Source: Candidatus Omnitrophota bacterium (GTDB taxonomy: Bacteria > Omnitrophota > Gorgyraeia > Zapsychrales > Fredricksoniimonadaceae). From it: DNA of 64,000 bases. Positions within the stretch are counted from its first letter, which is position 1, and the number at the start of each line of letters is the position of its first letter. The DNA lies in contig JBGAJA010000001.1 of NCBI GenBank assembly GCA_044225175.1, forward strand, positions 742,711-806,710, written 5' to 3'. The notes below the pieces were generated by a model. It saw nothing but the letters and a program-made list of their open reading frames with translations, searched no databases and was not told the origin of the DNA. Shown here one piece after another: positions 1-64,000 of the stretch. The position numbers were made by a program, and so were the translations under genes.

Positions 1-1762
1 TTTTAAATTCTGAATCGTTTGCAACAATGCTTTTGCTGCTTCATGTGGGCCTGTACGTTCCCAGCCATTTAAACCTAAACGGGTTCTCATTTGGCCCATG
101 TAAACATTGGCTTTAAAGAATGCATGGAAATACTTTTCAGCAATTTTGTCATGCAATTCTCTGTATTGAACAGGTCCAAAGACGTTTGCAAAGTAAGAAT
201 GCACAATACCACTTGTGGTTGTTGTTCCTTTGCTCATGACTGTTCCTTCTTTAAATACCTTCAAAGCAGTCTCAGCATTGGTGAACTTTTCAATAACAGG
301 ATGATCCTCATCTAGATCTTCGTAATTATTAGCATAAAGGATAAAATCAAGCTTATGACCTTTGATTAAGCAGTTGAATGTCGTCACAGGTAAGATAATA
401 CGAGCATTCACCTGATTCGCATTCATGATGATCGCTCTGTCAATTTGACCAAGCGCATATCCAGGCTGCAAATCATCTAAACGCAAGAAAGCACCGATTT
501 CTGTTCCATATCCAATGATCGAACCATCAGGGGCTATATCAAAAGACCCCATATCATCTGCAATAATAATAATATCTTGAATCTCATTTTCACCTAAGGA
601 ACGTAAAGCTTCTAAAGTTTCAGACTTACCAGCACCCGTATCTCCTATAAATAAGAATGTGAGATCTTTGTTGCCCTTTAAGATCAAACGGACCATAGCG
701 CCATGGAAAGGCAGACGGCCGAACTTCATGATCTTAATGTTATGCAACGTTAACACCATCTTCTTTAAATAGCCGAAATAACCAAATTCATCACGTCCTG
801 GAACAGCGCCAACTAACATGTCATTTGTTTCGTCATCATAAAAGACAGTTGGCATTTTGCCATAATGATCCAACGCATCCCCCTGAACGCCAAATGTATA
901 CACAGCATCAGGCTTGCGTTTCAAATCCTCATCATCAGCCATATCAAAAAGATTACATAAAGACAGGCCTAGTTCGAAAAATTTCTTATGGAAATATACC
1001 AACATAAGCAACGGACCAACCTTAGCTGGATAGCAAAGCCATTCATCTTTATTAAGGGAAACATCTTCTAAGGGATTCTTTTGAATGCGTTCAAATTTAC
1101 CGGTACGCTTATTCATGGGAGGATTCAAAATTAGTGGAGGATACAACAAAATTTGACGAATCATTGGTATACCTTGAAGCTTCTGATAGCTTCCTGCAGG
1201 CAAGTTCACCTGACGAGGAGATGTAATGACACCCACCTCAGCTCCTGCAATAACCTGACGATAGATTCTAGGGTGATGGTTAAGAAGATTTTCTGCAATA
1301 TCACGATATGTACTGCGAATCAAATGGCTTAATGGCTCAACCAAATCATTAAACGCTCGATAAGGTCTATGATCAAATTCACGGTTTGTTGAATCACAAA
1401 TAATAAAACGCTCAAATGAACGCCAATAGTTGTAGACGTAATCAATAAAGTCATTAAAAAGGTGTCTATCACGCAAAAACTCATCCGAACCAGGAACAGC
1501 ATTAGGTAAAAGATCAACAGAGTTTTTAGTTAAGAATTTTAAAGTTTGAATTAAAAGATTAACATTCTTCTCTTGATAGGAAGATCCAGATAAAAAAATG
1601 TTCAAAAGGATAGAGTTCTTACGTTTTAACGCATCTAAAGAACGAATAAGAATTTGTCTAAAAAGATCGCTCTCCACGACTTCACTTGTTGTAAAACAAG
1701 GATTTTCATGAATACGCATAATAACTTTGTTACCAAAAACGTCAAAATTAGAGATTGCCATC
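1..1762 (-). CDS. Hypothetical protein with HprK/PEPCK-like P-loop kinase motif; 3' end lies beyond the window
   Basis: Uninterrupted minus-strand frame from ATG (revcomp of 1760-1762) to the window edge, ~587 codons with no stop. Motif FLFIGDTGAGKSETLEAL...IIIADDMGSFDI resembles the HPr kinase C-terminal P-loop. Absent from the ORF track, presumably because no stop codon falls inside the window. Confidence 0.5.
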
Positions 1763-1852
1763 AACTAATTCCCCTTCTAATCCTTAAGTTGTTAAATAAG
1801 AACCTTGACCTACTTACAAGCTCAAAGACGAAAGTTTTTGAGCAAAGAAGAA

Positions 1853-1939
1853 CGGAGAGGCAGGGATTCGAACCCTGGGACCAGTTGCCCGGTCAAGTGA
1901 TTAGCAGTCACTTGCAATCGGCCACTCTGCCACCTCTCC
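1853..1939 (-). tRNA. tRNA-Ser (anticodon GCU)
   Basis: Revcomp reads GGAGAGG..AGTGA-CTGCTAA-TCACT..long variable arm GACCGGGCAACTGGTC..CAGGGTTCGAATCCCTG-CCTCTCC-G. Cloverleaf with T-loop TTCGAAT and a long variable arm typical of Ser. No encoded CCA. Confidence 0.85.
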
Positions 1940-2011
1940 ATATATGAAAATTGAGATTAGAAATTTGAAAGTAGACATCAAATCTCTAATTTCAAATCTC
2001 AAATAAATTAC

Positions 2012-2476
2012 TTAATTATTCTTACTTCTCTTCTTCTTAAAAAAATCACTGAGCAGAAACCCACACTGCTCAGATAATAAATCACTCTGAATATCCAGAC
2101 GATGATTAAGTTCTTTGTGATTGGCAATGTTAATGATGGAACCACAGGCGCCAGCTTTTGGATCTGAAGCACCAAAACATACACGATCCAGACGAGCGAG
2201 TACTAATGCCCCAGCGCACATCGAACAGGGCTCGATTGTAACATAGAGGGTACAATCCTGCAACCACTTCGATGATAAATAGTTAGTCGCAGATGTTAGA
2301 GTAATCATTTCAGCATGCGCGGTGGGATCCTTTAATGTTTCGACTTGATTATGTCCCCTGGCAATAATTTTCTTATCATGAACAATCACAGCTCCAATGG
2401 GGACTTCATCTTCTTCCAAAGCCTTCTTGGCCTCTTTAAGCGCTTCTTGCATAAAAATTTCATCGATATTAATCAT
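2012..2476 (-). CDS. tadA: tRNA-specific adenosine deaminase
   Basis: 154-aa ORF with CDA zinc motifs HAEMITL and PCSMCAGAL. Confidence 0.9.
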   Translation of the reverse strand: MINIDEIFMQEALKEAKKALEEDEVPIGAVIVHDKKIIARGHNQVETLKDPTAHAEMITLTSATNYLSSKWLQDCTLYVTIEPCSMCAGALVLARLDRVCFGASDPKAGACGSIINIANHKELNHRLDIQSDLLSEQCGFLLSDFFKKKRSKNN

Positions 2477-2479
2477 AAA

Positions 2480-3193
2480 TTATTGGACGGCGGGAAGGAG
2501 TATTCTTACCTGGGTACCTTTTCGTTGAGAACTATAGATATTTATGGTTCCTCCAGAGCTCTTTACAATACCATACACCACAGATAAGCCTAAACCCGAG
2601 CTCTTTTCAATATCATGTTCCTGGGTCATAACAAATGGTTCAAATACCTTGGCCAAACGTTGATTGGACATCCCCACTCCATTATCGGAAATCTCAACAA
2701 CAACATCCTTTGAACTATCCTTAAATTTCGTACGAATTTTAATTTCGCCACCGGCAGGCATAGCGTTCATGCAGTTAGTTAAGAGATTGTGAATCACCTG
2801 ATGCCCATCTAAGGCATTAATTTTGACCAGCGGAATACTGCTATCCAAGCGAATCGTTGTCTTTATTTTAGAATTAAACAAAGATGACTTTAATAAGTGA
2901 ATGATGTCATTGATCACTTGATTAATATTACAGGACCCCTCCTGAACTTTGAATGATTCCGACCCACTTAATTCTTGAGCTGACTCATAACATTTTTGGA
3001 TTTGCTTATTCATTTGTTCAAGGGTCAAAAGCATCTGTTTGAAATCTTTAAAGGAAATATATTCAAAATTCTTAGCTTTATAGGTATCTAAAAGCTTTTG
3101 AGAGCTTAAAGAAAGGGTTTTTAAGGGAGAACTGATTTTCTGAATGAGGAGTGATTGGAAGTTGGAAGATTGAGAACTTTTATTCTTTATCAT
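2480..3193 (-). CDS. Histidine-kinase-like ATPase protein: soluble, HATPase_c domain, degenerate H-box
   Basis: 237 aa. C-terminal GHKL motifs NAMPAGGEI / DNGVGM / GLGLSVV. Putative DHp region reads KISSPLKTL with Ser where the phospho-acceptor His is expected. No TM segments. Confidence 0.65.
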   Translation of the reverse strand: MIKNKSSQSSNFQSLLIQKISSPLKTLSLSSQKLLDTYKAKNFEYISFKDFKQMLLTLEQMNKQIQKCYESAQELSGSESFKVQEGSCNINQVINDIIHLLKSSLFNSKIKTTIRLDSSIPLVKINALDGHQVIHNLLTNCMNAMPAGGEIKIRTKFKDSSKDVVVEISDNGVGMSNQRLAKVFEPFVMTQEHDIEKSSGLGLSVVYGIVKSSGGTINIYSSQRKGTQVRILLPAVQ

Positions 3194-3211
3194 ATATTCA
3201 GCGAAGAAAAA

Positions 3212-3285
3212 CGCGCCTGAGAGGGATCGAACCTCTAACCCTCAGTTCCGTAGACTGATGCTCTATCCAATTGAGCTACAGGCGC
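3212..3285 (-). tRNA. tRNA-Arg (anticodon ACG)
   Basis: Revcomp reads GCGCCTG-TA-GCTCAATTGGATAGAGC-A-TCAGT-CTACGGA-ACTGA-GGGTT-AGAGGTTCGATCCCTCT-CAGGCGC-G. Canonical 74-nt cloverleaf. Confidence 0.85.
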
Positions 3286-3338
3286 AAATGTATCCAAATA
3301 GAACGAAATTTATAGCAGATTTACAAGTAGCTGTCCAG

Positions 3339-3357
3339 CAGCTTTTCTAGCATTGTC
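3339..3357. repeat. 19-bp direct repeat flanking IS, left copy (cagcttttctagcattgtc)
   Basis: 18/19 identical to 4760-4778. It sits 4 bp outside the left IS terminus. Confidence 0.6.
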
Positions 3358-3361
3358 CCGC

Positions 3362-4752
3362 CAAAATAGAAATGTCCGCTTTCTACCAAATTAGAAATGT
3401 CCGCTTTTTGTATAACTGCCTGGCAACTTAAATAAGCGAAAACCATTGGTCAAGGCCACTGGTCTTCTGCTTCTAAATTTAGGAAATCTACGCTTAACTG
3501 GTTGATATACTTTGGCTGCTGGTCTATCTATTGGCTTAAAATTAAGCCTGTTTTTACCATGCAAGATACCTATCTGTCCATCAAGATATTCATGCACCAC
3601 AACCCGCTGAGCCCTGGTTTTGTCTAACACCTGATACCATTGATTATTGTGCACCAATGTTCGGTCATTACGTAACACATGTCCTGTCTGCACAGATAAT
3701 ATATCCTCGAGGTTAGTCTTTTTAGGAACCGACCTGTGAAAATCCCCACTGCCACGGGCCAATACCTCAAACTTCTTATTAAAAACAGGTAAATACGTTT
3801 TAAGTAGTCGGTTGGCATCTTCAAGGCTATTGATCTGTTCTAAACGTAATTCTTTAACTAATCTATCTTGTAGAGTCTCAAAGACCCGCTCAACACGTCC
3901 CTTAGCCTGCGGACTATGGGCAAATATAAGCTCTATACCAAGCTCGTGACAGGCTCTGCCAAACTGAGTCAATTCTTCTTCATCTCTAAATGGCCAATCT
4001 ATAAAAGTATTCTTACGATTGTTTTTGTACGTCGAGTGTTTATCTAAATAAATGCTTGCCGGCAGCCCATAACGCTGAATATAGCCCTTCAATCCTGCCA
4101 TCGCAGGCATCGTACCTTCATAATCATGAAATTCACCATGAAATCGACTATTAGCATCATCAATATATCCCATTAATACCAATTTAGGCCCTCGGCCTTC
4201 CAACCAATCATGATGACTGCCATCCATCTGCACCATCTGCCCAAAATGTTCACGGCGTTCTCGCCTTGTCCTATCTTTAGGCTTTGCTCTCTTGCTTAAT
4301 TGCCAAAGACCTTCTTTAATCAACCATAATCGCAACGTCTCATCACAGACCGTAATTCCATCCCGCTCCAACAACTTCTCCGACGCTAACACAGGTCCAA
4401 AATCCCAATAACTCTTCCTGTATAAATCTAAAACCTTCTTCCTAAAGCTTAATCCTATCTTACGGTTGCCTTCTTTACCTCTAAGCTTATGAATGACCCC
4501 AGCTTCTCCTTCACGCTCAATGCGTCTTATGATTCGCCGCACTTGCCTGCTATCCAATTTTAAATATTCTGCCGCTTCCTTTTGCTTGATCTGCTTATCA
4601 ATGACTTTTCGAATCACTTGATATCTTTTGATCTCCTTGCGACTCATCATAAAAATGTCCTTCCCGTTGTCCATAATGCCTCCTTGATTGCATTATGAAC
4701 ATTCTAAAAGCGGACATTCTTATTTTGGTCAATCCGGACAATTCTATTTTGG
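3362..4752 (-). mobile_element. Insertion sequence (~1.39 kb) carrying a single DDE/rve transposase gene with ~50-bp imperfect terminal inverted repeats
   Basis: Left end is ccaaaatagaaatgtccgctttctaccaaattagaaatgtccgctttttg. Revcomp of the right end is accaaaatagaattgtccggattgaccaaaataagaatgtccgcttttag. Each end contains the internal duplicated motif AGAAATGTCCGCTTT. Flanked by a near-identical 19-bp direct repeat. Confidence 0.75.
3391..4674 (-). CDS. IS transposase: N-terminal HTH plus integrase-core (rve, DDE) domain
   Basis: 427-aa ORF. N-terminal HTH-like region (KEAAEYLKLDSRQVRRIIRR), then an integrase-core region with acidic residues (VQMDGSHHDW, YIDDANSRF). Size and layout fit IS481/ISNCY-type transposases. 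The true start may be the internal Met (MMSRKEIKRY). Confidence 0.8.
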   Translation of the reverse strand: MDNGKDIFMMSRKEIKRYQVIRKVIDKQIKQKEAAEYLKLDSRQVRRIIRRIEREGEAGVIHKLRGKEGNRKIGLSFRKKVLDLYRKSYWDFGPVLASEKLLERDGITVCDETLRLWLIKEGLWQLSKRAKPKDRTRRERREHFGQMVQMDGSHHDWLEGRGPKLVLMGYIDDANSRFHGEFHDYEGTMPAMAGLKGYIQRYGLPASIYLDKHSTYKNNRKNTFIDWPFRDEEELTQFGRACHELGIELIFAHSPQAKGRVERVFETLQDRLVKELRLEQINSLEDANRLLKTYLPVFNKKFEVLARGSGDFHRSVPKKTNLEDILSVQTGHVLRNDRTLVHNNQWYQVLDKTRAQRVVVHEYLDGQIGILHGKNRLNFKPIDRPAAKVYQPVKRRFPKFRSRRPVALTNGFRLFKLPGSYTKSGHF

Positions 4753-4759
4753 TATTACA

Positions 4760-4778
4760 CAGCTTTTCTAGCATCGTC
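4760..4778. repeat. 19-bp direct repeat flanking IS, right copy (cagcttttctagcatcgtc)
   Basis: Matches 3339-3357 with one mismatch. It sits 8 bp outside the right IS terminus. Confidence 0.6.
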
Positions 4779-4806
4779 GAATAGATTCTACTGCCCTATT
4801 TTAATA

Positions 4807-4841
4807 AGAAAGCCCCTAGTACATATACAAGGGGCTTTCTT
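4807..4841 (-). terminator. Putative rho-independent terminator downstream of the N/Q-rich protein gene
   Basis: Perfect 12-bp stem AAGAAAGCCCCT / AGGGGCTTTCTT with an ~11-nt loop. On the minus strand it is followed by the A/U-rich tract UUAUUAAAAUA. Confidence 0.5.
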
Positions 4842-4865
4842 AACACTACAGGAGAATCAATGAGA

Positions 4866-5675
4866 TTACTTTAAAGATCGGCTACTCTTCGATTTTGATC
4901 CTGAGTGTGATTTAATGGAACTTGTTTGACCACCAGATCCTTTTTGAGATGTTGATCGACTAGGAGAAGAACCATTACTCTCACGCGATGATCTTGAAGG
5001 GGTTCGTGATCCTTGAGACCGAGAACCATGAGATTCTCTAGATTGTTGAAAATTTTGAGAATCATCTTGGTCCCAGCCTTGATTTTGAGAATCTCTCGAC
5101 ATTGAAGAGTTTTGATTTTGCCAATTATCATTATTGTCATTTTGATAATCAGAACGGCTCCTTTGAGAAGATTGGTTATTTTGATACCTCATATCATCAT
5201 TTTGATTATTTCTTGAGCGTGAATGTTGACTACGATCTTGGTCATAATCATCATTTTGATTCTGATTTCTTTCTCTATTTTGAGAATGATTAGAGTATTC
5301 ATCATTACTATTATTACTATTGCGAGAATTCGTACGTTCTCGGTCTTGAGATTGATAATTGGAGTTATTCCAATTCTTAGTGGAACTGAATCGTTCTTGC
5401 TCACGAGGCTGTGAATATTCTCCTCTGCTTGGATTGATTTGATTCATTGGTCTATTATCATCAAAATCTTCATCATTAGATTGATTTTGATTATTACGAT
5501 TGGAACGATGGTCATTCCAGTCATTACCTTGATTTGTATATTCTGGCGACTGCCAAGGTTCATCCCCATAATGGGGTTGTGAAGAACGCTTAGAATCTTT
5601 TTGTTGTCTATCATCATAATCTTGATAAGAGTCCTGATTTCTTCTAGGCTGCGGGTTTCTTGATGAATTTTTCAT
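4866..5675 (-). CDS. Low-complexity N/Q/S/D/R-rich hydrophilic protein; predicted intrinsically disordered, no signal peptide or TM
   Basis: 269-aa ORF. Strong SD (AAGGAGGGTAAT) 5-6 nt upstream of ATG. Terminator hairpin downstream. Sequence is dominated by N, Q, S, D, R, with repeated NQN/SRS/DYQ-type motifs. Confidence 0.6.
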   Translation of the reverse strand: MKNSSRNPQPRRNQDSYQDYDDRQQKDSKRSSQPHYGDEPWQSPEYTNQGNDWNDHRSNRNNQNQSNDEDFDDNRPMNQINPSRGEYSQPREQERFSSTKNWNNSNYQSQDRERTNSRNSNNSNDEYSNHSQNRERNQNQNDDYDQDRSQHSRSRNNQNDDMRYQNNQSSQRSRSDYQNDNNDNWQNQNSSMSRDSQNQGWDQDDSQNFQQSRESHGSRSQGSRTPSRSSRESNGSSPSRSTSQKGSGGQTSSIKSHSGSKSKSSRSLK

Positions 5676-5768
5676 ATTACCCTCCTTATTAAATAAGATT
5701 ATTCTTACTTAAGCACATTTTAGAGGACTGCTAATGAAGAGAAGATGAAAAGAAAATTAAAAAATGGA

Positions 5769-8285
5769 TTATTTTACAAATTTTTCTAAAATTTTTAAAG
5801 ATTTAGACATATCTATTCCTTTTCCGAAAACACCTTTGAATAAATCTCCTTTTTTCTTTAAACGCATAGGCATTGTTTTAATATTAAAATCTTGGATCTT
5901 AAGACTGCGATTCACTTCTTTCCACTCTAACGGAGCCGATACAGGAGCTTGGGGTTTAGGACGAAGACAATAAGCTACTGCCATTGTTGAAGCGTAATGA
6001 TTCTGCAAATAATCCAAATAGATAAGACCTTTTCTTTTCGAAGGACTTCTTTCTAAGCTTGTAACTTCAGGAGCCTGTTTATTAATGGCCATACATAAAA
6101 TCTGAGAAAAATTCTTTGTTTGCTCAAAATCATATTTCTTCTTTAAAGGAATATAAACATGAATTCCCCTTGATCCTGAAGTCTTACAGAAACCTTCCAT
6201 TTTGCAATGATCCATAATCTTCTTGGCAATTAAAACAGTATCTACAATAACCGGAAACTTCACATCAACTGGATCAAAATCTAAAACTAAAAAATCAGGA
6301 TGATGCGGTTTTACAATATCCGAACACCAGGCATTGAGTTCAATGCATCCTAAGTTATTCATTAAAGCCAGAGTCTCTTTATCTTTTCCAATTAAATAAT
6401 GAGTGATTTCATCATCTGTTTCGGATTTTAAAGACATTATCTTCACCCATTCAGGTGTTTTAAAATTAATATCTTTCTGGAAGAAACCAGGATCATTAAT
6501 TCCATCGGGTTGTCTATGCATCGATAAAGGCCGATTTTTAATATGTGGAATAATAAATGGAGCGATCTCTTGATAATAACGAATCATATCTCCTTTGGTA
6601 TAACCATCATCTGGCCAGAACACTTTATCTAAATTTGTTAAAGGAGTTCTAAGATTTAAATCAACCGTTTTATTCTCTGAATTTTCCTTTAGTAAAATCT
6701 TCTTTATCATGATTGGCTTTTCCTGCAAAACTTCTTGAGGCTTCTTATCTTCTCTTAAACCAAGGAATATGGGTTGACGCATATGTCCATCATCGGTCCA
6801 TTCTTGAAATTTAACCTGACATAATAATTGTGGTTTAACCCATGTGACGGGGGCATTGGTGGCTGGTCTTGTATTAAAAGGGCATTTGGATACGATTAAA
6901 GGCTTTAACTTTTGATAAATACTATTTAATAAGTCAAAATCAAATCCTCCACCCGCATGACCAATGTATTTAAGTTCTTTTGCCTTATAAACTCCAAGGA
7001 TTAAAGCTCCAAAAAACTTTCGGCTTCCTTTAGGTTGTGTAAATCCACAAATAATGGCTTCTTGCTCTTGAATAGCTTTGATTTTAAGCCAATTGGAAGA
7101 ACGTGCACCTATTTCATAGGGGCTTTGAAGATTCTTAGCAATAATCCCCTCTAAGCCGTTTTTCTTAGCAGCGTTATAAAAAGAAACTCCCTTGTCTTGA
7201 ATATAATCACTTAATCGGATAGATGGTAATTGGGGAATGACTTGTTTTAAAATTTCTTTACGGCGAGATAAGGGCAATCGATGCAAATCCAGGCCATTTA
7301 AATACAAAATATCAAACACATAGTAAATCAGCTGGCCGGCTTTAGGATCCTTAAGGTAGTTCTGTAGTAACTGAAAGCGACTCAAACCCTCTTGATCAAC
7401 AACAACCATTTCACCATCCAATAACATATCCTGAGGCAAATTTGTTAAGTCTCGAACAACATCAGGAAATTTCTCTGTATAAGTATTATCATTGCGAGAG
7501 TACAATCGCACTTTTTTCTTATTGATCTCAGCCAAGATCCTATATCCATCCCACTTCACCTCAAAAATCCAATCCTTGCGATCAAAAGGCTCATTAACAA
7601 GTGTAGCGAGCATGGGAGAAATTGTTTTAGGAAAAGAAGCTTTGGCTGCTCCCTCTAAATTAAGCTCTTTAGAAATTTTTGGAATTGTTTTCTTTACAGT
7701 GGATTTCCTTTTAGCATTATGAGAGATTTCATCTATAGAACGGCCTGTTTTTACAGAAACGTCATCATTTTTAATCGGTTGATCAGCAAATTCATCCGAT
7801 TTCTTAATTAAAAGCCATTGATTATCTTTCCCCCCTTGGATCTTGACTAATGTATAGAGGCCTTTGAGTTTATGTCCGTTAAGATAAAAAACTAACTTTC
7901 CTTTCTTTAAATCTTCTGTAATCTTTTTATCGTTGTCTTTCTTACTTAAATGTTCATCCACATAATACTCGCCATTATCCCAAAGCATAACCGTGCCTGC
8001 CCCATAGTTCCCCTCTGGGATTGTTCCTTCAAAGCTACCATAGTCAAAAGGATGATCTTCTACTTCAACAGCAAGACGTCTAGTATGAGGATTAGTGGAA
8101 ATTCCTTTAGGAACCGCCCAGCTTTTTAGAACACCATGATTCTCAAGACGAAAGTCATAATGCAAATGAGAAGCATCATGCTTTTGGACGACAAAATGCA
8201 ACTTTCCATTAGTATTGACCATCTGTGGTGGGGGCTCGGGAGTCTTCTTGAAATTTCTTTTCTTACGGTATTTACTCAGCGACAT
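5769..8285 (-). CDS. ligD: Multifunctional NHEJ DNA ligase D (phosphoesterase - ATP-dependent ligase - polymerase/primase)
   Basis: 838 aa. N-terminal PE motif KLHFVVQKHDASHLHYDFRLE. Central ligase motif KxDG (FEVKWDGYR). C-terminal LigD Pol region (VFWPDDGYTKGDMIRYY...HRQPDG). Confidence 0.9.
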   Translation of the reverse strand: MSLSKYRKKRNFKKTPEPPPQMVNTNGKLHFVVQKHDASHLHYDFRLENHGVLKSWAVPKGISTNPHTRRLAVEVEDHPFDYGSFEGTIPEGNYGAGTVMLWDNGEYYVDEHLSKKDNDKKITEDLKKGKLVFYLNGHKLKGLYTLVKIQGGKDNQWLLIKKSDEFADQPIKNDDVSVKTGRSIDEISHNAKRKSTVKKTIPKISKELNLEGAAKASFPKTISPMLATLVNEPFDRKDWIFEVKWDGYRILAEINKKKVRLYSRNDNTYTEKFPDVVRDLTNLPQDMLLDGEMVVVDQEGLSRFQLLQNYLKDPKAGQLIYYVFDILYLNGLDLHRLPLSRRKEILKQVIPQLPSIRLSDYIQDKGVSFYNAAKKNGLEGIIAKNLQSPYEIGARSSNWLKIKAIQEQEAIICGFTQPKGSRKFFGALILGVYKAKELKYIGHAGGGFDFDLLNSIYQKLKPLIVSKCPFNTRPATNAPVTWVKPQLLCQVKFQEWTDDGHMRQPIFLGLREDKKPQEVLQEKPIMIKKILLKENSENKTVDLNLRTPLTNLDKVFWPDDGYTKGDMIRYYQEIAPFIIPHIKNRPLSMHRQPDGINDPGFFQKDINFKTPEWVKIMSLKSETDDEITHYLIGKDKETLALMNNLGCIELNAWCSDIVKPHHPDFLVLDFDPVDVKFPVIVDTVLIAKKIMDHCKMEGFCKTSGSRGIHVYIPLKKKYDFEQTKNFSQILCMAINKQAPEVTSLERSPSKRKGLIYLDYLQNHYASTMAVAYCLRPKPQAPVSAPLEWKEVNRSLKIQDFNIKTMPMRLKKKGDLFKGVFGKGIDMSKSLKILEKFVK

Positions 8286-8289
8286 TGGA

Positions 8290-9060
8290 TTAACGCCCTG
8301 CAGTCGCCAGACTTTCTTTTAACCGAGCAACAATATCTGGGAGAGGGCCCTTTCGAGCAGTAAACTTCTTAATAGGAATTTTCTTACCTTTTTTCTTATC
8401 ATTGATGATCTGTCTTAGTTTCGCTGTGTAATCATCTTTAAATTTCTCAGGATGAAAAGGCTGGGATAATTTATCGATTAACTCTAAAGCTAAATCCATC
8501 TGATTTTTAGGGATTTTCACTTTTTCAGGAAGATGCAGCTCAGAGATGTCTAAGATCTCTTCATGAAAGCGCAGCATATTAAGTATAAGAACACTGCCTT
8601 GAGGTTTGATCATTGTTAAATGCTCTTTTTCCTTGAGAACAAATTTTCCAATACCCACCCTTTTAGACTCAATTAAAGCTTCTCTAAGCAAAGCATAGAC
8701 TTGCTTGGATTGTTTCTCAGGTTCAAGATAATAGGGTTTTTCTGCATACTTAATGTCGATATCTTTCTCTGGAACAAAGGCCTCGATATTGATTGAGTAT
8801 GTTTTTTCGATATCGGCCTGTTTAAAGTCATTCTCATCCAAAATAACATAATCCCCTTTCGTATATTCATACCCACGTACGATATCTTCTTTTTTGACCT
8901 CTTCTCCTGTACTACGACAAACCTTTGTATAACCTATAGGACATAAATCATTCTTGCGCAGCATATTAAAATGAATATGACTTTCTGTGACCGCGGTATA
9001 AAGCTTGACTGGAATATTTACTAAACCAAAGTTGATGGATCCTGTCCAAATAGCACGCAT
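8290..9060 (-). CDS. ku: Ku DNA end-binding protein
   Basis: 256 aa. N-terminus MRAIWTGSINFGLVNIPVKLYTA is the bacterial Ku signature. Lies immediately upstream of ligD. Confidence 0.9.
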   Translation of the reverse strand: MRAIWTGSINFGLVNIPVKLYTAVTESHIHFNMLRKNDLCPIGYTKVCRSTGEEVKKEDIVRGYEYTKGDYVILDENDFKQADIEKTYSINIEAFVPEKDIDIKYAEKPYYLEPEKQSKQVYALLREALIESKRVGIGKFVLKEKEHLTMIKPQGSVLILNMLRFHEEILDISELHLPEKVKIPKNQMDLALELIDKLSQPFHPEKFKDDYTAKLRQIINDKKKGKKIPIKKFTARKGPLPDIVARLKESLATAGR

Positions 9061-9533
9061 TAAAGGTTCTCCATTTTGGGAGTTAATTTTGGCTCCTGGA
9101 CTTTCTCATCAATTGCAACTTTATGCACATAAATCAATTCTCCTCCCAGCCATCCACTCAAACCTAAAAGGACTATTCCCAGAAAAGATAATGCGAATGG
9201 AATTCCTCTGATGTCATATTGATATTCATATCTCAAATAGAAATTAAACGCATATAGAACAACCAATATTAAATTGATGGCCATATGCCATGTAGCAACT
9301 TTTTTAGTTGGGGGATCTTTTAAAGAAAAATAGTCAACAAACCCTGGAAGTGCAGCTAATAAAGCACCTACACATCCCGCTGCCATTGAATAGGAGGCAA
9401 TCACAGCCCACAATGGACTGTTAAGAGAAAAATAAAGTAAATCAGCAATAAATGAAAATACCCAAAGGCCAATAGGGATAGAAACTAACATAGGATGAAT
9501 GGGATGACCTGCAATACGAGCTTTATTTTTCAT
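9060..9533 (-). CDS. DUF2231-like integral membrane protein
   Basis: 157 aa with 4 predicted TM segments. N-terminus GHPIHPMLVSIPIGLWVF is characteristic of that family. Its stop overlaps the Ku start. Confidence 0.65.
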   Translation of the reverse strand: MKNKARIAGHPIHPMLVSIPIGLWVFSFIADLLYFSLNSPLWAVIASYSMAAGCVGALLAALPGFVDYFSLKDPPTKKVATWHMAINLILVVLYAFNFYLRYEYQYDIRGIPFALSFLGIVLLGLSGWLGGELIYVHKVAIDEKVQEPKLTPKMENL

Positions 9534-9610
9534 AAATGTCTCCTTTTTCTTTATTTAAAATAACAAAAGAAAAATGAAGCAAAGATGAAAATACAATGAA
9601 AGGGATAGCC

Positions 9611-9910
9611 TTAGGTGAAGAAAATGATGTAAAGCAAAAAACAGATAACAGCAAAAGAGGCTAAATAGAAATCATTGAAATAAAAGAAATCTTTAAGTTT
9701 CTCTGATGGCGTGTAAGTGTATTGAACATTCTCACTAACAATTTCACCGCTGGAACGTATTTCCATTACTTCATTACGTTTTAAACGCAAAAACTGATCA
9801 GCAATCTTATAAGCTTGTAGTTGTCCGCCATCAATCATATCCATGACTTTTTTTTCGGATATACCAAGGATTTGTGAAGTTTCTCGGACTGTAATGTACT
9901 GACTACTCAT
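9611..9910 (-). CDS. Excisionase-family HTH (HTH_17) protein with hydrophobic C-terminal tail
   Basis: 99 aa. ITVRETSQILGISEKKVMDMIDGGQL matches an excisionase/MerR-type HTH. C-terminus FAVICFLLYIIFF is hydrophobic. Overlaps the upstream bactofilin stop by 4 nt (ATGA). Confidence 0.55.
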   Translation of the reverse strand: MSSQYITVRETSQILGISEKKVMDMIDGGQLQAYKIADQFLRLKRNEVMEIRSSGEIVSENVQYTYTPSEKLKDFFYFNDFYLASFAVICFLLYIIFFT

Positions 9911-10428
9911 GACTTAACCTTACCTGAAGCAGCCCATTGATCAATTTTAACACGTTCAAATTTCCACCCACTATCATCTTTAATGGCAGGGATCTTTCCA
10001 GTTGTGGCCAATTCCTCAATCGCCTGAGCCTCAATCTCTAAATACTGAGACAAATCTTCAATATTCAAAAATTCATCCATCATTTGGCATTGTCCTTGAA
10101 AAATAGCACCTTCAACAATGTTGAGTTTACGACTCGAAATATCTCCTGTGAGAATAGCCGTGGGCATGAGTACAAGCATTTTCTTAGCAATTACATTGCC
10201 TTTGACCTTACCAGCAATGATGATATTATCGCCTTGTATATTCGCTTCTACGTAAGCATCTGGCCCAATCGTGAGAGTTCCTTTAGTTTCTAATTTTCCT
10301 AAGAAACGTCCCATGATCTTTAGATTGATAGGATCATTGAAAGAAAGGGCCCCTTCCATTTGAGCTCCAATTTCAATAACTTTTTCTTCGGGAACCTGTT
10401 CTTTTGCCTCTCTGCGAATAAATGCCAT
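9907..10428 (-). CDS. Bactofilin-family cytoskeletal protein
   Basis: 173 aa. The central part is a repetitive beta-helix-like motif (IQGDNIIIAGKVKGNVIAKK...ILTGDISSRKLNIVEGAIFQG), typical of the bactofilin (DUF583) domain. SD AAGGAG upstream. Confidence 0.7.
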   Translation of the reverse strand: MAFIRREAKEQVPEEKVIEIGAQMEGALSFNDPINLKIMGRFLGKLETKGTLTIGPDAYVEANIQGDNIIIAGKVKGNVIAKKMLVLMPTAILTGDISSRKLNIVEGAIFQGQCQMMDEFLNIEDLSQYLEIEAQAIEELATTGKIPAIKDDSGWKFERVKIDQWAASGKVKS

Positions 10429-10507
10429 TTAAACTCCTTTTGTACGGATAGATCAGTGATCTGTCCCTACCATTATTAATTCAATATATCCAATTGACCT
10501 CTTAAAG

Positions 10508-11461
10508 TCAATTATTGATCATGCGATAGCCAAAACCAGCAATCATGGCTGCATTATCTAAACATAAGGATAGTGGAGGAAAATAGACTTGAATTCCTTT
10601 AGATAGGCCTTGTTCAATCATTTGCTGTCTTAAAGCAGAATTAGCAGCCACTCCACCTCCAATTAACAGCGTTGTAACCTTTTTTTGAACACATGCCCGG
10701 ATAGCCTTATCCGTGAGGGCTCCCACAACACTTTCTTGAAAAGAAAAAGCAACTTCTTCTACTTTATAATCCTTGTTCTTCTGGGTATGGTATAACACAG
10801 CTGTTTTAAGCCCGCTAAAGCTAAAGTCATATTTATTATCTAATTTTGCTTTAGAAAATCGAATTCGATCATTGGCACCTGTTTTAGCCAGACGATCAAT
10901 CACAGGGCCTCCTGGGTAACCTACCTTTAACAGACGCGCAACTTTATCAAAGGCTTCCCCAGCCGCATCATCTACCGTCTTTCCCATAAGCTTTACCTTT
11001 TTGAAATCTTTAATATCAAAAAGACTTGTATGCCCTCCAGAAACCACCAAACCAATGGCAGGAATCTTAGGAAGAGGGGCTTGATCATCTTTGATTCTTA
11101 AGAAGTTTGCATACCAATGAGCTTGAATATGATCAACCTCTATCAAAGGTTTCCCAGAGGCATAGGCCAAAGCCTGAGCAAAGGCAATTCCTACAAGCAA
11201 AGAACCAATCAAACCTGGCTTGACCGTAACTGCAATAGCATCAATATCTTTTAAAGTCATCTTTGCTTCTTTTAAAGCTTGGGAGACTATCACATGAATA
11301 GATTCAATTTGACGACGCGAGGCAATCTCAGGAATAATGCCACCATACTCTGCGTGTTCTTTAAGGGAACTAATCACAATATTAGAATGCACACGAATTC
11401 CATCACTGACAATGGCAGCTGCCGTTTCATCGCATGATGTTTCAATTCCTAGGATGTTCAT
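10508..11461 (-). CDS. tsaD: tRNA N6-adenosine threonylcarbamoyltransferase
   Basis: 317 aa. MNILGIETSCDETAAAIV and the Kae1/Gcp family metal-binding core. Confidence 0.9.
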   Translation of the reverse strand: MNILGIETSCDETAAAIVSDGIRVHSNIVISSLKEHAEYGGIIPEIASRRQIESIHVIVSQALKEAKMTLKDIDAIAVTVKPGLIGSLLVGIAFAQALAYASGKPLIEVDHIQAHWYANFLRIKDDQAPLPKIPAIGLVVSGGHTSLFDIKDFKKVKLMGKTVDDAAGEAFDKVARLLKVGYPGGPVIDRLAKTGANDRIRFSKAKLDNKYDFSFSGLKTAVLYHTQKNKDYKVEEVAFSFQESVVGALTDKAIRACVQKKVTTLLIGGGVAANSALRQQMIEQGLSKGIQVYFPPLSLCLDNAAMIAGFGYRMINN

Positions 11462-12387
11462 TTTTTATTTCTTAGAAGTTCTCGAATACTGACAATTTGA
11501 AAACCTTGTTTCTGAAGGGTCGGAATCTGATCTTTTAAGACCTGAAGAGTCAGTTGCCGATCATGACCGATCGCAACCGCATAACCTTTTTTCCGAGCTT
11601 TTTGGGCTAATTCCACAAGTTGTTTTTCAATAGCTTCACGGGTGTTGACATTATCCAAAAACACATCTCTTTGCGCAAAAGGAACGCCTAATTCATCAGC
11701 AATTGCGCCTGACACGGAATGATGAGGAGATGTCATACTATCTACAAAGAACAACCCTTTATGCCTTACTTTATTCAGAATGATTTTCATCAAAGTCGCA
11801 CTCTCCGTCGCCTTAGATCCCATATGATTATTCACCCCTACAATCATAGGCATTTTCTTAAAAGTCTCATCTACAAGCTTCTCTACTTGAGATTTTGACA
11901 TCTTTGTTGTAATCAAATAATTGTCTGGATAAGGATCACGATTCACGTAAGGTTCAAGAGGCAAATGTAACATAATGTCTTTATCATAAAGACTTGCGCA
12001 TTTCATAATCTCATTGGTTCTCTTAAGATTAGGCAACACAGCAATCGCCATAGGCGTTGCTATTTCTTTTAAAAAATGACAATTGCTCATTCGATAGCCC
12101 CAATCATCAAGAATAAAAGCTATTTTAGCCCCGTTTCCAGGAAGCATTTTTTCATTCAACTGCTGTTTGGGCTTAGTTGGGGTTGAAGATGCCTTTTTTG
12201 TTGTAGTTGTAGGAGCAGTGGTTTTAGCAGCAACAGTCTTGTGTTTGACAGGTGCAGGCTGTTTTTGCTTAGAGAAAAATAAATAAAGACCTGCAAAAAT
12301 AAAAAAGAGCACACTAATAATAACCGTGATTGTTATGATTGAATTATTCTTACCTCTTCCAGAAGGGATTTTAGCTTTTTTGACCAT
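11458..12387 (-). CDS. Divergent polysaccharide deacetylase family protein (YibQ-like)
   Basis: 309 aa. N-terminal TM, then IAFILDDWGY and GVNNHMGSKATE motifs of the YibQ/divergent PDA family. Confidence 0.75.
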   Translation of the reverse strand: MVKKAKIPSGRGKNNSIITITVIISVLFFIFAGLYLFFSKQKQPAPVKHKTVAAKTTAPTTTTKKASSTPTKPKQQLNEKMLPGNGAKIAFILDDWGYRMSNCHFLKEIATPMAIAVLPNLKRTNEIMKCASLYDKDIMLHLPLEPYVNRDPYPDNYLITTKMSKSQVEKLVDETFKKMPMIVGVNNHMGSKATESATLMKIILNKVRHKGLFFVDSMTSPHHSVSGAIADELGVPFAQRDVFLDNVNTREAIEKQLVELAQKARKKGYAVAIGHDRQLTLQVLKDQIPTLQKQGFQIVSIRELLRNKK

Positions 12388-12389
12388 AA

Positions 12390-13766
12390 TTATTTACTGA
12401 AACTCTGATAAACTTTGATTCCCTTAATTACATTAATTGCAGCAACTAATTGATTATCTGCAAGATCTTTCTTGATTTGTTCTTGTTCCTTTTTCTTTTG
12501 TTCTGTCATAACCGCAGGCTCTTCTTTATGCTCTCTTTTTTCAACTTCATCAAAAATATCCTCTAAATCTTTCTTATCTTTCTTATCTTTCTTATCTTCA
12601 GCCTTATCAGAAACTTTCTCTTCTTTGGTTTTTTTGATGACAATATCCGGCGTAATCCCCTTACCATGGATACTCACACCTGAGGGAGTAAAATACTTTG
12701 CTGTGGTTAGGCGTAAACCTGATCCATCTGGCAATGGGATGACAGACTGAACAGAACCTTTTCCAAAAGATTGGGCCCCAACAATGACAGCCCTCTTATT
12801 ATCTTTTAAAGCCCCTGCAAAAATTTCACTTGCAGATGCACTTCCTTCATTAATAAGAACAGCTACTGGCCAATTTAAAAAATCCCCACGGGTATTACTC
12901 GATTTAGATAGCGTATTAAGAGCAGCGTGGCGGCCTTTAGTTGAGACAATGACCTTACCATCAGGAAGAAAATCTTCAGAAATCTTGATAGCTACATTTA
13001 GAAGCCCCCCAGGATTATTACGCAAGTCTACAATAAGGCTGTCTGCACCTTGGCTCTTCAATTTTTCAACATTTTCATGAAATTCATTATAAGAATTCTC
13101 ACGAAACTCTGTTAAGCGAATATATCCAATATGATTGTCAATCAAGTGTGGATCTTTAATGTCTTGAACATGGATCAATTCTCTCGTAATAGTAAATTCT
13201 TTAACTAAACTTTCACTTTCACGAAGAATGGTAATATGGATGACTGTTCCTGGTTTTCCTCTCAAACGTTTTACAGCATCACTCAACGTCATATCACGCG
13301 TGACTTCTTTTTCAATTTTAACTATCCTGTCACCTGCCTTAATTCCGGCTTTCCAAGCTGGCGAATCTTCAACTGGAGTAATAATAGTTAATAAACCATC
13401 TTTAATGGTAATTTCTATTCCTAAACCTCCAAACTTTCCTTGGGTTTCAGTTTTAAGTTCTTTGTAATCATCTGGATCCATAAATTGGCTATGGGGATCT
13501 AGAGATGATAGCAACCCTTTAAGTGACCCATAAATTAAATCTTTAGGGGTCTTTTCTTCCACATATTCTGATTGGATCGTAGTCAATGCATAACTATAAA
13601 GCTCAACATTAGAGTACAGATCTTCTCGGCTCAGAGTTTTACTAGCCTTAGGCAATTCTTTAGTCACATTAACTTTATCTTCATCTGCTCTAAGGACATC
13701 TATACGAGGTAAAACCCCTAAACATACAAAAAATGCCAAAACAATTAATAATCTTCTTTTAAACAT
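12390..13766 (-). CDS. ctpA: Carboxy-terminal processing protease (S41 family, PDZ domain)
   Basis: 458 aa. Signal peptide, PDZ region, S41 motifs (GGLGIEI, DLRNNPGGLL, SASASEIFAGAL). Low-complexity KKDKKDKKD tail. Confidence 0.85.
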   Translation of the reverse strand: MFKRRLLIVLAFFVCLGVLPRIDVLRADEDKVNVTKELPKASKTLSREDLYSNVELYSYALTTIQSEYVEEKTPKDLIYGSLKGLLSSLDPHSQFMDPDDYKELKTETQGKFGGLGIEITIKDGLLTIITPVEDSPAWKAGIKAGDRIVKIEKEVTRDMTLSDAVKRLRGKPGTVIHITILRESESLVKEFTITRELIHVQDIKDPHLIDNHIGYIRLTEFRENSYNEFHENVEKLKSQGADSLIVDLRNNPGGLLNVAIKISEDFLPDGKVIVSTKGRHAALNTLSKSSNTRGDFLNWPVAVLINEGSASASEIFAGALKDNKRAVIVGAQSFGKGSVQSVIPLPDGSGLRLTTAKYFTPSGVSIHGKGITPDIVIKKTKEEKVSDKAEDKKDKKDKKDLEDIFDEVEKREHKEEPAVMTEQKKKEQEQIKKDLADNQLVAAINVIKGIKVYQSFSK

Positions 13767-15222
13767 TCGTAATCCTTTTGGTAATCATCTCATTAAGCTT
13801 CTTAGGATTAGCCTTACCGCCACTTTTTTTCATAGCTTGACCGACCAAGAACCCAGCAGCGGAAGGTTTGCCTTCTTTGATCTGTTGAACCACCGTAGGA
13901 TTTTGATTAATCACTTCATCAATGATTGTCATCAAGGCAGAGTCATCTGAGACTTGAGCCAAACCTTTATCTTGAATAATAACATTAGGAGATTTTCCTG
14001 AATTAAGCATTTCACTTAAGACATCTTTTCCAACTAAGTTACTAATTGTTCCACCTTCCACAGCTTTAATTAGTTCAGCTAAATGAACAGCAGTTAACTT
14101 TAATTCTTTTAAGGAAGCTTTGCGATCACTCATTTCTTTCAAAATAGGACCGTTCAGCCAATTAGCAACCTTTTTTGCCTCAACTACTTCTTTACAACAT
14201 GTTTCAAAGAAAAGGGTTAAATCTTGGTCCATCACTAAAACACCCGCGTCATATTCACTTAAACCATATTGCTTAACAAATCGCTCCACTTTAGCTTGCG
14301 GCATTTCTGGAAGCTCAGCACGGACTTGATCTATTAATTTTTGTTCGACAGTAAAGGGAACTAAGTCTGGATCTGGAAAATAACGATAGTCATGCGCTTG
14401 TTCCTTAGAGCGCATAGTTATGGTGATCGCCTTTTCATCATTCCAAAGTAGTGTCTCTTGAACAATCTTGCCACCTGAAAGAATAACCTGAGTATGACGG
14501 GCCACTTCATAATCAATGGCTTTTTTAACAGCACTGAAAGAATTCATATTCTTTAGCTCTGTTTTTGTACCGAATTCTTTTTGACCAACAGGACGAATGG
14601 ATACGTTCGCATCACATCGCAAACTTCCCTTTTCCATATCACAATCAGAAACGTTTAAATACTGCAAAGAAAGCTTTAGTGTCGTTAAATATTCATAAGC
14701 TTCCTGGGAAGAACGCATGTCTGCTTCTGTGACGATCTCAATCAAAGGAGTCCCCGTGCGATTAAAATCAACCAATGAACATCCGCCTGCATTGTCATGC
14801 ATAAGCTTTCCTGCATCTTCTTCTAAATGGGCTCTGGTGATTCCAATACGTTTGGCTCCAGCAGGAGTTTTAATCATCAGAAACCCTTTGTGGGCAACCG
14901 GAAAATCGTATTGAGAAATTTGATAACCCTTAGGAGAATCAGGATAGTAATAATTTTTTCGATCAAATTTAATAAAAGAATTGATCTGGCAATTCAACGC
15001 AAGTCCAACCTTAATACCAGAAAGCAAAACCTGACGATTTAACACAGGCAAAGCACCAGGCAATCCTAAACAGACAGGGCAAACATTAGTATTGGGATCT
15101 GATCCAAAGACGTTCGCACATCCACAAAAGATCTTTGTCTTTGTGTTCAATTGAAGATGAACTTCTAAACCAATGACTGTTTCAAATTGTTGGCTCATAG
15201 ATTTGGTTTCTTCGTATGCCAC
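13759..15222 (-). CDS. gatB: Asp/Glu-tRNA(Asn/Gln) amidotransferase subunit B
   Basis: 487 aa. N-terminus [22 protein letters not shown] is the GatB signature. gatC-gatA-gatB order. Confidence 0.9.
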
Positions 15223-16622
15223 GGGGTGCTTTGTTCATAGGCGTATGACACCCTAAGCAACATTTCTTCATCAAAAGCCCGTCCCATCAATTGCAGGCCA
15301 ATGGGAAGCCCTTCTTTAGAAAATCCACAAGGCACCGAGATCGACGGAATACCAGCTAAATTAGCTGGAATTGTGTAAATATCTGATAAATACATGGAAA
15401 GTGGATCTGAAACCTTTTCTCCCACTTTAAAAGCTGTTGTTGGAGCTGTAGGCGTTAAGATGACATCACATTCTTTGAAAGCTTCATCTAAATCTTGTTT
15501 GATTAAGGAGCGGACCTTTTGACCTGAAAGATAATAGGCATCGTAATAGCCAGACGACAAAACATATGTTCCAAGCATAATGCGGCGCTTAGCTTCATCT
15601 CCAAAACCATTAGCGCGGGTCTCTTCATACATATCAAGCAAAGCATTTTTACGAATGGAAGTTGGTGACTGACGCAAGCCAAAGCGAACGCCATCAAAAC
15701 GGGCTAAATTAGAACTGGCCTCTGCTGTTGCGACGACATAATACGTGGCCACAGAATAAGGCGTATGCGGCAGGGTTATTTCTTTGATGATAGCTCCCTG
15801 CTTCTTAAGCTGTTCAATGGCCGCTTCAACCGCTGCCCTGACCTGAGGATCTAACCCTTCAATAAATGCTTCTTTAGGGATGCCGATCTTAATACCCTTC
15901 ACATCATTAATGAGCGCCTTGGTGTAATCAGGAACCGGTTCATTGACCGATGTAGAGTCTCTATCATCATATCCAGAAATCACATTCATAAGTAAGGCGC
16001 AATCAGTGACATCCTTGGTTAAAGGTCCAATCTGATCTAAGCTTGAAGCAAAAGCAATCAATCCATAGCGAGAAACACGGCCATAGGTAGGCTTCATGCC
16101 TACGATTCCACAAAAAGAAGCTGGCTGACGAATGGAACCTCCTGTATCAGAACCTAGAGCCCAAATTGTTTCATCTGCAGCAACAGAAGCAGCTGATCCT
16201 CCGCTTGACCCGCCAGGAACATAAGCTAAATTCCAAGGATTAAAAGTTGGCCCATAACAGGAACTTTCAGTCGAAGAACCAAAGGCAAATTCATCCATAT
16301 TAGCAGCACCCAAAATCATGCCCCCGCTTTGATTAATTCTCTCAATGACATGAGCATTATATGGAGCTATATAGCCTTTAAGAATGTTCGATGAACAAGT
16401 CACTTCAGATCCTTTAATATTCATATTGTCTTTGATGGCAATAGGAATAGAAACAGTGCCATTGGGGGCAACTTTGGGTGATCCCAAGCGTGCATAGGCA
16501 TGGACCTTGCTTTCAATCGCTGAAATACGAGACATAACATCTTTAAGGACTTCTTCAGGAGAAGCTTGCTTGGCCTTATACAGGTCTAAAATTTGATGGG
16601 CACTTAAAGAGTGGAGTTTCAT
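15195..16622 (-). CDS. gatA: Glutamyl-tRNA(Gln) amidotransferase subunit A
   Basis: 475 aa. Amidase signature [13 protein letters not shown]. Confidence 0.9.
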
Positions 16623-16942
16623 TCGATAACCAAAGGAACTTTAAAACAGCCGTCTTTTGATTCAACTGCAATCGAAAGGGCTTGGGAGTTAGAAAAAGAA
16701 GGTTTAATAACATCTTCACGTAAAGCGTTCGATAAAGGAACAGCATGACTGGTAGGTTTTATATCTTTTAAATCAAGCTTCTGCAGTTGTTCAACATAGC
16801 CAACGATATCTGTCAGGTTCTTAGTAAAACCTTCCAGTTTCTCAGGGGCAACATGCATTCTTGAAAGGGATGCGATATATTCAACGTCTTTTTTGGAAAT
16901 TGACATAGGGAAAATACTATCATCATCAAAAGCTAAAAACAA
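16619..16942 (-). CDS. gatC: Glu-tRNA(Gln) amidotransferase subunit C
   Basis: 107 aa, directly upstream of gatA with a 4-nt overlap. GatC-like [23 protein letters not shown]. Confidence 0.8.
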
Positions 16943-16965
16943 GGGTTTGTTAGCGAAGATTTACT

Positions 16966-17124
16966 TTATTTTTTCTTTTTATCCGTACGATTTAAAGCTT
17001 TGACCATGCGGTCAAGGGCTTGCTGTTGGCTAGTGCCTTCTGTTAAATGACCATCTGAGATAGCTGCAAAACCACTACGATTCTTGATTTTGAAAATACT
17101 AACTGTTCGTTTTCCAATTTTCAT
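16966..17124 (-). CDS. Small hypothetical protein (52 aa); below the ORF-track length cut-off
   Basis: ATG at revcomp 17122-17124, preceded by SD AAAGGAGAG. Reads MKIGKRTVSIFKIKNRSGFAAISDGHLTEGTSQQQALDRMVKALNRTDKKKK*. Fills the gap between the thioesterase gene and gatC. Confidence 0.35.
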   Translation of the reverse strand: MKIGKRTVSIFKIKNRSGFAAISDGHLTEGTSQQQALDRMVKALNRTDKKKK

Positions 17125-17136
17125 GGTCCTCTCCTT

Positions 17137-17520
17137 TTAGGCAAGCAGTTTATCTTTTAAATCATCAGGAATTGGGGTTGGTTTAAAATCAGCATTCAAA
17201 CAGACAAGCGAAACCTCAGCCTGCACACATAAACGATTGTCTTTGGTGTCAGAAACAGTTTGATCAAAAATCAGTTGGGTTGCGGTTGCTTCTTTGAGTT
17301 TGGCTATGCATTGAAGGACTTGGTCATAACGGGCAGGGCTTTTGTAGGTGATATTGCAATTGCGAACAACAAAAAATAAACCTCGATCCTTGAAAGCTTG
17401 AACGCTCAACCCCCTTTGTTCCAAAAATTCCGTCCGAGCCTCTTCCAGATAACATAAGTATTGTCCATAATAAACAATCCCCCCTGCATCTGTATCATGA
17501 TAATAAATTCGCTTAAGCAT
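17137..17520 (-). CDS. YbgC/4-hydroxybenzoyl-CoA thioesterase family acyl-CoA thioesterase (hotdog fold)
   Basis: 127 aa. YYHDTDAGGIVYYGQYLCYLEEARTEFL is the YbgC signature. Confidence 0.8.
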   Translation of the reverse strand: MLKRIYYHDTDAGGIVYYGQYLCYLEEARTEFLEQRGLSVQAFKDRGLFFVVRNCNITYKSPARYDQVLQCIAKLKEATATQLIFDQTVSDTKDNRLCVQAEVSLVCLNADFKPTPIPDDLKDKLLA

Positions 17521-17571
17521 GAAAAAATTATAGCATGCGCTTAGGGGAAGCTTAGAAATAAATTAAAAATG

Positions 17572-20500
17572 TTACGACTGATAAACTTCTTCAGGATGGT
17601 TTAGGCCAAGAAACTCTGAGACATTGGTCATTGGCTGAATGTTGGTGATGACGGGTTTAAAACCAGGGGCATTCTGCAGTTTCTGCAACATAGATGGATC
17701 GAGGTTAAATCTGATCTCTTCTCCTGCGTTACGAACTTCCAAAGGAGTTTGATTAGCTGTGAAATCAATACCGCCCTTATTCTGGAACCTCGTAGGTTCC
17801 AGTGGCTTGGTGAGTTGGGCTGGGTCCGTTTTGGGTAAGAGTGTTATGACGGAAAGGAATTGCATAAATCTTGAGAATTTTTTATCATGGGTGAATAAAT
17901 CGTTTTTTGTAAGAACACCAAATTCAAAAGAATCCTTTTGAGCATTACTCTCAAAATATTCAAATAAATGGGCAAGTTCATGAATAGTTGTATTAGTAGG
18001 CTTATGGATCGCTCCATTAGAAGAAATATCCATTCTATGAGCTAATTGAGCATTAATGTACACTTTAGAATGACCCGAACGTCTACTGAACAACCCTTGA
18101 AATGGAGCTTCTGCCTTTACTATAACAACCTGCTCAAACCCTAATTTTTGCCCAATCTTTTGCACGAGACTTAACAAACGCTGTTGTTGAGAATTTAATG
18201 CTTCCTCAGGAATAGCCAGTGATTCAGCACTTATCATGGTGGCAATATGAGACATTCGATTAGCAAGCGCTCCTCTTTGCGCACCCCAAGGATCAACTGT
18301 ATTCAAAGCCTGTTGAAAACCTGCTTCATCTATACCCAAACTCTTGGCTCGTCTTCTGGCTGCCTCTTCAGAAATAGCAGCCTGAGTTTTTATTCTGCGC
18401 ATTAAAAGACTATTTTTGCCATCTTTGGTCTGCACATTCAATTGAGCTAAAAATGGAACCAAAGACTCTTCGAAAGATCGATTTACACCCTTACCTTCAA
18501 ACCAGCCTTTAAGAGTAGTTAAATCTTGATGACTAATAAGATGACCAGCATTAATATCGTTAATCACATCAAAAAGAGACCTTTCTTTTGCCAGAGACCA
18601 TTGTGTTTGATTCTCTGGACTTAAAACATTCCAATAAGACTCTCGCGCAGAGGTTTCCCAATCTCGAGGGATTTGGCTAATATGAAAATCAGGGTTAGTT
18701 AATTCTTGATGGATTAGAGCTTTATAAAACTCGAGGGCCACATACTGTTGAATGACAGGCATAATGACGGCTTCTTGTTCAAATGAACTTCTATTTTGAA
18801 TCAAAGGCAGAGGGATCTGAATAACCAAACGAAGCTCCTCAATATGTTTACGTAAGGATTCTGGAATCAAAGCTAAGAATTCCTTCTTCAAAGACAAACT
18901 TTCAACCCTCAATCCCTTTTTATCAATGATTTGCAATGGCATATCTGAATCTTGAGTGGACCAAAGTTTCAAAGGACCATAGTTGTGCTGACCTATTTTC
19001 AAATCTATTTCTGTTAACAAATTCTTTCCTTTAACTTTGACCTGTTCTTCTGTGATACGACCTTCTTCCTTTTCCTTTTCAACAACCAATTTAAACTGCT
19101 CATTAGAGGCCATCCCTGCAAACATTTTCCATGTATGTTGGCCTAACATCTGGTCAAGCTCAGCAATAGAGCTTTGAGAATTTCTCATTCGTCTTATAAT
19201 GACTCCTTTCGAGAAATCTTGAGGATTGGCAATCCCAACCTTAACAACAAAAACTCGACCCAGAGTTCGATTGACCTTCATCTCAAAGACATAAGCTTCT
19301 TGGCCATTGTTAGCAATCATTTGCACACGATCAACACCAGAATAAATGGTGAATTTACCAGTTCCAAAAAAACCAACTGTTTGGCCATTTTGTTGGTCTT
19401 TTATTTTATTGGACTTGGGGATGAGTAAAGCCAATGCTTTTCCCAGAGGAGGCCCTTGACCATCATCCACAGCTTCTTCGACCAGATCGCCCGTTTGAAC
19501 ATCTTTGTAATAACGCACCAGTAACTTATTAGCCCCTGCATCAGAAGAGTTTTGAGGAATTTCAGCCGCATAGCGGCCTGCTTCACCTTGAACATTCACA
19601 TATTGGCTAATTTCCCGTCTAAGATTAGGATTATCGATCGCCATCATTTGGCCTATATGTTCAGGGGTAAATAATCCTGCAATATCATACATACTCGATT
19701 GATCTATTCCAGAGCGCTTGTCCGCATTGAATTGAGCAATGTTTTCAACAGGAATACCTTCCTCTTTTTGCATAAGCCATTGAATATCTTTGGGCAATTC
19801 CAAGTCTTTCGTTTGCACATGATCAACACGGTTAGTCAAGAAGTCCACAAAAAACTGGGCTTCGCCTAATTCTGTAGCAGAACGGCGATCTGTTGCAGCT
19901 AATACGATTTGTTCTAAAGGTGTATGACTAAAGGCTTCATACCAAAGGGCCAAGTAGGATTCTTTACCCTTGCCTTTTGAAAATAAAAGCAATTTGTTTA
20001 ATTGATCTACTGCAATATCAATACTTTTATTGCCATTTTTTGCGACAAGACTTAAGAATACTACCATCAACGAACAAATATGAACGCTTATCTTTTGTCC
20101 ATAAATTTCATATAAAAGATCCAACATTTCATTAATAGGCTTAACTAAATTGATGGAATGATCGGCTTCTATTTTTAAAGAATATGTCATTGCTAATAAC
20201 CAAGAAGGAATATCAGCATTCTCCAAAGAAATCTTTTCATTCATAGCCATTACAAATATTTGATGGCTTAAACCTCTATAAAATTGATCACCAATCTCAT
20301 TATCAACCAAAGTATGTTCACTGGAAGGAAATAAAGGATTGCCTTTCTTCTTTAAATCTTGTAAACCTCTCAACAGTAGACTCATCTTTTTTATAAAAGA
20401 TTCCACCATAAGGTCATCCAAATTGACATGTTCTTTACCATTAGCTAAAGCATCTTTAAAACGTGTTTTAATCTGCTCTTTTTGCTTAGAATAGAAATAC

Positions 20501-23500
20501 TTGAATATTTCTAATAATTTCCCCTTATCTTTGACTTGAAGGAAATCCAAAACAGGTTGATAGGCTTCTCTAGCACGGGCAACAATCTCATCTCTCTTGT
20601 CTGTCACCTGCTTCCAAAGCATCTCTGCCCTAATCCTTTGTTCTTCTGAAACATCGTTCGCAGGGTTATTAGAGTGTTCATGAGCATATTTTTGAGGATC
20701 AAAAAACCTTATTTCATCTGTTTTAGGATTATGAAAGATAAAAACATTACCATTGATTCCCTGCAATTCAAAATCAGCGGGGATGCCTTTGACATCAAGC
20801 CAGGGATTTTCATTGAAATGCAAGGCATAGCCACCAGAATCTAGAGATGTGAGAACATACCTATTATCTGTGGTGACCCATGAGTCTAACCTATAATCTG
20901 CGTACTTACGCGATAAACGACTGTCCTGAAAACGCATATCAAGAAGACTATTATTTAAAGTATCTTTCTTAAACCATATCCCCTGGGAATAAAACGCTTG
21001 GATCTCCTGATCAGGAACTAAAAGATCACTTGTACTAGAACGATTTAAGTCAAGCCAATAGGTAGTTTCTTGACCGCGCTGATTATCTTTAACGATATAA
21101 ATGTTTCCAACCAACATTCGAGTGGAATCTGGAGGAATCAAATTTGTGGGAACTTTGATAAAATGCTGATCTTTCAAGTGAACAATATCAATCTCTCCAC
21201 TTAGAACAAAGGCTTCCCAGTATTCAGGCAAAATTTGATCATAATTAATACTCACCATATCTCCATTACTCCTGATCTTCCAGATCGTGACATGGTATAA
21301 ATCATTAAAACTACACAAGAAAATTTCATCATTGTTTCTAACAATATTAAATCCTACCTTTGATTCACCAATAACCCTCCCATTCTTTATTAAATAAGCC
21401 TTGAGAGTAGTTTCATCCACAGACGAGTACAAAATAATTTTACCCGAGTGATCCAAAGCTAATTTTTTAGTTTGAATGGTTTCATTAGTTACGAAATTAA
21501 TAATTTGATAGTTTTTAATCCCTGTTTCAGTTGATGTAAACTCTTGAATAAGCACTTCACTGTCCTTTATGAAATATTGTTTTAACGTGTGGTTAGTAAA
21601 GTGTAGAGCATCTATTTCAGCTTGCTCGACACCTCCTCGATCGTTAACCGCTAGAAACACTGTCACTTTATCAGGTGAAGTCATCCTTGGTGTGAATACA
21701 ATAAATTTCCCAGAATCAGAAATAGACACTTCGCCATTAAGATTTTGGTTTATATATTTTTCATTTTTTAGATTATAAATTGATTTTCCATATGGACCTT
21801 CCAGCAGAACAAGCTCACCTTTTACTTCTTTAACTGTTGTATTAGGAGGCACTAAAAAGACGTATTGGGATGCATATAGGGTTTGTCGACCATCATTGCT
21901 TGTAACAACAAAAACTTCCGGCGATATTTCGAGATAATCAACATAAGATATTGGATTTAATTTAGGATTACTCAAATCTCTGAGCTCAATCTTCTGTCCT
22001 TTTCGAAAGCTAGTCCATCGAGTTGCTAAAACTAAAGGAGGATTTTCACTAAAAAAATGATCGATAGGCGCGGTTAGAATTTTGGTTGGTTCATCAGGAT
22101 CCACATAAAGCGCCTTGCCATTGTCTGGATTATAAAACACAAAATATTTGCCATCGAATTCGACTCGGGGATATTCTTTAACAAATACAGGAATTTCACC
22201 TAACCCTCCTGCCTTTAACCCATCACTAATCATATACCGCTCTGATATGGAATTCGCATAAACGATCTTATGGCTCGATTCATCATACGCGCCAGCATCA
22301 ATATTTGGATCTAAACGTGGATTCATCATTCCGAAACTTAAAGTACCATCTTCTAATAAAACAATAATAGTAACCCTAGAAAGAGTTCCAATTAATTTTC
22401 CTTTAAATTTAAATTTTGCAAGCGAATCCTTTAAACTCCATGCTATCGTGTGGGTTGGATTGCTTTCATCAATCAAGAAAGGAAAACGAGGATGCTCATA
22501 AATCTTTCCAAAAATATTTTTTAAATCAAACTCTGCGCCACCTACCCCTAAAATTCCTTCTCCATTAATCCATAAAGCCATAATAGAATTTTTGTAGTTT
22601 TCCGAAAGCAATACTTGAAAAGATTTATCTTTTAAAAAAAACTTATTGGATGCTGTTTTTAATCTAAAGGCCCTATTTCCATCTTTGTCAAAACCTAATA
22701 CAGCTTCTCTATATTTCTCTTCAGAATCATTTAACCATTCCTTCGTTTCTGTGTTATAAAGTCTCACCTGGTCCCCATACGAAAAAATAGCAACTCCAGA
22801 AAGCGGATCAATATAACAAGATTCTGCCTGCGCAATCCCAACTTGAAGATCAACATAATTAGCTGTACCAGAATTTGGTTTTCGTAATTCCATAATCGAA
22901 GAATAGGGATGGAAACTCACCTCTCCTTCAAGATCAGCTAATCTGAGTACTGACTTGTCTTTCATATCAAAAATATGATAGTCATTCATAATACCTTTTA
23001 TTTTAAAAACAATAAATCGACCGTCTGGACTTATTTTCATTTCTTTAATTTTCCTTAATTCTTGGATCTCTCCTTCAAGAAAATTAATATATTTAGATTT
23101 TTCTGTATCAAAAGCTGTATATGAACCATTACTTAACTGATAAAACACATGCCTTCCATCTGGACTTAATATTGGCTCACCTATAGCATCCATCGGGTTT
23201 TGCCATATCAGTTGACTACCCGACTTAAAGACTAAAGCATTGTGGTGGATAGGATCACCTTCAACAGCAACAGCATATTTGTACTCAACCCACATATAAT
23301 CCCCATGTAAAACTCGTATCTTTGTAATTGTTGTTGCTTCACCCACCCATTTAATCTTTTGCCCCGTTGCAATCTCATAAACGTCCCCATTTCTCAACAT
23401 ATATTTCATTCGCGCATCTGCAGGAACATACACTTGTTCTTGAGGTTGTGTCATATCTGGTGGGGTGGTTAAGAACTTCGAAATAGCTTGATTATCTGCA

Positions 23501-26500
23501 GCTCCATCATCGTAAACTTTTAAATCCGGCGTGATAGGAGTATTCATTTTAGCCGTGGGTTGCGGAGCCCCCATTTCGTAACTGGTTGCTGGCTCATCTT
23601 CAGCCAAAAGCTTGATACGTTCCCCTAAGCTTAATAATTCCGTATGTTCATCAGCGCTTAATGGTGATTTACGTCTTTGCTCTAAAAGGTCTAGAAATCG
23701 CTGGGCCATTTGTCTGGGTACAATGACATAGCCATTGGTTTTAATTTTAGGCAAATCGTGGTGTTTTAGGAAATCGAATGTTCTAACATCATAGTTCATA
23801 AACGCTCTTAATGCGTCTGGTGTGAAATCAGCCACGATCAATTCTAATGTCTTTGAACCAAGGGTTTGTTTACTGATTAAATGAAAGTCATTGTATCGAA
23901 CAATGGTGGCACCGATCGATTCAAGCGCTTTTTGGGCGCCCCATTCAAATATATCTTCATTAACAAAGAGAACTTCTTTGCCTTGCTTCATAAGTAATTG
24001 GCCAAAACCTTTCTCATTAGGCAAAAGCACATACTTACCACTAGACTGCAAGGAATTGATCAAACGAGCAATTTTCTTTTTGATCATTCGCTTGATATCA
24101 TTAACCACATAGGCATTTTCTTGATTATCAGCAATCAAAGCTTCTAAGCCAGCCACAAGTGTATTGATGTATTTGATCTTCTGCACATCTCCCATTGGAT
24201 TCTCAAGAATACCTTTGACCATTTGTTCAACAGCCAATTGCATAGGCCAAGGGTTTCGAGCGTCATGATCCGATGGAAAGATGACCTTGTCTCTGGATTG
24301 TTGAACATTGATAAGCGTAGCAAACTCAAGGGCCAAATTTCCTTCAATTACAGAATCAGGATGAGTGGTCTCAGAAAGAGGAATACGCATGATAACTTCC
24401 CCATTTCTAACAAATGCGACAGACCTGCCTGGCTCATGAACATGAATGACCTTGATCTTACGAAGCTCCTCTTGAATGTCTCCTTGTGATAAGCTTTCAG
24501 TTGCCTTTGTTCCCCCTTCACCCGGGACTAACATTCCAGATAACACAGAAATATTCATCCCACTGCCATTATCAACAACCTTGATTTCGTGTTCATTAAA
24601 ATCAATGTTAATCCATTTTTCTTCTGATTTCACAAGTTGGTGTCCACTTGGCACAATAAACTCTCTATTTTCCCATCCATTGATCTTTTCTGTCTGTTGA
24701 TTTAGCTGTGTGGTAATTTTGATGTTTTCTACAATTCCAAAACGACTATGAATATTGTCCTTTAACCATTTTAAAGAATTGACTTGGCCATCCTGTACAA
24801 TGCTTTTGACTTTTCCTATTCTTACAACAGTCCCTTGTGTCATTCCTGGAACTTGGGTGGCCTTAAGAAAATCATCATCAGTCATAGAATAAATTTGTAT
24901 TTGATAAGCCTTATGTTCATCTTTCATGACTGTTAAACGCCAGGCTGGTTTGCCTTCTTGTTTGGTTACAATATCCAATCGATCTCCTGGATCCTCCAAC
25001 CAATCTAAAATTTGTTTAACTCCCTTACCAAACTGACCAATAGAGCCGCCCAATGCATCAATGCTATTAGCAACTGCTTCAATAATCGATTGCCCCTTGG
25101 GGTTTCCACTTTGTAAGCCAATGACAGAATCTAACCGTATCTCTTCATTAGTTCCTGCCTTTAAAGATTTGATCATGGCCTCTGTATAGCCTTGTTTGGC
25201 TAAAGCTTCTAGTGTTTCGATCGGAGATTCCTGACGCTTAAGCTTTTTCTGTGCCCTTAAGAATTCTAAAAGGTTAACCCCATTAAAAGGCAAAGCATTC
25301 CAATAGCTGTTATCACCCACCGGGTTGTCGGGATCAATCCTGGCAGAAACCATGGCTAAATCGCCCATTAAAGCATCTTTGGATATGGATTGAACTGTTT
25401 TAAAAACTTCTCCTAATCCATATTTAGAAGAGTTCAAAGCTAAATCAGCTCCCCCAGAGAAATACTTTCGTGGAATTGATTGATGGGTTATAGGATCAGT
25501 TACTTCTTTGATATAGTTGTAGACGCCTTTTTTGAAAGCGGTCAAGTAACGTTGGTAAATTAATTCGATATCTGTAGGGGCAGGGCTTGTCCCTGCCCTA
25601 GATAGGGCGGGTGTAAAACCCGCCCCTACAATTTTATTCTGATCAATATACACCTTTGCTAAAATCGAATCCCTAATCTTCTTCTTGTACCAGGTAGCTA
25701 GAATCAAAGAACCATACACCTGCCTAAGCTGCACAAAGTTGGCCCCTTCATTGATCTCTTTGGTCAATTCAGGAATAACAACCTCCCGTATGATCTGACT
25801 GTGCAAAAAGGTGTCAGACACCTTTTTATCAACCCGCCCCTTCAAAAAGGTGTCTGACACCTTTTTGGAGGCTACGTAGTCTTCTTCCAACATCACCTTT
25901 AGCCTGGATTCCACTACATAGGCTGTTCCTGCTTTAGCATTCTCATAAACCACTGCCTTTTCAGGGACTATCCATACCTTGTTGAAAGTATTGACTGGGA
26001 TATTGGTTGTTCCATACCTTTTGGCGGATTCTTCATAGATTCTTCTCCAGAATCTCTTTCCTATCTCATCTTCTGGGTACATAAGGCTGGCTGTGATCTG
26101 CTTTAGCATGTAGTCCTGGGCTAATAGGTCACGTCCCATCTCGGTTTGGCCAAAGCTTTCTGGGACAATGCGGTTTTTCTCATAGGGACTTAGATTCACC
26201 CATAGGTCGGCTTCTGGGGTGGTTAAAGAGGCCAAAAAGTACTTGATTAGACGGCTGGATTCTTGCCTTAAATTATGTGCATCAGCGACGGAACGTGACC
26301 CTGGATCTAGGATAAAATCGAAGCGAAAGGGGTTATCTGGATGGACCTTGATTCCTTTGAGTAGAGGTGGGGTCACAGGCGGACTTAAATGCACTCTCAC
26401 CCCAGGCTTAGGCAAATGAATGTCCTGGGCGTACGTCGGCATAGGACCCATACTGGTCACAATAAAACTAACCAAGATGACAATGACTAATGGGGTTTTG

Positions 26501-26547
26501 AGCATATCTATATTACCTTTATATAAATATGCCATATATAAAGTCAT
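17572..26547 (-). CDS. Giant secreted multidomain protein (2991 aa): shared N-terminal module, two GHKL/Hsp90-sacsin-like ATPase-motif regions, PD40-like beta-propeller repeats, C-terminal HExxH, shared C-terminal module
   Basis: Single uninterrupted ORF. Probable true start at Met15 (MLKTPLVIVILVSFIVTSMGPMPTYA-QD signal peptide; AAAGGT ~10 nt upstream). Canonical Bergerat motifs in order: EIPQNSSDAG (I), VDDGQGPPLG (II), GFFGTGKFTIYS (III). An earlier EAVANSIDALGG / DNGSGM region. Repeats of SPDGR(F/H)(I/V)(V/F). HELAHLFEYFE near the C-terminus. Confidence 0.8.
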   Translation of the reverse strand: MTLYMAYLYKGNIDMLKTPLVIVILVSFIVTSMGPMPTYAQDIHLPKPGVRVHLSPPVTPPLLKGIKVHPDNPFRFDFILDPGSRSVADAHNLRQESSRLIKYFLASLTTPEADLWVNLSPYEKNRIVPESFGQTEMGRDLLAQDYMLKQITASLMYPEDEIGKRFWRRIYEESAKRYGTTNIPVNTFNKVWIVPEKAVVYENAKAGTAYVVESRLKVMLEEDYVASKKVSDTFLKGRVDKKVSDTFLHSQIIREVVIPELTKEINEGANFVQLRQVYGSLILATWYKKKIRDSILAKVYIDQNKIVGAGFTPALSRAGTSPAPTDIELIYQRYLTAFKKGVYNYIKEVTDPITHQSIPRKYFSGGADLALNSSKYGLGEVFKTVQSISKDALMGDLAMVSARIDPDNPVGDNSYWNALPFNGVNLLEFLRAQKKLKRQESPIETLEALAKQGYTEAMIKSLKAGTNEEIRLDSVIGLQSGNPKGQSIIEAVANSIDALGGSIGQFGKGVKQILDWLEDPGDRLDIVTKQEGKPAWRLTVMKDEHKAYQIQIYSMTDDDFLKATQVPGMTQGTVVRIGKVKSIVQDGQVNSLKWLKDNIHSRFGIVENIKITTQLNQQTEKINGWENREFIVPSGHQLVKSEEKWINIDFNEHEIKVVDNGSGMNISVLSGMLVPGEGGTKATESLSQGDIQEELRKIKVIHVHEPGRSVAFVRNGEVIMRIPLSETTHPDSVIEGNLALEFATLINVQQSRDKVIFPSDHDARNPWPMQLAVEQMVKGILENPMGDVQKIKYINTLVAGLEALIADNQENAYVVNDIKRMIKKKIARLINSLQSSGKYVLLPNEKGFGQLLMKQGKEVLFVNEDIFEWGAQKALESIGATIVRYNDFHLISKQTLGSKTLELIVADFTPDALRAFMNYDVRTFDFLKHHDLPKIKTNGYVIVPRQMAQRFLDLLEQRRKSPLSADEHTELLSLGERIKLLAEDEPATSYEMGAPQPTAKMNTPITPDLKVYDDGAADNQAISKFLTTPPDMTQPQEQVYVPADARMKYMLRNGDVYEIATGQKIKWVGEATTITKIRVLHGDYMWVEYKYAVAVEGDPIHHNALVFKSGSQLIWQNPMDAIGEPILSPDGRHVFYQLSNGSYTAFDTEKSKYINFLEGEIQELRKIKEMKISPDGRFIVFKIKGIMNDYHIFDMKDKSVLRLADLEGEVSFHPYSSIMELRKPNSGTANYVDLQVGIAQAESCYIDPLSGVAIFSYGDQVRLYNTETKEWLNDSEEKYREAVLGFDKDGNRAFRLKTASNKFFLKDKSFQVLLSENYKNSIMALWINGEGILGVGGAEFDLKNIFGKIYEHPRFPFLIDESNPTHTIAWSLKDSLAKFKFKGKLIGTLSRVTIIVLLEDGTLSFGMMNPRLDPNIDAGAYDESSHKIVYANSISERYMISDGLKAGGLGEIPVFVKEYPRVEFDGKYFVFYNPDNGKALYVDPDEPTKILTAPIDHFFSENPPLVLATRWTSFRKGQKIELRDLSNPKLNPISYVDYLEISPEVFVVTSNDGRQTLYASQYVFLVPPNTTVKEVKGELVLLEGPYGKSIYNLKNEKYINQNLNGEVSISDSGKFIVFTPRMTSPDKVTVFLAVNDRGGVEQAEIDALHFTNHTLKQYFIKDSEVLIQEFTSTETGIKNYQIINFVTNETIQTKKLALDHSGKIILYSSVDETTLKAYLIKNGRVIGESKVGFNIVRNNDEIFLCSFNDLYHVTIWKIRSNGDMVSINYDQILPEYWEAFVLSGEIDIVHLKDQHFIKVPTNLIPPDSTRMLVGNIYIVKDNQRGQETTYWLDLNRSSTSDLLVPDQEIQAFYSQGIWFKKDTLNNSLLDMRFQDSRLSRKYADYRLDSWVTTDNRYVLTSLDSGGYALHFNENPWLDVKGIPADFELQGINGNVFIFHNPKTDEIRFFDPQKYAHEHSNNPANDVSEEQRIRAEMLWKQVTDKRDEIVARAREAYQPVLDFLQVKDKGKLLEIFKYFYSKQKEQIKTRFKDALANGKEHVNLDDLMVESFIKKMSLLLRGLQDLKKKGNPLFPSSEHTLVDNEIGDQFYRGLSHQIFVMAMNEKISLENADIPSWLLAMTYSLKIEADHSINLVKPINEMLDLLYEIYGQKISVHICSLMVVFLSLVAKNGNKSIDIAVDQLNKLLLFSKGKGKESYLALWYEAFSHTPLEQIVLAATDRRSATELGEAQFFVDFLTNRVDHVQTKDLELPKDIQWLMQKEEGIPVENIAQFNADKRSGIDQSSMYDIAGLFTPEHIGQMMAIDNPNLRREISQYVNVQGEAGRYAAEIPQNSSDAGANKLLVRYYKDVQTGDLVEEAVDDGQGPPLGKALALLIPKSNKIKDQQNGQTVGFFGTGKFTIYSGVDRVQMIANNGQEAYVFEMKVNRTLGRVFVVKVGIANPQDFSKGVIIRRMRNSQSSIAELDQMLGQHTWKMFAGMASNEQFKLVVEKEKEEGRITEEQVKVKGKNLLTEIDLKIGQHNYGPLKLWSTQDSDMPLQIIDKKGLRVESLSLKKEFLALIPESLRKHIEELRLVIQIPLPLIQNRSSFEQEAVIMPVIQQYVALEFYKALIHQELTNPDFHISQIPRDWETSARESYWNVLSPENQTQWSLAKERSLFDVINDINAGHLISHQDLTTLKGWFEGKGVNRSFEESLVPFLAQLNVQTKDGKNSLLMRRIKTQAAISEEAARRRAKSLGIDEAGFQQALNTVDPWGAQRGALANRMSHIATMISAESLAIPEEALNSQQQRLLSLVQKIGQKLGFEQVVIVKAEAPFQGLFSRRSGHSKVYINAQLAHRMDISSNGAIHKPTNTTIHELAHLFEYFESNAQKDSFEFGVLTKNDLFTHDKKFSRFMQFLSVITLLPKTDPAQLTKPLEPTRFQNKGGIDFTANQTPLEVRNAGEEIRFNLDPSMLQKLQNAPGFKPVITNIQPMTNVSEFLGLNHPEEVYQS
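25573..25630. repeat. GC-rich double-hairpin palindromic element, copy G1, in-frame inside giant CDS
   Basis: TGTAGGGG-CAGGG-cttgt-CCCTG-CCCTAGATAGG-GCGGG-tgtaaaa-CCCGC-CCCTACA. Terminal inverted repeats TGTAGGGG/CCCCTACA and two internal stem-loops. Encodes ...PALSRAGTSPAPTDIE... Confidence 0.75.
25805..25866. repeat. Two 23-bp perfect palindromes (AAAAAGGTGTC[A/T]GACACCTTTTT) 36 bp apart inside giant CDS
   Basis: 25805-25827 and 25844-25866 are exact reverse complements of each other, and each is self-complementary. They encode the duplicated peptide KKVSDTFL. The spacer contains AACCCGCCCCTT, resembling half of the double-hairpin element. Confidence 0.7.
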
Positions 26548-26585
26548 TTACAAGGGGTGGGAAGGCTAAATGAGAAAACGTTATC

Positions 26586-27365
26586 TTAGAGATTATTAAG
26601 AAGAGAAATGTAGTTTTCAAGGGATATTTCTTCTGGTCTAGCTTTGGGACTAATTTTTAGACGTTCGAGCTCTTTCATAAGCGTGTCATGATCATAATAC
26701 CCTTTAAGAGCATTACTAATAGTTTTTCTTCGTTGCATAAAAGCTGTTTGAATCATTTTAAACAACTTTTCTTCATTATGTGCTTTAAGATTTGGTTTAG
26801 ATTTAGGGATTAAAGAAATGAAACAAGAATCCACCTTAGGAACTGGATGAAAACTGCCTTTGCTAATTTTAAAAAGTATCTTCACATCCATGTAGTACTG
26901 AACAAAACATGATAAAGAACCATAGTCTTTGTTTCCAGCAACAGCAGCTACACGTTCTGCAAATTCAAGCTGTACGGTCATAAATGCCTTTTTAATTTGA
27001 TGTCTTTGCGCAATGATTTTTTCAATGATGGGCGTTGAAATGTAATAAGGAATGTTTCCAAGAACAATTAAATCATTAGGCAAAGTATTCATATCCCACT
27101 TAAGAAAGTCCCCTTCAATGATTTCCAACGACTCCTGAGGATATGTTTCTTTAAGAAATGAAACTAAATTACGATCTTTCTCAACCGCAATAACTTTCTT
27201 AACCAAAGGCAAGATGCGTTGAGTAATGGCCCCTTGACCTGGACCGATCTCAATAACGGTATCATCTGAGTGCAAATCACAAGAATCAATAATCTTTTGC
27301 TGAATACGCTGATCTTTCAAGAAATTCTGACCTAAACTTTTGACGGGACGGTGAGTGTTTTTCAT
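26586..27365 (-). CDS. rsmA: 16S rRNA (adenine1518/1519-N6)-dimethyltransferase
   Basis: 259 aa. LGQNFLKD and SAM-binding motif IEIGPGQGAIT. Confidence 0.9.
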   Translation of the reverse strand: MKNTHRPVKSLGQNFLKDQRIQQKIIDSCDLHSDDTVIEIGPGQGAITQRILPLVKKVIAVEKDRNLVSFLKETYPQESLEIIEGDFLKWDMNTLPNDLIVLGNIPYYISTPIIEKIIAQRHQIKKAFMTVQLEFAERVAAVAGNKDYGSLSCFVQYYMDVKILFKISKGSFHPVPKVDSCFISLIPKSKPNLKAHNEEKLFKMIQTAFMQRRKTISNALKGYYDHDTLMKELERLKISPKARPEEISLENYISLLNNL

Positions 27366-28243
27366 GCGAGTTGAAACGCCAGTTTGATGGCCGCGATCAT
27401 TGAAGAAGGATCAGCTTTATTCTTACCTGCAATATCAAAAGCTGTCCCATGGACAGGAGAAGTACGAACAAATGGAAGGCCTGCGGTAAAATTAACCAAG
27501 TCCTTAAAATACATGCCCTTAATGGGTGCGAGTCCTTGGTCATGATACATAGCTATAATCCCGTCGTATCCTTTGTCATGACAAAAGAATGTATCAGCTG
27601 GAAAAGGACCAAAAGCCTTAATTTTCCTTTGATTTGCTTCTTTAATCGCAGGAATAATCTGTTTAATTTCTTCCTTACCTAGCAATCCCAACTCTCCTGC
27701 ATGAGGATTGAGCCCAAGAACTGCAATACGAGGCTTAGAGATCTTAAACTGTTCTTTCAATGTTCTATGCATTAATTCAATCGATGAAAAAATAGATTTC
27801 TTGGTGATTAATCTTGAAACATCTTTTAAAGCCACATGCCTTGTCACCAAAGATAATCTTAAATTGGAAGAGACAAACATCATGTCAAATTGCTTAACAT
27901 TAAAACTTGAAGCTAAATATTCAGTATGCCCCAAGAAGTTCTTTTGATAATGGCTAACCCTCTCTTTAGATAAAGGAGCTGTAACAAGAGCATCCGCAAT
28001 GCCACCTTTGATCAAATCAATGGCAGTATTTAACGACTTGAATGAACCTTCTCCTGCATTGCGATAAGCAACATCCACGACGGGAAATTTGGACCTTCCC
28101 AAGAGCTTACGGTCTCCAACAAGAATAATAGAACCAAGGCGAGAAATATCTTTATTTGAAAGGGCCTTCAGAATCACCTCAGGGCCAATACCTTGAGGAT
28201 CTCCCATGGTGATGGCGATGGTTTTAATTGCGGATCTCGACAT
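27362..28243 (-). CDS. pdxA: 4-hydroxythreonine-4-phosphate dehydrogenase
   Basis: 293 aa. ITMGDPQGIGPEV, TRHVALKDV, MYHDQGL motifs. Conserved surA-pdxA-ksgA arrangement. Confidence 0.9.
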   Translation of the reverse strand: MSRSAIKTIAITMGDPQGIGPEVILKALSNKDISRLGSIILVGDRKLLGRSKFPVVDVAYRNAGEGSFKSLNTAIDLIKGGIADALVTAPLSKERVSHYQKNFLGHTEYLASSFNVKQFDMMFVSSNLRLSLVTRHVALKDVSRLITKKSIFSSIELMHRTLKEQFKISKPRIAVLGLNPHAGELGLLGKEEIKQIIPAIKEANQRKIKAFGPFPADTFFCHDKGYDGIIAMYHDQGLAPIKGMYFKDLVNFTAGLPFVRTSPVHGTAFDIAGKNKADPSSMIAAIKLAFQLA

Positions 28244-29168
28244 ATGCCTTTTCCCGCAACTTATCTAACCATGTTTTAAACTTAGCACGGAACTGGTCAT
28301 CGAAAAGTTTATTATAAATTTCATTCTTTACATCTTCGATTCCCTGCTTTTGACCAAGAACAATATTTTTAACTTTAAACAAATAGACACCACTCTCTAC
28401 TTCCACTGGCTGAGAAACCTCTCCTTGTTTCAAAGAAAAAACTTCTTTTTCTATGGCAGGGACCATTTGACCTTGCTCAAGCATTCCAACGGAGGGAGCT
28501 TGAGAGTATTGCTTACTGACTTTTTCAAAATCTCCGCTAACTATTAAATCTTTTCTGGCTTGCTTGATTTTATTTAATGCATCTGATTTTCCATCTTTAA
28601 AAGAAATATAAATGGAATCCAAATCATATTGAGACTTACTTTCAAATTCATCTTTATGATTATTGTAATAAACTGTCACATCTTCAGGATTGACAAAATT
28701 TTTGTCTCTTACTTCAAGATCAACTTCATATTTACTTTTCATCTGATTAATAATTTTCTTTTTGATATCTGTGACCGTAACCCCCTGGGTATTGATTTCC
28801 GTTAAAAAAGCATCCTCCGAAGGATACCGACTTTTAATTTCCTTCAATCTTTTTTCAACAACTTCGCCCCTAATCTCAATGCCCTTTTTATTAGCAGCTT
28901 CTAAGATCAACTTGTCTTCAATAAGCTGGTTGACCCCACGCTCTTCGTAAGAAGCAATGATCTGTTGAATTTCTTCAGGAGTTTTATGTTCAACTTTTAA
29001 CTGGCGGTAAATACCAGCAATATAATCCTTTAAATCTTTTAGGGTGATGACTTCACTGTTGACGATTGCAACAATGGCATCATTAATAGGTTTAGCGGCA
29101 AAACTATTGGCAGGTATTATTACAAGCATTAAAACAATAAGAGCAGACATTCCTAATTGCTTAGTCAT
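28224..29168 (-). CDS. surA: SurA-like periplasmic chaperone / parvulin-type peptidyl-prolyl isomerase
   Basis: The ORF track extends to 29237. The likely true start is Met24 (MTKQLGMSALIVLMLVIIPANSFA signal peptide), ATG at 29166-29168 with GGAGA upstream. SurA N-domain-like region plus a C-terminal parvulin-like region. Confidence 0.75.
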   Translation of the reverse strand: MTKQLGMSALIVLMLVIIPANSFAAKPINDAIVAIVNSEVITLKDLKDYIAGIYRQLKVEHKTPEEIQQIIASYEERGVNQLIEDKLILEAANKKGIEIRGEVVEKRLKEIKSRYPSEDAFLTEINTQGVTVTDIKKKIINQMKSKYEVDLEVRDKNFVNPEDVTVYYNNHKDEFESKSQYDLDSIYISFKDGKSDALNKIKQARKDLIVSGDFEKVSKQYSQAPSVGMLEQGQMVPAIEKEVFSLKQGEVSQPVEVESGVYLFKVKNIVLGQKQGIEDVKNEIYNKLFDDQFRAKFKTWLDKLREKAYVEIRN

Positions 29169-31053
29169 TTTTCTCAATCTCCAATTCTTTCTTAAGATTC
29201 TCAATACATTCTTTAAGCATGCGGCAATACAAATCAAAACCTATGGCCGTAATAAAACCATGCTGCTGACTTCCCAGCAAATTCCCAGCCCCTCGAATCT
29301 GTAAATCTTCAAAGGCTATGTGGAAGCCTGCCCCTAAATCACTGTGTTTCTCGATTGCTTTTAATCTATGCTTGGAAACATCTGATAGCACTTCTTTGGC
29401 TGGCACAATTAAATAAGCCCAAGCTTGAATATCTAAACGACCAACTCGTCCACGCAATTGATGTAATTCAGAAAGACCAAACTTGTCCGCCCGGTTAACA
29501 ATCAATGTGTTTGCTGTTGGGACATCAATTCCCGACTCAATAATCGTCGTACAAACCAAAACATCTATCTTTTGTTGTAAGAATTTTAACATAATTTCTT
29601 CTAAAAGACGACCACTCATTTGCCCATGAGCGATCTCTATCCTGGCTTGAGGGGCCAAGGCTTTGACTCGATTGGCAATTGTTTCAATATTGTCCACACG
29701 ATTGTGCAAAAAGAACACTTGTCCCTTACGCTTTAATTCCCTTTTAATAGCCTCTTCAATAATCTCATCATCCCATTGAATAGTCTCTGTCTTAATGGCC
29801 AATCGATTGGTAGGTGGCGTTGATATTACGGACATGTCTCTTGCTCCCGAAAGCGCCATATACAAAGTTCTTGGAATAGGAGTAGCAGAAAGCGTCAAAA
29901 CATCAGCCAAAAGCCGAAATTGCTTTAACTTTTCTTTAGATTTAACTCCAAAACGCTGTTCTTCATCAATAATCACCAATTCAAGGTTCTTAAATCCAAT
30001 ATCCTTAGACAAAAGCCTATGAGTCCCTATCACAATATCGACCTTGCCTTCCCTAAGCTCTCTAACAATAACAGCCTGCTCTGCCTTGGTTCTAAATCTT
30101 GAAAGCATTCCCACTTTAACGGGAAAATTAGCCAGACGTTTAGAGAAATTGATATAGTGCTGTTCCGCTAAGATGGTTGTTGGAACAAGGATAGCGACCT
30201 GTTTGCCATCCATCACAGCCTTAAAAGCAGCCCGCATAGCTACTTCTGTCTTACCATATCCCACATCAGCACAAATGAGCCTATCCATTGGTCTTGGGGA
30301 CTCCATATCCGCCTTAACTTCTGCGGTGGACTTTAGTTGATCAGGGGTTTCCTTAAAAGGAAATGTAGCTTCAAATTCTTTTTGATATTCTGTATCTTTA
30401 GAAAATGCAAACCCACTTAATTGAGTGCGTAATGCCTGAATACGAAGAAGTTCAGCAGCCATAAGCCGCAATCGTTTTTCAATAGACTTTCTAGTTGATT
30501 CCCACTCTTTACTTCCTAATTTATGAAGACTTGTTGAACGCTTAGTAAAAGACACATATTTTTGGACCAAATGCACGTCATGCTTAGGAACAAAAAGCTT
30601 GTCTCCATCCTTGTATTCAATAATCAAATGCTCTTTTTTCTCATTATTTAATTCAAAGTCTCTTACGCCAACGAATCTTCCAATTCCATGATTATTATGG
30701 ACAACAAAATCACCTGTTTCGATATTAACAAAATTATTTAAAGGAATTTCACTAGAGAATACGGAGTTGGAAGACGTCTTAAAGGGAAGGATAATCACAA
30801 TCTGATGGTTTTCAATGATTTGACCACTGGAAAGGTCGAAACCTGAAATAGTTCGGATCACATCATCTTCTGTGTCAAAACGTATAGGAGTTTCAAAATT
30901 GGCTGGATAAATATCAAGAATTCCCCCGCGAAGGGCGAATTCTCCTTCTTTAAAGGCTTTGGTCACACGACTATAACCAAAAACCACTAAGGATTTAAGG
31001 ACATCATCAAAATTAATATTTTGACCTACAATAAATTCTAATGATTTAAACAT
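29161..31053 (-). CDS. mfd: Compact Mfd-like transcription-repair coupling factor / RecG-type SF2 translocase (630 aa)
   Basis: GEFALRGGILDIYP (Mfd D2-like), Walker A ADVGYGKTEVA, DEEQRFGV, TATPIPRT, and Mfd-specific DLQIRGAGNLLGSQQHGFITAIGFDLY. It ends ~20 aa after that motif, so the D7-equivalent region is absent. N-terminal D1 and most of D3 also appear absent. Confidence 0.75.
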   Translation of the reverse strand: MFKSLEFIVGQNINFDDVLKSLVVFGYSRVTKAFKEGEFALRGGILDIYPANFETPIRFDTEDDVIRTISGFDLSSGQIIENHQIVIILPFKTSSNSVFSSEIPLNNFVNIETGDFVVHNNHGIGRFVGVRDFELNNEKKEHLIIEYKDGDKLFVPKHDVHLVQKYVSFTKRSTSLHKLGSKEWESTRKSIEKRLRLMAAELLRIQALRTQLSGFAFSKDTEYQKEFEATFPFKETPDQLKSTAEVKADMESPRPMDRLICADVGYGKTEVAMRAAFKAVMDGKQVAILVPTTILAEQHYINFSKRLANFPVKVGMLSRFRTKAEQAVIVRELREGKVDIVIGTHRLLSKDIGFKNLELVIIDEEQRFGVKSKEKLKQFRLLADVLTLSATPIPRTLYMALSGARDMSVISTPPTNRLAIKTETIQWDDEIIEEAIKRELKRKGQVFFLHNRVDNIETIANRVKALAPQARIEIAHGQMSGRLLEEIMLKFLQQKIDVLVCTTIIESGIDVPTANTLIVNRADKFGLSELHQLRGRVGRLDIQAWAYLIVPAKEVLSDVSKHRLKAIEKHSDLGAGFHIAFEDLQIRGAGNLLGSQQHGFITAIGFDLYCRMLKECIENLKKELEIEKND

Positions 31054-31065
31054 ACTTTATTATAC

Positions 31066-33693
31066 TTAGCTTAAAGGAATATCCAAGAAGGTTTGTGGAC
31101 TTGCAAGTGGAACAATGCGAAGAATCATTGGCTCAATTCCTAAGAAATCCTCACCTTGAAATTGAGCCGTAAAGGCTGGAAATTTCATCTCAATATTTTT
31201 ACCTTCTTTAACAACATCTAATTCCATATTCTTTGAGCTCAAATCAACACCACCAGGATTATTAATCTTGGCAGCTTTTGAATGACTCATAGCAAAATCT
31301 ACTTTCTTACTAAAACCTTCGGGATACTGGGTTACCCCATCTTCTTCTTTTAAAATAATCTGATAAGTATTTCCTGATATTCTCTTATGGCTCAAATATT
31401 TCTCAACCAACTCTGCGAGCTCATCAAGTTTACTATTTAAATCATCAATCTCTACAAAATCATTCCACAGATCATGGGTTAAATTGTTAACTATGGAAGT
31501 CTTTATTCTATTTCTTAGTATTACCCTCTCAGCTTCTCCTATTGGTGGAGCCGTAAATCTAGAGCCTTTCAAAGATTCCGCAATACTATGAGGGTCATAT
31601 GTATCAATCCTCTCAAGCAATAATGAAATTATGTGTTGAACATCAGTCATTGACAAATTTCTTGATAAATCAAGGTTAAAATCACCAGCACCAAGAGGAC
31701 GAATAGTCAATAGATTAAGGGCTTCAAGAATATCGTCGTCTTTTACAAAGGGGAACGCACGTTTCAAGAATTTTCCAAGTTGTTCTTTAACATTTGATTT
31801 AGACATCAGCGGACTCATAGAAAAAAATTCTTTATGAGCTATATTAGCCAAAACAATACTTCTAATTTCTGCAGGGATGTCTGTACTTAGAATATAATTA
31901 GAATCTGTCTTAAAATTGATCGTATGCTTTAGTTTTTCTTGGATTCTAAAGCCCTCTATAGCTGAGCGGATGATCGTCAATATGGGGAGTTTTATGTTAC
32001 CATTGTTATTAAACAATCTTTCTCTGATAAGATTTGCTTCATCCTGAGTTTGATTCTCAAATAATCGATATCTATTATTCTGCATTTGATCAACCTTCTG
32101 CACTAAACGATCAAATAAATTACTATTTTTATAAAAGATCTTTTCTAAAAGCGGCAATCCTTCCTTATCAAGATAATCCGGGTTTTCAAAAGCCTCACGA
32201 AACAACCTGCCGATTACATCTCCTTTCTTAGCAAAACGTATAAATTGTTGAAAATCATAGAATGAAACATTTGAATTCATCGCAAAATCTTTAGATTTGT
32301 TATGTACTCTTGCCATATAGACACTAGCCATAGCCAAATCTCCATTGGCCCCCAGACTATCTTGAGAGGACGCCGTTGAAACACGCTGTAGTACATTCGG
32401 AATCCCCAAGTCTTGAGCTATGCCCCCTGAGAAGTACTTCCTAGAAATTCGCTGGTCTCGGGTTGATTCTAGATCTTCTTTGATGTAGTTAAATACGCCT
32501 TTTTTGTAGGCTTGGAGGTATTGATGGTAGATGGTTTCAACGTCAGATGGTGGGTTCCTCTGGGTCGCTTTCAGTTTCAACCCTGAGTCGCTTGGCAATG
32601 TGCTTGGGGACACGTTCCTGTTGATTTTGACCTGAACATGTCCCCTGGTCGGCGTTGTATAACCAATTCCTTCAATTTTCTTCTTATCTGCATACACCTG
32701 ATTCAATAATGTATTCTTAAGGGTTTGTTTGTACCATGTGGCTAGGATCATGGAATAGAACATTTGGCGCAAGGGGGCGAAGTTTTGGCCTTGGTTGACC
32801 TCGTTTTCTAATTCGGGCAATATGATGTCGCGGATGATTTGGTTTGCTAAGGCGTTGGGGGTGTTTCCCTGGGGTGCTTTCGCATTCAGCGCTGTCTCGC
32901 TTGGCAGCATGCTTGGGGACACGTTCTTATTGGTTTTGTAATGAACATGTCCCCTGGTTGGCGTTTGATTTTTTTCATTAGCTAGATAATCTTCCTCCAA
33001 CATCACCTTCAAATGCGCTCCAACGATATACCCTACGTTATTCCTCTCAAGAACCTTGGCTTTATCGGCTACGATCCATACTTTATTGAATGTATTCACA
33101 GGAATTTGGGTATTACCATAAAGGGCTTGGGCCTTTGCATAAACCTTGTCCCAGAATTTCTTGCCTAGGTCTTTCTCAGGATAAATTAGAGAAGCGGTTA
33201 ATTGTTTGAGGATGTAATCTTGGGCCAGCATGTCTCGGCCTAGCTCGGTGTTCCCTAGTTCTTCAGGAACTATTCTGTCTTTCTCATAGGGGGATAAATT
33301 CACCCAGAGGTCTTTTTCGGGGATAGTTAATGAGGCTAGGAAATATTTGATTAATTTGTTTGATTCGTCTTGTAGGGGTGACCCTTGCGGTCGCCCTTTT
33401 TGGACAGGGGCGAGCCCTGCCACTACGGACAATCCAGAATTCCCTGTATCCACGACGAAATCAAATAACAAAGGATTCTCTGGATGGACTTTCAGGCCTT
33501 TGATCATGACAGGCATATAGGCCTGGCTCAAAGACATCATTTCTCCAGGCACAGGCAATTGTAGGGGCGAGGTTCCCTCGCCCTTAATAGGCCTGGGAAA
33601 CCCAGCCCCTACATCAGCCCAAGTAGAGCGTGGCCCCAAAATGCCTGTAATTATGAAGCACAGGAGAATAACAACAGATGTCATTTTTTTCAT
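31066..33693 (-). CDS. Secreted protein (875 aa), paralogous to the N- and C-terminal modules of the 2991-aa giant protein
   Basis: Signal peptide MKKMTSVVILLCFIITGILGPRSTWA. N-terminal ~400 aa align with the giant protein (e.g. LIKYFLASLT(I/T)PE(K/A)DLWVNLSPYEK(D/N)RIVPE...NTFNKVWIV...LKVMLEEDY). The C-terminal ~70 aa are also related. Confidence 0.8.
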   Translation of the reverse strand: MKKMTSVVILLCFIITGILGPRSTWADVGAGFPRPIKGEGTSPLQLPVPGEMMSLSQAYMPVMIKGLKVHPENPLLFDFVVDTGNSGLSVVAGLAPVQKGRPQGSPLQDESNKLIKYFLASLTIPEKDLWVNLSPYEKDRIVPEELGNTELGRDMLAQDYILKQLTASLIYPEKDLGKKFWDKVYAKAQALYGNTQIPVNTFNKVWIVADKAKVLERNNVGYIVGAHLKVMLEEDYLANEKNQTPTRGHVHYKTNKNVSPSMLPSETALNAKAPQGNTPNALANQIIRDIILPELENEVNQGQNFAPLRQMFYSMILATWYKQTLKNTLLNQVYADKKKIEGIGYTTPTRGHVQVKINRNVSPSTLPSDSGLKLKATQRNPPSDVETIYHQYLQAYKKGVFNYIKEDLESTRDQRISRKYFSGGIAQDLGIPNVLQRVSTASSQDSLGANGDLAMASVYMARVHNKSKDFAMNSNVSFYDFQQFIRFAKKGDVIGRLFREAFENPDYLDKEGLPLLEKIFYKNSNLFDRLVQKVDQMQNNRYRLFENQTQDEANLIRERLFNNNGNIKLPILTIIRSAIEGFRIQEKLKHTINFKTDSNYILSTDIPAEIRSIVLANIAHKEFFSMSPLMSKSNVKEQLGKFLKRAFPFVKDDDILEALNLLTIRPLGAGDFNLDLSRNLSMTDVQHIISLLLERIDTYDPHSIAESLKGSRFTAPPIGEAERVILRNRIKTSIVNNLTHDLWNDFVEIDDLNSKLDELAELVEKYLSHKRISGNTYQIILKEEDGVTQYPEGFSKKVDFAMSHSKAAKINNPGGVDLSSKNMELDVVKEGKNIEMKFPAFTAQFQGEDFLGIEPMILRIVPLASPQTFLDIPLS
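32552..32656. repeat. ~105-bp direct repeat, copy A, inside the 875-aa paralog CDS, with internal inverted repeat GGGGACACGTTC...GAACATGTCCCC
   Basis: Near-identical to 32861-32966. Each copy encodes TPTRGHV..K.N.NVSPS.LPS. The internal ~12-bp inverted repeat could form a hairpin. Confidence 0.7.
32861..32966. repeat. ~105-bp direct repeat, copy B, inside the 875-aa paralog CDS
   Basis: See copy A. About 309 bp separates the copies. Confidence 0.7.
33371..33428. repeat. Double-hairpin palindromic element, degenerate copy P2, in-frame in the 875-aa paralog CDS
   Basis: TGTAGGGG-TGACCC-ttgc-GGTCGCCC-tttttgga-CAGGG-gcgag-CCCTG-CCACTACGG. Same termini and architecture as G1, with a degenerate 3' end. 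Encodes LAPVQKGRPQGSPLQDE. Confidence 0.55.
33560..33613. repeat. Double-hairpin palindromic element, copy P1, in-frame in the 875-aa paralog CDS
   Basis: TGTAGGGGC-GAGG-ttc-CCTC-GCCCTTAATAGG-CCTGGG-aaa-CCCAGC-CCCTACA. Encodes GAGFPRPIKGEGTSPLQLPV just after the signal peptide. Confidence 0.75.
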
Positions 33694-33751
33694 GTTAGGA
33701 AAGCATAATATATAAATTAAGTATTGGCTACTTGTGGATGTCCAAAAGTCG

Positions 33752-33780
33752 AAAAAAAAGGGCCAGATTTCTCTGGCCCT
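33752..33780 (-). terminator. Rho-independent terminator downstream of secDF
   Basis: Stem AGGGCCAGA / TCTGGCCCT with loop tttc. On the minus strand it is followed by U8 (plus-strand aaaaaaaa at 33752-33759). Confidence 0.7.
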
Positions 33781-33794
33781 TGATTAATTGTGTT

Positions 33795-36005
33795 TTACCA
33801 CTTCTTTTTGCCCTGCCACCATAAGAATAATGGTGAAACGACATAAACTGTGGAGTACGTACCCAATAAGAAACCACGGATTAAAACAACAGCAAATGTA
33901 TTCAAAACTTCGCCTCCAAAGAAATACAAAGACAAAGCTGATAGGGTTGTCATGAAAGTCGTCATAACTGTACGCCCTAATGTCTGATTGATACTTTCGT
34001 TAATGACATCAGCTAAGGGTTTATTTCGCATCTTAGGCACATTTTCACGCACACGGTCATAGATGATAATCGCATCATTAGTCGCATAACCAGTGATTGT
34101 CAAAATAGCTGTCACAACCAAAAGATCAATTTCACGCCCTAAAAGGATCAATAGTGACAACGTTAACAACACGTCATGAAAAATAGCTACAACTGTGGCT
34201 GCAGCAAACGCAAAATGTTTGAAGCGAATTCGGATATAAATCAGCATTCCCAGCAAGGCGAACACAATGGCATAAATCGCTTTAGTCCGTAAAGCTTGAC
34301 CAACAATAGGACCAACCTTCTCGATACGTAAGATTTCAAACTTATTATCCGGCATTTTCTGTTTAAGAACTTCCGCTACTTTCTCATGAGTGTCTTCATG
34401 AGTACGGATAATCACATTCTCTGGAGCCTTTGGAAATGTTTGAATCGTAGCATTCTCAATCTTTTCCTCTTTTAAAATATGACGTAATTGATCCGCCGTC
34501 ACAGGTTTGGCAAATTTGAACTCTTGGATTTGTCCACCTGCAAAATCAATACCGTAAACAGCACCTTTTTTATGAACATAATCAAAAATCCCTGCAAAAA
34601 TCACAATGGCAGAGAAAGCAAAACATATGTATTTCTTGTTAAGAAAGTTGAAATTGGTTTTCTTAAATAAATGCATCATAGGCAATGACTTGATCATTTG
34701 CCCAGCTACCATCCAATTAAAAATAGTACGTGTTACATAAATGGAACTGAATAAACTGGCAATCAACCCAGTGGATAATGTGACCGCAAAACCCTTGATT
34801 GGACCAGAGCCAAATTCAAATAGGAAGAATGCAGCAATCAATGAGGTCACATGGGAATCAAGGATGGCTGACCAAGCACGGCTGTAGCCGGTATTAATGG
34901 CGGCACTCAAAGGCTGACCATTGTCTAACTCTTCCCTAATCCGTTCATTAATAAGGACGTTAGCATCAACAGCAATACCTAAAGTTAAAATAATACCCGC
35001 AATTCCAGGAAGGGTTAATGTGACTTGGGATTCAGGAAGAAGAATATTTAAAAGCCCCATACAACCAAAAATCATAAGAAAATTAACGCCTAAAGCAACA
35101 GAGGCAATAATTCCTCCTAAGAAATAATAGATGCTCATGAAAAAAACAATGGCAATCGCCCCCAAAACAGTCGCTTTAATCCCTGCATCAATAGAATCTT
35201 TTCCTAATAAAGGACCAATGGTTCGTTCTTCTTCAACCTTCATAGGAACTGGCAAAGAACCCGTACGCAACGCTAAAGCTAAAATCGAAGCTTCTTCAAA
35301 TTTAAACTGCCCAGAGATTTCTGCACTTCCCGTTAGAATTGGTTCACGAATATTTGGAGCTGAATAAACCTCATTATCCATGATAATCGCCAAGCGCTCT
35401 CCAACATGAGATGTCGTTAAATCACCAAAATCTTTGGTTCCTTTTTCATTAAAAGTCATTGAAATCTTAGGTTGCATTCCTGTTTGGCTATCAAAATCCA
35501 CACGTGCATCCTTAATAGATTCCCCGCCCATAGCCACTTGTTTTGAAATTAAAAGAGTTTGACCTTCTTCTTTATGAACAGTTTTCAATTCAAAGCCTTC
35601 AGGAACCTTTCCTTCTAAAGCTTCTTTTAAACGAATAGGATCAGAATCGACAATGTGAAATTCTAAATGTGCCACACGGCCAATAATATCTAACGCTCTG
35701 TTACGATCTGTAACACCAGGCAATTGAACCAAAATTTGATTCTCACCCTGACGTTGTAAAAGCGTTTCTCCAACGCCTAATCCATCGATACGATTACGTA
35801 AAATTTCCATAGATCGAAGCACAGCATCATTTTTAGCTTCAGGAGTAGCTAGCTTTTCATTCTCAACTCTGAGAATCAAATGCATACCACCCTTAAGATC
35901 GAGACCTAAATTAATTCGTTTATTGATTGGATAAAGAGAAGCTAGGGAACCTGCTATGACTAGAAATATAATCAAAAATCGTTTGCGTAGAGTTGCGCTC
36001 ATCAC
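33795..36005 (-). CDS. secDF: Fused protein translocase subunit SecDF
   Basis: 736 aa. SecD-like N-terminal half with a large periplasmic loop, SecF-like C-terminal half. 12 predicted TMs. Confidence 0.9.
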   Translation of the reverse strand: MMSATLRKRFLIIFLVIAGSLASLYPINKRINLGLDLKGGMHLILRVENEKLATPEAKNDAVLRSMEILRNRIDGLGVGETLLQRQGENQILVQLPGVTDRNRALDIIGRVAHLEFHIVDSDPIRLKEALEGKVPEGFELKTVHKEEGQTLLISKQVAMGGESIKDARVDFDSQTGMQPKISMTFNEKGTKDFGDLTTSHVGERLAIIMDNEVYSAPNIREPILTGSAEISGQFKFEEASILALALRTGSLPVPMKVEEERTIGPLLGKDSIDAGIKATVLGAIAIVFFMSIYYFLGGIIASVALGVNFLMIFGCMGLLNILLPESQVTLTLPGIAGIILTLGIAVDANVLINERIREELDNGQPLSAAINTGYSRAWSAILDSHVTSLIAAFFLFEFGSGPIKGFAVTLSTGLIASLFSSIYVTRTIFNWMVAGQMIKSLPMMHLFKKTNFNFLNKKYICFAFSAIVIFAGIFDYVHKKGAVYGIDFAGGQIQEFKFAKPVTADQLRHILKEEKIENATIQTFPKAPENVIIRTHEDTHEKVAEVLKQKMPDNKFEILRIEKVGPIVGQALRTKAIYAIVFALLGMLIYIRIRFKHFAFAAATVVAIFHDVLLTLSLLILLGREIDLLVVTAILTITGYATNDAIIIYDRVRENVPKMRNKPLADVINESINQTLGRTVMTTFMTTLSALSLYFFGGEVLNTFAVVLIRGFLLGTYSTVYVVSPLFLWWQGKKKW

Positions 36006-36014
36006 AGGCCTTTC

Positions 36015-36311
36015 TTATTTAATTACTTCCGGCTTTATTGTTTTGGATTTAACTAAAGCGATCACTTCCTTATCGAATTCAATATCGCAATTATCATCTA
36101 CCTTTAAAACCACTGTCTTATCTTTAATATAGGTCACAGTTCCGTGAATACCTGATGCCGTCACAACTTCATCACCTTTTTTTATATTTTCTATCATTGC
36201 CTTAAGCTCTTTTTGCTTCTTTTGCTGTGGACGAATGACAAAAAAATAAAAAATACCAAAAATCGGCAAATACAAGAACAAAATTTGTGTTAAACCAGAG
36301 TCTTGAGGCAT
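36015..36311 (-). CDS. yajC: Preprotein translocase subunit YajC
   Basis: The track ORF extends to 36326. The likely start is MPQDSGLTQ... (ATG at 36309-36311, AAAGGA 8 nt upstream). Single TM plus conserved motif VVTASGIHGTVTYIKDKTV. Confidence 0.8.
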   Translation of the reverse strand: MPQDSGLTQILFLYLPIFGIFYFFVIRPQQKKQKELKAMIENIKKGDEVVTASGIHGTVTYIKDKTVVLKVDDNCDIEFDKEVIALVKSKTIKPEVIK

Positions 36312-36330
36312 GGAAAATCCTTTCAAAAAT

Positions 36331-36356
36331 AAAAAAACAACCTGTTAAGGTTGTGA
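36331..36356 (-). terminator. Rho-independent terminator downstream of rpsP
   Basis: Stem CAACCT-gtta-AGGTTG at 36338-36353. On the minus strand it is followed by UUUUUUU (plus aaaaaaa at 36331-36337). Confidence 0.65.
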
Positions 36357-36358
36357 TT

Positions 36359-36601
36359 TTATTTAGCTTTTTTCATTAAACTACGAACGGTATCGCTTAA
36401 TTGAGCGCCTTTGGCAACCCAGGCATTGATTTTTTCTGTGTTAAGAGAAAAAACTGCTGGTTTCTTAGCGGGATCATAATAACCTAAGATATCTAAGGTT
36501 CTTCCATCACGAGCAGCATTACGTGGAAGAGCTACAACACGCCAGTTATATGATTTATTTGATGCCTTACCTGCTTTTTGTAATCTGATTCTTACTTCCA
36601 T
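36359..36601 (-). CDS. rpsP: 30S ribosomal protein S16
   Basis: 80 aa. RLQKAGKASN..YNWRVVALPRNAARDGRTLDILGYYDP is the S16 signature. Confidence 0.9.
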   Translation of the reverse strand: MEVRIRLQKAGKASNKSYNWRVVALPRNAARDGRTLDILGYYDPAKKPAVFSLNTEKINAWVAKGAQLSDTVRSLMKKAK

Positions 36602-36622
36602 TATTGTGTTTCCTTTCGGTAT

Positions 36623-36681
36623 TGTTGGGGCAGGTTCTAAACCTGCCCTTTAATTGGGTGGGTTTGGAACCCACCCCTACG
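36623..36681. repeat. Double-hairpin palindromic element, intergenic copy I1, between rpsP and the trpE-like gene
   Basis: TGTTGGGG-CAGG-ttctaaa-CCTG-CCCTTTAATTGG-GTGGG-tttggaa-CCCAC-CCCTACG. Fills the whole intergenic gap. Stems differ from G1 by compensatory changes (CAGGG/CCCTG to CAGG/CCTG; GCGGG/CCCGC to GTGGG/CCCAC). Confidence 0.75.
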
Positions 36682-36682
36682 A

Positions 36683-38176
36683 TTAATGCGCCAATTCAAT
36701 CGCCCTAATCTGCGCCCGGGCTTTGTTGACTGTTTCTTGGTATTCTGTAGCTGGATTTGAGTCTGCCACCAAACCTGCTCCGGCTTGGACATAAGCTCGC
36801 CCGCGACAGACGACTATTGTACGTATAGTTATGCAAGTATCAAGGTTTTTCGAAAAACTGAAGTATCCGACCGCCCCCCCATAAGTGGCCCTTCTTTGGG
36901 CCTCTAAATCCTCAATAATCTCCATGGCACGAATTTTGGGAGCTCCGGAAAGCGTTCCAGCAGGAAATGCAGCTTGCAAGACATCTAAAGCATCTTTGTC
37001 GTCTCGGATTTGGCCTTGAACATTGCTGACAATGTGCATTACATGGGAATATTTCTCCACACTCATGAAATCCGAAATCTTGACTGTTCCCTGTTTGCAC
37101 ACACGGCCTAAATCATTGCGTCCCAAATCAACCAACATCACATGTTCAGCTTTTTCCTTAGGATCTGCTAAAAGCTCCTTTTCGAGGGCTTTGTCTTCTT
37201 CCTGGGTTTTGCCGCGATGGCGGGTCCCAGCAATTGGACGAGTCTCAACTAAGCCATCTTCACAGCGAACCAAGAGCTCTGGAGACGCTCCCACTAACTG
37301 TAAACCATCAAAATTTAGATAAAACATGTATGGAGAAGGATTTAATGCACGCAAGGCACGGTAAATATTGAATGGATCAACGGAAATTTTGGCTTCAAAA
37401 CGCTGGGATAAGACAACTTGGATAATATCGCCATCATAAATATGCTTCTTTGCCTTTACAACCATGTCTTCATACTTCTTTTGAGTACAATTGGACGTAA
37501 CTTTGAGGGATTTCTTTCCTGCCAGCTCAAGACTTTTTATGGCAATAGGCTGACGCAATTCTTTGATGAGACCATCAATCTTCTTGATTGCTTCGTTATA
37601 TTTCTTAATCTTAGTAGCCTGAGAATCACCTTTAGCTAAATGTACTGAGGAAACGACTTTGATGGTGTGATGACGATGGTCAAAGACGACCAAATCCTGA
37701 GCTAAAACCATGATCATGTCTGGAATATTCAAATCATCTTTGGCCTTAACAGGCAGACGTTCAAAGAAACGCACACAGTCATATGTTAAGAAACCAACCA
37801 TACCGCCATAAAATTTGGGTAATTGAGGGATATCAACCGCTTGATAAGCACTCATCAATTCACGGATGATTTCAAGTGGTGAAGATTGAATAGCCCTTTT
37901 TTCAGTGGTTGTCTTGCCTTTAACCACTCGAATAATTTGAGCATCTTGACCTTTAGAACGAATAATCAGCGACGGACTACGAGCTATAAAAGAGAACCGA
38001 GCGGTCTTCTCCCCGCCTTCCACAGACTCTAAGAGAAAAGAGTGCTTAGCTTTCTTAGCCAGATGCAAATAGGCAGAGGTCGGGGTCAAATAGTCCCCTA
38101 AGATTTCCTTGAAAACAGGAATCAAATTGCCCTTTTGGCTTAAATTTAGAAATTCTTCTTTTGTTAAATGATTCAT
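36683..38176 (-). CDS. Chorismate-binding enzyme: anthranilate synthase component I / aminodeoxychorismate synthase-like
   Basis: 497 aa. MLVDLGRNDLGRV and C-terminal chorismate-binding motifs (GGAVGYFS, AGAGLVADS). No adjacent amidotransferase subunit gene in the window. Confidence 0.8.
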   Translation of the reverse strand: MNHLTKEEFLNLSQKGNLIPVFKEILGDYLTPTSAYLHLAKKAKHSFLLESVEGGEKTARFSFIARSPSLIIRSKGQDAQIIRVVKGKTTTEKRAIQSSPLEIIRELMSAYQAVDIPQLPKFYGGMVGFLTYDCVRFFERLPVKAKDDLNIPDMIMVLAQDLVVFDHRHHTIKVVSSVHLAKGDSQATKIKKYNEAIKKIDGLIKELRQPIAIKSLELAGKKSLKVTSNCTQKKYEDMVVKAKKHIYDGDIIQVVLSQRFEAKISVDPFNIYRALRALNPSPYMFYLNFDGLQLVGASPELLVRCEDGLVETRPIAGTRHRGKTQEEDKALEKELLADPKEKAEHVMLVDLGRNDLGRVCKQGTVKISDFMSVEKYSHVMHIVSNVQGQIRDDKDALDVLQAAFPAGTLSGAPKIRAMEIIEDLEAQRRATYGGAVGYFSFSKNLDTCITIRTIVVCRGRAYVQAGAGLVADSNPATEYQETVNKARAQIRAIELAH

Positions 38177-38298
38177 ATTACCTTTGTAAAATTAATAATT
38201 GTCCAATCATATATTAAATCCTGCTTTTTTCAAACACTTTTGCCCCATCCTTCATTAGTCTTATAGTAGTTAATACAACCTGTATCTTTAAGACCATA

Positions 38299-38892
38299 TT
38301 ACTTATTTTGAGCAAATTTCAAAAGATTTGAATAGTCTCCAGCATCTGCTTTTCTTAAGGCATTTAAGTAAAATTCTCTTACTTTATCATTATCTTCAAC
38401 CTCTTCAATGATCCAGCTAAAAGGCTTTTGCTTAAGCACATTGGTCAACAGCATATCTGTCATCAAACGCGCATGTCTGCCATTGCCATTAGGAAATAAG
38501 TGAATCCATACTAACTTATGATGAAATCGAACAGCTATTTCATCTGCGGGATACACTTTCTCTGTGATCCAATGCTTTGTATCTTCTAATAGTAAATGTA
38601 AGGCAACTGATATTTGATTAGCCTCTACTCCAATATTCTTTCCACTTTTACGGAATTGACCGGCCCAACGCCATACTTCGCCAAACATCTTCTTATGTAA
38701 AACCTTAATGAACTTCTCAGTTAATATATCACCTTGACGATGCGTTTGCATCCAGGACAAAGCCTCATTAATATTGTCTTGTTCCCAACGATTAAGTTCT
38801 TCACGGGTTGTTATATGCTTTAACTTAAGCCCTTCTATCTCATCTGGATCGAGCGGTGTTGCTCCAGGAAGATAATCAAAACTATTTTTCAT
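38299..38892 (-). CDS. Fic/DOC family protein ('mobile mystery protein B'-like)
   Basis: 197 aa. Fic motif HLFPNGNGRHARL. Translationally coupled to an upstream HTH gene (11-nt overlap). Confidence 0.8.
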   Translation of the reverse strand: MKNSFDYLPGATPLDPDEIEGLKLKHITTREELNRWEQDNINEALSWMQTHRQGDILTEKFIKVLHKKMFGEVWRWAGQFRKSGKNIGVEANQISVALHLLLEDTKHWITEKVYPADEIAVRFHHKLVWIHLFPNGNGRHARLMTDMLLTNVLKQKPFSWIIEEVEDNDKVREFYLNALRKADAGDYSNLLKFAQNK

Positions 38893-39349
38893 CCCAAAAA
38901 TCCTTTGGCTGTTCTATTAAAATCTTTTCAATCATATCATTTAAAGCTTTTTCTTGTTCTTGTGAAGACAGCTCCTGCTTTTCCAAACGCATAGTATTGT
39001 TCAAATTCTTAAGTCTTTTTAAAACGATTTTCTTAGCTTGCTCTTTAACCATCTGTTCAAGACTTGTTTCTGAAACAAACCCGTAAACAAACTTCATATT
39101 TAGACCTTTGGCAATTTTCTCTAAAGAAGATAATTTTAGATTGCCACTTTTTTCAGCATTCTCTAATCGAGATATTCTTGATTGGTCAATGCCTACTTTC
39201 TGGCTTAATTGTCTGCTAGTCATTCCTAAGGCTTCTCTGATACCTTTAATCCATCCCTGCTGAAAAATACCTGATTCAGGCAAAACCTTTAAAGGTGCTA
39301 ATTTATTATTAAGTTGCTCACGTAACTTCTTTTGATCCCAGTATTTCAT
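38882..39349 (-). CDS. HTH (XRE-like) DNA-binding protein ('mobile mystery protein A'-like) paired with Fic
   Basis: 155 aa. HTH region MTSRQLSQKVGIDQSRISRLENAEKSG. Palindromic operator-like sites in its upstream region. Confidence 0.7.
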   Translation of the reverse strand: MKYWDQKKLREQLNNKLAPLKVLPESGIFQQGWIKGIREALGMTSRQLSQKVGIDQSRISRLENAEKSGNLKLSSLEKIAKGLNMKFVYGFVSETSLEQMVKEQAKKIVLKRLKNLNNTMRLEKQELSSQEQEKALNDMIEKILIEQPKDFWDEK

Positions 39350-39401
39350 ATTTTAGCTCCTTGTCTGCCGACAACTTATATCTTCAAACTACACCTATTT
39401 G

Positions 39402-39450
39402 ATGCTAAATATAGCATATTTTTAACGTTTGTCAATGCTATAAATAGCAT
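39402..39450. promoter_or_regulatory. Two tandem palindromic operator-like sites (ATGCTAaataTAGCAT and ATGCTAtaaaTAGCAT) upstream of the HTH/Fic operon
   Basis: Perfect 6-bp half-sites ATGCTA/TAGCAT separated by 4 nt, at 39402-39417 and 39435-39450, 33 bp apart (about three helical turns). Located 50-100 bp upstream of the HTH start. Confidence 0.5.
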
Positions 39451-39522
39451 AATTGTACATATTTTCGCAATTAATTGATTTTCTAAGGATTTATGGCAGG
39501 CAGGGATAAAAGAAAATTCTCG

Positions 39523-39882
39523 CTATAGAATCTTTCTATAAAAACAACTGCGCGCATTGGTGTGGCAGGCGGAGCCGATTTGGTCCACCTTCATTAAAAG
39601 CACATCGCAGTCGCAGTCATAATAAACTTCTTTCACATGTTGAAAATGTCCTGATGTTTCTCCTTTAACCCAATATGTCTTTCTGGAGCGAGACCAATAG
39701 GAGGCTTTTTTATTGGTTAAGGTGTCTCTTAGAGAATCGATGTTCATCCAGGCCATCATAAGGACATCGCCTGTTTTGTAATCCTGGGCAATGGCTGGGA
39801 TTAAACCTTCGGAATTGAATTTAAGTTTCTCAAGATTATCTTTGGTAATTTGAATTGTTTCAATTTCAGGATTTGAGCTCAT
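39523..39882 (-). CDS. hisI: Phosphoribosyl-AMP cyclohydrolase
   Basis: 119 aa. HisI fold motifs ([27 protein letters not shown]). 4-nt overlap with hisF. Confidence 0.85.
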
Positions 39883-40631
39883 CGGATATTCACTTTCTTA
39901 TTTTTTAAATATTGTTTTACTTCTGGCACAGGTATTTCTCCAAAATGAAAGACTGAAGCAGCCAATGCGGCATCTGCACTGGTTTTCGTAAATACATCAT
40001 AAAAATGTTCAAGCTTTCCTGCTCCTCCTGAGGCGATAACTGGAATCGTGACTGCCTCAGAAATTGCCTTAGTTAATGCCAAATCAAAGCCATTCTTGGT
40101 GCCATCGGCATCCATGCTAGTTAGAAGAACCTCTCCTGCTCCTTTAGCCTGACCTTCTTTAGCCCAAAGTATAGCATCTTTGCCAGTTGCCGTGCGACCT
40201 CCATGGGTAAATACTTCCCAACGGTTTCCTACACGTTTAGCATCAATCGCAATCACAATACACTGAGATCCAAACATATTGGAGGCACGAAGCAATAATC
40301 CTGGTTCATTTACCGCCGCGGTATTAATAGAAACCTTATCAGCCCCTGCATTTAAAAGAGCACGGATATCCGACACATTATTAATCCCGCCACCCACCGT
40401 CAAAGGCATAAACACTTCTTCAGCTGTTTTCTGAACAACATCTAAAAAAATCTTACGCTTCTCAAAGCTAGCTGTAATATCCAAAAACACCAACTCATCT
40501 GCCCCAGCTTTATCGTAAGCCCGCGCACAATCCACCGGATCCCCCGCATCCCGAAGTTCCACAAAATTAACCCCTTTGACCACCCGGCCGTCTTTGACAT
40601 CTAAACATGGAATAATGCGTTTGTTTAACAT
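39879..40631 (-). CDS. hisF: Imidazole glycerol phosphate synthase cyclase subunit
   Basis: 250 aa. [20 protein letters not shown] is the HisF signature. Confidence 0.9.
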
Positions 40632-40633
40632 AA

Positions 40634-41230
40634 TTAAATATAAGACTGTTTAAATTGCATAGAATATAAAAAAAAGTACATAGAGATAACGAGCCCTAAT
40701 AACATAAATAATGTGTATTTAAATATTAATGACTCTCGATTAATAATTACAATTTTAGGATTAGATGGATTGTAATATATTTTTACCATAGAACCTTCAG
40801 GATATTTCTCTAAAGCTTCATGGGCTGAATTTCTTGTTGGATAATCAAAATGGTTCATTAAACTATTTCTTTTAAGATATTTATTGCCACTGACAGTGTA
40901 CTCAATAATAGATTCAGCGATATATGCGACACCTTCACCCCGTGACTCAACCACATTATTCTTAATAATCTTACCTTCAGTTATTGGCCATTGCCGAGTC
41001 ACAAGAATATGTCGGATACAGTACCAACACAGAGTAATATAAAATAAGCCAATTAATATAACAATCAGAGGAGAAACATACACAAATCCGAATGTTTTAA
41101 TAAACAATATGGAATTACTTAAAAAAATTAATATAAACGTAGTAATAACTAGATACAAAAGCGAATATATTATTATTTTGAACATAAACTTAATCTCCTG
41201 ACTTAACCGCTCTTTTCTGTTTTTTGTCAC
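40634..41230 (-). CDS. DUF3592-like membrane protein inserted within the his operon
   Basis: 198 aa. Two N-terminal TMs, a soluble region ([10 protein letters not shown]...YYNPSNP), and a C-terminal TM. The ORF-track start is GTG; an internal Met is possible. Confidence 0.55.
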
Positions 41231-41292
41231 CCCCGAATACTTTAATCGGGGGTCCAGGTCCTAGATTCCCGACAAAAACATTCGGGAATGAC
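41224..41292. repeat. Second-type double-hairpin palindromic element (TTGTCA...TGACAA termini), intergenic
   Basis: TTGTCA-CCCCCGA-atactttaa-TCGGGGG-tccaggtcctagat-TCCCGA-caaaaacat-TCGGGA-ATGACAA. Shares the central CCTAGAT spacer with element G1. Confidence 0.65.
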
Positions 41293-41299
41293 AAAAGTT

Positions 41300-42019
41300 T
41301 TAACTACAAAGCTTCAAAGCTTCCTTAAAGTCTAGTTTTCCCTCGTAAATAGCTTTTCCTGTGATTGCACCAGCCACACCTTTCATGGCTGCAAGCTTTC
41401 GGACATCATCGATTGTACCGATGCCTCCAGAGGCAATGAGTTTGGTTTTCTTTAAAGTGTTTAACATAGTCTCCAGCTGTTCAAAGTTTGGTCCAGCCAG
41501 GGTTCCGTCTTTGGCGATGTCGGTGTAGACCATCCATTGAACGCCTAAAGCTTCCAGCTCCAAAGCTAAGTCTGTGGCTTTGACATTGGTTGTAGACACC
41601 CAGCCTCTTTGAGCTACCATTCCATCATTGCAATCTAGGCTTACACAAATCTTCTCCCCATACAGACCTAATACTCTTTTTAAGAATGTGCGATCTTCAA
41701 TAGCACGCGTGCCAAGAATCACACGGGCCACATTGGCTTTAATTAATTCATCAATTGTTTGCTGACTTCTGATTCCACCACCAACTTCTACGGGTATCTT
41801 TACTGTCTGTGCAATTTTCTTAATGATCTCTTGATTAAACATTACTCCATCTTTAGCTCCATCTAAGTCAACCAAGTGCAGCCATTTAGCTCCAAGATCC
41901 TCCCACTTGCGGGCCATACTTAATGGATCATCAACATATTGGGTCACTTCAGAGAACTTTCCCTGAAACAATCGAACGACTTTTCCATCTTTAATATCTA
42001 TAGCAGGAATTAGAATCAT
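41300..42019 (-). CDS. hisA: ProFAR isomerase (1-(5-phosphoribosyl)-5-[(5-phosphoribosylamino)methylideneamino]imidazole-4-carboxamide isomerase)
   Basis: 239 aa. MILIPAIDIKDGKVVRL is the HisA signature. Confidence 0.9.
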   Translation of the reverse strand: MILIPAIDIKDGKVVRLFQGKFSEVTQYVDDPLSMARKWEDLGAKWLHLVDLDGAKDGVMFNQEIIKKIAQTVKIPVEVGGGIRSQQTIDELIKANVARVILGTRAIEDRTFLKRVLGLYGEKICVSLDCNDGMVAQRGWVSTTNVKATDLALELEALGVQWMVYTDIAKDGTLAGPNFEQLETMLNTLKKTKLIASGGIGTIDDVRKLAAMKGVAGAITGKAIYEGKLDFKEALKLCS

Positions 42020-42615
42020 AATTGAGCGAAATTCTTGAGGATTTGTAAGCCTACAGACTGGCTTTTCTCAGGGTGAAACTGAACCCCCCAAACATTACCT
42101 TTGACGACGGAAGAACAGTAATTAATACCGTAACTAGTGCTGCTGGCTACGATCGTTTTATCCTTAGGAATCACATAGTATGAATGACAAAAATAAACAT
42201 TTTCTCCATCTGCAATCCCTTTATAAATCGCTGCTCCAGCAGATTGAACTTGAATTTGATTCCAGCCCATATGAGGAACTTTACCTTGAGTGAATTTCTC
42301 AACAGAACCTTCTAAAACCTGAAGTCCTTGCACGGTTCCACCTTCAGTACTTTTGTCAAAAAGCAGCTGCAAACCTAAACAAATTCCTAGAAAGGGTTTA
42401 TTCTCTCTAGTCACTCGGCTAATCACATCAACCAATCCTAATTCACGTAGTCTCTGCATGGCAGGGGCCATAGCGCCAACTCCGGGCAGGACAACCTTAT
42501 CAGCCTTCAAGATTTCTTGAGCCGAAGATGTCACCGATACAATGGCACCGACCTTTTCAAAGGCCTTCTGCACACTGCGCAAATTCCCCATTCCATAGTC
42601 GATAATTGCAATCAT
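42016..42615 (-). CDS. hisH: Imidazole glycerol phosphate synthase glutaminase subunit
   Basis: 199 aa. MIAIIDYGMGNLRSV, class-I GATase catalytic Cys in GICLGLQ. Confidence 0.9.
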   Translation of the reverse strand: MIAIIDYGMGNLRSVQKAFEKVGAIVSVTSSAQEILKADKVVLPGVGAMAPAMQRLRELGLVDVISRVTRENKPFLGICLGLQLLFDKSTEGGTVQGLQVLEGSVEKFTQGKVPHMGWNQIQVQSAGAAIYKGIADGENVYFCHSYYVIPKDKTIVASSTSYGINYCSSVVKGNVWGVQFHPEKSQSVGLQILKNFAQL

Positions 42616-42657
42616 AATTGAGGATGAGTCTTGAGTTGTGGGTTATGGGTTTGGTTA

Positions 42658-43287
42658 TTAATCAATAATTCCTTTTGTAGAAGGGACTTTTCCTATACGT
42701 CTAGGATCTATAGTAGTTGCTTGATCTAAAGCAATGCCTAAAGATTTAAAAACTGTTTCAGCAATAGAATGCATATCACCTGAACCTCCAGGATTCTTAA
42801 CATTAACAATTAATGTAGCTCCTAGTTGTTTAGCAAATGATTCTAAAAAGTGTTCCAAATAACTAAATGTATACTCTCCTTGATTACTAATAGCTGGTAA
42901 ATCACCTGCTGTTTTGCCATCAAGAGTTAGATTTAAATGACCTCTGCCATTAATGTCAATAACAGAATGTCCCAAGGTCGATTCCATTGGAGCAAATGCT
43001 GAACCAAAACGTTTGATACCTGTTCGATTTTCGCCTAAGGCTTTACTAAAAGCCTTACCCAAAGCAATACCAATATCCTCATTAGTATGATGAATATCGA
43101 TGTGCGTATCGCCTTTTACTTCTATATCTAAATCAAAATATCCATGAAATGCAAATAGCTCAAGCATGTGACTTAAAAGACCATTAGGAGTTTTTATCTT
43201 TGCTTGTCCAATACCATCAATATTTATCATTCCATCAATCTGAGTCTCATTCGATTTACGTTGAATGGGAGCTTTTCTAGACTCCAT
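42658..43287 (-). CDS. hisB: Imidazoleglycerol-phosphate dehydratase
   Basis: 209 aa. IGPD motifs (DIHHTNEDIGIALG, His-rich metal sites). Confidence 0.9.
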   Translation of the reverse strand: MESRKAPIQRKSNETQIDGMINIDGIGQAKIKTPNGLLSHMLELFAFHGYFDLDIEVKGDTHIDIHHTNEDIGIALGKAFSKALGENRTGIKRFGSAFAPMESTLGHSVIDINGRGHLNLTLDGKTAGDLPAISNQGEYTFSYLEHFLESFAKQLGATLIVNVKNPGGSGDMHSIAETVFKSLGIALDQATTIDPRRIGKVPSTKGIID

Positions 43288-43288
43288 A

Positions 43289-43708
43289 TTAAATCCTTTC
43301 TTTATTTAAAGCATTATTCCAACTTTGACCTAATCTATAAATCTGTTTCCCAGCAATATCGTATTCTTTAATGAGATTATTAGCACTTTCAATATCCTGA
43401 CTATTGCAATACAAATCTCTATAACAGGACAAATGAACAATCATTTCATTACATTCTCCCATGGCATCTTTAAGATATTTCTGCCATTCTTTCGGATAAT
43501 ATTTTCTAGCATAGCCTTCCGCAATAATAGCTAAAGGTGCCTTTGAAGCTCTCCGCATTTGATCTGCTAAACCGAATCTTTCTTCTATAGGTAATTTTGT
43601 GATAATTTCTTTTGTAATAGTTATCATAGCCTTATAAAGACGCTGATAAACATCTAAATCTGAAAAAGTTCTAATCTTCTCACTCATCATACCCATTACC
43701 ATCCCCAC
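43289..43708 (-). CDS. Four-helix-bundle protein (23S rRNA intervening-sequence protein family) inserted in the his operon
   Basis: 139 aa. DLDVYQRLYKAMITITKEI...EERFGLADQMRRASKAPLAIIAEG is typical of that family. Confidence 0.65.
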   Translation of the reverse strand: MGMVMGMMSEKIRTFSDLDVYQRLYKAMITITKEIITKLPIEERFGLADQMRRASKAPLAIIAEGYARKYYPKEWQKYLKDAMGECNEMIVHLSCYRDLYCNSQDIESANNLIKEYDIAGKQIYRLGQSWNNALNKERI

Positions 43709-43730
43709 AACTCACAACCCATGAACCACC

Positions 43731-44957
43731 CTAAGACTTAAACCTCACATTGATTGAATCCGCATGTTTAACTAAACCTTCTAATTTAGCGACCATTTCC
43801 AAAGGAGCTCTCATCTTTTCCAGCGCCTTCTTTGAGTATGAAATCACATGATTTGTTTTCATAAAGCTATTTAAACCCAAACTTGAGAAGAACTTTGCTG
43901 TTCCCATGGTTGGAAGCACATGACTTGGGCCAGCGCCATAATCTCCTAATGCTGTTGGACTATAGGGCCCCAGAAACACAGCACCGGCATGCTTAATGCT
44001 TCGAGAAACACTCAAAGCATTATTGGTCATAATCTGCAAGTGTTCAGGAGCGAGTCTATTAGCAAGCTCAATCGCTTCATTCATATTCTTACAATAAATC
44101 GCATAGCCATTGTTCACACGTGAGCGCACTTGTTGAATCAAAAGCTTGGATGTACTAATTAAAATGGATATACCACCTACGTGTTCCATTTGGGCTTCAA
44201 GGTCTGCCACCACATAATCCACATTGCTATGGCGATTGGCAATAACAACAAGCTCTGTTGGGCCAGCCAGCATATCAATATCCACATATCCAAACAGCTG
44301 ACGCTTAGCTTCTGTCACAAAGATATTTCCAGGACCTACAATTTTATCCACCTTAGGAACTGTTTTTGTTCCAAGCGCTAAAGCTGCAATAGCCTGTGCA
44401 CCACCTATTTTATAAATCTCTGAAACCTTAAGAAGATTAGCCACCGCCAAAATATGAGGATTGACCCCGCCATCTTTCGTTGGAGGAGTGACAATGACAA
44501 TGCGCTTAACCCCTGCAATGATGGCAGGAACAGCTGTCATATATACTGATGAAACCAAAGGCGCTGTACCAGCTGGGATATAAATCCCGACAGAATCCAA
44601 AGGCTTAATCTCTTCTTTGAGCATAATCCCATCATGACCTTTGACTCGAGCTGGTTTCTTTAATTGTTTCTTATAGTAAGTTGAGACATTGTTGATAATT
44701 GTCTTTAAATTACCTACAAATTCTGGGGTAATGTTTTGAAAAGCACTCGAAATTTCTGACTCAGCAACCTTCAATTGTCTGGCAGTCATTTTGACATTAT
44801 CAAAGCGGCGGGTGTATTTCAAAAGCGCATCATCGCCTTTAAGACGTACATCATCAATGATCGCCCGCACCTTTTCCTCAACGCTTTTCTTTCGTGAAAA
44901 AAGGGCTCGATTGTAAAGTTTCTCAATACTTAAACCAGTCTGTTTAATCAGTTTCAT
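43731..44957 (-). CDS. hisD: Histidinol dehydrogenase
   Basis: 408 aa. HisD motifs (IYIPAGTAPL, NEAIELANRLAPEHL, LGDYGAGPSHVLPT). Confidence 0.9.
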   Translation of the reverse strand: MKLIKQTGLSIEKLYNRALFSRKKSVEEKVRAIIDDVRLKGDDALLKYTRRFDNVKMTARQLKVAESEISSAFQNITPEFVGNLKTIINNVSTYYKKQLKKPARVKGHDGIMLKEEIKPLDSVGIYIPAGTAPLVSSVYMTAVPAIIAGVKRIVIVTPPTKDGGVNPHILAVANLLKVSEIYKIGGAQAIAALALGTKTVPKVDKIVGPGNIFVTEAKRQLFGYVDIDMLAGPTELVVIANRHSNVDYVVADLEAQMEHVGGISILISTSKLLIQQVRSRVNNGYAIYCKNMNEAIELANRLAPEHLQIMTNNALSVSRSIKHAGAVFLGPYSPTALGDYGAGPSHVLPTMGTAKFFSSLGLNSFMKTNHVISYSKKALEKMRAPLEMVAKLEGLVKHADSINVRFKS

Positions 44958-47524
44958 AGAATGACTAAATCCTTCGCTTGAGATAATGCCGATTCAATTT
45001 TTTGAGGTTCCTTGGAGCCTGCTTGAGCGAGCTGAGGCTTGCCTCCACCGCTTGCTCCAAATAGCGGGGCTATTCTTCCGACGATGTCATTGGCTTTAAT
45101 CCCCCGGGCAACTAAATCGTCAGACACAGAAACCACCAATGAAGCATCCTCTTGAGATTTGCCGCCAAGAACAAAAACTCCAGAGGCCAGCTTCTTTCTT
45201 AAGATATCTGAAAGTTTACGCAATGAACCAATGTCCACATTATCTAAACATTGAATGAGAACATTTGTGCCCTTAACCGTTGCAGTGTTTTTAATCAAAT
45301 CATCCGCTGAAGATGCAATTTTCTGAAAATTAGCAGCAGCTTGCTGTTTGTCTTGCTCTTTTTGTTTTTGAATTTGCAATCTTGCTTGCTCTTCTTCATT
45401 CTTCTTATTTAAGAACTCACTGACCACAGCTTTACCTGTTAAAGCCTCAATACGGCGAATACCTTGAGCAACAGAACCTTCAGAAACAATCTTGATGGCC
45501 TCAACTTCAGAGGTAGAAGCCAAATGCGTGCCCCCACAGAATTCGCGGGAATAATCACCAATGGACACAACGCGAACAGTAGCACCATATTTCTCAGCAA
45601 AGAAGGCCAAAGCACCTTTTTTCTTAGCCTCTTCAATAGGAAGAACCTCTACTGAAACTGGATCAGCCTTTTTGATGAATTCACTCAGACGGCTTTCGAT
45701 TTTCTGCATCTGCTCAGGCTTAATTCCACTTGGATGAGCAAAGTCAAAGCGCAAACGGCCTTCTTCCACAAGCGAACCTTGCTGCTTGATGTGACTGCCC
45801 AGGGTTTCCCTTAGAGCAGACTGAAGCATGTGGGTTGCCGTATGATTACGTTTAATAGCCTGGCGTCTGGCCTCATCGACCTCGGCTTCAAGCATGTCGC
45901 CCGTCGCTGTTTGGCCCTCTAGGACCTCACAGGAATGGATAAAAATGTCATTGGTTTTCTGGGTATCTAGCACCCGAAGTTTGCCCTGGGGTGAACTCAA
46001 AAAGCCCGTATCTCCCACCTGACCGCCGCTTTCAGCATAGAATGGCGTGCGATCAAGAATGACAAGCACCTTTTGTCCTTTGGAGGCAACAGCTGCTTCC
46101 TTAGCCCCTTCAATGATTTTAAGCACCTTAACTTGGGCCTTGGTTACTTCATAACCCACAAACTGGGTCTTAGGCACATTCAACTCGACATCTTTATCTG
46201 CAAACCTCTCCCCAGTCATTTTGCTGCCTGCACGAGAGCGTTCTTTTTGTTCTTCCATTTTAACTTCATAACTTTTGATTGCTTCATCAATTGTGTGTTG
46301 AGAAACACCAGATTCTTTAGCAACTTCACAGATGGTAGACAAAGTTAACCCGTGTGTATCGCGATACAAAAAGAACAAAGAACCCAAATCAACACCCTTA
46401 GCTGTCAATTTTTCTTTCAACTCTGGAATTCGTTCACGTCTAACTTTAATAAAGGACTCCTCAATACGCTTGATGGCATCTTTGACATCTGAAGCTTTCC
46501 CTATGAGCTCGGGATAAGGTTCTTTGTGAACATCTACAATGACATCTACAAAGGTATGAATAATTGGTTTCTCTACCCCTGCACGAATAGCTAAGTCTGT
46601 GATATCCACAATCAGTTTGCGCATAACGTAGCCGCGGCCTTCATTGGAAGGAATTACCCCGTCAGAAATACCAAAGGTGATGGCACGGATATGATCAGCC
46701 ACAATACGAAATTCACTTTCAGTAAGCTTGGCGTTATTGGCAGCAAAGGTATCTTTTATAACTTTCAAGATGACGGCAAAATTATCTGTTTCATAATTAC
46801 TTTTAACCCCTTGGACCACAGAGGCCAAACGCTCGAGTCCCATCCCTGTATCAATATTCTTTCCTGGTAATGGCTCCAAGATACCGCCGTCTTTACGGTT
46901 AAATTGTGTGAAGACCAGATTCCAGACTTCAGTAAAACGCCCACAGCTACAAGATGGATCACACTTTTGGCTCTTGCAATTAGGATTCACACCATAATCA
47001 AAGAATATTTCGGTGCAGGGACCACAAGGACCATTGGGACCATTCTTCTTAGCTTCAGCTGGCCAGAAATTATCTTTATCTCCTAAGCGGACAATCTTTT
47101 CTTTGGGAAAGCCCATTTTGACCCATTCATCGTAGGCTTCCTGGTCTTCTTCATACACAGAAACCCAAAGCTTGTCGCCTGATAGTTTCATTTCTTTAGT
47201 CAAAAACTCCCAAGCCCAGGCAATAGCTTCTTTCTTAAAATAATCACCAAAGGAAAAATTCCCCAGCATTTCGAAGAATGTGTGATGACAGGGTGTCTTG
47301 CCGATTTTATCTAAATCATCGGTACGAAGGCATTTCTGAGATGTTGCTGCACGCGTATACCCATCAATGCGTCCTAAGAATTGCGGCTTGAATTGCTGCA
47401 TCCCTGCTGTTGTAAACAACACAGTGGGGTCATCCTTAGGGACAACAGAGTCACTGGCAATGATGGAATGACCTTTAGATTTAAAAAACTCTAAGAATTT
47501 TGTTCTAATTTGGTTTGTTGTCAT
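44954..47524 (-). CDS. alaS: Alanine--tRNA ligase
   Basis: 856 aa. Class II aaRS core, editing-domain HxxxH (NHTATHMLQ), C-terminal DHHA1-like region. Confidence 0.95.
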   Translation of the reverse strand: MTTNQIRTKFLEFFKSKGHSIIASDSVVPKDDPTVLFTTAGMQQFKPQFLGRIDGYTRAATSQKCLRTDDLDKIGKTPCHHTFFEMLGNFSFGDYFKKEAIAWAWEFLTKEMKLSGDKLWVSVYEEDQEAYDEWVKMGFPKEKIVRLGDKDNFWPAEAKKNGPNGPCGPCTEIFFDYGVNPNCKSQKCDPSCSCGRFTEVWNLVFTQFNRKDGGILEPLPGKNIDTGMGLERLASVVQGVKSNYETDNFAVILKVIKDTFAANNAKLTESEFRIVADHIRAITFGISDGVIPSNEGRGYVMRKLIVDITDLAIRAGVEKPIIHTFVDVIVDVHKEPYPELIGKASDVKDAIKRIEESFIKVRRERIPELKEKLTAKGVDLGSLFFLYRDTHGLTLSTICEVAKESGVSQHTIDEAIKSYEVKMEEQKERSRAGSKMTGERFADKDVELNVPKTQFVGYEVTKAQVKVLKIIEGAKEAAVASKGQKVLVILDRTPFYAESGGQVGDTGFLSSPQGKLRVLDTQKTNDIFIHSCEVLEGQTATGDMLEAEVDEARRQAIKRNHTATHMLQSALRETLGSHIKQQGSLVEEGRLRFDFAHPSGIKPEQMQKIESRLSEFIKKADPVSVEVLPIEEAKKKGALAFFAEKYGATVRVVSIGDYSREFCGGTHLASTSEVEAIKIVSEGSVAQGIRRIEALTGKAVVSEFLNKKNEEEQARLQIQKQKEQDKQQAAANFQKIASSADDLIKNTATVKGTNVLIQCLDNVDIGSLRKLSDILRKKLASGVFVLGGKSQEDASLVVSVSDDLVARGIKANDIVGRIAPLFGASGGGKPQLAQAGSKEPQKIESALSQAKDLVIL

Positions 47525-47533
47525 ATTTTCCTA

Positions 47534-47603
47534 GTGTCATTGCAAGGAGCAAAGCGACGAAGCAATCTATTAAAGGATTGCTTCACTTCGTTCGCAATGA
47601 CAC
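47534..47603. promoter_or_regulatory. 70-bp nested imperfect palindrome immediately upstream of alaS RBS (downstream of recX)
   Basis: Outer 10-bp stem GTGTCATTGC/GCAATGACAC. Inner 9-bp stem GAAGCAATC/GATTGCTTC around loop tattaaag. Ends ~15 nt before AGGAAAATATG (alaS). Confidence 0.5.
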
Positions 47604-47608
47604 GCAAT

Positions 47609-48058
47609 TTAACTTAACTTCTTAATCACCTTTAATACATCACTTGGAGCAAACCCTCTCCTTAGCAGAAAGTCATGTATCCGTTTTTTTCTTTTTTGAG
47701 GATCAATCGAAGAAAATCTTTGCCAGCGTCTCTTGGCGACTTCTAAAGCTGTTTCTTCTGAAGAATAATCTTCCCGAGCGGATGCAACTGCTTCTTGGAT
47801 AATGTCATCAGAAACACCCTTCTGTTTTAATTCTCTGATGATCCTCATAAAACCAAACGGCCGGGCTAAACGATATTGGATCCAACTCTTCGTAAAAGCC
47901 CGGTCGTCAAGTAATTGTATGTCTTGAAGCCACTTCAAGGTTTCTGTAATGTCTTTTTCTTCAAAACCTTTTGCTTCCAACTTAACTTTTAATTCTTCAA
48001 CTGCACGTGGTCGAATCTTTAAAAACCTGAGTGCTGATGTACGACATGAAGCGCCCAT
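47609..48058 (-). CDS. recX: Recombination regulator RecX
   Basis: 149 aa. Immediately downstream of recA with a 1-nt overlap. RecX-like helical-repeat composition. Confidence 0.75.
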   Translation of the reverse strand: MGASCRTSALRFLKIRPRAVEELKVKLEAKGFEEKDITETLKWLQDIQLLDDRAFTKSWIQYRLARPFGFMRIIRELKQKGVSDDIIQEAVASAREDYSSEETALEVAKRRWQRFSSIDPQKRKKRIHDFLLRRGFAPSDVLKVIKKLS

Positions 48059-49092
48059 TACACCTTTTTAGTTTTTAATTTCTCGATCACTTGTTTTTCA
48101 ATCTTGGCTAATAACTTTGGGTTGTCTTTCAAAAGCTTACGAGCAGCTTCGCGACCTTGGCCGATCTTTTCATTCTCGAAAGATAACCATGATCCGCTCT
48201 TTTGAATGACTTCTTGGGCAACGCCAAGATCAATAATATCTCCAGCTTTAGAGATACCTTCATCAAAATAGATTTCAAATTCAGCTTCTTTGAAAGGAGG
48301 CGCAACCTTATTTTTAACGACTTTTGCTTTCACACGGTTAGCAATGATATCTTCCCCAGATTTAATGGATTCAATTTTACGAAGATCAATACGGACAGAG
48401 GCATAAAACTTCAATGCACGACCACCAGTTGTCGTCTCAGGAGAACCAAACATGACACCAATTTTCATACGAACTTGGTTAATGAATATGACACAACTTT
48501 TGGATTTGCTGATGGCAGCTGTTAATTTACGAAGAGCTTGGCTCATCAAACGGGCCTGAAGACCCATATGAGAGTCCCCCATTTCCCCTTCGATTTCAGC
48601 GCGTGGAGTTAAAGCAGCCACAGAGTCGATGACAACTAAATCTACAGCATTGGAACGAACTAATGTTTCAGCGATTTCTAAGGCTTGCTCACCTGTATCT
48701 GGCTGAGAGACCAAAAGATCATCCAGCTTTACGCCTAATTTGATAGCATAACTGGCATCAAAGGCATGCTCAGCGTCAATAAACGCTGCAACTCCACCTG
48801 CTAATTGTAATTGTTTAATAATACTTAATGTTAATGTGGTTTTACCCGAAGATTCTGGGCCGTAGATTTCGATCACTCGGCCGCGAGGAACGCCCCAAAC
48901 ACCTAAAGCAGCATCAAGGGCCAAAGAACCGGTTGAGATGACAGGGATGTCAACTACAACCTTACTATCCATACGCATAATGGAACCTTTACCGAACTGT
49001 TTTTCAATTTGTGCAAGGGCTAAATCAAGAGCTTTTAAACGGTTCTCTTTATCACCGGAAGGTTTTTCAACAACTGCTTTGTCTTGCGCCAT
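48058..49092 (-). CDS. recA: Recombinase RecA
   Basis: Walker [12 protein letters not shown]1/L2 loops. The track ORF starts 5 codons earlier (49107). MAQDK (ATG at 49090-49092) with GGAGGCAGG upstream is the more likely start. Confidence 0.95.
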
Positions 49093-49120
49093 AATGCCTG
49101 CCTCCATATTTATATTAAAT

Positions 49121-49150
49121 TAAGAAACGGATTATACATGCATGGGGATT
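49121..49150 (-). promoter_or_regulatory. Putative sigma70-type promoter for recA (TTGACA-18 nt-TATAAT on the minus strand)
   Basis: Revcomp of 49145-49150 is TTGACA. Revcomp of 49121-49126 is TATAAT. ~30 nt upstream of the recA start. Confidence 0.4.
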
Positions 49151-49187
49151 GTATTGTCAATTCCAAAGGGTGTGGAATGTTATTTGT

Positions 49188-49916
49188 TTATTCGAGTAGA
49201 AAATGGACCAAACTGACTGTAGCAATAGCGGCAGTTTCGACCTTTAAGACGGTATCTCCTAAAGAAATAGGCACACATCCAGCCTTGACCGCTTGCTCCA
49301 CTTCATCTGGAGTAAAATCGCCTTCTGGACCGATAAAGATAGTTACAGATTTATTGGTGCTGTTTCCTATGATTTCTTTAATATGTTTTGATTTACCATT
49401 AAGCGATGGGAAAAGATGCAATCCTTGAGGGTCTAAATTCTTTAATACTTGGGATAAGTCTGTCATGGGGTGGATCTTGGGCAAATCGGTTCGTTTGGAT
49501 TGCTTGGAGGCATTCATGGCTACCTTTTGAAAACGACTAAGCTTTCCTGCCATCTTATCGGATGAGTACACCACATCTCCTCTTTTCGTCTTAAGGGGAA
49601 TGATTTCATCAACACCAAGCTCCGTGCACTTCTCAATGATCCATTCAAACTTGTCTTTCTTAGGAGGCGCGCAGGCTAGAATGATTTTGACTTTCTTTGA
49701 ACTTGCCTGGCGAATGGATTGGACTTCTACTTTAAGACCTTGTTGGGTAAAGTCTTGAATCATAACCTCAGCCTCTTGGTTCTGACCATTAAAAATCTGA
49801 ATCACAGCCCCCTTTTTAAGACGCAGCACATCCTTCATATGATGAACTTCATCCTTATCTGTGATTGTCAGGATCTTTTGCGAGAAATTGGCGTGTTGGG
49901 AATAAAAACGGTGCAT
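49188..49916 (-). CDS. rsmE: 16S rRNA (uracil1498-N3)-methyltransferase
   Basis: 242 aa. RsmE family (N-terminal PUA-like; C-terminal IFIGPEGDFTPDEV...VSLGDTVLKVETA). Confidence 0.8.
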   Translation of the reverse strand: MHRFYSQHANFSQKILTITDKDEVHHMKDVLRLKKGAVIQIFNGQNQEAEVMIQDFTQQGLKVEVQSIRQASSKKVKIILACAPPKKDKFEWIIEKCTELGVDEIIPLKTKRGDVVYSSDKMAGKLSRFQKVAMNASKQSKRTDLPKIHPMTDLSQVLKNLDPQGLHLFPSLNGKSKHIKEIIGNSTNKSVTIFIGPEGDFTPDEVEQAVKAGCVPISLGDTVLKVETAAIATVSLVHFLLE

Positions 49917-49947
49917 AGTGGTTATATGTTAGCAATGTTATGGTGAA

Positions 49948-50217
49948 TCATCTATAAACATTTTTTCTGTGATCAATATCTACTATCATAATTAACAAGT
50001 AATTCTTTAATGGTTTATACAAAATTCTAATCACCCCTATTCGATAAGACCGAAGCCACTTGAATGGTCCACTCAAAAGTTTGCCGACTAAAGGATCCTT
50101 CGTAATAATATTTTCAAGTGTATCAAGGATATATTCTTTTAATTTCTTATCTTGAATGTTGTTAAACTTTTTAAGCGCTAGGGGATCCCATCTTATCAAA
50201 TAAATATTTTGTCTCAT
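49948..50217 (-). CDS. Type II toxin, RelE/ParE superfamily
   Basis: 89 aa, basic. 4-nt overlap with the upstream Phd/YefM antitoxin gene. RelE-like C-terminus (YRIGVIRILY...IVDIDHRKNVY). Confidence 0.7.
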   Translation of the reverse strand: MRQNIYLIRWDPLALKKFNNIQDKKLKEYILDTLENIITKDPLVGKLLSGPFKWLRSYRIGVIRILYKPLKNYLLIMIVDIDHRKNVYR

Positions 50218-50483
50218 ACTCTTTGAGGTCTTCCTATAGCTTTTTCAAATGAAACACCTTTGCCTTTATCTGCATCTTTCATACGTCTAATTAACTCTTT
50301 GGAATATTCTTTATCCTGAAGAATTTCGATCGTTTCAAGCATGCCTTCATAATCCTGCTGACTCATGATAACCCCATAAGGCTTACCATTAAGTGTCACT
50401 GAAAACACCTCTCCCAAATCATTAGATTTTCTTAACACGTCCAAAAACTGACTTTTAGCTTGAGTTACCGTCATCGTTTTCAT
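50214..50483 (-). CDS. Type II antitoxin, Phd/YefM family
   Basis: The likely start is MKTMTVTQAKSQFLDVL... (ATG at 50481-50483, AGGAGG 6 nt upstream). The track ORF extends to 50519 across the operator palindrome. Confidence 0.75.
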   Translation of the reverse strand: MKTMTVTQAKSQFLDVLRKSNDLGEVFSVTLNGKPYGVIMSQQDYEGMLETIEILQDKEYSKELIRRMKDADKGKGVSFEKAIGRPQRV

Positions 50484-50499
50484 GTCCTTCCTCCTGTAT

Positions 50500-50519
50500 A
50501 TGGTCATAATTATGACCAT
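50500..50519. promoter_or_regulatory. Perfect 20-bp palindrome ATGGTCATAATTATGACCAT in the TA promoter region (putative antitoxin operator)
   Basis: Exact dyad symmetry. Lies 17 bp upstream of the antitoxin start codon. Confidence 0.5.
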
Positions 50520-50837
50520 TACAAGAATACCATTCTAATATTAGAGCGTCAAATGGCTATTTGCTTACAAGTCTACGGATTTTCTTTAATTCACTTAATG
50601 CTGCTTCCGCGAAGATCCTTGAAAGATACTTCCTTTGGACAATTCTTTCTAAGGCAATGATAGGAGCCTTCAATCTTAGGCGTAGTTCGTTGACTAATAG
50701 TTTTTTCATAGATTGTCTAAAAATATTCAAGGCGTCCGATAAATGTTCGGCGTAATCAAAGATGTTCCCCAGGATTTACTTCCGCCGGCCGTCCGTAAAT
50801 CCACATCCGATTTGGGGACGCCTCGAATGGTGTACCA

Positions 50838-51110
50838 CTACTCTCTTTGTTCCTGATAAGCTTGTAAAACTTTCCTAACAATCTTCCCTTGGACAAATTT
50901 ATCCGAGCATTGGACCTTTTCATACCAACGTTCATTTTTTCCAAGTTGAGAAGGCATAGATACAAATAGCCCTTTATCACCATCAATGACTCGTAGACCT
51001 TTAATAATCAAAGCATCATTGACCGATAAATCCACAAAAGCCTTAAGACGATGGCCTTCGGGAAGTCGATGCATCTTAACTATTTTGAAATCTAAAAGAT
51101 CAGAAGACAT
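50838..51110 (-). CDS. spoVG: SpoVG family protein
   Basis: 90 aa. LIIKGLRVIDGDKGLFVSMPS matches the SpoVG core. Confidence 0.8.
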   Translation of the reverse strand: MSSDLLDFKIVKMHRLPEGHRLKAFVDLSVNDALIIKGLRVIDGDKGLFVSMPSQLGKNERWYEKVQCSDKFVQGKIVRKVLQAYQEQRE

Positions 51111-51121
51111 TTCTCCTCCTA

Positions 51122-51364
51122 TTAGCTAGCTACTGGTGGATTAGAAACTACTGGTGCGGCTGGATAACATTTCCCACAAGGTTTAAGACCTTTTTTAGTT
51201 GCCTCTTCCATAGCAATGGGCTTGGCATTCTTTTTTTGAATCATTAAACAATCTTGCTTGTGATACTTCTTTCCATTCTTTGTTGCATACACATCTTCTG
51301 CAAAAGCAAATGTGGAACTAACTAGAACCATTGCAACCAACATCACTCCTAAAACCTTTTTCAT
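51122..51364 (-). CDS. Small exported Cys-containing protein (hypothetical)
   Basis: The likely start is MKKVLGVMLVAMVLVSSTFAFA (signal peptide), ATG at 51362-51364 with AAAGGAGAAG upstream. Mature part has C-x-...-PCGKC motifs. Confidence 0.55.
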   Translation of the reverse strand: MKKVLGVMLVAMVLVSSTFAFAEDVYATKNGKKYHKQDCLMIQKKNAKPIAMEEATKKGLKPCGKCYPAAPVVSNPPVAS

Positions 51365-51558
51365 AACTTCTCCTTTTGTTATAAATGTTAATTCAACTTT
51401 CGGAATCCTAATCATATTTTGATCTTTTGTCAAATATTATTTTAATCTAACATCAATTTTTGAGATCAAATCCAATTTATCGTCAAATAATATTGCATTT
51501 TAATCAAGATGTGGTAAGCTTGTGTAGTTCTAAAGATTTGTCAAAACAGGAGAGACAC

Positions 51559-52110
51559 ATGCTAATCGGAGATAAACTTCAAGAAATACGAAAAAAGAAA
51601 AAAATGACGCTCACTGAACTTTCTGAAAAAAGCGGCATTCAACTAGCCACCCTAAGCCGCATTGAAAACAAAAAAATGACTGGCACAATCGAATCCCACA
51701 TTGCAATCGCCAAGGCCCTTGAAATCGACGTAGTTGAGCTTTACAAATCCGTCATCCATCAAAATAAAGAAATTGAATTGATCCAGGCCCCTGAAACTTC
51801 AGAAGTTTTTACACATAATGACAAGTCTTCCTTTGAAATCCTCACCAAAAACGTTTTAAGTAAACATATGATGCCTACCTTAATACGCATTGAACAAGGC
51901 GGGGCAACTCAGCAGGAACAAGGAAAACCTAACAGCGAAAAGTTTATTTTTGTGTTGGAAGGCCCGATCGAAGTGGTTGTAGATACAAAGACCTTTATTC
52001 TTAAGAAAAACAACACGCTATATTTTGATGGTTCTCTACCCCACATATTTAAAAATACTTCAAAAAATACCGCTAAATTATTGTGCGTTGCAACCCCGGT
52101 TGCCCTATAA
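51559..52110 (+). CDS. XRE-family HTH plus cupin-domain transcriptional regulator
   Basis: Start MLIGDKLQEIRKKKKMTLTELSEKSG (AGGAGAG 7 nt upstream). The track ORF begins 33 codons earlier. N-terminal HTH_3-like region, C-terminal cupin beta-barrel region. Confidence 0.75.
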   Translation: MLIGDKLQEIRKKKKMTLTELSEKSGIQLATLSRIENKKMTGTIESHIAIAKALEIDVVELYKSVIHQNKEIELIQAPETSEVFTHNDKSSFEILTKNVLSKHMMPTLIRIEQGGATQQEQGKPNSEKFIFVLEGPIEVVVDTKTFILKKNNTLYFDGSLPHIFKNTSKNTAKLLCVATPVAL

Positions 52111-52128
52111 CTTATAAGGAGAAAGACA

Positions 52129-52488
52129 ATGAACCAAAAAATTTTAATCTGTGATGACGAAGAAAACATCCGTGAAACAATCAAACTAGTCCTGGGAGAT
52201 TTCTACGAACTCTTTCTGGTTGCAACCGGCGAACAAGCCCTCTACACCCTAGCCCACAATAAAGACATTAAATTGGCCCTTTTAGACATCAAAATGCCCA
52301 AAGTCAGCGGCCTTGATCTATTAAGTGAAATCAAAACCAAATACCCCGACATAAAAATCATCATGGTCACCGGCTACCGCTCCGTCGAGACAGCAGCCGA
52401 AGCTTCCAGACTCGGAGCCTCTGGATACCTGGTTAAACCGTTTAAATCGCATGATATTTTGGAGACGGTGAGAAAGAATTTAGGCTAA
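52129..52488 (+). CDS. Single-domain response regulator (CheY-like receiver)
   Basis: 119 aa. ILICDDEENIRE, phospho-acceptor D in LALLDIKMP, conserved T (MVTG) and K (YLVKP). Confidence 0.85.
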   Translation: MNQKILICDDEENIRETIKLVLGDFYELFLVATGEQALYTLAHNKDIKLALLDIKMPKVSGLDLLSEIKTKYPDIKIIMVTGYRSVETAAEASRLGASGYLVKPFKSHDILETVRKNLG

Positions 52489-52495
52489 ATACTTA

Positions 52496-54088
52496 ATGAA
52501 TTTTAACCCATACACAATCCCACCAATTTTGTGTTTGTTACTGGCTGTTATATGTGGTGTTTTTGTTATTGGTCAGAATCCTAAAGCAAAACTAAATCAG
52601 ATTTTCTTATTTATATGCCTAACATTTATAGGCTGGTTCTCCTTTTACATCCCCTTTAATTTTCCATACTCAGAGCATCAAATATTAATTTGGACTAAAA
52701 TTTCTTTTTGTTTTATTTCTTTCATTCCTATAACGACTTTCACATTTATTTCCACTTATTTACAAATCCCTAAGAATGAATTCTGGTTTAGAATAAACTC
52801 ATTAATTGGATTAGTATTCTCTATATTAAGCCTAAGTACTGATTGGATTATTAAAGGAGTCTTGCATTTGCCTTGGCATCCTTATCCTGAGGCTGGCATT
52901 CTTCATCCACTACTAATATTACACTGCCTTTCCTTAGCTTATTGGGGGATAAAATTGACACTTATTACGCTAAAAGATAAATCCCTTTCTGATAAGCGGC
53001 GCAATCATATCAAATACATGTTTATCGCCATGATTGCATTAACACCTGGAGCCATTGACTTTCTAGGAAATTATAATATTCAAGTTTACCAAATCGGATA
53101 TATACCGGTATCTGCTTATTTATTAATAACGACAATCGCCATCATTAAATATCAATTAATGGACATTCAGATTATATTAAAGAAAAGTCTTCTTTATACA
53201 ATTTTGATTGCCGTTATTGCCCTGTTCTATTTTCTTTCCATTTATGTGGCTGAACATGCTCTACAGAATATCTTTAAATATCAGTCTATTTTTATTTCTC
53301 TATTCTTCGCCACTATTATTGCTATTGTCTTTATTCCGATTAAAAACTTTCTAGAAAAGCATCTGTTTAATAAAAGTTTAGGGATGATTGCCGAAGAAAA
53401 TGATCTTTTAAGAGTGGAAGTTGCTCAAACTGAAAAATTCAAAATGGTAGCCAATCTGGCCAGTAGCATTGCCCATGAAATCAAAAATCCCCTGACTGCC
53501 CTTCAAACTTTTAATGAATATTTACCTCAAAAAAAGAATGATCCAGAGTTTTTTGATAAATACCAAACCATCGTATCGCAAGAGCTCAATCGTATTAATG
53601 GTTTAGCACAAGAACTTTTAGCTTTTGCCAAGCCTTGCCCCCCTCAAATCCAACAAGTCAATCCCAACGAAATCATTACTCAAATCATCCAATTAGTTCA
53701 TCAGAAATGCTCTGCAAATAAAATCAATATTGAAACTAAGCTAGAGGCCCATAACCTTATATCAGCCGACCCCAATCAACTCAAACAAGCATTGCTTAAT
53801 ATTATCCTGAACGCCATTGATGCCATGCCTGATGGAGGCATATTAACTATTTCTACCAGTGTCATTGCGAGCGAAGCGAAGCAATCTTTTACTATTAGCA
53901 TCTCCGACACCGGCTCCGGCATCTTCCCTAAAGATTTACCTCATATCTTTGAACCGTTTTATACAGGAAAAGAAAAAGGCACAGGATTAGGACTTGCAAT
54001 TACTCAAGGGATTGTTGAGAAACATGGCGGGAAAATATTCGTAGAAAGCAAAATTAACCAAGGCACAACATTTACTATAAAACTATGA
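52496..54088 (+). CDS. Sensor histidine kinase 1 of tandem array (multi-TM N-terminal sensor + HisKA + HATPase_c)
   Basis: 530 aa. ~6-7 TMs, H-box [14 protein letters not shown] boxes ([25 protein letters not shown]). 4-nt overlap with next HK. Confidence 0.85.
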
Positions 54089-55674
54089 CACCATTTGCGC
54101 TTTCAGGACTCTTAATTGTGATCACTCATTTAAGTATGGGCACATTTCTACTAATAAAAAATTTTCATAATCCCATTAATCGACTGTATTCATATTTTAC
54201 TTTTGTAGTAGTAATCTGGGGATTAGCAGCTTTCAAAATCGGTACTATTCAAAATTTAGAATCTGCCATCTTATGGTGGAAAATAGGTCATATAGGTATA
54301 ATTTTCGTTCCTATTATGTTTCTTCAATTTGTTTATAGATTTATTGAACAGAAAAATCAAATCTTAATAGTTAGTATTTTTACTGTAACTATTTTCTTTT
54401 TAGCCACCCTTTTTTCCGGACATTTATTAAATACACCGGAATTTATTTTCAATTCATTCTATTACAATGCACACCCCAATCTTTTATACAAAATATTTAC
54501 TACTCTTTGGTTAATGGCTATTATTTTTAGTCATTGCCTTTTATACAAACAGTTAAGAAAAGTTTCCAAGATTAAACAGAATCAAATTAAATATTTCTTC
54601 TTAGCAATAATAATTGGATATACCGGTAGCATCACTAACTTTTTACCCGTATTTGGTATAAATCTTTACCCTTATGGAAATTTTACAATCGTTATTTATC
54701 CAATAATTATGACCTACGCCATTTTGAAATATCAACTAATGGATATAAATATTGTTATCAGAAAAAGTCTTATTTATTCTTCCTTAGTAACAGTTATTAC
54801 ACTGATCTTTTTAACCTCCGTATTAATTTCAGAAAGAATATTCCATCATTTTTTTCAATACAAAGATTTATTTACTTCCATTTTGACTGCTGGTCTTATT
54901 GCTTTAATATTTATTCCCTTAAAGAATGTGATCCAAAACTTTATAGATCATTTATTCTTTAAAGGAACAACGATTGAAATAGCCCAACAAAACGAACAAT
55001 TACGTCACGAAATAGCCCAGACAGAAAAATATAAAATAGCAGCAGCTTTATCCAGCGGAATTGCTCACGAAATCAAAAATCCTTTAACTTCCCTGTCCGT
55101 CTTTACCGAATATCTTCCTGACAAGAAAAATGATCCCGCCTTTCTTGAACAATATCAAAAGATTGCCCAACAAGAAATCGGCCTCATTAACAGCCTTTTA
55201 CAAGAATTACTAGACTTTGCTAAACCCTGCGCACCTCAAATGCAACAGACCAATCTTAATGAGGTCATCACACAAGTCATTCAATTGGTCAGAAAAAAAT
55301 GTGAACAGTCAAAAGTTCTTATTGAAACCTCACTCCAAGCTGATAAAGATCTATCTGCAGACCCAAATCAACTCAAACAAGCCCTGCTAAATTTGATACT
55401 TAATGGTATGGATGCCATGCCTAATGGTGGCACATTAACTATAACCACAGTGATATCATCACAGCACATAATCACCATTTCCGACACCGGCTCTGGAATC
55501 GCCGCCAAAGACCTCCCTCACATTTTTGAGCCCTTTTATACAAAGAAAGAAAAAGGCACTGGATTAGGACTAGCTATTACTCAAGGCATTGTAGAAAAAC
55601 ATGGTGGAAAATTAGAAGTCGAAAGCAAATTAAACCAAGGGTCTACATTTAGGATAACTTTAAAAGTAATATGA
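54085..55674 (+). CDS. Sensor histidine kinase 2 of tandem array
   Basis: 529 aa. Same architecture, H-box [12 protein letters not shown]. Paralogous to HK1, HK3 and HK4. Confidence 0.85.
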
Positions 55675-57266
55675 ACTATTTTAGCATTACTGCGATTTTA
55701 AATTCATTAACAAGCGCCTTGGCATGTATCTTTATACTTTTAAACAATACAACAACTAAAACAAATCAATATTTTGCTCTGTTTGCATTTGCTGTATCTA
55801 TATGGGCGTTCTTTTTTCGAGTATACGCTTCAAATGAAGCTTCACAGGAAGAAGCATTATTAGCTATGCGAATAGCTATTGGGGTCGCCATCTTTATCCC
55901 AACTCTCTTCTTACATTTTGCAACACACTTAATCAATGAAAATGGTAAGCATCTAAATACATTGCGCTTATTATATTTATTTACTTGTATTATAGCCTTA
56001 ACAGCATTCTCTCCACTATTCATTAAAGATGCTAAACAATATTTGCTTTTTAAATATTGGCCTGAGCCTGGTCCAACTTATATTTTCCACACTCTTAATT
56101 ACGTATTTGTTCCACTTCTAGGTTTTAAAATTTTATATTCAAAAATTAAAATAACAGCAGGACATAAACAAAAACAATTAAAGTTAGTATTTTGGGGAGT
56201 TCTTCTAGCCTATCTTGGAGGATTAACAAATTTTCCACTGTCATATAACTTCCCTTTACTGCCAATAGGCAACGTATTCGTTTCTTTCTATATAGCTTTT
56301 ATTACATATGCGATCTTTAAATACCAATTAATGGATATTAATATCATTCTTAAAAAAAGCTTAATTTATACAATTTTAATTTCAATAATTACTGTCTTTT
56401 ATTTAATTCTTATTTATCTTACCGAACATATCATTCAATCTTTATTGGGGTATAAGTCTCTACTCGTATCCATTATATCAGCTACTGGCATTGCATTAGC
56501 TTTCATACCTTTAAAAAACTTTGTTCAGGATTTTGTAGAAAAGTCTTTCTTTAGCGGATCATATACTAAAATTTCTGAAGAGAATGATCTATTAAGGGAT
56601 GAAGTTGCTCAAACTGAAAAATTTAAAGTAATTGCTAATCTAGCTAGCAATATTGCTCATGAGATAAAGAACCCCCTCACTGCCCTCAAAACTTTTAATG
56701 AATATTTACCTCAAAAAAAGAATGATCCTGAATTCTTTAACAAATACCAAACTATTGTCGCTCAAGAATTGGAACGTATTAATAACTTAGCACAAGAGCT
56801 ATTAGCTTTTGCTAAACCGTGCCCGCCACAAATGCAGCAAATTAATCCTAATGATGTCATTAACCAAGTCCTTCATTTGGTTCAACAAAAGTGTACAGTT
56901 AATAAAATCGACATTGAGACTGAATTTAAAGGTAATATCCATTTAGATGCGGATCCTAATCAGCTTAAACAAGCTTTATTGAATTTGATTCTAAACTCCC
57001 TTGATGCGATGTCTAATGGTGGAATCTTAAGAATCTCCACCAAAACTCAAAATATACATTACACAATCGACATTTTAGATACGGGCTGCGGAATTGATCC
57101 CAAAAACCTCCCACACATATTTGAGCCCTTTTATACTAAAAAAGAAAAAGGAACAGGGCTAGGCCTTGCCATTACGCAGGGAATTGTTGAAAAACATGGC
57201 GGGAAATTAACAGTAGAAAGCAAATTAAACCAAGGAACCACATTTAGAATAATCTTACCGATATGA
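55671..57266 (+). CDS. Sensor histidine kinase 3 of tandem array
   Basis: 531 aa. The kinase core is near-identical to HK1 (e.g. AEENDLLR[V/D]EVAQTEKFK..., [15 protein letters not shown]). Confidence 0.85.
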
Positions 57267-58870
57267 CATTCTTTATTATTACCAGCTTTATCAACGCTTT
57301 ATCTTCTGGATTTTGTTGTTTATTTATTCTCTTGAATAATATTAAATCTAAACCTGCTAAATCGTTTGCAATATTCTTTTGTTTCGTAGCTCTGTGGTCT
57401 TTCTTTTATTTCTTAAGCATGCTTGCCACGGAATATAACGAAGCGATTTTCTATTCAAGAGCTTTAAATACACTAGCACTATTTATCCCTCCAGCTTTCT
57501 TAAAATTTTGTATTGAATATACAAATGAAAAAAACTTGTTATTTAGAAGAATATTATTTCTTTTCTTCATCATTGATCTAGCTATCCTACCTTTTGTTAA
57601 TACTCCATACTTTATTGTAACTATGAAGCATGTTCTATTCTTTAAATTCTGGCCTCAAGCAGGCATACTCTTTCACATTTCTTTTATACAATACATGATT
57701 ATCATTCCTATTTCACTCCATCTTCTAAGGAAAAAACTAATTCAATCGACTAGACAAAATTCTCACCAACTAAAAATTTTAGTTTATTCTTTATTAATTG
57801 GATTTCTAGGAGGAGGAACAAATTATTGCCTTTGTTTAAATATTCCCATTGCACCCTATGGAAACCTACTAGTGTGCGTCATTGCTTTTGGTTTTCTTTA
57901 TTTGGTTTTTAAATATCAAATTATGGACCTGAAAATAACTCTTTCCAGAGGTCTTGCATATACCATACTAATTTTTCTTATCACTTTATCCTACTTTACA
58001 ACCACCTACATAACAGATTCTTACTTACAAAGACTCACGGGTTATAAATCTTTTCTTTTTTCATTTTTAATCGCCACAATTACTGCTTTAGCTTTTGTGC
58101 CTTTGAGAAATTACCTTCAAAACTTAATAGACAAGTTCTTCTTTAAAAAGTCGATACAGGAAGTGGAAGAAGAAAATCTTTTTCTAAGGCAAGAAATAAC
58201 CCAGTCAGACCGTCTTAAATCTATAGCTATACTAGCAAGTGGCATGGCCCATGAAATCAAGAATCCTCTCACCGTTCTTAAAACCTTCACTGAATACTTG
58301 CCCAAAAAAATGGACGACAAAGAATTCTTAAAAAAGTTTACTCCTATGGTTGCCGAGGAAGTTACCCGTATTGATAATTTGGTGCATGAACTTCTTGATT
58401 TTGCTAAGCCTGCTTCTCCTGTTCTTAAACCACTTAAAATCAAAGAGCATGTTCAAAGCACCCTAGATCTTTTGAGCAATGAGTACATTAAACACAATAT
58501 CAAAACAACTACGGATTTTCTTTTACCGGCTGATACCACAGTCATGCTTGATCCAAATCAAATTAGACAAGCTCTCTTAAACATACTTCTTAATGCCATT
58601 GATGCTATGCCAACAGGTGGACAATTAAATATAGGAATATATAGCTCTTCTGAGGGTACGATTAACATTAAAATCCAAGATTCAGGGCCAGGAATTGACC
58701 CTAAGGATTTGCCTCATATTTTTGATCCATTTTATTCCAAAAAAGACAATGGAACTGGCTTAGGCCTTGCCATTACTTATGAAATTGTTCGAAATCACGG
58801 TGGGAAGATTTTTGTGGAAAGCTCTAAAGGTAAAGGTGCGGCGTTTGTGCTGGAATTTCCTTCTATCTAA
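57263..58870 (+). CDS. Sensor histidine kinase 4 of tandem array
   Basis: 535 aa. More divergent paralog. H-box [12 protein letters not shown]. Same TM-sensor layout including the conserved KYQ(I/L)MD(I/L) amphipathic linker. Confidence 0.85.
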   Translation: MTFFIITSFINALSSGFCCLFILLNNIKSKPAKSFAIFFCFVALWSFFYFLSMLATEYNEAIFYSRALNTLALFIPPAFLKFCIEYTNEKNLLFRRILFLFFIIDLAILPFVNTPYFIVTMKHVLFFKFWPQAGILFHISFIQYMIIIPISLHLLRKKLIQSTRQNSHQLKILVYSLLIGFLGGGTNYCLCLNIPIAPYGNLLVCVIAFGFLYLVFKYQIMDLKITLSRGLAYTILIFLITLSYFTTTYITDSYLQRLTGYKSFLFSFLIATITALAFVPLRNYLQNLIDKFFFKKSIQEVEEENLFLRQEITQSDRLKSIAILASGMAHEIKNPLTVLKTFTEYLPKKMDDKEFLKKFTPMVAEEVTRIDNLVHELLDFAKPASPVLKPLKIKEHVQSTLDLLSNEYIKHNIKTTTDFLLPADTTVMLDPNQIRQALLNILLNAIDAMPTGGQLNIGIYSSSEGTINIKIQDSGPGIDPKDLPHIFDPFYSKKDNGTGLGLAITYEIVRNHGGKIFVESSKGKGAAFVLEFPSI

Positions 58871-60054
58871 AGCTCACCCTTTTTAAATAATTCTACTAGG
58901 GCAGCAACTGGCATTGGATTAAACTGGGCACCCTTGCAATTCTGAATCTCAATCATGGCCTGATCTTTACTCAAACCCTTACGATAGGAACGATCTGTTG
59001 TCATTGCATCAAAGGCATCGGCAACAGCAATGATCGAGGCAACTAAAGGTATTTCATCTCCCTTTAATCCTTCTGGATAACCTTTTCCATCATAACGCTC
59101 ATGATGATATTTAACTCCATTAATACACTCTTTGAAGCCTGTTAGAGGGGCCAAAATTTCTGCACCTCTGGTTGTATGGGTCTTCATGATTTCGTATTCT
59201 TCAGCAGTTAATTTGTCTTGTTTGCTTAAGATAGCTTCTGGTATGGCAATTTTTCCAATATCATGCAAGAGCCCAGAAATATAAAGATTTTCAAAAAACT
59301 TAGGCGGAAATTCAGATAATCCTGAAGCTTCCATTTGCCTGGCTATGGCTAAAGAATATTTAGTCACACGCTCCGTATGACCATGAATGTAGGCATCTTT
59401 GGCTTCGATGGCTGAAGCTAAGGCAATGGTTGTTTGAATGAAAAGATTGCGATTTCGCTCAGCTTCGCGTTTTAAATCTTCAAAAAGCTGGGCATTACGA
59501 ATGGCCATGGCCACATCAGAAGCTAAGGCTGAAAAGAAATCTAGCTCCTCCTGTTCAAATCTCTCCCCATCATATTTTGGTCCAAGAATTAAAATCGCCA
59601 TTAACGCATGCTGATGATAGGCTGGCACACAGGCAACCGCATTAAGCTTTGGCATGATCGTACTTACATCATGCAACAATTGTTTAGTCCCATTGCCGTT
59701 TGAAATAATACTTTCTTTCCAAAGCAATTTATTAATATCTTCACTTAAAATAGCATTACGGCCGGCAACCAAATATTTATGTTCCTTCTCTATAAAAAGA
59801 CGAATTAAAGGACTTTTTTTATCAAAACGTACAAAACCTTCAGGAATTTTTGATCCCGGCTGACCTTTAGAGATGGACATAATATAAACATCCTTTTGAG
59901 TGTCATGAAGAATCATGCCGGCATGCTCAAGATGGACTTTATGGACAATGGAACGGACAATAAGTTTAATGAGAAGTTTAGGGTCATGAATGAGAATCAT
60001 GCCCTTGGAAGCGGATTCAAGCTCTTTTTTATAGTCAATCTTAACTGAGGCCAT
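58867..60054 (-). CDS. HD-GYP domain phosphodiesterase with N-terminal GAF-like domain
   Basis: 395 aa. HD motif LLHDIGKIAIPE and HHERYDGKGYP (HD-GYP signature). Confidence 0.85.
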   Translation of the reverse strand: MASVKIDYKKELESASKGMILIHDPKLLIKLIVRSIVHKVHLEHAGMILHDTQKDVYIMSISKGQPGSKIPEGFVRFDKKSPLIRLFIEKEHKYLVAGRNAILSEDINKLLWKESIISNGNGTKQLLHDVSTIMPKLNAVACVPAYHQHALMAILILGPKYDGERFEQEELDFFSALASDVAMAIRNAQLFEDLKREAERNRNLFIQTTIALASAIEAKDAYIHGHTERVTKYSLAIARQMEASGLSEFPPKFFENLYISGLLHDIGKIAIPEAILSKQDKLTAEEYEIMKTHTTRGAEILAPLTGFKECINGVKYHHERYDGKGYPEGLKGDEIPLVASIIAVADAFDAMTTDRSYRKGLSKDQAMIEIQNCKGAQFNPMPVAALVELFKKGEL

Positions 60055-60416
60055 TATTTTTTATTTAATTCAGATAGGACAATTTGTTCAAGCTCTTCAA
60101 GCACTAACGGTTTGTGGATAAACCCGACTACACCTAATGCTTTAGTTTCCTTAATAGTTTCTTCATCTTCAACACCGGAAACCATGATGATCTTTGTTGA
60201 TTGGTCTTTTTTTCGAAGCTCTTTGAGGACTTCCACACCAGTCATTTGCTCCATGCGCACATCTAATAACACTAAATCAGGCTTTTCCATCAAAATAATC
60301 TCCAAAGCTTCTGCTCCACCGCTTGCCGTAAAAACTTCAATATTTCGTTTCTTAAAATAACTTTTAGCAAATTCTCTGATGTCAATTTCATCATCTACAA
60401 TCAATAACTTAGACAT
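60054..60416 (-). CDS. Single-domain response regulator (receiver)
   Basis: The likely start is MSKLLIVDDEIDIRE (AAGGAGG 9 nt upstream). The track ORF starts 6 codons earlier. Phospho-acceptor D in LVLLDVRM. Confidence 0.8.
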   Translation of the reverse strand: MSKLLIVDDEIDIREFAKSYFKKRNIEVFTASGGAEALEIILMEKPDLVLLDVRMEQMTGVEVLKELRKKDQSTKIIMVSGVEDEETIKETKALGVVGFIHKPLVLEELEQIVLSELNKK

Positions 60417-62577
60417 TAGATTGACCTCCTTCAAAACTCAAAGGTAACAAAAGCTTCATTTGAGTTCCCTGCATGTATTTCGACGAGAACTCAACCTTCC
60501 CTTTGTGATTATCTTCAATGATCTTTCGAATCACATAAAGCCCCAATCCAGTTCCTTTTTTACTTGAAAGCTTAGTTGTAAAAAATGGCGTAAAAAGCTT
60601 GGTTGAATCTTCATCCTTGACTCCAATACCATTATCTTCAAAAATCATTTCAAGATTTTCACCTTGTATCTTGGCATAAATATTCAAAATAGGATGATAA
60701 CCTTCTTCTTTAAGATCATTCTTACGCTGCATCATCGCATCATAACCATTATCAATAAGATTAAAGAAGACTTCCTGAAGCTGCGTCGAATTCCCCTTAA
60801 CCTTTGGCAAAGTATTTATATCATACTTTCGAACCAATGACATTTGAGAAGTTTTAATTTTAAATTGCGCCATTTCATAAGCATTAGAAATAACCGCATC
60901 CACGTCAGTTGGAACAAAACCATCCTGACCCTTTCGAGTATATCTTAAAAGACCTTGAACAACTTCCCCACCCTGCTTCACATTATCCTGAACTCTATTA
61001 AACGCTCTTTCGAGATCTTTAAGAACATCTTTGATTTTATCCGTCATCTCTAGATGTTTAGACAAATTAATTGTATCCAAAGCATCCCCCGCAATAAATC
61101 CAAGCGCATGAAATCGATTATTAATCTGATGAGAAAGACCATCCGCCATGGTCCCAATAGTCGCCATCTTTTCAGCTTGAAAAAGCTGCTGTTGAGTAAT
61201 TTTCATATCTTCATAAAATTTAGCATTTTCAATAGCTAAAGCTGCTTGACTGGCAAGAATAGTAAATACAGCTAAATCATCTTCTGAAAAAAGTTTACCA
61301 CTTTCCTTTTTGCCCATAGCTACAAAAGCAAATAGCCGACTATCTATATAAATTGGAACTATTAAAGCCGCTTTTACTTCTTCAATCTCATTTTCAACTG
61401 AAGTCAACATAGGATCTTTATAATCCAAAGCTTTTTGTTTAATCTCTTCAAAAATAATAGAATTATGATGTTCCTTTAAATAAGATATCAAAAATGATTT
61501 TTCAGAAATTTGAGCAATAAAGGAACTCCGAGAACTTCGAAGCTTTAGTGCTCCTAGCTTATATATCTTCTTAGGTTCATCGTAAATATAAATAACACTA
61601 TGTTCCAGACGGACTGAACGGGTTAAAATAAATACAATTAAATTAAGTAATTTTTTTAAATCTTTAATTCTGCCCATACCTGCCGAGGCTTTTCGTAAGG
61701 TAGCTTGATATGATTTTTGTTCTTTAAGGAGTCGGTCTTCTGCACGTTTTTGGATGTAAAAATAAATAAATGGCCCCGCAACTGCAAACCAACCCATCAT
61801 ACCCATAGGTATTAGCCATAACCCTTTTCCTAACAATTGAAAGCCGACCCAAATTGGAATACCTAGAATTAAAGTATAAACAAAAATAAAAATAGCTACT
61901 CTCGTAACAACAATTTTAATATCTAAAACTTGATATCGGAAAAGAGCATATGTTTGTATTGCTGCATAAACACAAACAAAAAAATGCCAACCAGGATAAA
62001 AATTTATTCCATATGAAGGAATTGCCGTAGTTGCACCACTAACAAACCCTATCAACATCCCATAAATAAGATACTCACATTGTATACGTTTTAGCCCTTT
62101 TGAATTTATCCACTGTTGATATAAATGGACAAAAGCTTTTACAACGATAAGAATCCAAAGAAAGAAGAAAGAATTGAAAGCAATGTTCGCCTTGAAATAA
62201 TAAAATTGTCCAAATTTAAATTCTAAGTCATGTACAACTGTCGTCGTTAAAATGGAGGCAAGAAAAAACAAAGCACCATGTAAATGAGTCAAACGTAAGA
62301 ATAACTTATCTTTAAGGCCACAAAATTCATGGACAGTGTGATAGAAAAAAACTGCTATATAAGCAATACCACAAAAGGATATTTGCCAACTAAAAAAAGC
62401 GTCATTGTAATTACGAGAAACTCCAACTAAAAAAGTGCCAAAACCAAATACTGCAATAGCAGCATTCATAAAACCCCATACTAAATGTAATCTTCTTTTT
62501 GTATTTATGAAAATTATAAAAGCCAGCAAAGAACTGGCTATACCTAGTGATAAACTGGCTAAGACAAATAAATTCAT
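60409..62577 (-). CDS. Sensor histidine kinase with multi-TM sensor + GAF + HisKA + HATPase_c (fifth paralog of the N-terminal sensor type)
   Basis: 722 aa. N-terminal TM bundle ends in RYQVLDIKIVVTR (same motif as the 4 tandem HKs). H-box LSHQINNRFHAL. HATPase motifs (DNGIGV, GTGLGL). Confidence 0.8.
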   Translation of the reverse strand: MNLFVLASLSLGIASSLLAFIIFINTKRRLHLVWGFMNAAIAVFGFGTFLVGVSRNYNDAFFSWQISFCGIAYIAVFFYHTVHEFCGLKDKLFLRLTHLHGALFFLASILTTTVVHDLEFKFGQFYYFKANIAFNSFFFLWILIVVKAFVHLYQQWINSKGLKRIQCEYLIYGMLIGFVSGATTAIPSYGINFYPGWHFFVCVYAAIQTYALFRYQVLDIKIVVTRVAIFIFVYTLILGIPIWVGFQLLGKGLWLIPMGMMGWFAVAGPFIYFYIQKRAEDRLLKEQKSYQATLRKASAGMGRIKDLKKLLNLIVFILTRSVRLEHSVIYIYDEPKKIYKLGALKLRSSRSSFIAQISEKSFLISYLKEHHNSIIFEEIKQKALDYKDPMLTSVENEIEEVKAALIVPIYIDSRLFAFVAMGKKESGKLFSEDDLAVFTILASQAALAIENAKFYEDMKITQQQLFQAEKMATIGTMADGLSHQINNRFHALGFIAGDALDTINLSKHLEMTDKIKDVLKDLERAFNRVQDNVKQGGEVVQGLLRYTRKGQDGFVPTDVDAVISNAYEMAQFKIKTSQMSLVRKYDINTLPKVKGNSTQLQEVFFNLIDNGYDAMMQRKNDLKEEGYHPILNIYAKIQGENLEMIFEDNGIGVKDEDSTKLFTPFFTTKLSSKKGTGLGLYVIRKIIEDNHKGKVEFSSKYMQGTQMKLLLPLSFEGGQSNV

Positions 62578-64000
62578 ATTTTAAGATTTTGCATTAGTTT
62601 AATAAAATTAGTTGGTGTTTTTAAGGGTATGATTTCATTATTTAGAATTGAAACAAATAAAACCTTTTGTCTTGCAGAAGCAAGTTTCTTTATCTTTTTT
62701 CCTTTTTCTGTTTTACTAAATTCAAAATATACTTCCACTCCATTTTCAAAAACTCGATCAATAAACATTTCAACCAATATTTGATCAAAAGGAAAAGCTT
62801 CATTATAGAAATCGATAGAACAGTGAGAACAAAATATTTCTTTTTGCCCTGAATAGTCTTTGTAGAAATCTGGCGAACAAGAATGAAAATACTCATCAGA
62901 TAATTGACCAATCCACTTAGCAAAACTTGCAAAATAAATATTAGAAAGTAAATTTGAGTTTTCAAGAGTAGCAGTTACTAGCTTTTCAAAAACTTTGAAT
63001 TTATTTGGCAAATGAGATCTAAAGATACTTAATTCATCTCCTGAGTAAAAACTAAAGGGTTTGTTATCTTTTAAATTTGGCACCTTTACTCTAGTCGTCT
63101 TAGGACCCATTAAATTTACAAATTGATTCACATAAGATGGGTATTCATCGATCTCTGTTTTACCATCCTGATGGATTTTAATCCAAATTGTGTCCTGCCT
63201 ACAATCAGCTACTTTATATATTCTTTCCCTATTAATTACACTCCACTCATAGTACATATTCATAGTCGATTTCTTATCGCCTTTTACCCCATCCATCCAT
63301 AATTTACCTTCAAGAATATCTCCGATTTGGACCGGATTATAAACATCTAAACTAGTCATTTTAGTAACCATGGATGTTGTACCTATTTTTGCTGTATCTA
63401 AAAATTTCTTAGATATCGGAAAAATACTGTATTCCCTTAAAGTTCCACAAAAATCAAAGTAATTAGTAAAGTAAACATTCTTACTTAACAATTGATTATG
63501 TTTAAATGTTACTGGAAAGTGACATTTAAAAACTAATTGATCTTGAGGACCTTTATAATCAGCATCTACTCCACACAAATCCTTTAACGAAAAACCCAAA
63601 CTTTCAAGCGAATCAAAAGAAATCTTTTCTTGAAGATTTTTATTTTGTTGTTCAATTTTCTGAACATTAGCAATAAAGGTAACTATTTTTTTTCTACCTC
63701 TAGTTAATTCTATTATTCCTGATATGATTCTTTGCTCTTTTCCCAACAGTCTTGACAAAAACAAATAATTACCATTATGTGTTTTTTCATATGTGATTTC
63801 ATCTTGATCTTTTCCTAAAGCCTTATAAATAGTTTCAACAATCGACCAAGCGCATGTACCAGCAATATTAAGCTCTACTCCAATACTAAGTAATTGTTCT
63901 AATATTGATCTTGCTGTTACATTTAATAGCGCTTGCCAGACATCAATATCCCGTTCTTGAATATCTTCAATATCAATTCCTTGTACTGTATTTCCTAAAG
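62574..64000 (-). CDS. Hypothetical protein; 5' end (N-terminus) lies beyond the window
   Basis: The ORF-track start at 63764 is a TTG. The same frame stays open upstream to the window edge (...GTCAWSIVETIYKALGKDQDEITYEKTHNGNYLFLSRLLGKEQ...). The gene therefore begins outside the window. No confident domain call. Confidence 0.5.
   Translation of the reverse strand, partial: LGNTVQGIDIEDIQERDIDVWQALLNVTARSILEQLLSIGVELNIAGTCAWSIVETIYKALGKDQDEITYEKTHNGNYLFLSRLLGKEQRIISGIIELTRGRKKIVTFIANVQKIEQQNKNLQEKISFDSLESLGFSLKDLCGVDADYKGPQDQLVFKCHFPVTFKHNQLLSKNVYFTNYFDFCGTLREYSIFPISKKFLDTAKIGTTSMVTKMTSLDVYNPVQIGDILEGKLWMDGVKGDKKSTMNMYYEWSVINRERIYKVADCRQDTIWIKIHQDGKTEIDEYPSYVNQFVNLMGPKTTRVKVPNLKDNKPFSFYSGDELSIFRSHLPNKFKVFEKLVTATLENSNLLSNIYFASFAKWIGQLSDEYFHSCSPDFYKDYSGQKEIFCSHCSIDFYNEAFPFDQILVEMFIDRVFENGVEVYFEFSKTEKGKKIKKLASARQKVLFVSILNNEIIPLKTPTNFIKLMQNLKI

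Follow-up and report, generated by a model that had tools for sequence, protein, structure and literature searches.

REP-type elements are non-autonomous sequences; a RAYT (HUH/Y1) transposase acting in trans is believed to excise and copy them while they are folded single strands, and no target duplication is left behind. The Rickettsia palindromic elements (RPEs), reportedly described by Ogata et al. in 2000, include RPE-1, which is 100 to 150 bp in size. RPE-4 and RPE-6 fall in a CGTC-tagged superfamily without a dedicated transposase (PMC3733652). GTAG-tagged REPs form head-to-head (HH) dimers, which are counterparts of E. coli BIMEs and Pseudomonas REPINs (PMC3116915, PMC2817692). Intragenic REPs are a documented minority behavior (PMC3733652); GTAG-tagged HH dimers can lie in frame within genes, where they encode 20 to 30 amino acids and sometimes occur twice per open reading frame (ORF) (Di Nocera, De Gregorio and Rocco 2013, PMC3733652). 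In Opitutus terrae, placed in the PVC superphylum, in-frame intragenic dimers encode about 20 amino acids, again sometimes with two per ORF (PMC3733652). Our search of the literature on Omnitrophota and palindromic repeats found nothing relevant.

Four elements of this kind lie in the window, the whole 64-kb stretch of Omnitrophota DNA that was analyzed. They and the two host genes are as follows.

17572-26547, minus strand: host gene for a 2991-aa giant paralog, carrying G1 and an in-frame palindrome pair
25574-25629, minus strand: G1, intact dimer in the giant paralog (covariance model, 79.4 bits)
31066-33693, minus strand: host gene for an 875-aa secreted protein, carrying P1, P2 and two inserts of a second hairpin element (D7)
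33372-33426, minus strand: P2, partly decayed dimer of the same family as P1 (70.5 bits)
33561-33612, minus strand: P1, intact head-to-head GTAG-REP dimer (70.9 bits)
36624-36680, minus strand: IG1, intergenic dimer of the same family (78.5 bits)

P1 and P2 are both in frame within an uninterrupted 875-codon ORF, in agreement with an earlier note on this DNA that placed two in-frame copies at 33371-33613. On the gene strand, P1 is GTAGGGGCTGGGTTTCCCAGGCCTATTAAGGGCGAGGGAACCTCGCCCCTAC, laid out as GTAGGGG and a hairpin, a 6-nt spacer, and a hairpin and CCCCTAC. It reads as VGAGFPRPIKGEGTSPLQ (residues 27 to 44), directly preceded by the signal-peptide-like MKKMTSVVILLCFIITGILGPRSTWA; the signal-peptide cleavage region lies upstream and a conserved LPxPG motif lies downstream. 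P2 (GTAGTGGCAGGGCTCGCCCCTGTCCAAAAAGGGCGACCGCAAGGGTCACCCCTAC on the gene strand) follows 45 codons past P1 and reads as VVAGLAPVQKGRPQGSPLQ, residues about 89 to 107; this spacing, and the position of P1 right after the signal-peptide region, had also been noted. G1 encodes VGAGFTPALSRAGTSPAPT and lies 306 codons into the giant ORF, close to the 300 or so first estimated, in a loop ahead of the conserved IYQRYL helix. IG1 starts 2 nt past the stop codon of a trpE-like gene (anthranilate synthase), where REPs usually lie.

A covariance model made from the copies matched only P1, P2, G1 and IG1 in the window, with E values of 1e-21 to 1e-24, and GCCCCTAC occurred 4 times there versus 0.63 expected. 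An Rfam gathering scan of the window returned two tRNAs only; at the elements it recognized no RNA family. A GC-rich stretch at 26355-26400 in the giant gene, once suspected to be a decayed remnant, was discarded: it has no covariance-model match, has a folding z score of −0.85, and encodes conserved VRVHLSPPVTPPLLKG, present in about 90% or more of 120 homologs.

The P1/P2-type element consists of two GTAG-tagged REPs joined head to head and is BIME/REPIN-like, a class linked to RAYT transposases that the note had left unnamed. It is 52 to 58 nt long, with termini GTAGGGG...CCCCTAC, and consists of GTAG and a GC-rich stem-loop, a spacer of 5 to 8 nt, and an inverted stem-loop and CTAC; stems are 7 to 9 bp and loops 3 to 7 nt, inside the ranges of 5 to 13 bp and 2 to 20 nt that characterize such REPs. 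The outer ends are GTAG...CTAC in the four window copies except for P2 (GTAGTGG) and IG1 (one end CAAC). Termini, both stems and the spacer are conserved among the four; pairing holds at 95% of stem positions, with changes on both sides in 7 pairs. In other genomes, 17 matches, which count about 9 loci on both strands, had 98% of positions paired and 10 compensatory pairs, values that no shuffle reached. The strong copies folded with z scores of −5.5 to −6.8 (P1, minimum free energy −38.7, z −5.5; G1, z −6.3) versus −2.55 for P2, and no shuffled sequence folded as well as P1, G1 or IG1. The minimum-energy fold of these three is a single long hairpin, while P2 folds as two hairpins closed by a terminal GTAG/CTAC stem. 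The decay of P2 that had been suspected from its terminus was evident in its fold, in the single terminal substitution (GTAGTGG on the gene strand, CCACTAC on the plus strand), and in one mismatch in each stem.

No target-site duplication was found at the four window copies, and the flanks show no direct repeat: they are GGGCTGAT before and AATTGCCT after P1, GATTGTCC and AAGACGAA for P2, ATAAAATT and AGATATCG for G1, and CATTAATC and AATACCGA for IG1. The base preceding GTAG was a pyrimidine in 20 of 20 cases, and no target-site motif beyond this pyrimidine was found.

The match to described GTAG-REPs extends to a terminal GTAG beside a 6- to 9-bp GC-rich stem with a short loop, to inverted units with GTAG outside that fold as two hairpins or one long one, to stems that vary between copies with compensating changes, to a copy just past a stop codon (IG1), and to RAYT genes flanked by the family, here in metagenome loci. 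A difference is that the spacer in Omnitrophota is very short. Like the elements seen here, Rickettsia RPEs are palindromes that lie in frame in coding genes, are translated, and are tolerated in surface-exposed or nonconserved parts; judged from their descriptions, they are set apart by size (52 to 58 nt here versus the longer RPE-1), tag (GTAG here versus CGTC in RPE-4 and RPE-6) and host lineage, and the likeness appears to be functional only. MITEs derived from DDE transposases are also short, non-autonomous and foldable, with inverted termini, and occasionally lie in frame in genes. The present element differs in being much shorter, in lacking a target-site duplication, and in having the GTAG tags of REPs as termini.

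To locate the elements relative to homologous protein sequence, we aligned the two paralogs by BLASTP. P1 corresponded to a 15-aa gap and P2 to a 13-aa gap in the giant protein, so the earlier observation that the giant paralog lacks elements at these two sites holds, and the alignment proposed in the note maps P1, P2 and G1 each to an indel. The P1, P2 and G1 columns were occupied in 0 to 10% of 120 homologs (10% for the P2 columns). In an AlphaFold model, the element stretches are low-confidence coil, with pLDDT below 50 at residues 24 to 42 and 337 to 382 and a value of 54 for the block at residues 91 to 100. The element peptides were not part of conserved, structured sequence common to both paralogs. 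Similar inserts occur at the P2 loop in homologs P0007/L001, P0003 and P0009/L002, and an element copy is also found at the G1 loop in metagenome locus L181. Insertion is deduced here from paralogs and homologs that are at most 59% identical. Together, the alignments and the predicted model place the in-gene copies in unconserved loops of this secreted-protein family.

Very probably, then, P1 and P2 are GTAG-REP dimers that were inserted separately in unconserved loops and were kept when the reading frame stayed open. Individual copies would have settled in surface loops of an Omnitrophota-specific secreted family, all within its N-terminal domain: P1 immediately behind the signal peptide, P2 some 45 codons further on, and G1, in the paralog, some 300 codons in. 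Survivors would be only those copies whose length and phase leave the frame open, and these would be translated as 18- to 20-residue loop extensions rich in Gly, Pro and Ala. P1, P2 and G1 differ in hairpin sequence and lie at three different sites; they are therefore not duplicates of each other. Two reading phases are in use across copies (VGAG... or CRGG/RRG...), which indicates that the conserved unit is the DNA element and not the peptide; one of the three phases of GTAGGGG reads TAG. Counting against REP insertion, the element lengths are not multiples of three, and each in-frame copy therefore needs adjustment at its junctions. The intact copies, P1 and G1, are presumably young, and P2 would be an older copy that is decaying as ordinary coding sequence. 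The inserts are probably translated.

The element family is abundant in metagenomes of many phyla and is a pan-bacterial REP family. An exact-pattern metagenome scan returned at least 120 stretches with at least 129 copies, at GC fractions of 0.33 to 0.73; outside Omnitrophota, most of the copies listed lie in short open frames, as judged from ORFs. In three loci (L087, L162 and L161), a Y1_Tnp/RAYT gene is flanked, and also interrupted, by GTAGGGG REPs. In contrast with described GTAG-REP systems, a jackhmmer search from E. coli RayT found no RAYT homolog, either in the window or across 82 Omnitrophota loci that total 1.23 Mb, a sample of loci from many genomes rather than of complete genomes. 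The best 120 RAYT homologs carrying names came from other phyla. The absence of a RAYT from the window and the Omnitrophota loci leaves the transposase step unproven for this lineage; mobilization by a RAYT nevertheless seems probable for the elements of this organism. Copy number in Omnitrophota also looks low compared with described GTAG-REPs, with 4 dimers in the 64-kb window and 16 dimers plus about 10 monomers in the pooled 1.23 Mb.

The first 430 or so residues of the 875-aa protein form an Omnitrophota-specific domain, over which the giant protein is 44% identical; the C-terminal 70 or so residues are also alike. A Pfam search with both paralogs returned no family, and a Foldseek search of the AlphaFold model against the PDB returned nothing with E below 0.001. 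Both genes carry further in-frame hairpins.

25804-25867, minus strand: palindrome pair in the giant gene, in frame (z −6.7)
32549-32656, minus strand: D7b, second in-frame D7 copy in the 875-aa gene
32858-32965, minus strand: D7a, in-frame copy of a second, unrelated hairpin element in the 875-aa gene (z −3.7)

D7 has the form GGGGACATGTTC...GAACGTGTCCCC. D7a lies in a variable loop after EEDYLA (pLDDT below 50 at residues 245 to 277), and in the giant gene this loop is occupied by the palindrome pair, two copies of AAAAAGGTGTC(A/T)GACACCTTTTT that encode KKVSDTFL twice. D7b lies in the loop that holds G1 in the giant paralog.

Of the 16 dimers in the 1.23 Mb of Omnitrophota DNA, 14 belong to genes of this one secreted-protein family, whose share of the bases is 9.6%. 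The dimers are about 66-fold denser in the family than outside (binomial p, 5e-13). Within the family they cluster at four or five loops, which other hairpin elements use too. In the window, three of the four copies are intragenic, and only IG1 is extragenic, just downstream of an ORF; the predominantly extragenic distribution that serves to recognize REPs was found neither there nor in the Omnitrophota sample. Published intragenic cases, in contrast, are scattered or lie in DNA-repair genes. Such concentration in one family is not predicted by random insertion and tolerance. Of the earlier proposal that the proteins tolerated repeated independent insertions in linker regions, the part concerning separate insertions in linkers is therefore supported by the sites, the alignment gaps, the sparsely occupied columns and the low pLDDT, while tolerance alone fails on the density. 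As the probable reason for the concentration, we favor that loops where selection is relaxed or diversifying repeatedly gain elements or have them replaced. More speculatively, and in our view rather doubtfully, the exposed loops of the family may be preferred landing or retention sites for REP/REPIN-type hairpins of several unrelated families, serving as a source of in-frame loop variation or as selected hairpin signals, which would imply targeting or positive selection and not mere tolerance. It is less likely that the family collects hairpins of every kind, since strong-hairpin density is just 1.6 times that of the surroundings (0.85 versus 0.54 per kb) and the ATTCCCGC..GCGGGAAT hairpin has 22 of its 32 copies outside the family.

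The same distribution bears on the possibility that the hairpins are selected nucleic-acid signals of the gene family, acting as mRNA or single-stranded DNA to pause translation at domain boundaries or to promote recombination and loop diversification, with REPs as a convenient source of hairpins. Besides the density of dimers in the family domain, this explanation would account for the 24 of 25 copies of the unrelated D7 hairpin that lie in the family, for strong hairpins in 61 of 103 family genes with clusters at residues 20 to 60, 80 to 100, 220 to 260 and 340 to 380, for the covarying stems, and for the differing phases, by which the peptide is not the conserved thing. However, about 40% of family genes lack any strong hairpin, the 1.6-fold excess in total hairpin density is small, P2 is visibly decaying, and in other phyla the same element is mostly noncoding and RAYT linked. 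Stem covariation is, moreover, usual in REP families, and transposase coevolution or intrastrand templating can yield the same pattern. We regard selection for the hairpins themselves as unlikely.

Still less probable, at a level we consider slight, is an entry of the elements into the family on one or a few occasions, followed by spread through gene duplication and through gene conversion across conserved flanks, with no repeated transposition. Copies do recur at the same four or five loops, and no part of the gene is more conserved than the flanking KVMLEEDYLA and QIIREIILPE. Two paralogs in L049 have the element in common, along with the 3′ junction, CTAC followed directly by GGGAA, and P2 has diverged from the L001 copy to much the same degree as the flanks have (74% versus 57 to 74% identity). 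Against such spread, junctions differ between genes, falling 3 to 7 residues after DYLA, and two paralogs in L060 have it inverted relative to each other (91% identity once one copy is reverse-complemented; flanks, 60 to 68%). IG1, which is intergenic, is 95% identical to a copy that another genome (L016) has within a gene of the family, and the flanks of the two are unrelated. In a neighbor-joining tree, the carriers of a P2-loop insert are not tightly grouped; the smallest clade that includes all of them numbers 39 proteins, most of which have no insert there. This tree gives no support to a single ancient origin of the insert, although such an origin may still apply, as GRPQGSPLQ-type hairpins are frequent among REPs. 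P1, P2 and G1 also occupy three different sites. Element copies are far more alike than their host paralogs, in keeping with mobility: the two in L049 are 95% identical, with 60 to 69% in the flanks, and the L016 and L060 comparisons above point the same way.

The reading of the elements as chance GC-rich palindromes or a native low-complexity linker, belonging to no repeat family, might draw on there being just four copies in the window and on the resemblance of the peptides to generic Gly/Pro-rich linkers, but its probability is negligible, as it is refuted by covariance-model matches that nothing else in the 64 kb shares, by termini exactly common to at least 120 metagenome loci, by the absence of the residues from homologs, and by folds of P1, G1 and IG1 that surpass all shuffles.

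In-frame insertion of REP dimers in genes is an already known event; their concentration in one protein family is unexpected. REPs are usually regarded as extragenic, and here P1, P2 and the two D7 inserts together make up about 12% of the residues of an 875-aa protein. The candidate phylum Omnitrophota probably joins the few lineages with REP dimers read as protein. For annotation, stretches such as VGAG..., ...GRPQGSPLQ and ...APAPT are element-derived loops and not a domain, and are best masked before sequences are aligned or structures predicted. Should targeting or selection turn out to underlie the concentration, the family would show in nature how mobile hairpins can diversify surface proteins.

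On the minus strand, the interval 33200-33800 has two GC-rich elements, both within the 875-codon open reading frame (ORF) at 31066-33693, which encodes a secreted protein. Related copies lie in the gene for its giant 2991-aa paralog and between genes.

33561-33612, minus strand: P1, GTAGGGG-CTGGG-TTT-CCCAGGCC-TATTAA-GGGCGAGG-GAA-CCTCGCCCCTAC
33372-33426, minus strand: P2, same plan as P1, encoding residues about 89-107
25574-25629, minus strand: G1, 306 codons into the 2991-codon ORF at 17572-26547
36624-36680, minus strand: intergenic copy, beginning two bases past the anthranilate-synthase stop codon

The earlier note had described two in-frame elements early in the 875-aa gene, and both lie inside its uninterrupted ORF; its placing of G1 about 300 codons into the giant paralog also holds. 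The fourth, intergenic copy is absent from that note. P1 encodes VGAGFPRPIKGEGTSPLQ (residues 27-44), directly C-terminal to a hydrophobic N-terminus ending in TWA. P2 is decayed, as had been claimed: its terminus carries one substitution (GTAGTGG), each stem has one mismatch, and its fold is weaker (z-score of -2.55, versus -5.5 to -6.8 for the other window copies). GCCCCTAC occurs 4 times against 0.63 expected, and a covariance model trained on these four elements recovered all of them (E values of 1e-21 to 1e-24) and no others in the 64 kb. Because of this excess, the fold z-scores, and the model matches, the four copies are not chance palindromes. The stretch at 26355-26400, previously proposed as a possible decayed remnant, was rejected: it has no covariance-model match, does not fold (z-score of -0.85), and is conserved coding sequence, encoding VRVHLSPPVTPPLLKG, a stretch shared by about 90% or more of homologs.

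Each half-element comprises a GTAG tetranucleotide and then a GC-rich stem of 7 to 9 bp with a 3- to 7-nt loop; the halves are inverted, with GTAG outermost and 5 to 8 nt between them. In the terms of Di Nocera et al. (PMC3733652), the element is a head-to-head (HH) dimer of GTAG-tagged REPs; BIMEs and REPINs are its equivalents. Stems vary among copies yet remain complementary. In the four window copies, 95% of stem positions pair and seven pairs are altered on both sides. The corresponding figures are 98% and ten for 17 matches in other genomes, which represent about 9 loci counted on both strands. No shuffle equaled either result. A pyrimidine precedes GTAG at 20/20 Omnitrophota ends and at 86% of metagenome ends, and no target duplication was found at the flanks of any copy. 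Selection for hairpins in mRNA or DNA is an unlikely explanation for the elements.

The paralogs are 44% identical over about 460 residues by BLASTP, and the giant protein has a 15-residue gap at P1 and a 13-residue gap at P2, confirming that it lacks elements at these positions. P1 and P2 thus each match an indel. Where the giant protein has G1, a different and longer insert is present in the 875-aa protein. In a MAFFT alignment of 120 homologs, column occupancy was 0/120 for P1 residues, about 10% for P2, and 0 to 10% at the G1 site, with adjacent columns at least 90% occupied. An AlphaFold model (28-sequence alignment, pTM 0.61) predicted coil, consistent with linkers at P1 and P2, with pLDDT of <50 at residues 24-42, 245-277, and 337-382 and of 54 for 91-100. 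These stretches are all flanked by confidently predicted elements; since alignment gaps by themselves would to some extent lower pLDDT at residues specific to the inserts, this evidence is supportive and not independent. These results support the view that the element copies are insertions into loops.

The N-terminal ~430 residues of the host proteins define a very large family (1642 matches at E ≤ 1e-5 among 8000 candidates scored); the source-given organism names are all Candidatus Omnitrophota or Omnitrophica. A Pfam scan found no domain in this region, and the modelled fold of the 875-aa protein had no PDB match. The C-terminal ~70 residues of the two proteins are also alike (31066-31280 and 17572-17790; BLASTP E 0.001), with GGVDLSSKNMELDV... 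in the 875-aa and GGIDFTANQTPLEV... in the 2991-aa protein, which suggests a possible common C-terminal module. The family consensus has a C-terminal GGI..N motif.

Omnitrophota DNA totaling 1.23 Mb (80 loci surrounding family genes, 2 reached via protein look-up, and the window) was scanned for dimers by requiring both termini and applying a folding filter. Of 16 found, 14 lay within the family's N-terminal domain, which makes up 9.6% of the bases, an enrichment of about 66-fold (binomial p 5e-13). Adding single REP units, called by eye in a looser scan, gave about 19 in-family loci versus about 10 outside, still about 17-fold; most of these outside loci are intergenic. In-gene copies are all in frame, reading as VGAG... 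in one phase and as CRGG/RRG... in another; the remaining phase gives TAG. Since two phases are in use, the conserved unit is DNA, not peptide. Five loops are occupied: after the signal peptide and near residues 91, 243 (the commonest), 347, and 410. The proposal that linkers tolerate repeated insertions is supported, but tolerance alone is insufficient to explain the distribution of dimers.

Copies of the element resemble one another much more closely than do the genes that host them. At locus L049, the element is 95% identical between two paralogs whose flanks are 60 to 69% identical; at L060, two paralogs carry it in opposite orientations, with 91% identity to the reverse complement; and the window intergenic copy is 95% identical to an in-gene copy of another genome. 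These observations point to recurrent insertion or replacement and not to simple inheritance. Spread of the elements by gene conversion among paralogs is very improbable. P2 and the L001 copy at the same loop are 74% identical, with flanks at 57 to 74%; divergence like that of the flanks, together with lost stem pairs, fits P2 as a probable old insertion. The P2-loop inserts of the 875-aa protein and its homologs P0007 and P0003 may have one origin or several: they form no tight clade, and the GRPQGSPLQ hairpin that they contain is a frequent variant among REPs. P0009, at 59% identity the closest homolog of the 875-aa protein, carries both tags on one hairpin, located exactly at the P1 junction (GTAGGGGCGATTCACGAATCGCCCTTAC|AATTGCC). 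Single hairpins with GTAG and CTAC tags were seen in L002 (2937-2964 and 3099-3126), where they sit exactly at that homolog's P1 and P2 loops, and in L069 (1502-1529). Such hairpins are what an HH dimer would become through deletion between its like arms.

Other hairpin elements, including D7, which is unrelated to the GTAG dimers, are also present.

32858-32965, minus strand: D7 copy, ~108 nt, in frame in the 875-aa gene
32549-32656, minus strand: second such D7 copy, 79% identical to the first
25804-25867, minus strand: two near-perfect 23-nt palindromes, AAAAAGGTGTC(A/T)GACACCTTTTT, 16 nt apart, in frame in the giant gene
47537-47600: third small hairpin, TCATTGCGAG...GCAATC
53862-53886: further copy of the third small hairpin

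D7 (GGGGACAYGTTC...GAACRTGTCCCC) encodes TPTRGHV...NVSPS...LPS. The palindrome pair encodes KKVSDTFL twice and folds at -37.8 kcal/mol (z-score of -6.7); a single KKVSDTFL is present at the matching loop of homologs P0003 and P0011. Both D7 and these palindromes occupy loops holding GTAG dimers in other family members. In the 1.23 Mb, the in-family share was 24/25 for D7, 8/12 for TCATTGCGAG..GCAATC (present in frame in 8 family genes from genomes other than this one), and 10/32 for a ATTCCCGC..GCGGGAAT hairpin. Strong hairpins occur in 61/103 family genes, clustered at the coordinates of the element loops. Because overall hairpin density in the family is only 1.6 times that of surrounding DNA, the family is not a general hairpin sink; the excess is specific to GTAG dimers and D7.

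Several side observations concern these hairpins and the rest of the window. The D7 arm GGGGACAC fits GGGGWSAS, a motif that has been reported in the inverted repeats beside RAYT-like (TIRYT) genes; this match is a lead only. An inverted TCATTGCGAG...GCAATC pair separates the gene for alanyl-tRNA synthetase from the one that follows, and one copy, read in frame as VIASEAKQS, lies close to the end of a gene for a histidine kinase. Four tandem paralogous genes (52496-58870; about 530 aa each, spaced about 1592 nt) include three scanned with Pfam, all 7TM-HisKA-HATPase histidine kinases; a fifth, GAF-containing kinase lies on the opposite strand (60409-62577). An ORF at 3391-4674 (427 aa; helix-turn-helix domains HTH_23/28/32), near two tRNA genes, is bracketed by inverted repeats of 29 to 36 nt (3361-3413 and 4701-4752), and 3361-4752 looks like a putative insertion sequence.

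In metagenome contigs, an exact-pattern scan for one common variant (loop CTTGT) found at least 120 stretches with at least 129 copies, at contig GC of 0.33 to 0.73; among the matches listed, copies were mostly in short open frames. At loci L087, L162, and L161, a gene matching Escherichia coli RayT (jackhmmer) is flanked by the same REPs. The L087 and L162 ORFs, the two scanned, also match Pfam Y1_Tnp; among homologs of the L087 protein, many bear the name "REP element-mobilizing transposase RayT." With its anatomy and these flanked RAYT genes, the element family at large therefore fits the REP/RAYT definition. The RAYT genes (L087 146-812; L162 7382-7999; L161 501-1439), on metagenome contigs of other phyla, also contain a GTAGGGG REP dimer that interrupts them, in frame, just past the HUH motif (e.g., ...PNHVHGIVRIVGATLVVAP...RAGTRPAPT...). 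No RAYT was found in the Omnitrophota DNA sampled (window plus 82 loci, 1.23 Mb).

The best-supported mechanism, quite probable overall, is that these are REP dimers which a RAYT-type enzyme mobilized in the form of folded single-stranded DNA, that they inserted repeatedly into loops where extra residues are harmless, and that they were retained only as in-frame, stop-free copies. In this account, a RAYT in the Omnitrophota lineage and translation of the inserts are putative, as is any reason for their concentration within a single family. Chance sequence is refuted and retains almost no probability.

In-frame intragenic GTAG-REP dimers of 20 to 30 residues, sometimes two per ORF, are documented and are most abundant in Opitutus terrae; Rickettsia RPEs show comparable behavior (PMC3733652). 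This kind of event is therefore already known. We found no literature linking Omnitrophota with such repeats; the new points are the lineage, the family that hosts the elements, and how strongly they favor its loops.

Follow-up and report, generated by a model that had tools for sequence, protein, structure and literature searches.

A probable head-to-head dimer of GTAG-tagged REPs inserted between trpE and rpsP in an Omnitrophota bacterium

GTAG-tagged REPs are defined by a GTAG foot on a short GC stem-loop (Di Nocera, De Gregorio and Rocco 2013, PMC3733652), and the published variants of the foot are GYAG, GYRG, GTRG, GTMG and GTGG (PMC3733652). In their head-to-head (HH) dimers the GTAG ends point outward and the partners lie 1-5 bp apart. 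Such dimers favour sites between genes of the same direction, no more than 20 bp from where the upstream ORF ends, and the in-frame intragenic dimers, which reach their greatest abundance in Opitutus terrae, a PVC bacterium, encode 20-30 aa (PMC3733652). The survey described 24 families and did not include Omnitrophota (PMC3733652).

In the REPIN-RAYT system (Bertels and Rainey 2011, PMC3116915), two inverted REPs can fold into one long hairpin. The TnpA_Y1 subclass 2.4, which equals RAYT group 4, is scattered over many phyla, and its REPs have three G-C pairs at the stem bottom, a 5' GT[AG]G foot and 'double-foot' forms, and can also lie within the transposase gene itself, in the stretch from HuH to Y (Quentin et al. 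2018, PMC6006769). [quoted passage not shown] 2015). Short palindromic repeats inserted in-frame in protein genes without disruption are also represented by the Rickettsia palindromic elements (RPEs), of which the REP-like ones carry a CGTC tag (PMC3733652) and others are longer (RPE-1).

The window analysed here is a stretch of 64 kb (37.6% GC) from an Omnitrophota bacterium, and all coordinates count from its start. In an earlier note on this DNA, a 59-bp copy of a repeated element had been placed in the gap between a trpE-like gene and rpsP, and the quoted 59-mer was found at 36623-36681 on the plus strand. The TrpE-like ORF carries Pfam PF04715 and PF00425, and its best database matches, 80-90% identical, are named from 'Candidatus Omnitrophica'. 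The element takes up 59 nt of the 81-nt trpE-rpsP spacer (36602-36682), beginning 1 nt past the trpE TAA stop and ending 21 nt short of the rpsP ATG, and thus the gap is nearly filled, as the note had described, except for the rpsP ribosome-binding site. The features of the junction are as follows.

36683-38176, minus strand: trpE (anthranilate synthase component I), 497 aa, the upstream gene, TAA stop at 36685-36683
36623-36681: whole element, probable head-to-head dimer of REP hairpins with the GTAG ends outward, core at 36624-36680
36656-36680, minus strand: REP A, GTAG foot at 36680-36677, stem GGGTGGG, loop TTCCAAA, stem CCCACCC
36649-36655: spacer between REP A and REP B, 7 nt, AT-rich, TTTAATT
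36624-36648, plus strand: REP B, GTTG, stem GGGCAGG, loop TTCTAAA, stem CCTGCCC
36602-36622, minus strand: rpsP Shine-Dalgarno region (GAAAGGAAAC), the remaining 21 nt of the spacer, outside the element
36359-36601, minus strand: rpsP (ribosomal protein S16), 80 aa, Pfam Ribosomal_S16, the downstream gene
36337-36354, minus strand: terminator-like hairpin followed by a T-run directly past rpsP, found by terminator scan, a contrast case for the element

Two perfect hairpins, GGGCAGG-ttctaaa-CCTGCCC and GGGTGGG-tttggaa-CCCACCC, make up the element, and the stem of REP A begins 7 nt past the trpE stop codon. Each 21-nt hairpin has a perfect 7-bp GC stem, which extends to 9 bp in the RNA fold, with a predicted energy of about -16 kcal/mol as minus-strand RNA. 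The 111-nt region around the element gave a folding z-score of -3.0 against shuffles. When folded in isolation, the 59-mer was predicted to form one long hairpin (-32.7 kcal/mol for the minus-strand RNA and -37.6 kcal/mol for the plus strand). The inverted orientation of the two REPs, the 7-nt spacer and this possible single hairpin are those of a REPIN.

The likeness to the GTAG-tagged REPs extends to several features: both hairpins are short GC palindromes with stems within 6-13 bp, the GTAG foot is unpaired, the dimer faces outward and its partners are close. Its position close behind the upstream ORF, with both neighbouring genes in the same direction, the in-frame dimers of about 20 aa described below and the membership of the PVC group are also shared. 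The loops are 7 nt here, whereas those in the survey are mostly very short (PMC3733652). REP A carries the GTAG foot, and REP B carries GTTG, which is not among the published variants and may be either a degenerate foot or pre-existing flank. Most copies in the window are also intragenic. A foot that reads GTTG instead of GTAG, and an intragenic position for three of the four window copies, which is atypical for REPs, both count against the REP reading.

The known systems differ from the element in other respects as well. The foldable pair of inverted REPs is shared with the REPIN-RAYT system, but neither the window nor the related loci yielded a RAYT, and the window copies are diverged, with no cloud round a master sequence. 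The REP/BIME elements of E. coli are likewise GC-rich hairpins in transcribed spacers near stop codons, whereas the sequence kinship is limited to the GTAG foot and the E. coli RAYT belongs to subclass 2.2. The siblings of the element resemble RPEs in being short palindromic repeats that lie in-frame in protein genes without disrupting them, but the two are unrelated in sequence. To our knowledge, no transposase is known for RPEs. Features in common with RAYT group 4 / subclass 2.4 are a stem bottom of at least three G-C pairs, a GT[AG]G foot, double-foot variants, spread over many phyla, and hairpins that flank and interrupt a Y1/HUH gene in other genomes.

In the window, 9 perfect GC-rich 7-bp hairpins were found against 0.15 expected from 100 Markov simulations, and closely spaced hairpin pairs, which were present in the window, did not appear in any of the 100 simulations. 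Four REP dimers were recognised, the trpE/rpsP copy being termed c3. The siblings were detected only by a generic GC-hairpin scan (c1 and c2) and by protein alignment (c4); exact and 3-mismatch searches of the window returned no further copy of either hairpin.

25574-25629: c1, REP dimer with both GTAG/CTAC feet, in-frame in a 2991-aa ORF, encoding VGAGFTPALSRAGTSPAPT
33372-33426: c4, degenerate REP dimer, in-frame in an 875-aa ORF, encoding VVAGLAPVQKGRPQGSPLQ
33561-33612: c2, REP dimer, directly past the signal peptide of the 875-aa ORF and in-frame with it, encoding VGAGFPRPIKGEGTSPLQ

Compared with a paralogue and with the homologue in the sister genome L003 (GCA_964583975.1), c2 is a clean insertion. 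The copies c1, c2 and c3 have TGTAGGGGC...GCCCCTACA-type termini in common, with a column identity of about 72%, and their stems stay complementary. The inverted termini of c1 and c2 are perfect over 9 nt, both copies carry GTAG on each arm and measure about 52-57 bp, and c3 has GTAG at one end and GTTG at the other. The inter-REP spacers of c1 and c2 are 6-7 nt long (TAGATA, TTAATA) and similar in composition to that of c3, and the stem onset is GGG or GGGG in every window copy. The statement in the earlier note that these are copies of the same element was thus borne out for the architecture and not for the sequence, given the 72% identity of c1-c3 and the GTTG foot of c3. Its further claim that the element is not restricted to secreted-protein genes agreed with the positions found, since c1, c2 and c4 lie in-frame in two large secreted-protein genes and c3, 1 nt past the trpE stop, is the only intergenic one of the four. 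In L003, at least 3 copies occur in 20 kb, one of them inside rsmE. Because the four copies are diverged, recent mobility is not shown by them.

The hairpin type was also common outside the window. The pattern GTAGGGGCAGG-N5-9-CCTGCCC matched at least 120 IMG/VR contigs, often as dimers, and the narrower GTAGGGGYRGGTTNNNAACCYRCCC matched at least 120 genome stretches from many phyla. The matches listed for the latter included Chloroflexota, Thermodesulfobacteriota, Binatia, Nitrospirota, Planctomycetota, Patescibacteria, Firmicutes, Deinococcus and others, with L200, L216 and L246 from Omnitrophota. Among the matches listed for genome stretches, the variable stem dinucleotides were complementary in 172 of 189 copies, and 92 of the pattern matches counted in genome loci were double-foot forms ending in CTAC (189 being the number in the stem tally). 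The REP A 25-mer GTAGGGGTGGGTTCCAAACCCACCC recurred identically in L231 (an Anaerolinea MAG, where it is inside a RAYT gene), L196 and L144, and the 21-nt hairpin of REP B in L068, L086 and L144. Both hairpins of c3 are 21/21 identical in distant genomes, and they occur together, tail-to-tail, in a contig binned as Aquirhabdus.

A RAYT-like ORF was present in 5 of the 120 hairpin-bearing genome stretches among the matches listed (L156, L203, L221, L222 and L231). All five ORFs contain the HUH (MPNHVHGI) and Y (WQRNYYEHIIR) motifs and match Pfam Y1_Tnp. Against the NCBIfam model NF047646, 'REP-associated tyrosine transposase', they reached E = 1e-19 and 70.8 bits with a cutoff of 80, compared to 20.6 bits for IS200, and the score below the cutoff is probably due to the REP insertions that interrupt the ORFs. 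[quoted passage not shown] The GGG-stem REP type thus goes with RAYT group 4 / TnpA_Y1 subclass 2.4 in other genomes. The c3 family has the stem and foot of that subclass; the occurrence of REPs within the transposase gene was seen in the five other genomes and applies to the family only. Searches by phmmer and jackhmmer detected no Y1/RAYT gene in the 64 kb of the window, nor in the related Omnitrophota loci, about 150 kb in all, and a phmmer search with E. coli RayT returned nothing from the ORFs of the window and of the 120 listed viral loci. A cognate transposase in the Omnitrophota genome is therefore unproven.

Ten related Omnitrophota loci were compared at the junction, of which nine, including the window, are given below; P0001, the closest TrpE relative (90% identity), was left out. 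Nine related loci, whose TrpE shares 70-85% identity with that of the window, keep the gene order hisI-trpE-rpsP-yajC-secDF.

Window: TrpE 100%, spacer 81 nt, REP dimer
L003: TrpE 85%, spacer 49 nt, one GTAG hairpin
L128: TrpE 83%, spacer 49 nt, weak, foot-less (degenerate) hairpin
L004: TrpE 82%, spacer 117 nt, unrelated CCCCTCCC/GGGAGGGG repeat
L129: TrpE 82%, spacer 79 nt, dimer built in the same way, its stems different
L130: TrpE 81%, spacer 20 nt, empty, ribosome-binding site only
L131: TrpE 80%, spacer 52 nt, weak, foot-less (degenerate) hairpin
L252: TrpE 73%, spacer 25 nt, empty, ribosome-binding site only; outgroup
L253: TrpE 70%, spacer 30 nt, empty, ribosome-binding site only; outgroup

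The sole content of the empty spacers (L130, L252 and L253) is a AAGAAAGGAA-type motif. In the TrpE tree, the window and L129, which both bear dimers, belong to separate clades, and L128 is the sister of L130, whose spacer is empty; both dimers start exactly 2 nt past the stop codon. Since the content of the spacer varies in this way among relatives, the element is a derived insertion that is turning over, rather than a conserved rpsP leader. The simplest history would be an ancestrally bare, tightly coupled junction with later insertions and turnover.

At the empty sites the sequence is TAA-CAAC(T)AAGAAAGGAA, or TAA-CAAGAAAGG in L130, and at the filled sites TAA-NN-GTAG...GCCC-CAACA..., with no target-site duplication visible between filled and empty sites. 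From the three empty sites, the dimer appears to have been inserted between the stop codon and CAAC without duplication of the target, and single-strand Y1 transposition beside a foot-like tetranucleotide would be consistent with this. As CAAC is already present at empty sites, the GTTG of c3, read as CAAC on the coding strand, may be prior flank and not a foot.

The comparison of spacers, a check that the earlier note had itself suggested, also bears on transcription and on the regulatory role proposed there, in which the element could be a transcript-embedded structure in the rpsP leader, acting as an attenuator, stabiliser, sRNA or processing site. With spacers of 20-30 nt in three relatives, including both outgroups, rpsP most likely depends on transcription that enters from trpE or starts at a promoter within that gene. 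The ancestral spacer was too short for a promoter, and the element is thus most likely transcribed, either in a trpE-rpsP message or from a trpE-internal site; that it is embedded in a transcript is very probable. A promoter scan gave one promoter-like match inside trpE, TTGATA-16-TACAAT at 36843-36816, which is a candidate only. A regulatory leader of rpsP was not supported. No Rfam family matched the element at E values up to 10, the best matches overlapping it lying far below the gathering scores, at 22.7 bits against 79 and 19.9 bits against 49.9. The names listed, mir-569, AS-pc01, freshwater-2 and MIR162_2, were sub-threshold and were rejected as chance matches. On the transcribed strand neither hairpin is followed by a U-tract, the following sequences being AAUUAAAG and CAACAAUA, and the element was passed over by the terminator and promoter scan, which did flag terminator-like sites nearby. 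In the predicted fold, the rpsP Shine-Dalgarno sequence had an unpaired probability of 0.79 with the element and 0.79 with the element deleted. The element thus showed neither the conserved structure, the curated RNA match nor the sequestration of a ribosome-binding site that would mark a ribosomal-protein leader. Of the proposed roles, that of a stabiliser could be retained for trpE, since the effects known from E. coli fall on the upstream gene, and not for rpsP.

Taken with the anatomy, the siblings and the RAYT-like ORFs of other genomes, these results give the element a likely identity: two GTAG-tagged REPs joined head to head, REPIN-like and of the RAYT group 4 type, which were inserted at the trpE-rpsP junction and have a neutral or mild effect. 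Selection for the structure itself would be a different explanation, and the presence of a hairpin in 7 of 10 lineages could reflect such selection and not mere tolerance. A stable RNA hairpin of whatever kind at the trpE-rpsP junction might be useful as punctuation of the operon, by protecting the 3' end of the his/trp message, uncoupling the translation of trpE and rpsP or setting the ratio of their products, and unrelated repeats would then have been recruited independently. [quoted passage not shown] Nevertheless, three lineages, including both outgroups, have a bare spacer, the fillers differ widely in stability and length, and the same repeats occur at many unrelated places, ORFs included, so that tolerance together with high insertion pressure is sufficient; we regard such punctuation as unlikely. 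An extended form of it, in which the junction is under selection for a stable hairpin and REP dimers were recruited repeatedly and domesticated to set the trpE:S16 ratio, by stalling terminating ribosomes and blocking exonucleases, with CAAC as the target tetranucleotide of the transposase, draws on the onset of the fillers (three unrelated kinds of GC hairpin in 7 of 10 lineages) within a few nt of the trpE stop, and is quite unlikely.

The other explanations were weaker than an inserted REP dimer. An rpsP-specific 5' leader element, whether attenuator, S16 autoregulatory site, sRNA or processing site, might be expected from a strongly structured sequence directly upstream of the ribosome-binding site, and the trpE-internal promoter-like match at 36843-36816 would place the element in a 5' leader. 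This is hardly credible, however, for an element whose place is empty in 3 of 10 lineages and differently filled elsewhere, that has no Rfam match, whose deletion leaves the Shine-Dalgarno accessibility the same and whose sibling copies lie at unrelated places, including coding sequence. Two stable GC hairpins directly past a stop codon, with REP B followed by TTTAATT on the plus strand, could also be taken for a terminator, perhaps bidirectional, that separates trpE from rpsP. An intrinsic terminator has a GC hairpin directly followed by a U-tract, as is seen in the canonical hairpin and T-run terminators nearby at 36354-36337 and 33779-33752, but not here on the transcribed strand, and the scan passed over the element. 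The remaining 21 nt hold no convincing rpsP promoter, and termination at the element would therefore silence the essential rpsP unless the promoter-like site inside trpE is real, which makes a terminator very unlikely. The perfect 9-nt inverted termini of c1 and c2 and their compact size of 52-57 bp would suit a conventional MITE with TGTAGGGGC...GCCCCTACA as terminal inverted repeats, moved by a DDE transposase and not by RAYT, yet filled and empty sites show no target-site duplication, singlets and 'double-foot' single hairpins are common, and the sole transposase found beside these hairpins is of the Y1/RAYT type; a MITE is accordingly held to be extremely improbable. In addition, attC sites, CRISPR repeats, DGR hairpins and IS200/IS605 LE/RE mini-elements were rejected on sequence and orientation, as they are contradicted by the outward GTAG feet, the absence of array spacing and the inverted, not direct, hairpins.

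For the inserted REP dimer, the following course of events can be proposed. The ancestral junction would have consisted of a 20-30 nt spacer with the rpsP ribosome-binding site alone, and the dimer would have entered between the TAA stop and CAAC, either by RAYT-type transposition of single-stranded DNA or by recombination or conversion from other copies, after which it may have turned over among lineages. Transcribed within the trpE-rpsP read-through message, it would form two stable RNA hairpins, which could shield the 3' end of trpE from 3'-to-5' exonucleases. The first stem, 7 nt past the stop, could slow the ribosomes that terminate on trpE, and because of this position any effect would be expected on trpE and not on rpsP. 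These expression effects are suggested by the precedent of E. coli. A neutral or mild effect is the most likely, neutral insertion being equally compatible with the data, and the element is not a dedicated regulator of rpsP.

This reading removes a tempting false lead, as the structure upstream of rpsP would be a dispersed REP dimer and not a ribosomal-protein regulator. It would also put GTAG REPs of this RAYT-associated type (group 4) on record for Omnitrophota, which are known almost solely through metagenomes and in which such repeats were uncatalogued. The RAYT transposases are a poorly understood class, and the empty and filled alleles of one operon junction in ten lineages could help to define their insertion target. 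The same empty/filled pairs may serve as natural constructs for a REP 7 nt past a stop codon outside E. coli.

Two further observations are the in-frame position of the siblings in giant secreted proteins and the near identity of the hairpins across very distant phyla. The 59-bp element was also identical in the near-identical contigs L001 and L002, of which L001 stops exactly at the outer edge of the element.

In the 2991-aa ORF, one of the two secreted-protein genes that carry repetitive extragenic palindrome (REP) dimers in frame, a perfect 24-nt palindrome, CAAAAAGGTGTCAGACACCTTTTT, was found together with its complement as two copies separated by 16 nt (window 25804-25867). This pair also lies in frame, encoding the peptide KKVSDTFLKGRVDKKVSDTFL, and is a second palindromic repeat family inserted into coding sequence, unrelated to the REPs. 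The 875-aa ORF, a paralogue, contains an internal 108-nt direct repeat (window 32549-32656 and 32858-32965, 79% identity) encoding TPTRGHV..NVSPS.LPS... segments. One copy of this repeat occupies the position held in the 2991-aa paralogue by the REP dimer c1, and paralogous loops therefore bear different inserts.

Both secreted-protein genes (2991-aa, 17572-26547; 875-aa, 31066-33693) are missing at the corresponding positions in relatives. In six of the nine related loci (L003, L004 and L128-L131), mfd comes immediately after secDF. Five of these six have a 4HBT thioesterase gene next after ksgA, the exception being L128, where a gene for a 493-aa membrane protein takes that place. In the sister genome (L003), a homologue is located farther downstream and carries REP-like inserts of its own, which sit at other positions.

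A GTAG REP singlet, GTAGGGGAGGGTTCAAAACCCTCCC, was also observed in the sister genome (L003 1019-1043) within an rsmE-like methyltransferase gene (470-1216), indicating that housekeeping genes too can bear such inserts. Both hairpins of c3, the REP dimer between trpE and rpsP, are present at 21/21 identity in tail-to-tail order, 20 nt apart, in L144 (1921-1992), a contig with 44% GC that is binned as Aquirhabdus (Gammaproteobacteria); this reflects either horizontal spread of the REP pair or a mis-binned contig.

At the related locus L004, a different, GC-rich repeat (11495-11611), CCCCTCCCTTGGTGGGAGGGG ... CCCTCCCCACAAGGGGGAGGG, takes up the space between trpE and rpsP. The end of another contig, L005, falls inside a repeat of the same type (3051-3090), suggesting that this spacer repeat is multi-copy too. 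Upstream of trpE, the window contains two ORFs of 197 aa and 155 aa (38299-39349), and hisI adjoins trpE directly in all nine relatives. A Fic-like motif, HLFPNGNGRHAR, is present in the 197-aa ORF, and the two ORFs look like an inserted Fic/antitoxin-type module.

Elsewhere in the window, an inverted pair (47568-47603 and 53859-53894) that is 89% complementary and contains the motif GTCATTGCGAGCGAAGCGAAGCAATC looks like another short dispersed palindromic element. Four tandem paralogous genes, each encoding about 530 aa, were found on the plus strand at 52496-58870, with a period of 1592 nt and 60-80% DNA identity.

Follow-up and report, generated by a model that had tools for sequence, protein, structure and literature searches.

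Several families of small hairpin repeats resemble the element described here. In REP/REPIN-RAYT systems the repeats form hairpins, an inverted doublet is the common dispersed form, and the cognate nuclease gene is bracketed by the repeats; these systems are reportedly the subject of work by Nunvar in 2010 and by Bertels and Rainey in 2011. Rickettsia palindromic elements and other MITE-like palindromes insert in frame.

The closest relative is the NTS repeat of Neisseria, a 28 nt sequence (CGTCATTCCCGCGMAVGCGGGAATCYRG) that contains dRS3 (Chenal et al., Nat Commun 2025, PMC11893778). SsnA, a single-domain GIY-YIG nuclease of about 94-95 aa, binds NTS solely in the form of ssDNA, and its cut lies a few nucleotides to the 5' side of the motif. 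Binding depends most critically on the C just 3' of the palindrome, and cutting on the three bases before it; the loop is not required, and neither RNA nor dsDNA is a substrate (PMC11893778). Across phyla, ssn genes are typically bracketed by such motifs, referred to as Ssn-related motifs (SRM), according to a survey that used RefSeq genomes, and the introduction of the same paper gives dRS3 as a known target of a phage recombinase, that of a filamentous prophage (PMC11893778).

We have analyzed a small inverted repeat, element E, within the his operon of an Omnitrophota genome, in a stretch of DNA of 64 kb that we refer to as the window. The ends of one of its stems, ATTCCC...GGGAAT, resembled those of Neisseria dRS3, which led through the literature to Chenal et al. 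2025. Judging from its sequence, E is very probably an inverted pair of NTS-like repeats, or Ssn-related hairpin motifs, with no gene between them.

Structure of element E and comparison with NTS

Element E occupies positions 41222-41296 and consists of two hairpin units arranged tail to tail as an inverted doublet, with a palindromic TTTT/AAAA extension, as seen in its sequence, in its folds and in alignment with Omnitrophota doublets. Its 75 bp read TTTTGTCA-CCCCCGA-ATACTTTAA-TCGGGGG-TCCAGG-T-CCTAGA-TTCCCGA-CAAAAACAT-TCGGGAA-TGACAAAA, with TTTTGTCA at 41222-41229 and TGACAAAA at 41289-41296 forming the two ends, and contain two inverted 34-nt units, both NTS-like hairpin motifs, with one base between them. 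Unit B lies on the plus strand at 41225-41258 (T-GTCA-CCCCCGA-ATACTTTAA-TCGGGGG-TC-CAG-G) and its stem pairs CCCCCGA (41230-41236) with TCGGGGG (41246-41252). Unit A lies on the minus strand at 41260-41293 (T-GTCA-TTCCCGA-ATGTTTTTG-TCGGGAA-TC-TAG-G), its stem in plus-strand reading pairing TTCCCGA (41266-41272) with TCGGGAA (41282-41288). The frame T-GTCA-[YYCCCGA]-9 nt loop-[TCGGGRR]-TC-YRG is common to both, and both stems are perfect 8-bp helices. The hairpins are inverted near-copies, and E overall is one imperfect palindrome with 37-nt arms that are 76% complementary and 1 nt apart. A preliminary description of this DNA had recognized a double hairpin between a DUF3592 gene and hisA, and its sequence, stems and neighbours are as given there; the TTGTCA and TGACAA termini with which it bounded the element at 41224-41292 are also present, but TGACAA ends at 41294, leaving the proposed end 2 nt short.

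The structure of E is far above chance. As RNA, the minus strand folds at −42.4 kcal/mol (z −6.9) and the plus strand at −33.4 kcal/mol (z −4.6), with 0 of 200 shuffles equally stable for either strand, and one long hairpin is the favoured form. As ssDNA the two-hairpin and one-hairpin forms are 2-3 kcal/mol apart (−16 versus −18 to −19 kcal/mol). CM R1 matches unit B at 41223-41260 on the plus strand (49.9 bits) and unit A at 41258-41295 on the minus strand (56.1 bits), scores that are partly circular, both sequences being seed members. The CM scan finds one E-type doublet in the window; a further match (12715-12746, 14.3 bits) falls within conserved coding sequence for a peptidase and was dismissed as chance. 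Logan contigs end inside E, as is expected of a repeat or palindrome.

A search of the window with Rfam 15 returned just two tRNAs at gathering thresholds and nothing relevant at permissive E-values, where the best match to E is a generic miRNA hairpin with 24.9 bits against a threshold of 97, and raw-sequence literature searches for E returned primers only. An integron attC site was rejected by inspection, as the core sites RYYYAAC...GTTRRRY are absent and E ends in TTTTGTCAC and ATGACAAAA. A CRISPR was also considered, since one of the loci fetched (L039) has four direct units with a 68-69 bp period, and was rejected for E as a single inverted pair.

The resemblance to NTS is close. Unit A is identical to it base for base over GTCATTCCCG and CGGGAATC-TAG (CGGGAATCYRG), and unit B keeps the NTS frame with a compensated CC/GG stem. 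The (H)GTC that lies directly upstream of the palindrome in SRM, here part of a 5' GTCA(T) flank, is found as T-GTC-A in both units; the palindrome is of the ATTCCCG/CGGGAAT type, with compensatory change; and both units have a C directly 3' of the palindrome followed by YRG. Like NTS and SRM, E-type units form hairpins, are dispersed, and bracket small single-domain GIY-YIG genes in inward orientation. Unlike NTS, they have a loop of 9 nt (11 nt between CCCG and CGGG) rather than 4-6 nt and an A-T fifth stem pair, and E itself differs from described NTS and SRM arrangements as an abutting inverted doublet with no ssn gene, in an uncultured low-GC lineage.

The published degenerate SRM pattern, HGTCWYN(0-2)YYVSBRHN(0-5)WNVSBRGN(0-2)RNCYNB, matches neither unit of E and nothing elsewhere in the window. 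Among units of the fetched loci it matches 7 of 114 with a long loop versus 87 of 130 of NTS length, the long-loop units being missed because of their loop length and the A-T fifth stem pair. The pattern is a search heuristic of the published survey and not a functional definition (PMC11893778).

There is also a likeness to the Neisseria dRS3 and NIME repeats. As with these, unit A has stem ends ATTCCC...GGGAAT, and the repeats are intergenic, abundant in some genomes and tied to variable gene content. However, unit A is ATTCCC-N13-GGGAAT and falls outside the dRS3 definition (ATTCCC-N8-GGGAAT), unit B is ACCCCC-N13-GGGGGT, and there are no RS blocks between the repeats.

The hisA-hisF junction

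Element E lies on the upstream side of a minus-strand DUF3592 gene (40634-41185; 183 aa, or 198 aa as annotated at NCBI; Pfam PF12158, E 2.8e-14) that is located between hisA and hisF, and whose product has one relative only in the protein collection searched. The hisA gene (PF00977) is also on the minus strand, with its stop ending at 41300. In the relatives L204-L206 (hisA 84% and 78% identical) hisA overlaps hisF as ATGTTAA and both DUF3592 and E are missing, while in the window approximately 665 bp, comprising E and DUF3592, separate the two genes. To the left of this insert is TGT(AGT)TAAAAC and to its right ATGTTAAAC; the two represent the former overlap, duplicated and slightly decayed. 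By alignment with L204-L206, TGTAGTTAAAAC (41297-41308, minus strand) contains the end of hisA (stop 41302-41300) together with the left copy, now degenerate, of the overlap TGTTAAAC that hisA and hisF ancestrally had; ATGTTAAAC (40623-40631, minus strand) contains the start of hisF and, at the other end of the segment made up of E and DUF3592, the right copy of the duplicated target. The outer end of E directly abuts the left copy.

Two other relatives, L207 and L208, have the order hisA - 4 nt - DUF3592 (80% identical) - hisF and lack E. Comparison of these loci points to a discrete gain or loss of roughly 75-90 bp, separate from the DUF3592 gene, and not to a conserved operon signal. No clean target-site duplication for E alone is definable by comparison with L207 and L208.

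Related units, doublets and Ssn-like genes in other genomes

To define the family we scanned one genome per GTDB species with the 5' half only (TTTGTCAYYCCCGAAT), and at least 120 stretches matched. Of 121 distinct matches listed, approximately half are chance matches in coding DNA and the remainder continue identically: TCGGG follows within 22 nt in 60 of those listed, and at exactly the same offset in 58. In 55 of these 60 the dinucleotide that follows TCGGG is complementary to the query YY (TT/AA in 34, TC/GA in 20, CC/GG in 1). The consensus unit is T-GTCAT-YCCCGA-ATGYTTTTA-TCGGGR-ATC-CAG. Among 71 aligned units the GTC of the 5' flank is invariant, in line with the earlier proposal that TGTCA-type termini are a motif of such elements, although they are the 5' flank of each unit, and the C just 3' of the stem is at least 90% conserved (GGGAAT-C-TAG in unit A, GGGGGT-C-CAG in unit B). 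Double changes occur at seven of the eight stem pairs in this alignment, including pair 7/31 (A-T to G-C), which played no role in sequence selection; the other pairs were selected for pairing, and for them the percentage paired reflects that selection.

Copies beyond the window, on which the proposal of a family of elements depended, are thus present in large numbers and in many phyla. Among the matches listed, long-loop units, either single or as outward doublets, are found in MAGs labelled as approximately 15 phylum-level groups, with record labels that include Omnitrophota (several MAGs), Schekmanbacteria, FCPU426, Ignavibacteria, Calditrichota, Nitrospirota, Nitrospinota, Dadabacteria, Brocadiales, Elusimicrobia/Endomicrobia, Desulfobacterota, some Gammaproteobacteria, Spirochaetia and Caldisericota. 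One Schekmanbacteria MAG has at least six loci. Units with a CCCCCGA stem, as in unit B, are found in Omnitrophota MAGs only, among the matches listed, and the best alignment of E is to a doublet in an Omnitrophota MAG, which differs merely by a central spacer of approximately 12 nt that E lacks.

Pairing of units is common and strongly oriented. Of 365 family units in all loci, 110 are arranged in 56 tail-to-tail pairs with their GTCA ends outward and a typical total length of 70-85 bp, compared with 16 head-to-head (inward) and 31 direct pairs. The outward doublet is the preferred dispersed form. Among classifiable doublets in other genomes, 21 of 25 lie between co-directional genes, as an association with operon junctions would have it, but this is not clearly above genomic background.

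The geometry of the outward pair is that of two units around an ssn gene, and E is best described as such a module without the gene. Searches of the fetched loci with GIY-YIG motif regular expressions gave no match, and phmmer on all ORFs of these loci, with a consensus as query, gave a single one, in L056. The Ssn-like gene of L056 has an internal stop and is bracketed by long-loop units approximately 20-30 nt from each end. The repaired protein has 519 homologues, the best 120 of which all contain PF01541, are mostly 93-108 aa with a few up to 146 aa, and are mostly encoded on very short contigs. Residues Y7, Y18 and E65 are invariant in the alignment, with the same spacing as Y6, Y17 and E64 of SsnA (positions as published, PMC11893778). 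By PF01541, length and residue spacing, these proteins agree with the description of the Ssn nuclease family (cd10448): a single GIY-YIG domain, about 94 aa and catalytic Y6, Y17 and E64.

We fetched 80 metagenomic loci for their Ssn-like proteins, and flanks were assessable in 72. At least one inward-facing GTCAY hairpin unit lies within 200 bp of the gene in 62 of the 72, and on both sides in 34; the opposite unit orientations are much rarer (10 and 16), and the seemingly unflanked loci mostly have variant hairpins in the same frame. The flanking units are mostly of NTS length, with long-loop units in about 10 loci (among them L056, L124, L163, L166, L176, L189, L198, L200 and L203). The possibility that the Ssn proteins of the latter form a separate clade was rejected, as they are scattered over the Ssn tree, which fits the reported irrelevance of the loop. 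The window itself has no ssn gene.

Other hairpin elements in the window are related to E to differing degrees. The palindrome upstream of alaS (47534-47603), which ends 3 nt before the alaS Shine-Dalgarno sequence, is a second doublet, built of the related GTCATTGC...GCAATC unit type as an inverted pair of GTCA-TTGC-loop-GCAA-TC units. In L168 and L187, units of the GTCATTGC type lie on either side of the Ssn-like gene, likewise facing inward, and GTCATTGCGA occurs 42 times in 1.13 Mb of fetched loci versus approximately two expected, an enrichment of about 20-fold. A single GTCATTGCGAGCGAAGCGAAGCAATC unit at 53860-53889 on the plus strand is read in frame (VIASEAKQS) in the first of four tandem histidine-kinase paralogues. 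Elements G1 and G2 are located inside two secreted-protein genes and have relatives in other MAGs. Toleration of small palindromic repeats inside coding sequences of the window (the GTCATTGC unit, G1 and G2) recalls the Rickettsia palindromic elements; E differs from these in being intergenic and has no sequence similarity to them.

A superfamily of two-hairpin elements sharing a TGTCA-type motif, as suggested in the preliminary description, thus survives in part. The palindrome upstream of alaS belongs to it, as a doublet of a second Ssn-associated unit type. For G1 the link is not supported: its flank, like that of G2, is TGTAG and not TGTCA, and no G1/G2-type element was seen beside the Ssn genes of the fetched loci. 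The CCTAGAT string that had linked G1 to E is attributable to chance, with five occurrences in the window versus 6.35 expected, and in E it corresponds to the unit 3' flank ATC-TAG-G as read on the opposite strand. Palindromes elsewhere in the window that had been included as 23 bp long (actually 24 bp, with core GGTGTC[AT]GACACC) are likewise unsupported as members, having no copy in 1.1 Mb of related loci.

Origin, activity and significance of the doublets

If E is a pair of Ssn-related motifs, each unit on ssDNA would form an 8-bp hairpin (A-YYCCCGA / TCGGGRR-T), leaving GTC unpaired on the 5' side and a C right after the 3' end of the stem. It is precisely at these positions that SsnA has its requirements for cleavage and binding in Neisseria. 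The units of E are outward-facing, one per strand, as they are around ssn genes (unit> ssn <unit), and E may be regarded as an ssn module minus its gene, by analogy with a REPIN relative to a RAYT gene or a MITE relative to an IS. A cognate Ssn would presumably be encoded in the source genome and cut E, and the doublets could have spread either by Ssn or by recombination at the repeats. The main consequence would then be on ssDNA metabolism, whether of incoming or replicating DNA or in recombination, with any effect of the hairpin on his-operon mRNA a likely side effect.

The position of E between co-directional, presumably co-transcribed genes, as is the case for 21 of 25 classifiable doublets elsewhere, raises the question of whether it acts mainly at the RNA level, within the his-operon transcript, for instance as an attenuator, a processing site, an mRNA stabiliser or a translational decoupler. 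The sense-strand fold (−42.4 kcal/mol, z −6.9) is better than the antisense fold by 9 kcal/mol, through G-U pairs, but this advantage is not family-wide: among 21 doublets between co-directional genes the sense strand is favoured in 7 and the antisense strand in 12, with 2 ties, and no selection on sense-strand RNA structure is found in this set. E does not have the properties of an intrinsic terminator, as there is no U-tract after the stem, the minus strand continuing AAAAAACAGAAAAG, and a terminator scan is negative at E; no Rfam family matches it. A close relative in which the genes have the same order (L207/L208) lacks E, as do the relatives with overlapping hisA and hisF, while E-type sequence recurs in unrelated contexts in many phyla, and SsnA is inactive on RNA (PMC11893778). 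We consider a primary role in RNA unlikely, and treat any RNA effect of E as secondary because there is no terminator, no Rfam match and no family-wide sense advantage, and E is dispensable in relatives.

Two other types of DNA element also have some claim on E. Its exact position at one end of the insert of approximately 665 bp that is bracketed by duplicated TGTTAAAC would suit an attachment or target site for a site-specific recombinase or an IS110-type element, marking the integration of DUF3592 in the way that dRS3 serves the filamentous prophage; dRS3, within NTS, is after all the target of a phage recombinase (PMC11893778). There are, however, no recombinase or phage genes nearby and no unit at the opposite end of the insert, and L207 contains the DUF3592 insert without E, so that insert and E are separable; we think this quite improbable. 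A recombinase-site reading is compatible with the SRM explanation. A REPIN, whose two REP sequences are moved in trans by a RAYT (a Y1 HUH transposase), has the same architecture as E, with two inverted hairpin repeats forming one long hairpin, an intergenic position and a dispersed family. Here the details speak so consistently for something else that we give this identity almost no credence: the flank is GTCA and not the 5' GTAG of RAYT-associated REPs, the bracketed gene is a GIY-YIG nuclease and not an HUH Y1 transposase in 62 of 72 loci (those fetched for Ssn-like genes), and the sequence frame of the E units is that of NTS. For Ssn, mobilisation is hypothetical.

Within the interpretation of E as a pair of Ssn-related motifs, it is possible, if somewhat doubtful, that outward SRM doublets, E among them, are mobile but non-autonomous and constitute the GIY-YIG counterpart of REPINs. 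Nicks made by Ssn in both strands, immediately beyond the GTCA ends, would move or copy the doublet, which would have spread between phyla, partly on viral contigs, and landed between or inside genes and at the edges of new genes, here DUF3592.

By its sequence, E can be classed as a long-loop, doublet-form member of the NTS/SRM repeats, a kind of repeat already described and whose enzyme was characterised only in 2025. What is new is the long-loop variant, the doublet architecture with its presence/absence polymorphism, and the wider host range in uncultured phyla, as set against the RefSeq scope of the published survey and not its genome list (PMC11893778). The practical consequences are that these repeats break short-read assemblies and lead MAG annotation to include spurious ORFs and falsely extended N termini. 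The published pattern misses the long-loop class almost entirely, and repeat counts in such genomes are therefore underestimates. The Ssn/hairpin-repeat system reaches well past the RefSeq genomes surveyed, into Omnitrophota, Schekmanbacteria, Nitrospirota, Nitrospinota, Ignavibacteria, Calditrichota, Brocadiales, Elusimicrobia and others, and an inverted doublet whose presence varies among close relatives provides the sort of data required for asking if Ssn mobilises its own sites.

Arrays, flank variants and viral copies of the repeat unit

Besides doublets, the hairpin repeat units related to those of E (the outward inverted doublet between hisA and the DUF3592 gene) also occur in direct arrays. 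In a MAG of the Ectothiorhodospiraceae, four long-loop units, whose loop is 9 nt, lie in direct orientation with a CRISPR-like spacing and a period of 68-69 bp (L039, 3209-3441). In L142 (5-90), three units of the shorter-looped NTS type are arranged directly with a 29-bp period immediately upstream of an ssn gene. A sub-class of long-loop units carries the 3' flank ATATGG rather than ATCCAG (L011, L028, L071, L076, L079, L088, L096, L109, and L189); these units lack the C reported to be most critical for binding by SsnA, the small Neisseria GIY-YIG nuclease. They usually form a doublet with a unit that retains ATCTGG.

The full long-loop unit is also present on 13 viral contigs (IMG/VR; L209-L228), where a rough estimate gives an expectation of about 0.2 matches. 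One 29.8-kb viral contig (IMGVR_UViG_3300028845_000195) contains at least five copies. The retrieved parts of the IMG/VR contigs (L209-L228) revealed no Ssn gene.

Related units and other palindromes of the window

Elsewhere in the window, a single GTCATTGCGAGCGAAGCGAAGCAATC unit is located in frame within a histidine-kinase gene (53860-53889), where it is translated as VIASEAKQS. This gene is the first in a tandem array of four histidine-kinase paralogues (52496-58870) and carries the unit in a variable ATPase-domain loop; the remaining three are shorter by 4-5 residues at this position. A GTCATTGC-type doublet at 47534-47603 ends 3 nt before the alaS Shine-Dalgarno sequence (TGACAC-TAGGAAAATATG, minus strand), which places a strongly structured repeat immediately ahead of the ribosome-binding site of alaS.

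The TGTAGGGGC...GCCCCTACA double-hairpin palindromes G1 (25573-25630) and G2 (33560-33613) each lie within a long ORF and are translated in frame in the same manner, as IVGAGFTPALSRAGTSPAPT and DVGAGFPRPIKGEGTSPLQ. The host ORFs, a giant one of 2991 aa and one of 875 aa, encode paralogous secreted proteins, both with a signal peptide and a common L-P-x-P-G...KG(I/L)KVHP(D/E)NP motif. Similar GTAGGGGCG hairpins were also seen in FCPU426 and Schekmanbacteria MAGs, and the GTAG flank suggests that palindromes of this type constitute a REP-like family. The giant ORF additionally contains two perfect 24-bp palindromes of the form CAAAAAGGTGTC[A/T]GACACCTTTTTG (25804-25827 and 25844-25867), spaced 16 nt apart and each translated as KKVSDTFL; no copies were found in 1.13 Mb of fetched loci.

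Annotation and assembly at E, and the his operon

At 41186-41230 and in proteins P0246 and P0064, the repeats appear to have given rise to annotation artefacts. For the DUF3592 gene, NCBI lists a product of 198 aa, which matches an ORF beginning at the stem of E's unit B, with a GTG at 41230, whereas a start at the ATG at 41185 is backed by a relative (185 aa) and by Logan's own gene call (183 aa). In the Ssn homologue P0064, the N-terminal extension MNLDSRFRGND comes from translation of a repeat unit. Logan holds two independent assemblies of the organism of the window that end inside E, 36 nt (L001, 3721-3756) and 25 nt (L003, 877-901) past hisA.

Comparison of the hisD-hisB gap (43289-43708) with L205 and the contig of P0122 shows that its content varies among relatives: the window has a small gene of the 23S_rRNA_IVP family, a relative with 84% hisA identity has a pilin-like N_methyl gene, and in L205 the gap is empty. 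Taken with DUF3592 between hisA and hisF, this variation gives the his operon the look of a site where small accessory genes have landed repeatedly.

Follow-up and report, generated by a model that had tools for sequence, protein, structure and literature searches.

A conserved Omnitrophota signalling island with a mosaic array of 7TM-type histidine kinases and a plausible cyclic-dinucleotide output

The open reading frames, domains and gene junctions of the 64-kb stretch of DNA that was analysed (the window) delineate two convergent operons, which form a conserved Omnitrophota signalling island. Operon 1, on the forward strand, encodes an XRE-type HTH and cupin transcription regulator of 183 aa (51559..52110), the stand-alone receiver RR1 of 119 aa (52129..52488), and a tandem, translationally coupled array of 9-TM histidine kinases. 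Four such kinases are present here: HK1 (52496..54088), HK2 (54085..55674), HK3 (55671..57266) and HK4 (57263..58870). They are arranged head-to-tail with 4-nt ATGA start/stop overlaps, as the initial annotation described; each is 529-535 aa long, and the repeat spacing is approximately 1592 nt. Operon 2, on the reverse strand, comprises a lipid/polyketide enzyme gene, here a PKS-like tail (62574..64000), the 7TM-GAF kinase HK5 of 722 aa (60409..62577), the stand-alone receiver RR2 of 120 aa from its ATG (60054..60416), and a GAF-HD-GYP phosphodiesterase of 395 aa (58867..60054). RR2 ends and HD-GYP begins within a shared TAATG, and the HD-GYP gene is convergent with HK4, their stop regions overlapping by 4 nt. 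The ORFs of the initial annotation were all recovered at the same coordinates and on the same strands. Its start at 51559 for the HTH-cupin gene was correct, with orthologues of 182-183 aa.

The left-hand neighbour of the island is a conserved SpoVG homologue (50838..51110, reverse strand), which occupies the same position in L001-L005, L007, L083, L090, L092 and L110. Next to it lies a gene for a small secreted Cys-rich protein (51122..51364, reverse strand) with a signal peptide and the motif YHK..C...PCGKC. The listed ORF reaches a TTG at 51433, but translation probably begins at the ATG at 51364. Orthologues of 90-96 aa are present in most syntenic loci, and a Pfam search with this protein gave no match. 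The divergent intergenic region contains a box, TTGATCTTTTGTCAA (51419..51433, forward strand), with TTGA/TCAA inverted half-sites. The box was kept at the same position in all eight aligned loci, while its flanks had diverged. It occurs once in the window, which by itself is no more than chance. We regard it as a candidate operator of the HTH-cupin regulator. In addition, a promoter-like element (51493..51520, forward strand; TTGCAT, 16-nt spacer, TAAGCT) is located some 40 nt before the HTH-cupin start, and its TTG, TG and TA..CT columns were conserved among the eight loci; a generic promoter scan gave a result not above chance. The regulator itself matched HTH_3 (1.6e-9) and Cupin_2 (5e-12) in Pfam, and was PuuR-like in NCBIfam, yet far under the equivalog cut-off. 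Its identity across syntenic loci was 50-77%.

The order of the island was kept in about 30 Omnitrophota loci, and the number of tandem kinases ranged from none to at least four, most often one. The array was absent from L002 and L007; one kinase was found in L003-5, L083, L087, L092, L093 and L094, two in L001, L090, L110 and L111, and at least four in the window, a JGI 3300050046 contig, L107 and L108. A check for fewer copies in relatives found 0, 1 or 2, with 1 the commonest. Toxin-antitoxin genes, SpoVG and other neighbours were also syntenic without an obvious functional link. Orphan HisKA_7TM kinases sit outside the array in relatives, including L096.

Pfam assigned HisKA and HATPase_c to HK1-4, and HATPase_c and GAF to HK5. 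The search of the TM domains matched PF16927 (HisKA_7TM) in all five kinases, HK2-5 above the gathering threshold and HK1 with 24.7 bits against a cut-off of 28.6. The conserved motif that had been described as ending the sensor bundle was evident as KYQLMDI in HK1-3, KYQIMDL in HK4 and RYQVLDI in HK5. This K/RYQ(L/I/V)(M/L)D(I/L) motif maps to the C-terminal end of the PF16927 model. The bundle had been estimated at 6-7 TM helices; the AlphaFold (AF2) model of HK3 (pLDDT 91.6) gives nine, of which seven form the bundle and two further helices precede the DHp. The model also contains a beta-hairpin between TM4 and TM5. The array kinases are therefore built as a HisKA_7TM bundle followed by two more TM helices and then a DHp-CA transmitter, without HAMP or PAS. 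HK5 consists of HisKA_7TM, GAF, a variant DHp (SHQINN) and HATPase_c; all syntenic loci have one copy of it, at 45-67% identity. HisKA_7TM has been described before as a sensor domain in kinases of bacteria and haloarchaea (PMC5847659). All five kinases share with that family the N-terminal seven-helix bundle and its terminal motif, whereas here two extra TM helices lead straight into the DHp. We found neither a ligand nor a solved structure for the HisKA_7TM family, and the best Foldseek PDB matches were generic GPCR bundles (E >= 1e-3, TM-score ~0.45).

The initial annotation proposed divergent sensors on near-identical cores. The first part stood: the paralogous sensors are only 24-36% identical, and the cores are much more similar. 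The cores are not near-identical, however. Those of HK1 and HK3, singled out as nearly identical, share 76% amino-acid and 73% nucleotide identity (90% in the DHp segment alone), and HK1's is the nearest core to that of HK3. The HK2 core is 68-70% identical to these two and the HK4 core 48-50%. Among HK1-3, cores are 68-76% and sensors 24-28% identical. The array had been said to have arisen obviously by tandem duplication, with the sensors then diversifying, and the head-to-tail genes, the regular spacing, the ATGA overlaps and the contrast between cores and sensors would all fit a recent lineage-specific duplication in which the sensors diverged fast under relaxed or positive selection. We consider this very improbable. 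Every sensor is closer to sensors of other genomes than to those of its own array: sensor types A (HK1), B (HK2), C (HK3) and D (HK4) each have orthologues elsewhere at 50-65% identity, against 24-36% between paralogues, and sensor clades A and D received 100% bootstrap in neighbour-joining (NJ) trees with simple distance correction. The sensors are under purifying selection relative to these orthologues (pN 0.22-0.32, pS saturated). Synonymous sites are saturated even between similar cores, so that nothing about these cores is recent. Furthermore, the HK1 core is more similar to the HK3 core than to the cores of its own sensor orthologues (58% nucleotide identity, pN 0.30). Compared with the L003/L004 orthologues, pN is 0.22-0.24 for the HK1 sensor and 0.30-0.31 for its core, that is, the sensor is the more conserved half.

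The phylogenies of the sensor and kinase halves, which had been proposed as a test for domain shuffling, gave the outcome expected of shuffling, with discordant trees and breakpoints. DHp-CA cores clustered by genome in the NJ trees, with genome-specific clades at 86-100% bootstrap. Nearest-neighbour analysis by module likewise gave different neighbours for sensor and core. For pairs from the same array, the core often ranked 1 of 114 (up to 94% identity) and the sensor about 100, and 12 of the 22 same-array pairs exceeded the background 95th percentile (binomial p ~1e-10). Three-sequence breakpoint tests returned p values of 1e-17 to 1e-30, with breakpoints clustered at residues ~281-339, and at 214-218 in HK1. 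The HK1 breakpoint (p=4.5e-30) was accompanied by a sensor clade with L003, L004, P0068 and others (100% bootstrap). HK2 broke at residue ~315 (p=2.9e-19), its nearest sensors being P0051 and L005. HK3 broke at residue ~306 (p=1.6e-18); its core goes with that of HK1, its sensor and TM8-9 segment with L001_HKa (72% in the middle segment). The triplet test found no breakpoint in HK4 (p=0.07), which serves as a negative control and is, by these comparisons, the non-mosaic orthologue of L001_HKb. In L001, identity jumps from ~50% to 83-100% at residue ~310, and the core dS is 1.03 while the sensor dS is saturated. Every module of the kinases in the window has saturated synonymous sites, the longest DNA repeats there reach no more than 83% identity, and core exchange is read solely from protein-level phylogenetic discordance; because of this saturation, the exchange here is old.

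An alternative is that the cores of one genome converged by co-evolving with their genome-specific partner RR1, without recombination. The kinases and a single receiver do share one operon, and similarity peaks in the DHp specificity region (90% between HK1 and HK3, 97% between L001 HKa and HKb). We nevertheless give this explanation very little credence: the 55-92 supporting sites per comparison span the whole CA domain rather than a few DHp contacts, protein-level convergence cannot yield an L001 core dS below the saturated sensor dS, and helix 1 of RR1 hardly varies between genomes with different core classes. On the evidence of these sequence comparisons, the array kinases carry four ancient sensor types, A-D, each conserved across genomes, and sensor and transmitter halves have recombined between array members at the TM9/DHp junction or at the KYQLMDI motif. 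Since the sensors are old and have cross-genome orthologues while the cores group by genome, the core similarity reflects transmitter exchange and not recent duplication. As a result of this exchange, HK1-3 share one core class (class I), and HK4 keeps that of the closest relative, L001 (class II). The exchange proceeded via non-allelic gene conversion or unequal crossing-over, and the latter would also account for the variation in copy number from 0 to at least 4.

A lineage-specific expansion of histidine kinases with domain shuffling, in which kinase domains group within a genome and N-terminal sensory parts differ from those of the closest paralogue, has been reported (Alm, Huang & Arkin 2006, PMC1630713), and the pattern here is the same. 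Several features differ from that report. First, the shuffled modules are subtypes of one sensor family and not different domain types. In addition, the paralogues are tandem and co-operonic instead of dispersed orphans, and the breakpoints map to one conserved junction. Finally, arrays from many genomes contain these same sensor types.

Both receivers stand alone, as had been noted, and retain all phospho-acceptor residues. RR1 matched Response_reg at 1e-25, with its DD, D, T and K residues present, and its best NCBIfam matches were NtrC-family receivers such as AtoC and NtrX; RR2 matched at 9e-29, with the catalytic residues present. Kinase-receiver wiring was deduced from specificity rules for DHp domains and receivers. 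HK1-4 and the L001 kinases hardly vary in the part of DHp helix 1 that follows the His, and helix 1 of RR1 is nearly identical between the window genome and L001. The specificity residues of HK5 and RR2 differ from the HK1-4/RR1 set and are themselves conserved. HK1-4 thus probably signal to RR1, many-to-one, and HK5 probably signals to RR2. RR1 was kept even in L002 and L007, in which the tandem kinases are lacking; it therefore cannot depend on the array alone.

Instead of converging on RR1 or on c-di-GMP, the array kinases, singly or as a group, could address regulators whose genes lie at other sites in the genome, such as NtrC-type sigma-54 activators, with RR1 and RR2 acting as phosphate sinks or connectors. 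The AtoS/ZraS-like cores, the similarity of the receivers to those of AtoC, NtrX, ZraR and LuxO, the retention of RR1 in loci lacking a tandem kinase and the orphan HisKA_7TM kinases of relatives would agree with such partners. We think this unlikely, as the operon structure and translational coupling bind RR1 to the array and RR2 to the HD-GYP protein, and the conserved DHp helix 1 argues for one common partner. The earlier claim that no DNA-binding response regulator is present also held, the 64-kb window containing neither such a regulator nor a further receiver; no classical one was seen in any of the ~30 syntenic loci. Probable convergence on RR1 recalls the sporulation kinases KinA-E, which feed Spo0F in a many-to-one network. 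Many kinases likewise act on one regulator in the GacS/RetS multikinase network (PMC5992135). As in such networks, several kinases with different inputs have similar transmitter specificity regions and one stand-alone receiver is encoded alongside, whereas here the kinases are tandem paralogues in one operon and their convergence on RR1 is inferred.

The HD-GYP protein matched HD_5 (6.5e-36) and HD in Pfam, and is 90% identical to its L001 orthologue; in L089 it has been duplicated as a unit with RR2. The single-domain layout that had been assumed does not hold: residues 8-195 form a GAF domain, and the GAF of HK5 is its paralogue (31% identity, E=2e-17). In alignments to 5Z7C, 4MCW and 4R8Z the catalytic motifs (HD, HHE..GYP, D) are intact. 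The same two-domain layout is found in PmGH, the GAF-like and HD-GYP protein of Persephonella marina (PDB 4MCW; E=4e-30). The aligned region runs from the end of the GAF through all of HD-GYP, and the metal-binding and GYP motifs are all conserved in it. Unlike PmGH, the enzyme sits in a kinase operon, where its translation is coupled to that of a stand-alone receiver, and its best solved match is instead V-cGAP3 (5Z7C). As 5Z7C is specific for 3'3'-cGAMP, the substrate of the enzyme is uncertain, and we regard c-di-GMP as a plausible output route on the basis of the conserved motifs. The HTH-cupin protein, the other output named in the initial annotation, is a putative one.

Next to HK5, the ORF at 62574-63764 is in a frame that stays open to position 64000, where the window edge cuts the gene. 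It contains a 4HBT_2 thioesterase domain (5e-8), and a 393-aa stretch aligns at 30% identity with the C-terminus of the L001 KR-DH-4HBT protein; by this likeness, it forms the C-terminal end of a larger PKS-like gene. Full megasynthases (KS-AT-ACP-KR-DH-4HBT) occupy its position in L006, L082 and L093. The gene upstream of HK5 is lipid/polyketide related in most readable loci, the exception being L007 (a 694-aa ORF without a Pfam match); in the window, L001 and L006, it shares an ATGA overlap with HK5. A PilZ domain is fused to it in L085 and L083, with intact RxxxR and DxSxxG motifs in L085; none occurs in the visible PKS-like fragment of the window. The PilZ-fused lipid enzymes beside HK5 in relatives lend circumstantial support to a c-di-GMP output. 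In distant relatives, a housekeeping plsX-fabH-fabD-fabF cluster lies upstream of HK5, and some of the lipid association may reflect no more than conserved gene order. Accordingly, we weighed whether the whole proximity is inherited gene order and the island drives a c-di-GMP output that has nothing to do with lipids, for instance adhesion, motility or a lifestyle switch. This reading is possible but doubtful. The housekeeping cluster favours it, as do the SpoVG, toxin-antitoxin and other neighbours that are syntenic without an obvious functional link. However, the upstream gene changes (PKS, thioesterase, FAR-type reductase, AfsA-like hotdog protein, methyltransferase, FadL) and the lipid theme persists, 4-nt overlaps couple it to HK5, and in two loci a c-di-GMP-binding PilZ domain is fused to the enzyme.

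A functional lipid link would resemble the Rpf/DSF system of Xanthomonas, in which RpfF is a fatty-acid signal synthase, RpfC a multi-TM sensor kinase and RpfG a REC-HD-GYP protein (PMC5391125, PMC3749722). Both systems place lipid-metabolism genes by a polytopic sensor kinase, a receiver domain and an HD-GYP phosphodiesterase, and a route from a hydrophobic cue through kinase and receiver to c-di-GMP hydrolysis would suit both. In contrast, a crotonase-type RpfF was not seen here, HK5 lacks REC and HPt and hence is no hybrid kinase, and the receiver and HD-GYP are separate proteins, with GAF replacing REC on the latter. The likeness is one of logic only, not of membership.

The island is a real but fairly ordinary bacterial signalling cluster of an uncultured Omnitrophota member, built from known families by a known evolutionary process. 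We hold the account as a whole, namely the mosaic array, the kinase-receiver wiring, the cyclic-dinucleotide output and the lipid link, to be somewhat more probable than an even chance. Under this account, the membrane-embedded sensors would detect different membrane or hydrophobic cues, and RR2 would control the GAF-HD-GYP enzyme encoded beside it, so that the pair would correspond to an RpfG divided into two proteins. The activity of this enzyme would lower c-di-GMP or a related cyclic dinucleotide, which would in turn affect the neighbouring lipid/polyketide pathway.

An ORF map with Pfam and NCBIfam scans showed that the signalling island had been correctly recognized and that its domains had largely been assigned properly. 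On the forward strand, an XRE-type HTH-cupin regulator of 183 aa (51559-52110) is followed by RR1, a stand-alone Response_reg receiver of 119 aa (52129-52488), and by the tandem histidine kinases HK1 (52496-54088), HK2 (54085-55674), HK3 (55671-57266) and HK4 (57263-58870). A TTG start at 51460, giving a longer HTH-cupin ORF, was unsupported by orthologues. The four kinases have 529-535 aa each and ATGA overlaps at their junctions, in agreement with the initial annotation. Convergent with this array, on the reverse strand, are a GAF and HD-GYP protein (58867-60054), the receiver RR2 of about 120 aa (60054-60416), the 7TM-GAF-kinase HK5 (60409-62577) and a PKS-like gene of which the tail alone is visible (62574-64000+). 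The frame of this last ORF, the "thioesterase" after HK5, is open to the window edge; it corresponds in relatives to the C-terminus of KR-DH-4HBT or KS-AT-ACP-KR-DH-4HBT megasynthases. An assembly artefact was dismissed: many assemblies made independently show the same architecture, and a collapse or mis-join would require paralogues more alike than these.

The known Pfam domain HisKA_7TM (PF16927) forms the N-terminal part of all five kinases, HK1-HK5. The Pfam scan gave 51.4, 56.6, 64.1 and 38.5 bits for HK2, HK3, HK4 and HK5, respectively, against a gathering score of 28.6 bits. HK1 scored 24.7 bits, below the gathering score, and its sensor fell into a clade of 100% bootstrap with proteins bearing a precomputed PF16927 label. 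The AlphaFold (AF2) model of HK3 residues 1-305 (pLDDT 91.6, pTM 0.84) had a bundle of seven TM helices, in which TM4 and TM5 are separated by a beta-hairpin, and then another two TM helices leading into the DHp. No HAMP or PAS domain is present. As the modelled fold crosses the membrane nine times and the kinase is cytoplasmic, its hairpin and N-terminus should face outward. A search of solved structures returned nothing closer to the HK3 bundle than generic 7-helix similarity. The phospho-accepting His lies in the H-box AHEIKNPL in HK1-4 and SHQINN in HK5, and the ATPase boxes (N, G1, F, G2) are intact, with DTGxGI, FEPFYT and GTGLGL present in the alignment. HATPase_c was matched at 1e-19 to 1e-27 (Pfam), and NCBIfam identified the cores as AtoS/ZraS-like.

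Each of RR1 and RR2 consists of a single Response_reg domain, as expected of a CheY-like receiver. In the alignment to CheY both keep the full set of phosphorylation residues (DD, D, T/S and K), and their best resemblance in NCBIfam was to receiver domains of the NtrC family. The HTH-cupin protein shares with PuuR the HTH_3 and Cupin_2 architecture and no other feature (Pfam); it scored 55.9 bits against the PuuR equivalog, for which at least 211 are needed (NCBIfam). The HD-GYP protein had been described as single-domain, but its first ~190 residues form a GAF domain paralogous to that of HK5 (E=2e-17). The whole protein has the layout of PmGH (4MCW), and its HD_5 domain was matched at 6.5e-36 (Pfam). 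The motifs HGHTERV, LLHDIGK, HHERYDGKGYPEGL and VADAFDAMTTDRSYR line up with 5Z7C and 4MCW, and all HD-GYP phosphodiesterase motifs are intact (HD, HHExxDGxGYP and the extra metal-ligand His/Asp). The best solved relatives included the cGAMP-specific 5Z7C as well as the c-di-GMP-specific 4MCW and 4R8Z.

The single-copy HD-GYP gene served as the anchor for genome and metagenome scans, and the contigs of individual homologues were also looked up. The homologues were almost all metagenomic, and the named ones were Candidatus Omnitrophota/Omnitrophica. About 30 loci shared the gene order SpoVG, small secreted protein, HTH-cupin, RR1 and n tandem kinases, then the convergent HD-GYP, RR2, HK5 and lipid genes. 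The value of n varied from 0 to at least 4. The array was absent from L002 and L007, the latter with a STAS-like gene in its place; one kinase was the most common state (L003-5, L083, L087, L092-94), L001, L090 and L110/L111 had two, and the window, a JGI 3300050046 contig, L107 and L108 had at least four. The suggested check for a single copy in relatives thus gave a positive answer, as n is usually 1. The L007 gene is a 115-aa STAS/anti-sigma-antagonist-like ORF (7723-8070, reverse strand) between RR1 and HD-GYP. L001, the closest relative, keeps the partners of the array well: identity was 90% for HD-GYP, 81% for RR1, 77% for HTH-cupin, 75% for RR2 and 62% for HK5. The array kinases reached only 52-65%.

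The initial annotation attributed the array to tandem duplication, with diversified sensors on near-identical cores. We compared sensor and core (DHp-CA transmitter) modules, cut at the KYQLMDI motif and 25 residues ahead of the H-box with alignment-based boundaries, and found that the two halves have different nearest relatives. Every sensor has orthologues elsewhere: L003, L004 and P0068 for HK1 (type A; 62-65% identity), P0051 and L005 for HK2 (type B; 50-58%), P0007 and L001_HKa for HK3 (type C; 41-48%), and P0021 and L001_HKb for HK4 (type D; 56-57%), where P numbers denote homologous kinases and HKa and HKb are the kinases of L001. Among themselves, the sensors of HK1-4 are just 24-36% identical. 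The cores cluster by genome, and those of HK1, HK2 and HK3 are 67-75% identical in this module comparison. Divergent sensors on similar transmitters were borne out, but the near-identity claimed for the HK1 and HK3 cores was not (76% amino-acid and 73% nucleotide identity). The HK2 core was 68-70% identical to these two, and the HK4 core about 49%. In L001, the HKa and HKb cores are 89% identical and the sensor types differ. In 24 same-array pairs, the partner's core was often the nearest of all 114 (identity up to 94%), and its sensor ranked about 100th. Twelve of 22 such pairs exceeded the background 95th percentile (binomial p about 1e-10, an approximate value since same-array pairs are not fully independent).

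The NJ bootstrap trees were discordant, with sensor clades A and D at 100% and genome-specific core pairs at 86-100%. Three-sequence informative-site tests placed the breakpoints at residues of about 281-339, the TM9/DHp junction, and at 214-218 in HK1 (Fisher p = 1e-17 to 1e-30). The same test found no breakpoint in HK4 (p=0.07), which is a straightforward L001_HKb orthologue and an internal negative control. Around residue 310 in L001, identity rises abruptly from some 50% to 83-100%; the dS of the L001 cores, 1.03, is much lower than that of the sensors, which is saturated. L001 alone was informative in the dS test of gene conversion, as dS was saturated in all modules of the window. Convergent co-evolution with RR1 would also make the cores alike, but it cannot explain the 55-92 partner-specific sites, which are spread over the CA domain, or the lower core dS in L001. 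Recent duplication followed by sensor divergence does not fit either, given sensors with orthologues elsewhere, cores grouped by genome, discordant trees and breakpoints. The comparisons indicate that the array consists of ancient sensor types with exchanged transmitters.

The sensor types recur in combinations: six arrays contain both A and B, four contain both C and D, and the window has the order A-B-C-D. On the simplest reading, two pairs were joined and a transmitter was then exchanged. An A-B pair with class I cores would have been joined to a C-D pair with class II cores, and the type-C gene, HK3, would then have been given an HK1-like transmitter in place of its own. At the conserved junction, either unequal crossing-over or non-allelic gene conversion would account for the chimeras, and unequal crossing-over also for the variable copy number. 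The exchange in the window is ancient, because dS is saturated everywhere and the longest DNA repeats of the array are at most 83% identical; these repeats gave no evidence of ongoing gene conversion there. The opposite mosaic, with similar sensors and more divergent cores, was observed in two same-array pairs. In the L108 pair P0036/P0039, the sensors are 81% and the cores 61% identical; in P0044/P0075, from one contig of 41763 nt, the values are 45% for sensors and 53% for cores. Exchange or duplication is therefore not always of the core half. Lineage-specific kinase expansion with sensor shuffling is a general phenomenon (Alm et al. 2006, PMC1630713); the window array shows it in well-resolved form inside one sensor family. 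Our literature search returned nothing relevant on histidine kinases that evolve in concert or by gene conversion.

Kinase-receiver specificity follows established rules. Past the phospho-His, DHp helix 1 hardly varies among HK1-4 and the L001 kinases, across both core classes, and helix 1 of RR1 is almost identical between the window and L001. HK5 and RR2 have residues unlike those of HK1-4 and RR1, and these residues are conserved in their turn. By the specificity rules, these patterns suggest two pathways insulated from each other, one leading from HK1-4 to RR1 and the other from HK5 to RR2. The shared operon and the conserved DHp helix 1 lend indirect support to a many-to-one network of HK1-4 on RR1. 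The RR2 stop overlaps the HD-GYP start, and in L089 (4177 nt) the RR2 and HD-GYP genes, downstream of HK5, were duplicated in tandem together; RR2 and GAF-HD-GYP thus look like a split RpfG-type regulator. A classical output regulator is lacking in the window, as had been pointed out, and in the syntenic loci. Candidate targets of RR1 are the HTH-cupin protein of its own operon and the phosphodiesterase HD-GYP.

Upstream of the HTH-cupin gene, the box TTGATnnTTTGTCAA (51419-51433), further TTGA/TCAA repeats nearby and a promoter-like element in the divergent intergenic region (51493-51520) were each conserved in 8/8 loci. Through this region, a putative operator, the HTH-cupin protein may regulate its own gene and the divergent small-protein and SpoVG genes. 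A promoter/terminator scan gave match counts no higher than shuffled controls, and Rfam detected no riboswitch or other RNA element in the island and two tRNAs elsewhere in the window. The small secreted protein (51122-51364, reverse strand) has a YHK..C...PCxxC motif and no Pfam family. Here and in L001-L003, L007, L090 and L092 its gene invariably points away from the HTH-cupin gene, with SpoVG following it. SpoVG adjoins two short ORFs that overlap each other (89 and 101 aa; 49948-50519, reverse strand); the equivalent pair in L001 is annotated as a ParE toxin and Phd/YefM antitoxin, and L110 has a different toxin, PemK, at this position.

Several other genes of the window and its closest relative were recorded. 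A 2991-aa ORF (17572-26547, reverse strand) had no Pfam match at E<=1e-4; a preprint (bioRxiv 10.1101/2023.11.21.568195) reports giant genes of unassigned function in Omnitrophota. An 875-aa ORF (31066-33693, reverse strand) also had no Pfam match. A complete LigD (5769-8285, reverse strand), with 3'-phosphoesterase, ATP-dependent ligase and primase-polymerase domains, points to a capacity for NHEJ-type repair. A 237-aa soluble kinase-like ORF with HATPase_c only (2480-3193, reverse strand) matched HK3 in phmmer (E=8e-22) and adjoins a tRNA gene (3212-3285). L001 has a toxin-like giant gene of >2655 aa (1-7377, reverse strand; SpvB, TcdB_toxin_midN, RHS repeats) a few kb off the island, with no counterpart on the equivalent side of the window.

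In most readable loci, the gene directly upstream of HK5 belongs to lipid/polyketide metabolism, and it often overlaps HK5 by 4 nt. It is a PKS-like megasynthase in the window, L001, L006, L082 and L093, and a FAR-type reductase in L088 and L092, the latter with plsX-fabH-fabD-fabF. The other loci have an AfsA-like hotdog protein and FadL (L002), KS and a methyltransferase (L090), a 3-hydroxyacyl-CoA dehydrogenase-like gene and FadL (L110), or thioesterase, ACP, FadL, FabD and FabH (JGI 3300050046 contig). The upstream ORF of L007 (694 aa) had no Pfam match. Directly upstream of the HK5 orthologue, an N-terminal PilZ domain is fused to a 4HBT_2 thioesterase in L085 (6717-7448, forward strand) and to a methyltransferase in L083 (734-2104, forward strand). 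The c-di-GMP-binding motifs RxxxR and DxSxxG are intact in the L085 PilZ; the visible 474 aa of the upstream gene in the window contain no PilZ. The fusions are circumstantial evidence that the second messenger may be c-di-GMP and its target the neighbouring pathway.

The logic of the island resembles Rpf/DSF signalling (PMC5391125, PMC3749722). Rpf/DSF has a fused REC-HD-GYP protein (RpfG), whereas RR2 and HD-GYP are separate genes here and the HD-GYP protein has an N-terminal GAF. The hybrid kinase RpfC carries REC and HPt domains, but HK1-5 end in HATPase_c, and Pfam detected no REC or HPt in them. The synthase RpfF is of the crotonase family, while the scanned upstream genes were of PKS, thioesterase, KS, FAR, AfsA-hotdog and methyltransferase types, with no enoyl-CoA hydratase among them (the window itself ends inside the upstream gene). 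The island may work like Rpf but is not a member. In a bolder reading, it would be the receptor arm of an Omnitrophota circuit that signals by lipids, in the manner of quorum sensing or host sensing. A hydrophobic PKS- or FAS-derived molecule would be imported via FadL-type porins where present and read within the membrane by the 7TM receptor panel. The transmitter would be homogenised locally and the sensor modules exchanged on it as cassettes, which would keep every new sensor wired to the same receiver. The output would pass through the split REC and GAF-HD-GYP enzyme to c-di-GMP, which would close a feedback loop by gating those steps of the pathway that a PilZ-fused thioesterase or methyltransferase carries out. 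We consider this reading improbable.

The Omnitrophota are uncultured bacteria, many of them very small, that may depend on hosts, and to our knowledge nothing is known experimentally about their signalling. All gene families described here, and expansion with domain shuffling, are already known, and current understanding is not overturned. The new details, which are of moderate interest, are the conserved Omnitrophota island, the mapped recombination junction and the link of the island to lipid genes and PilZ domains. The recurrent coupling to lipid/polyketide genes and PilZ-fused enzymes offers a testable lead to the ligand class of HisKA_7TM. For the construction of chimeric 7TM sensor kinases, the junction at the TM9/DHp boundary or at KYQLMDI supplies a ready-made rule. 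The island represents one of the conserved sensory hubs of Omnitrophota and a clean natural example of how inputs may be added to a pathway without rewiring, by recombining old sensors onto a shared transmitter at a defined junction.
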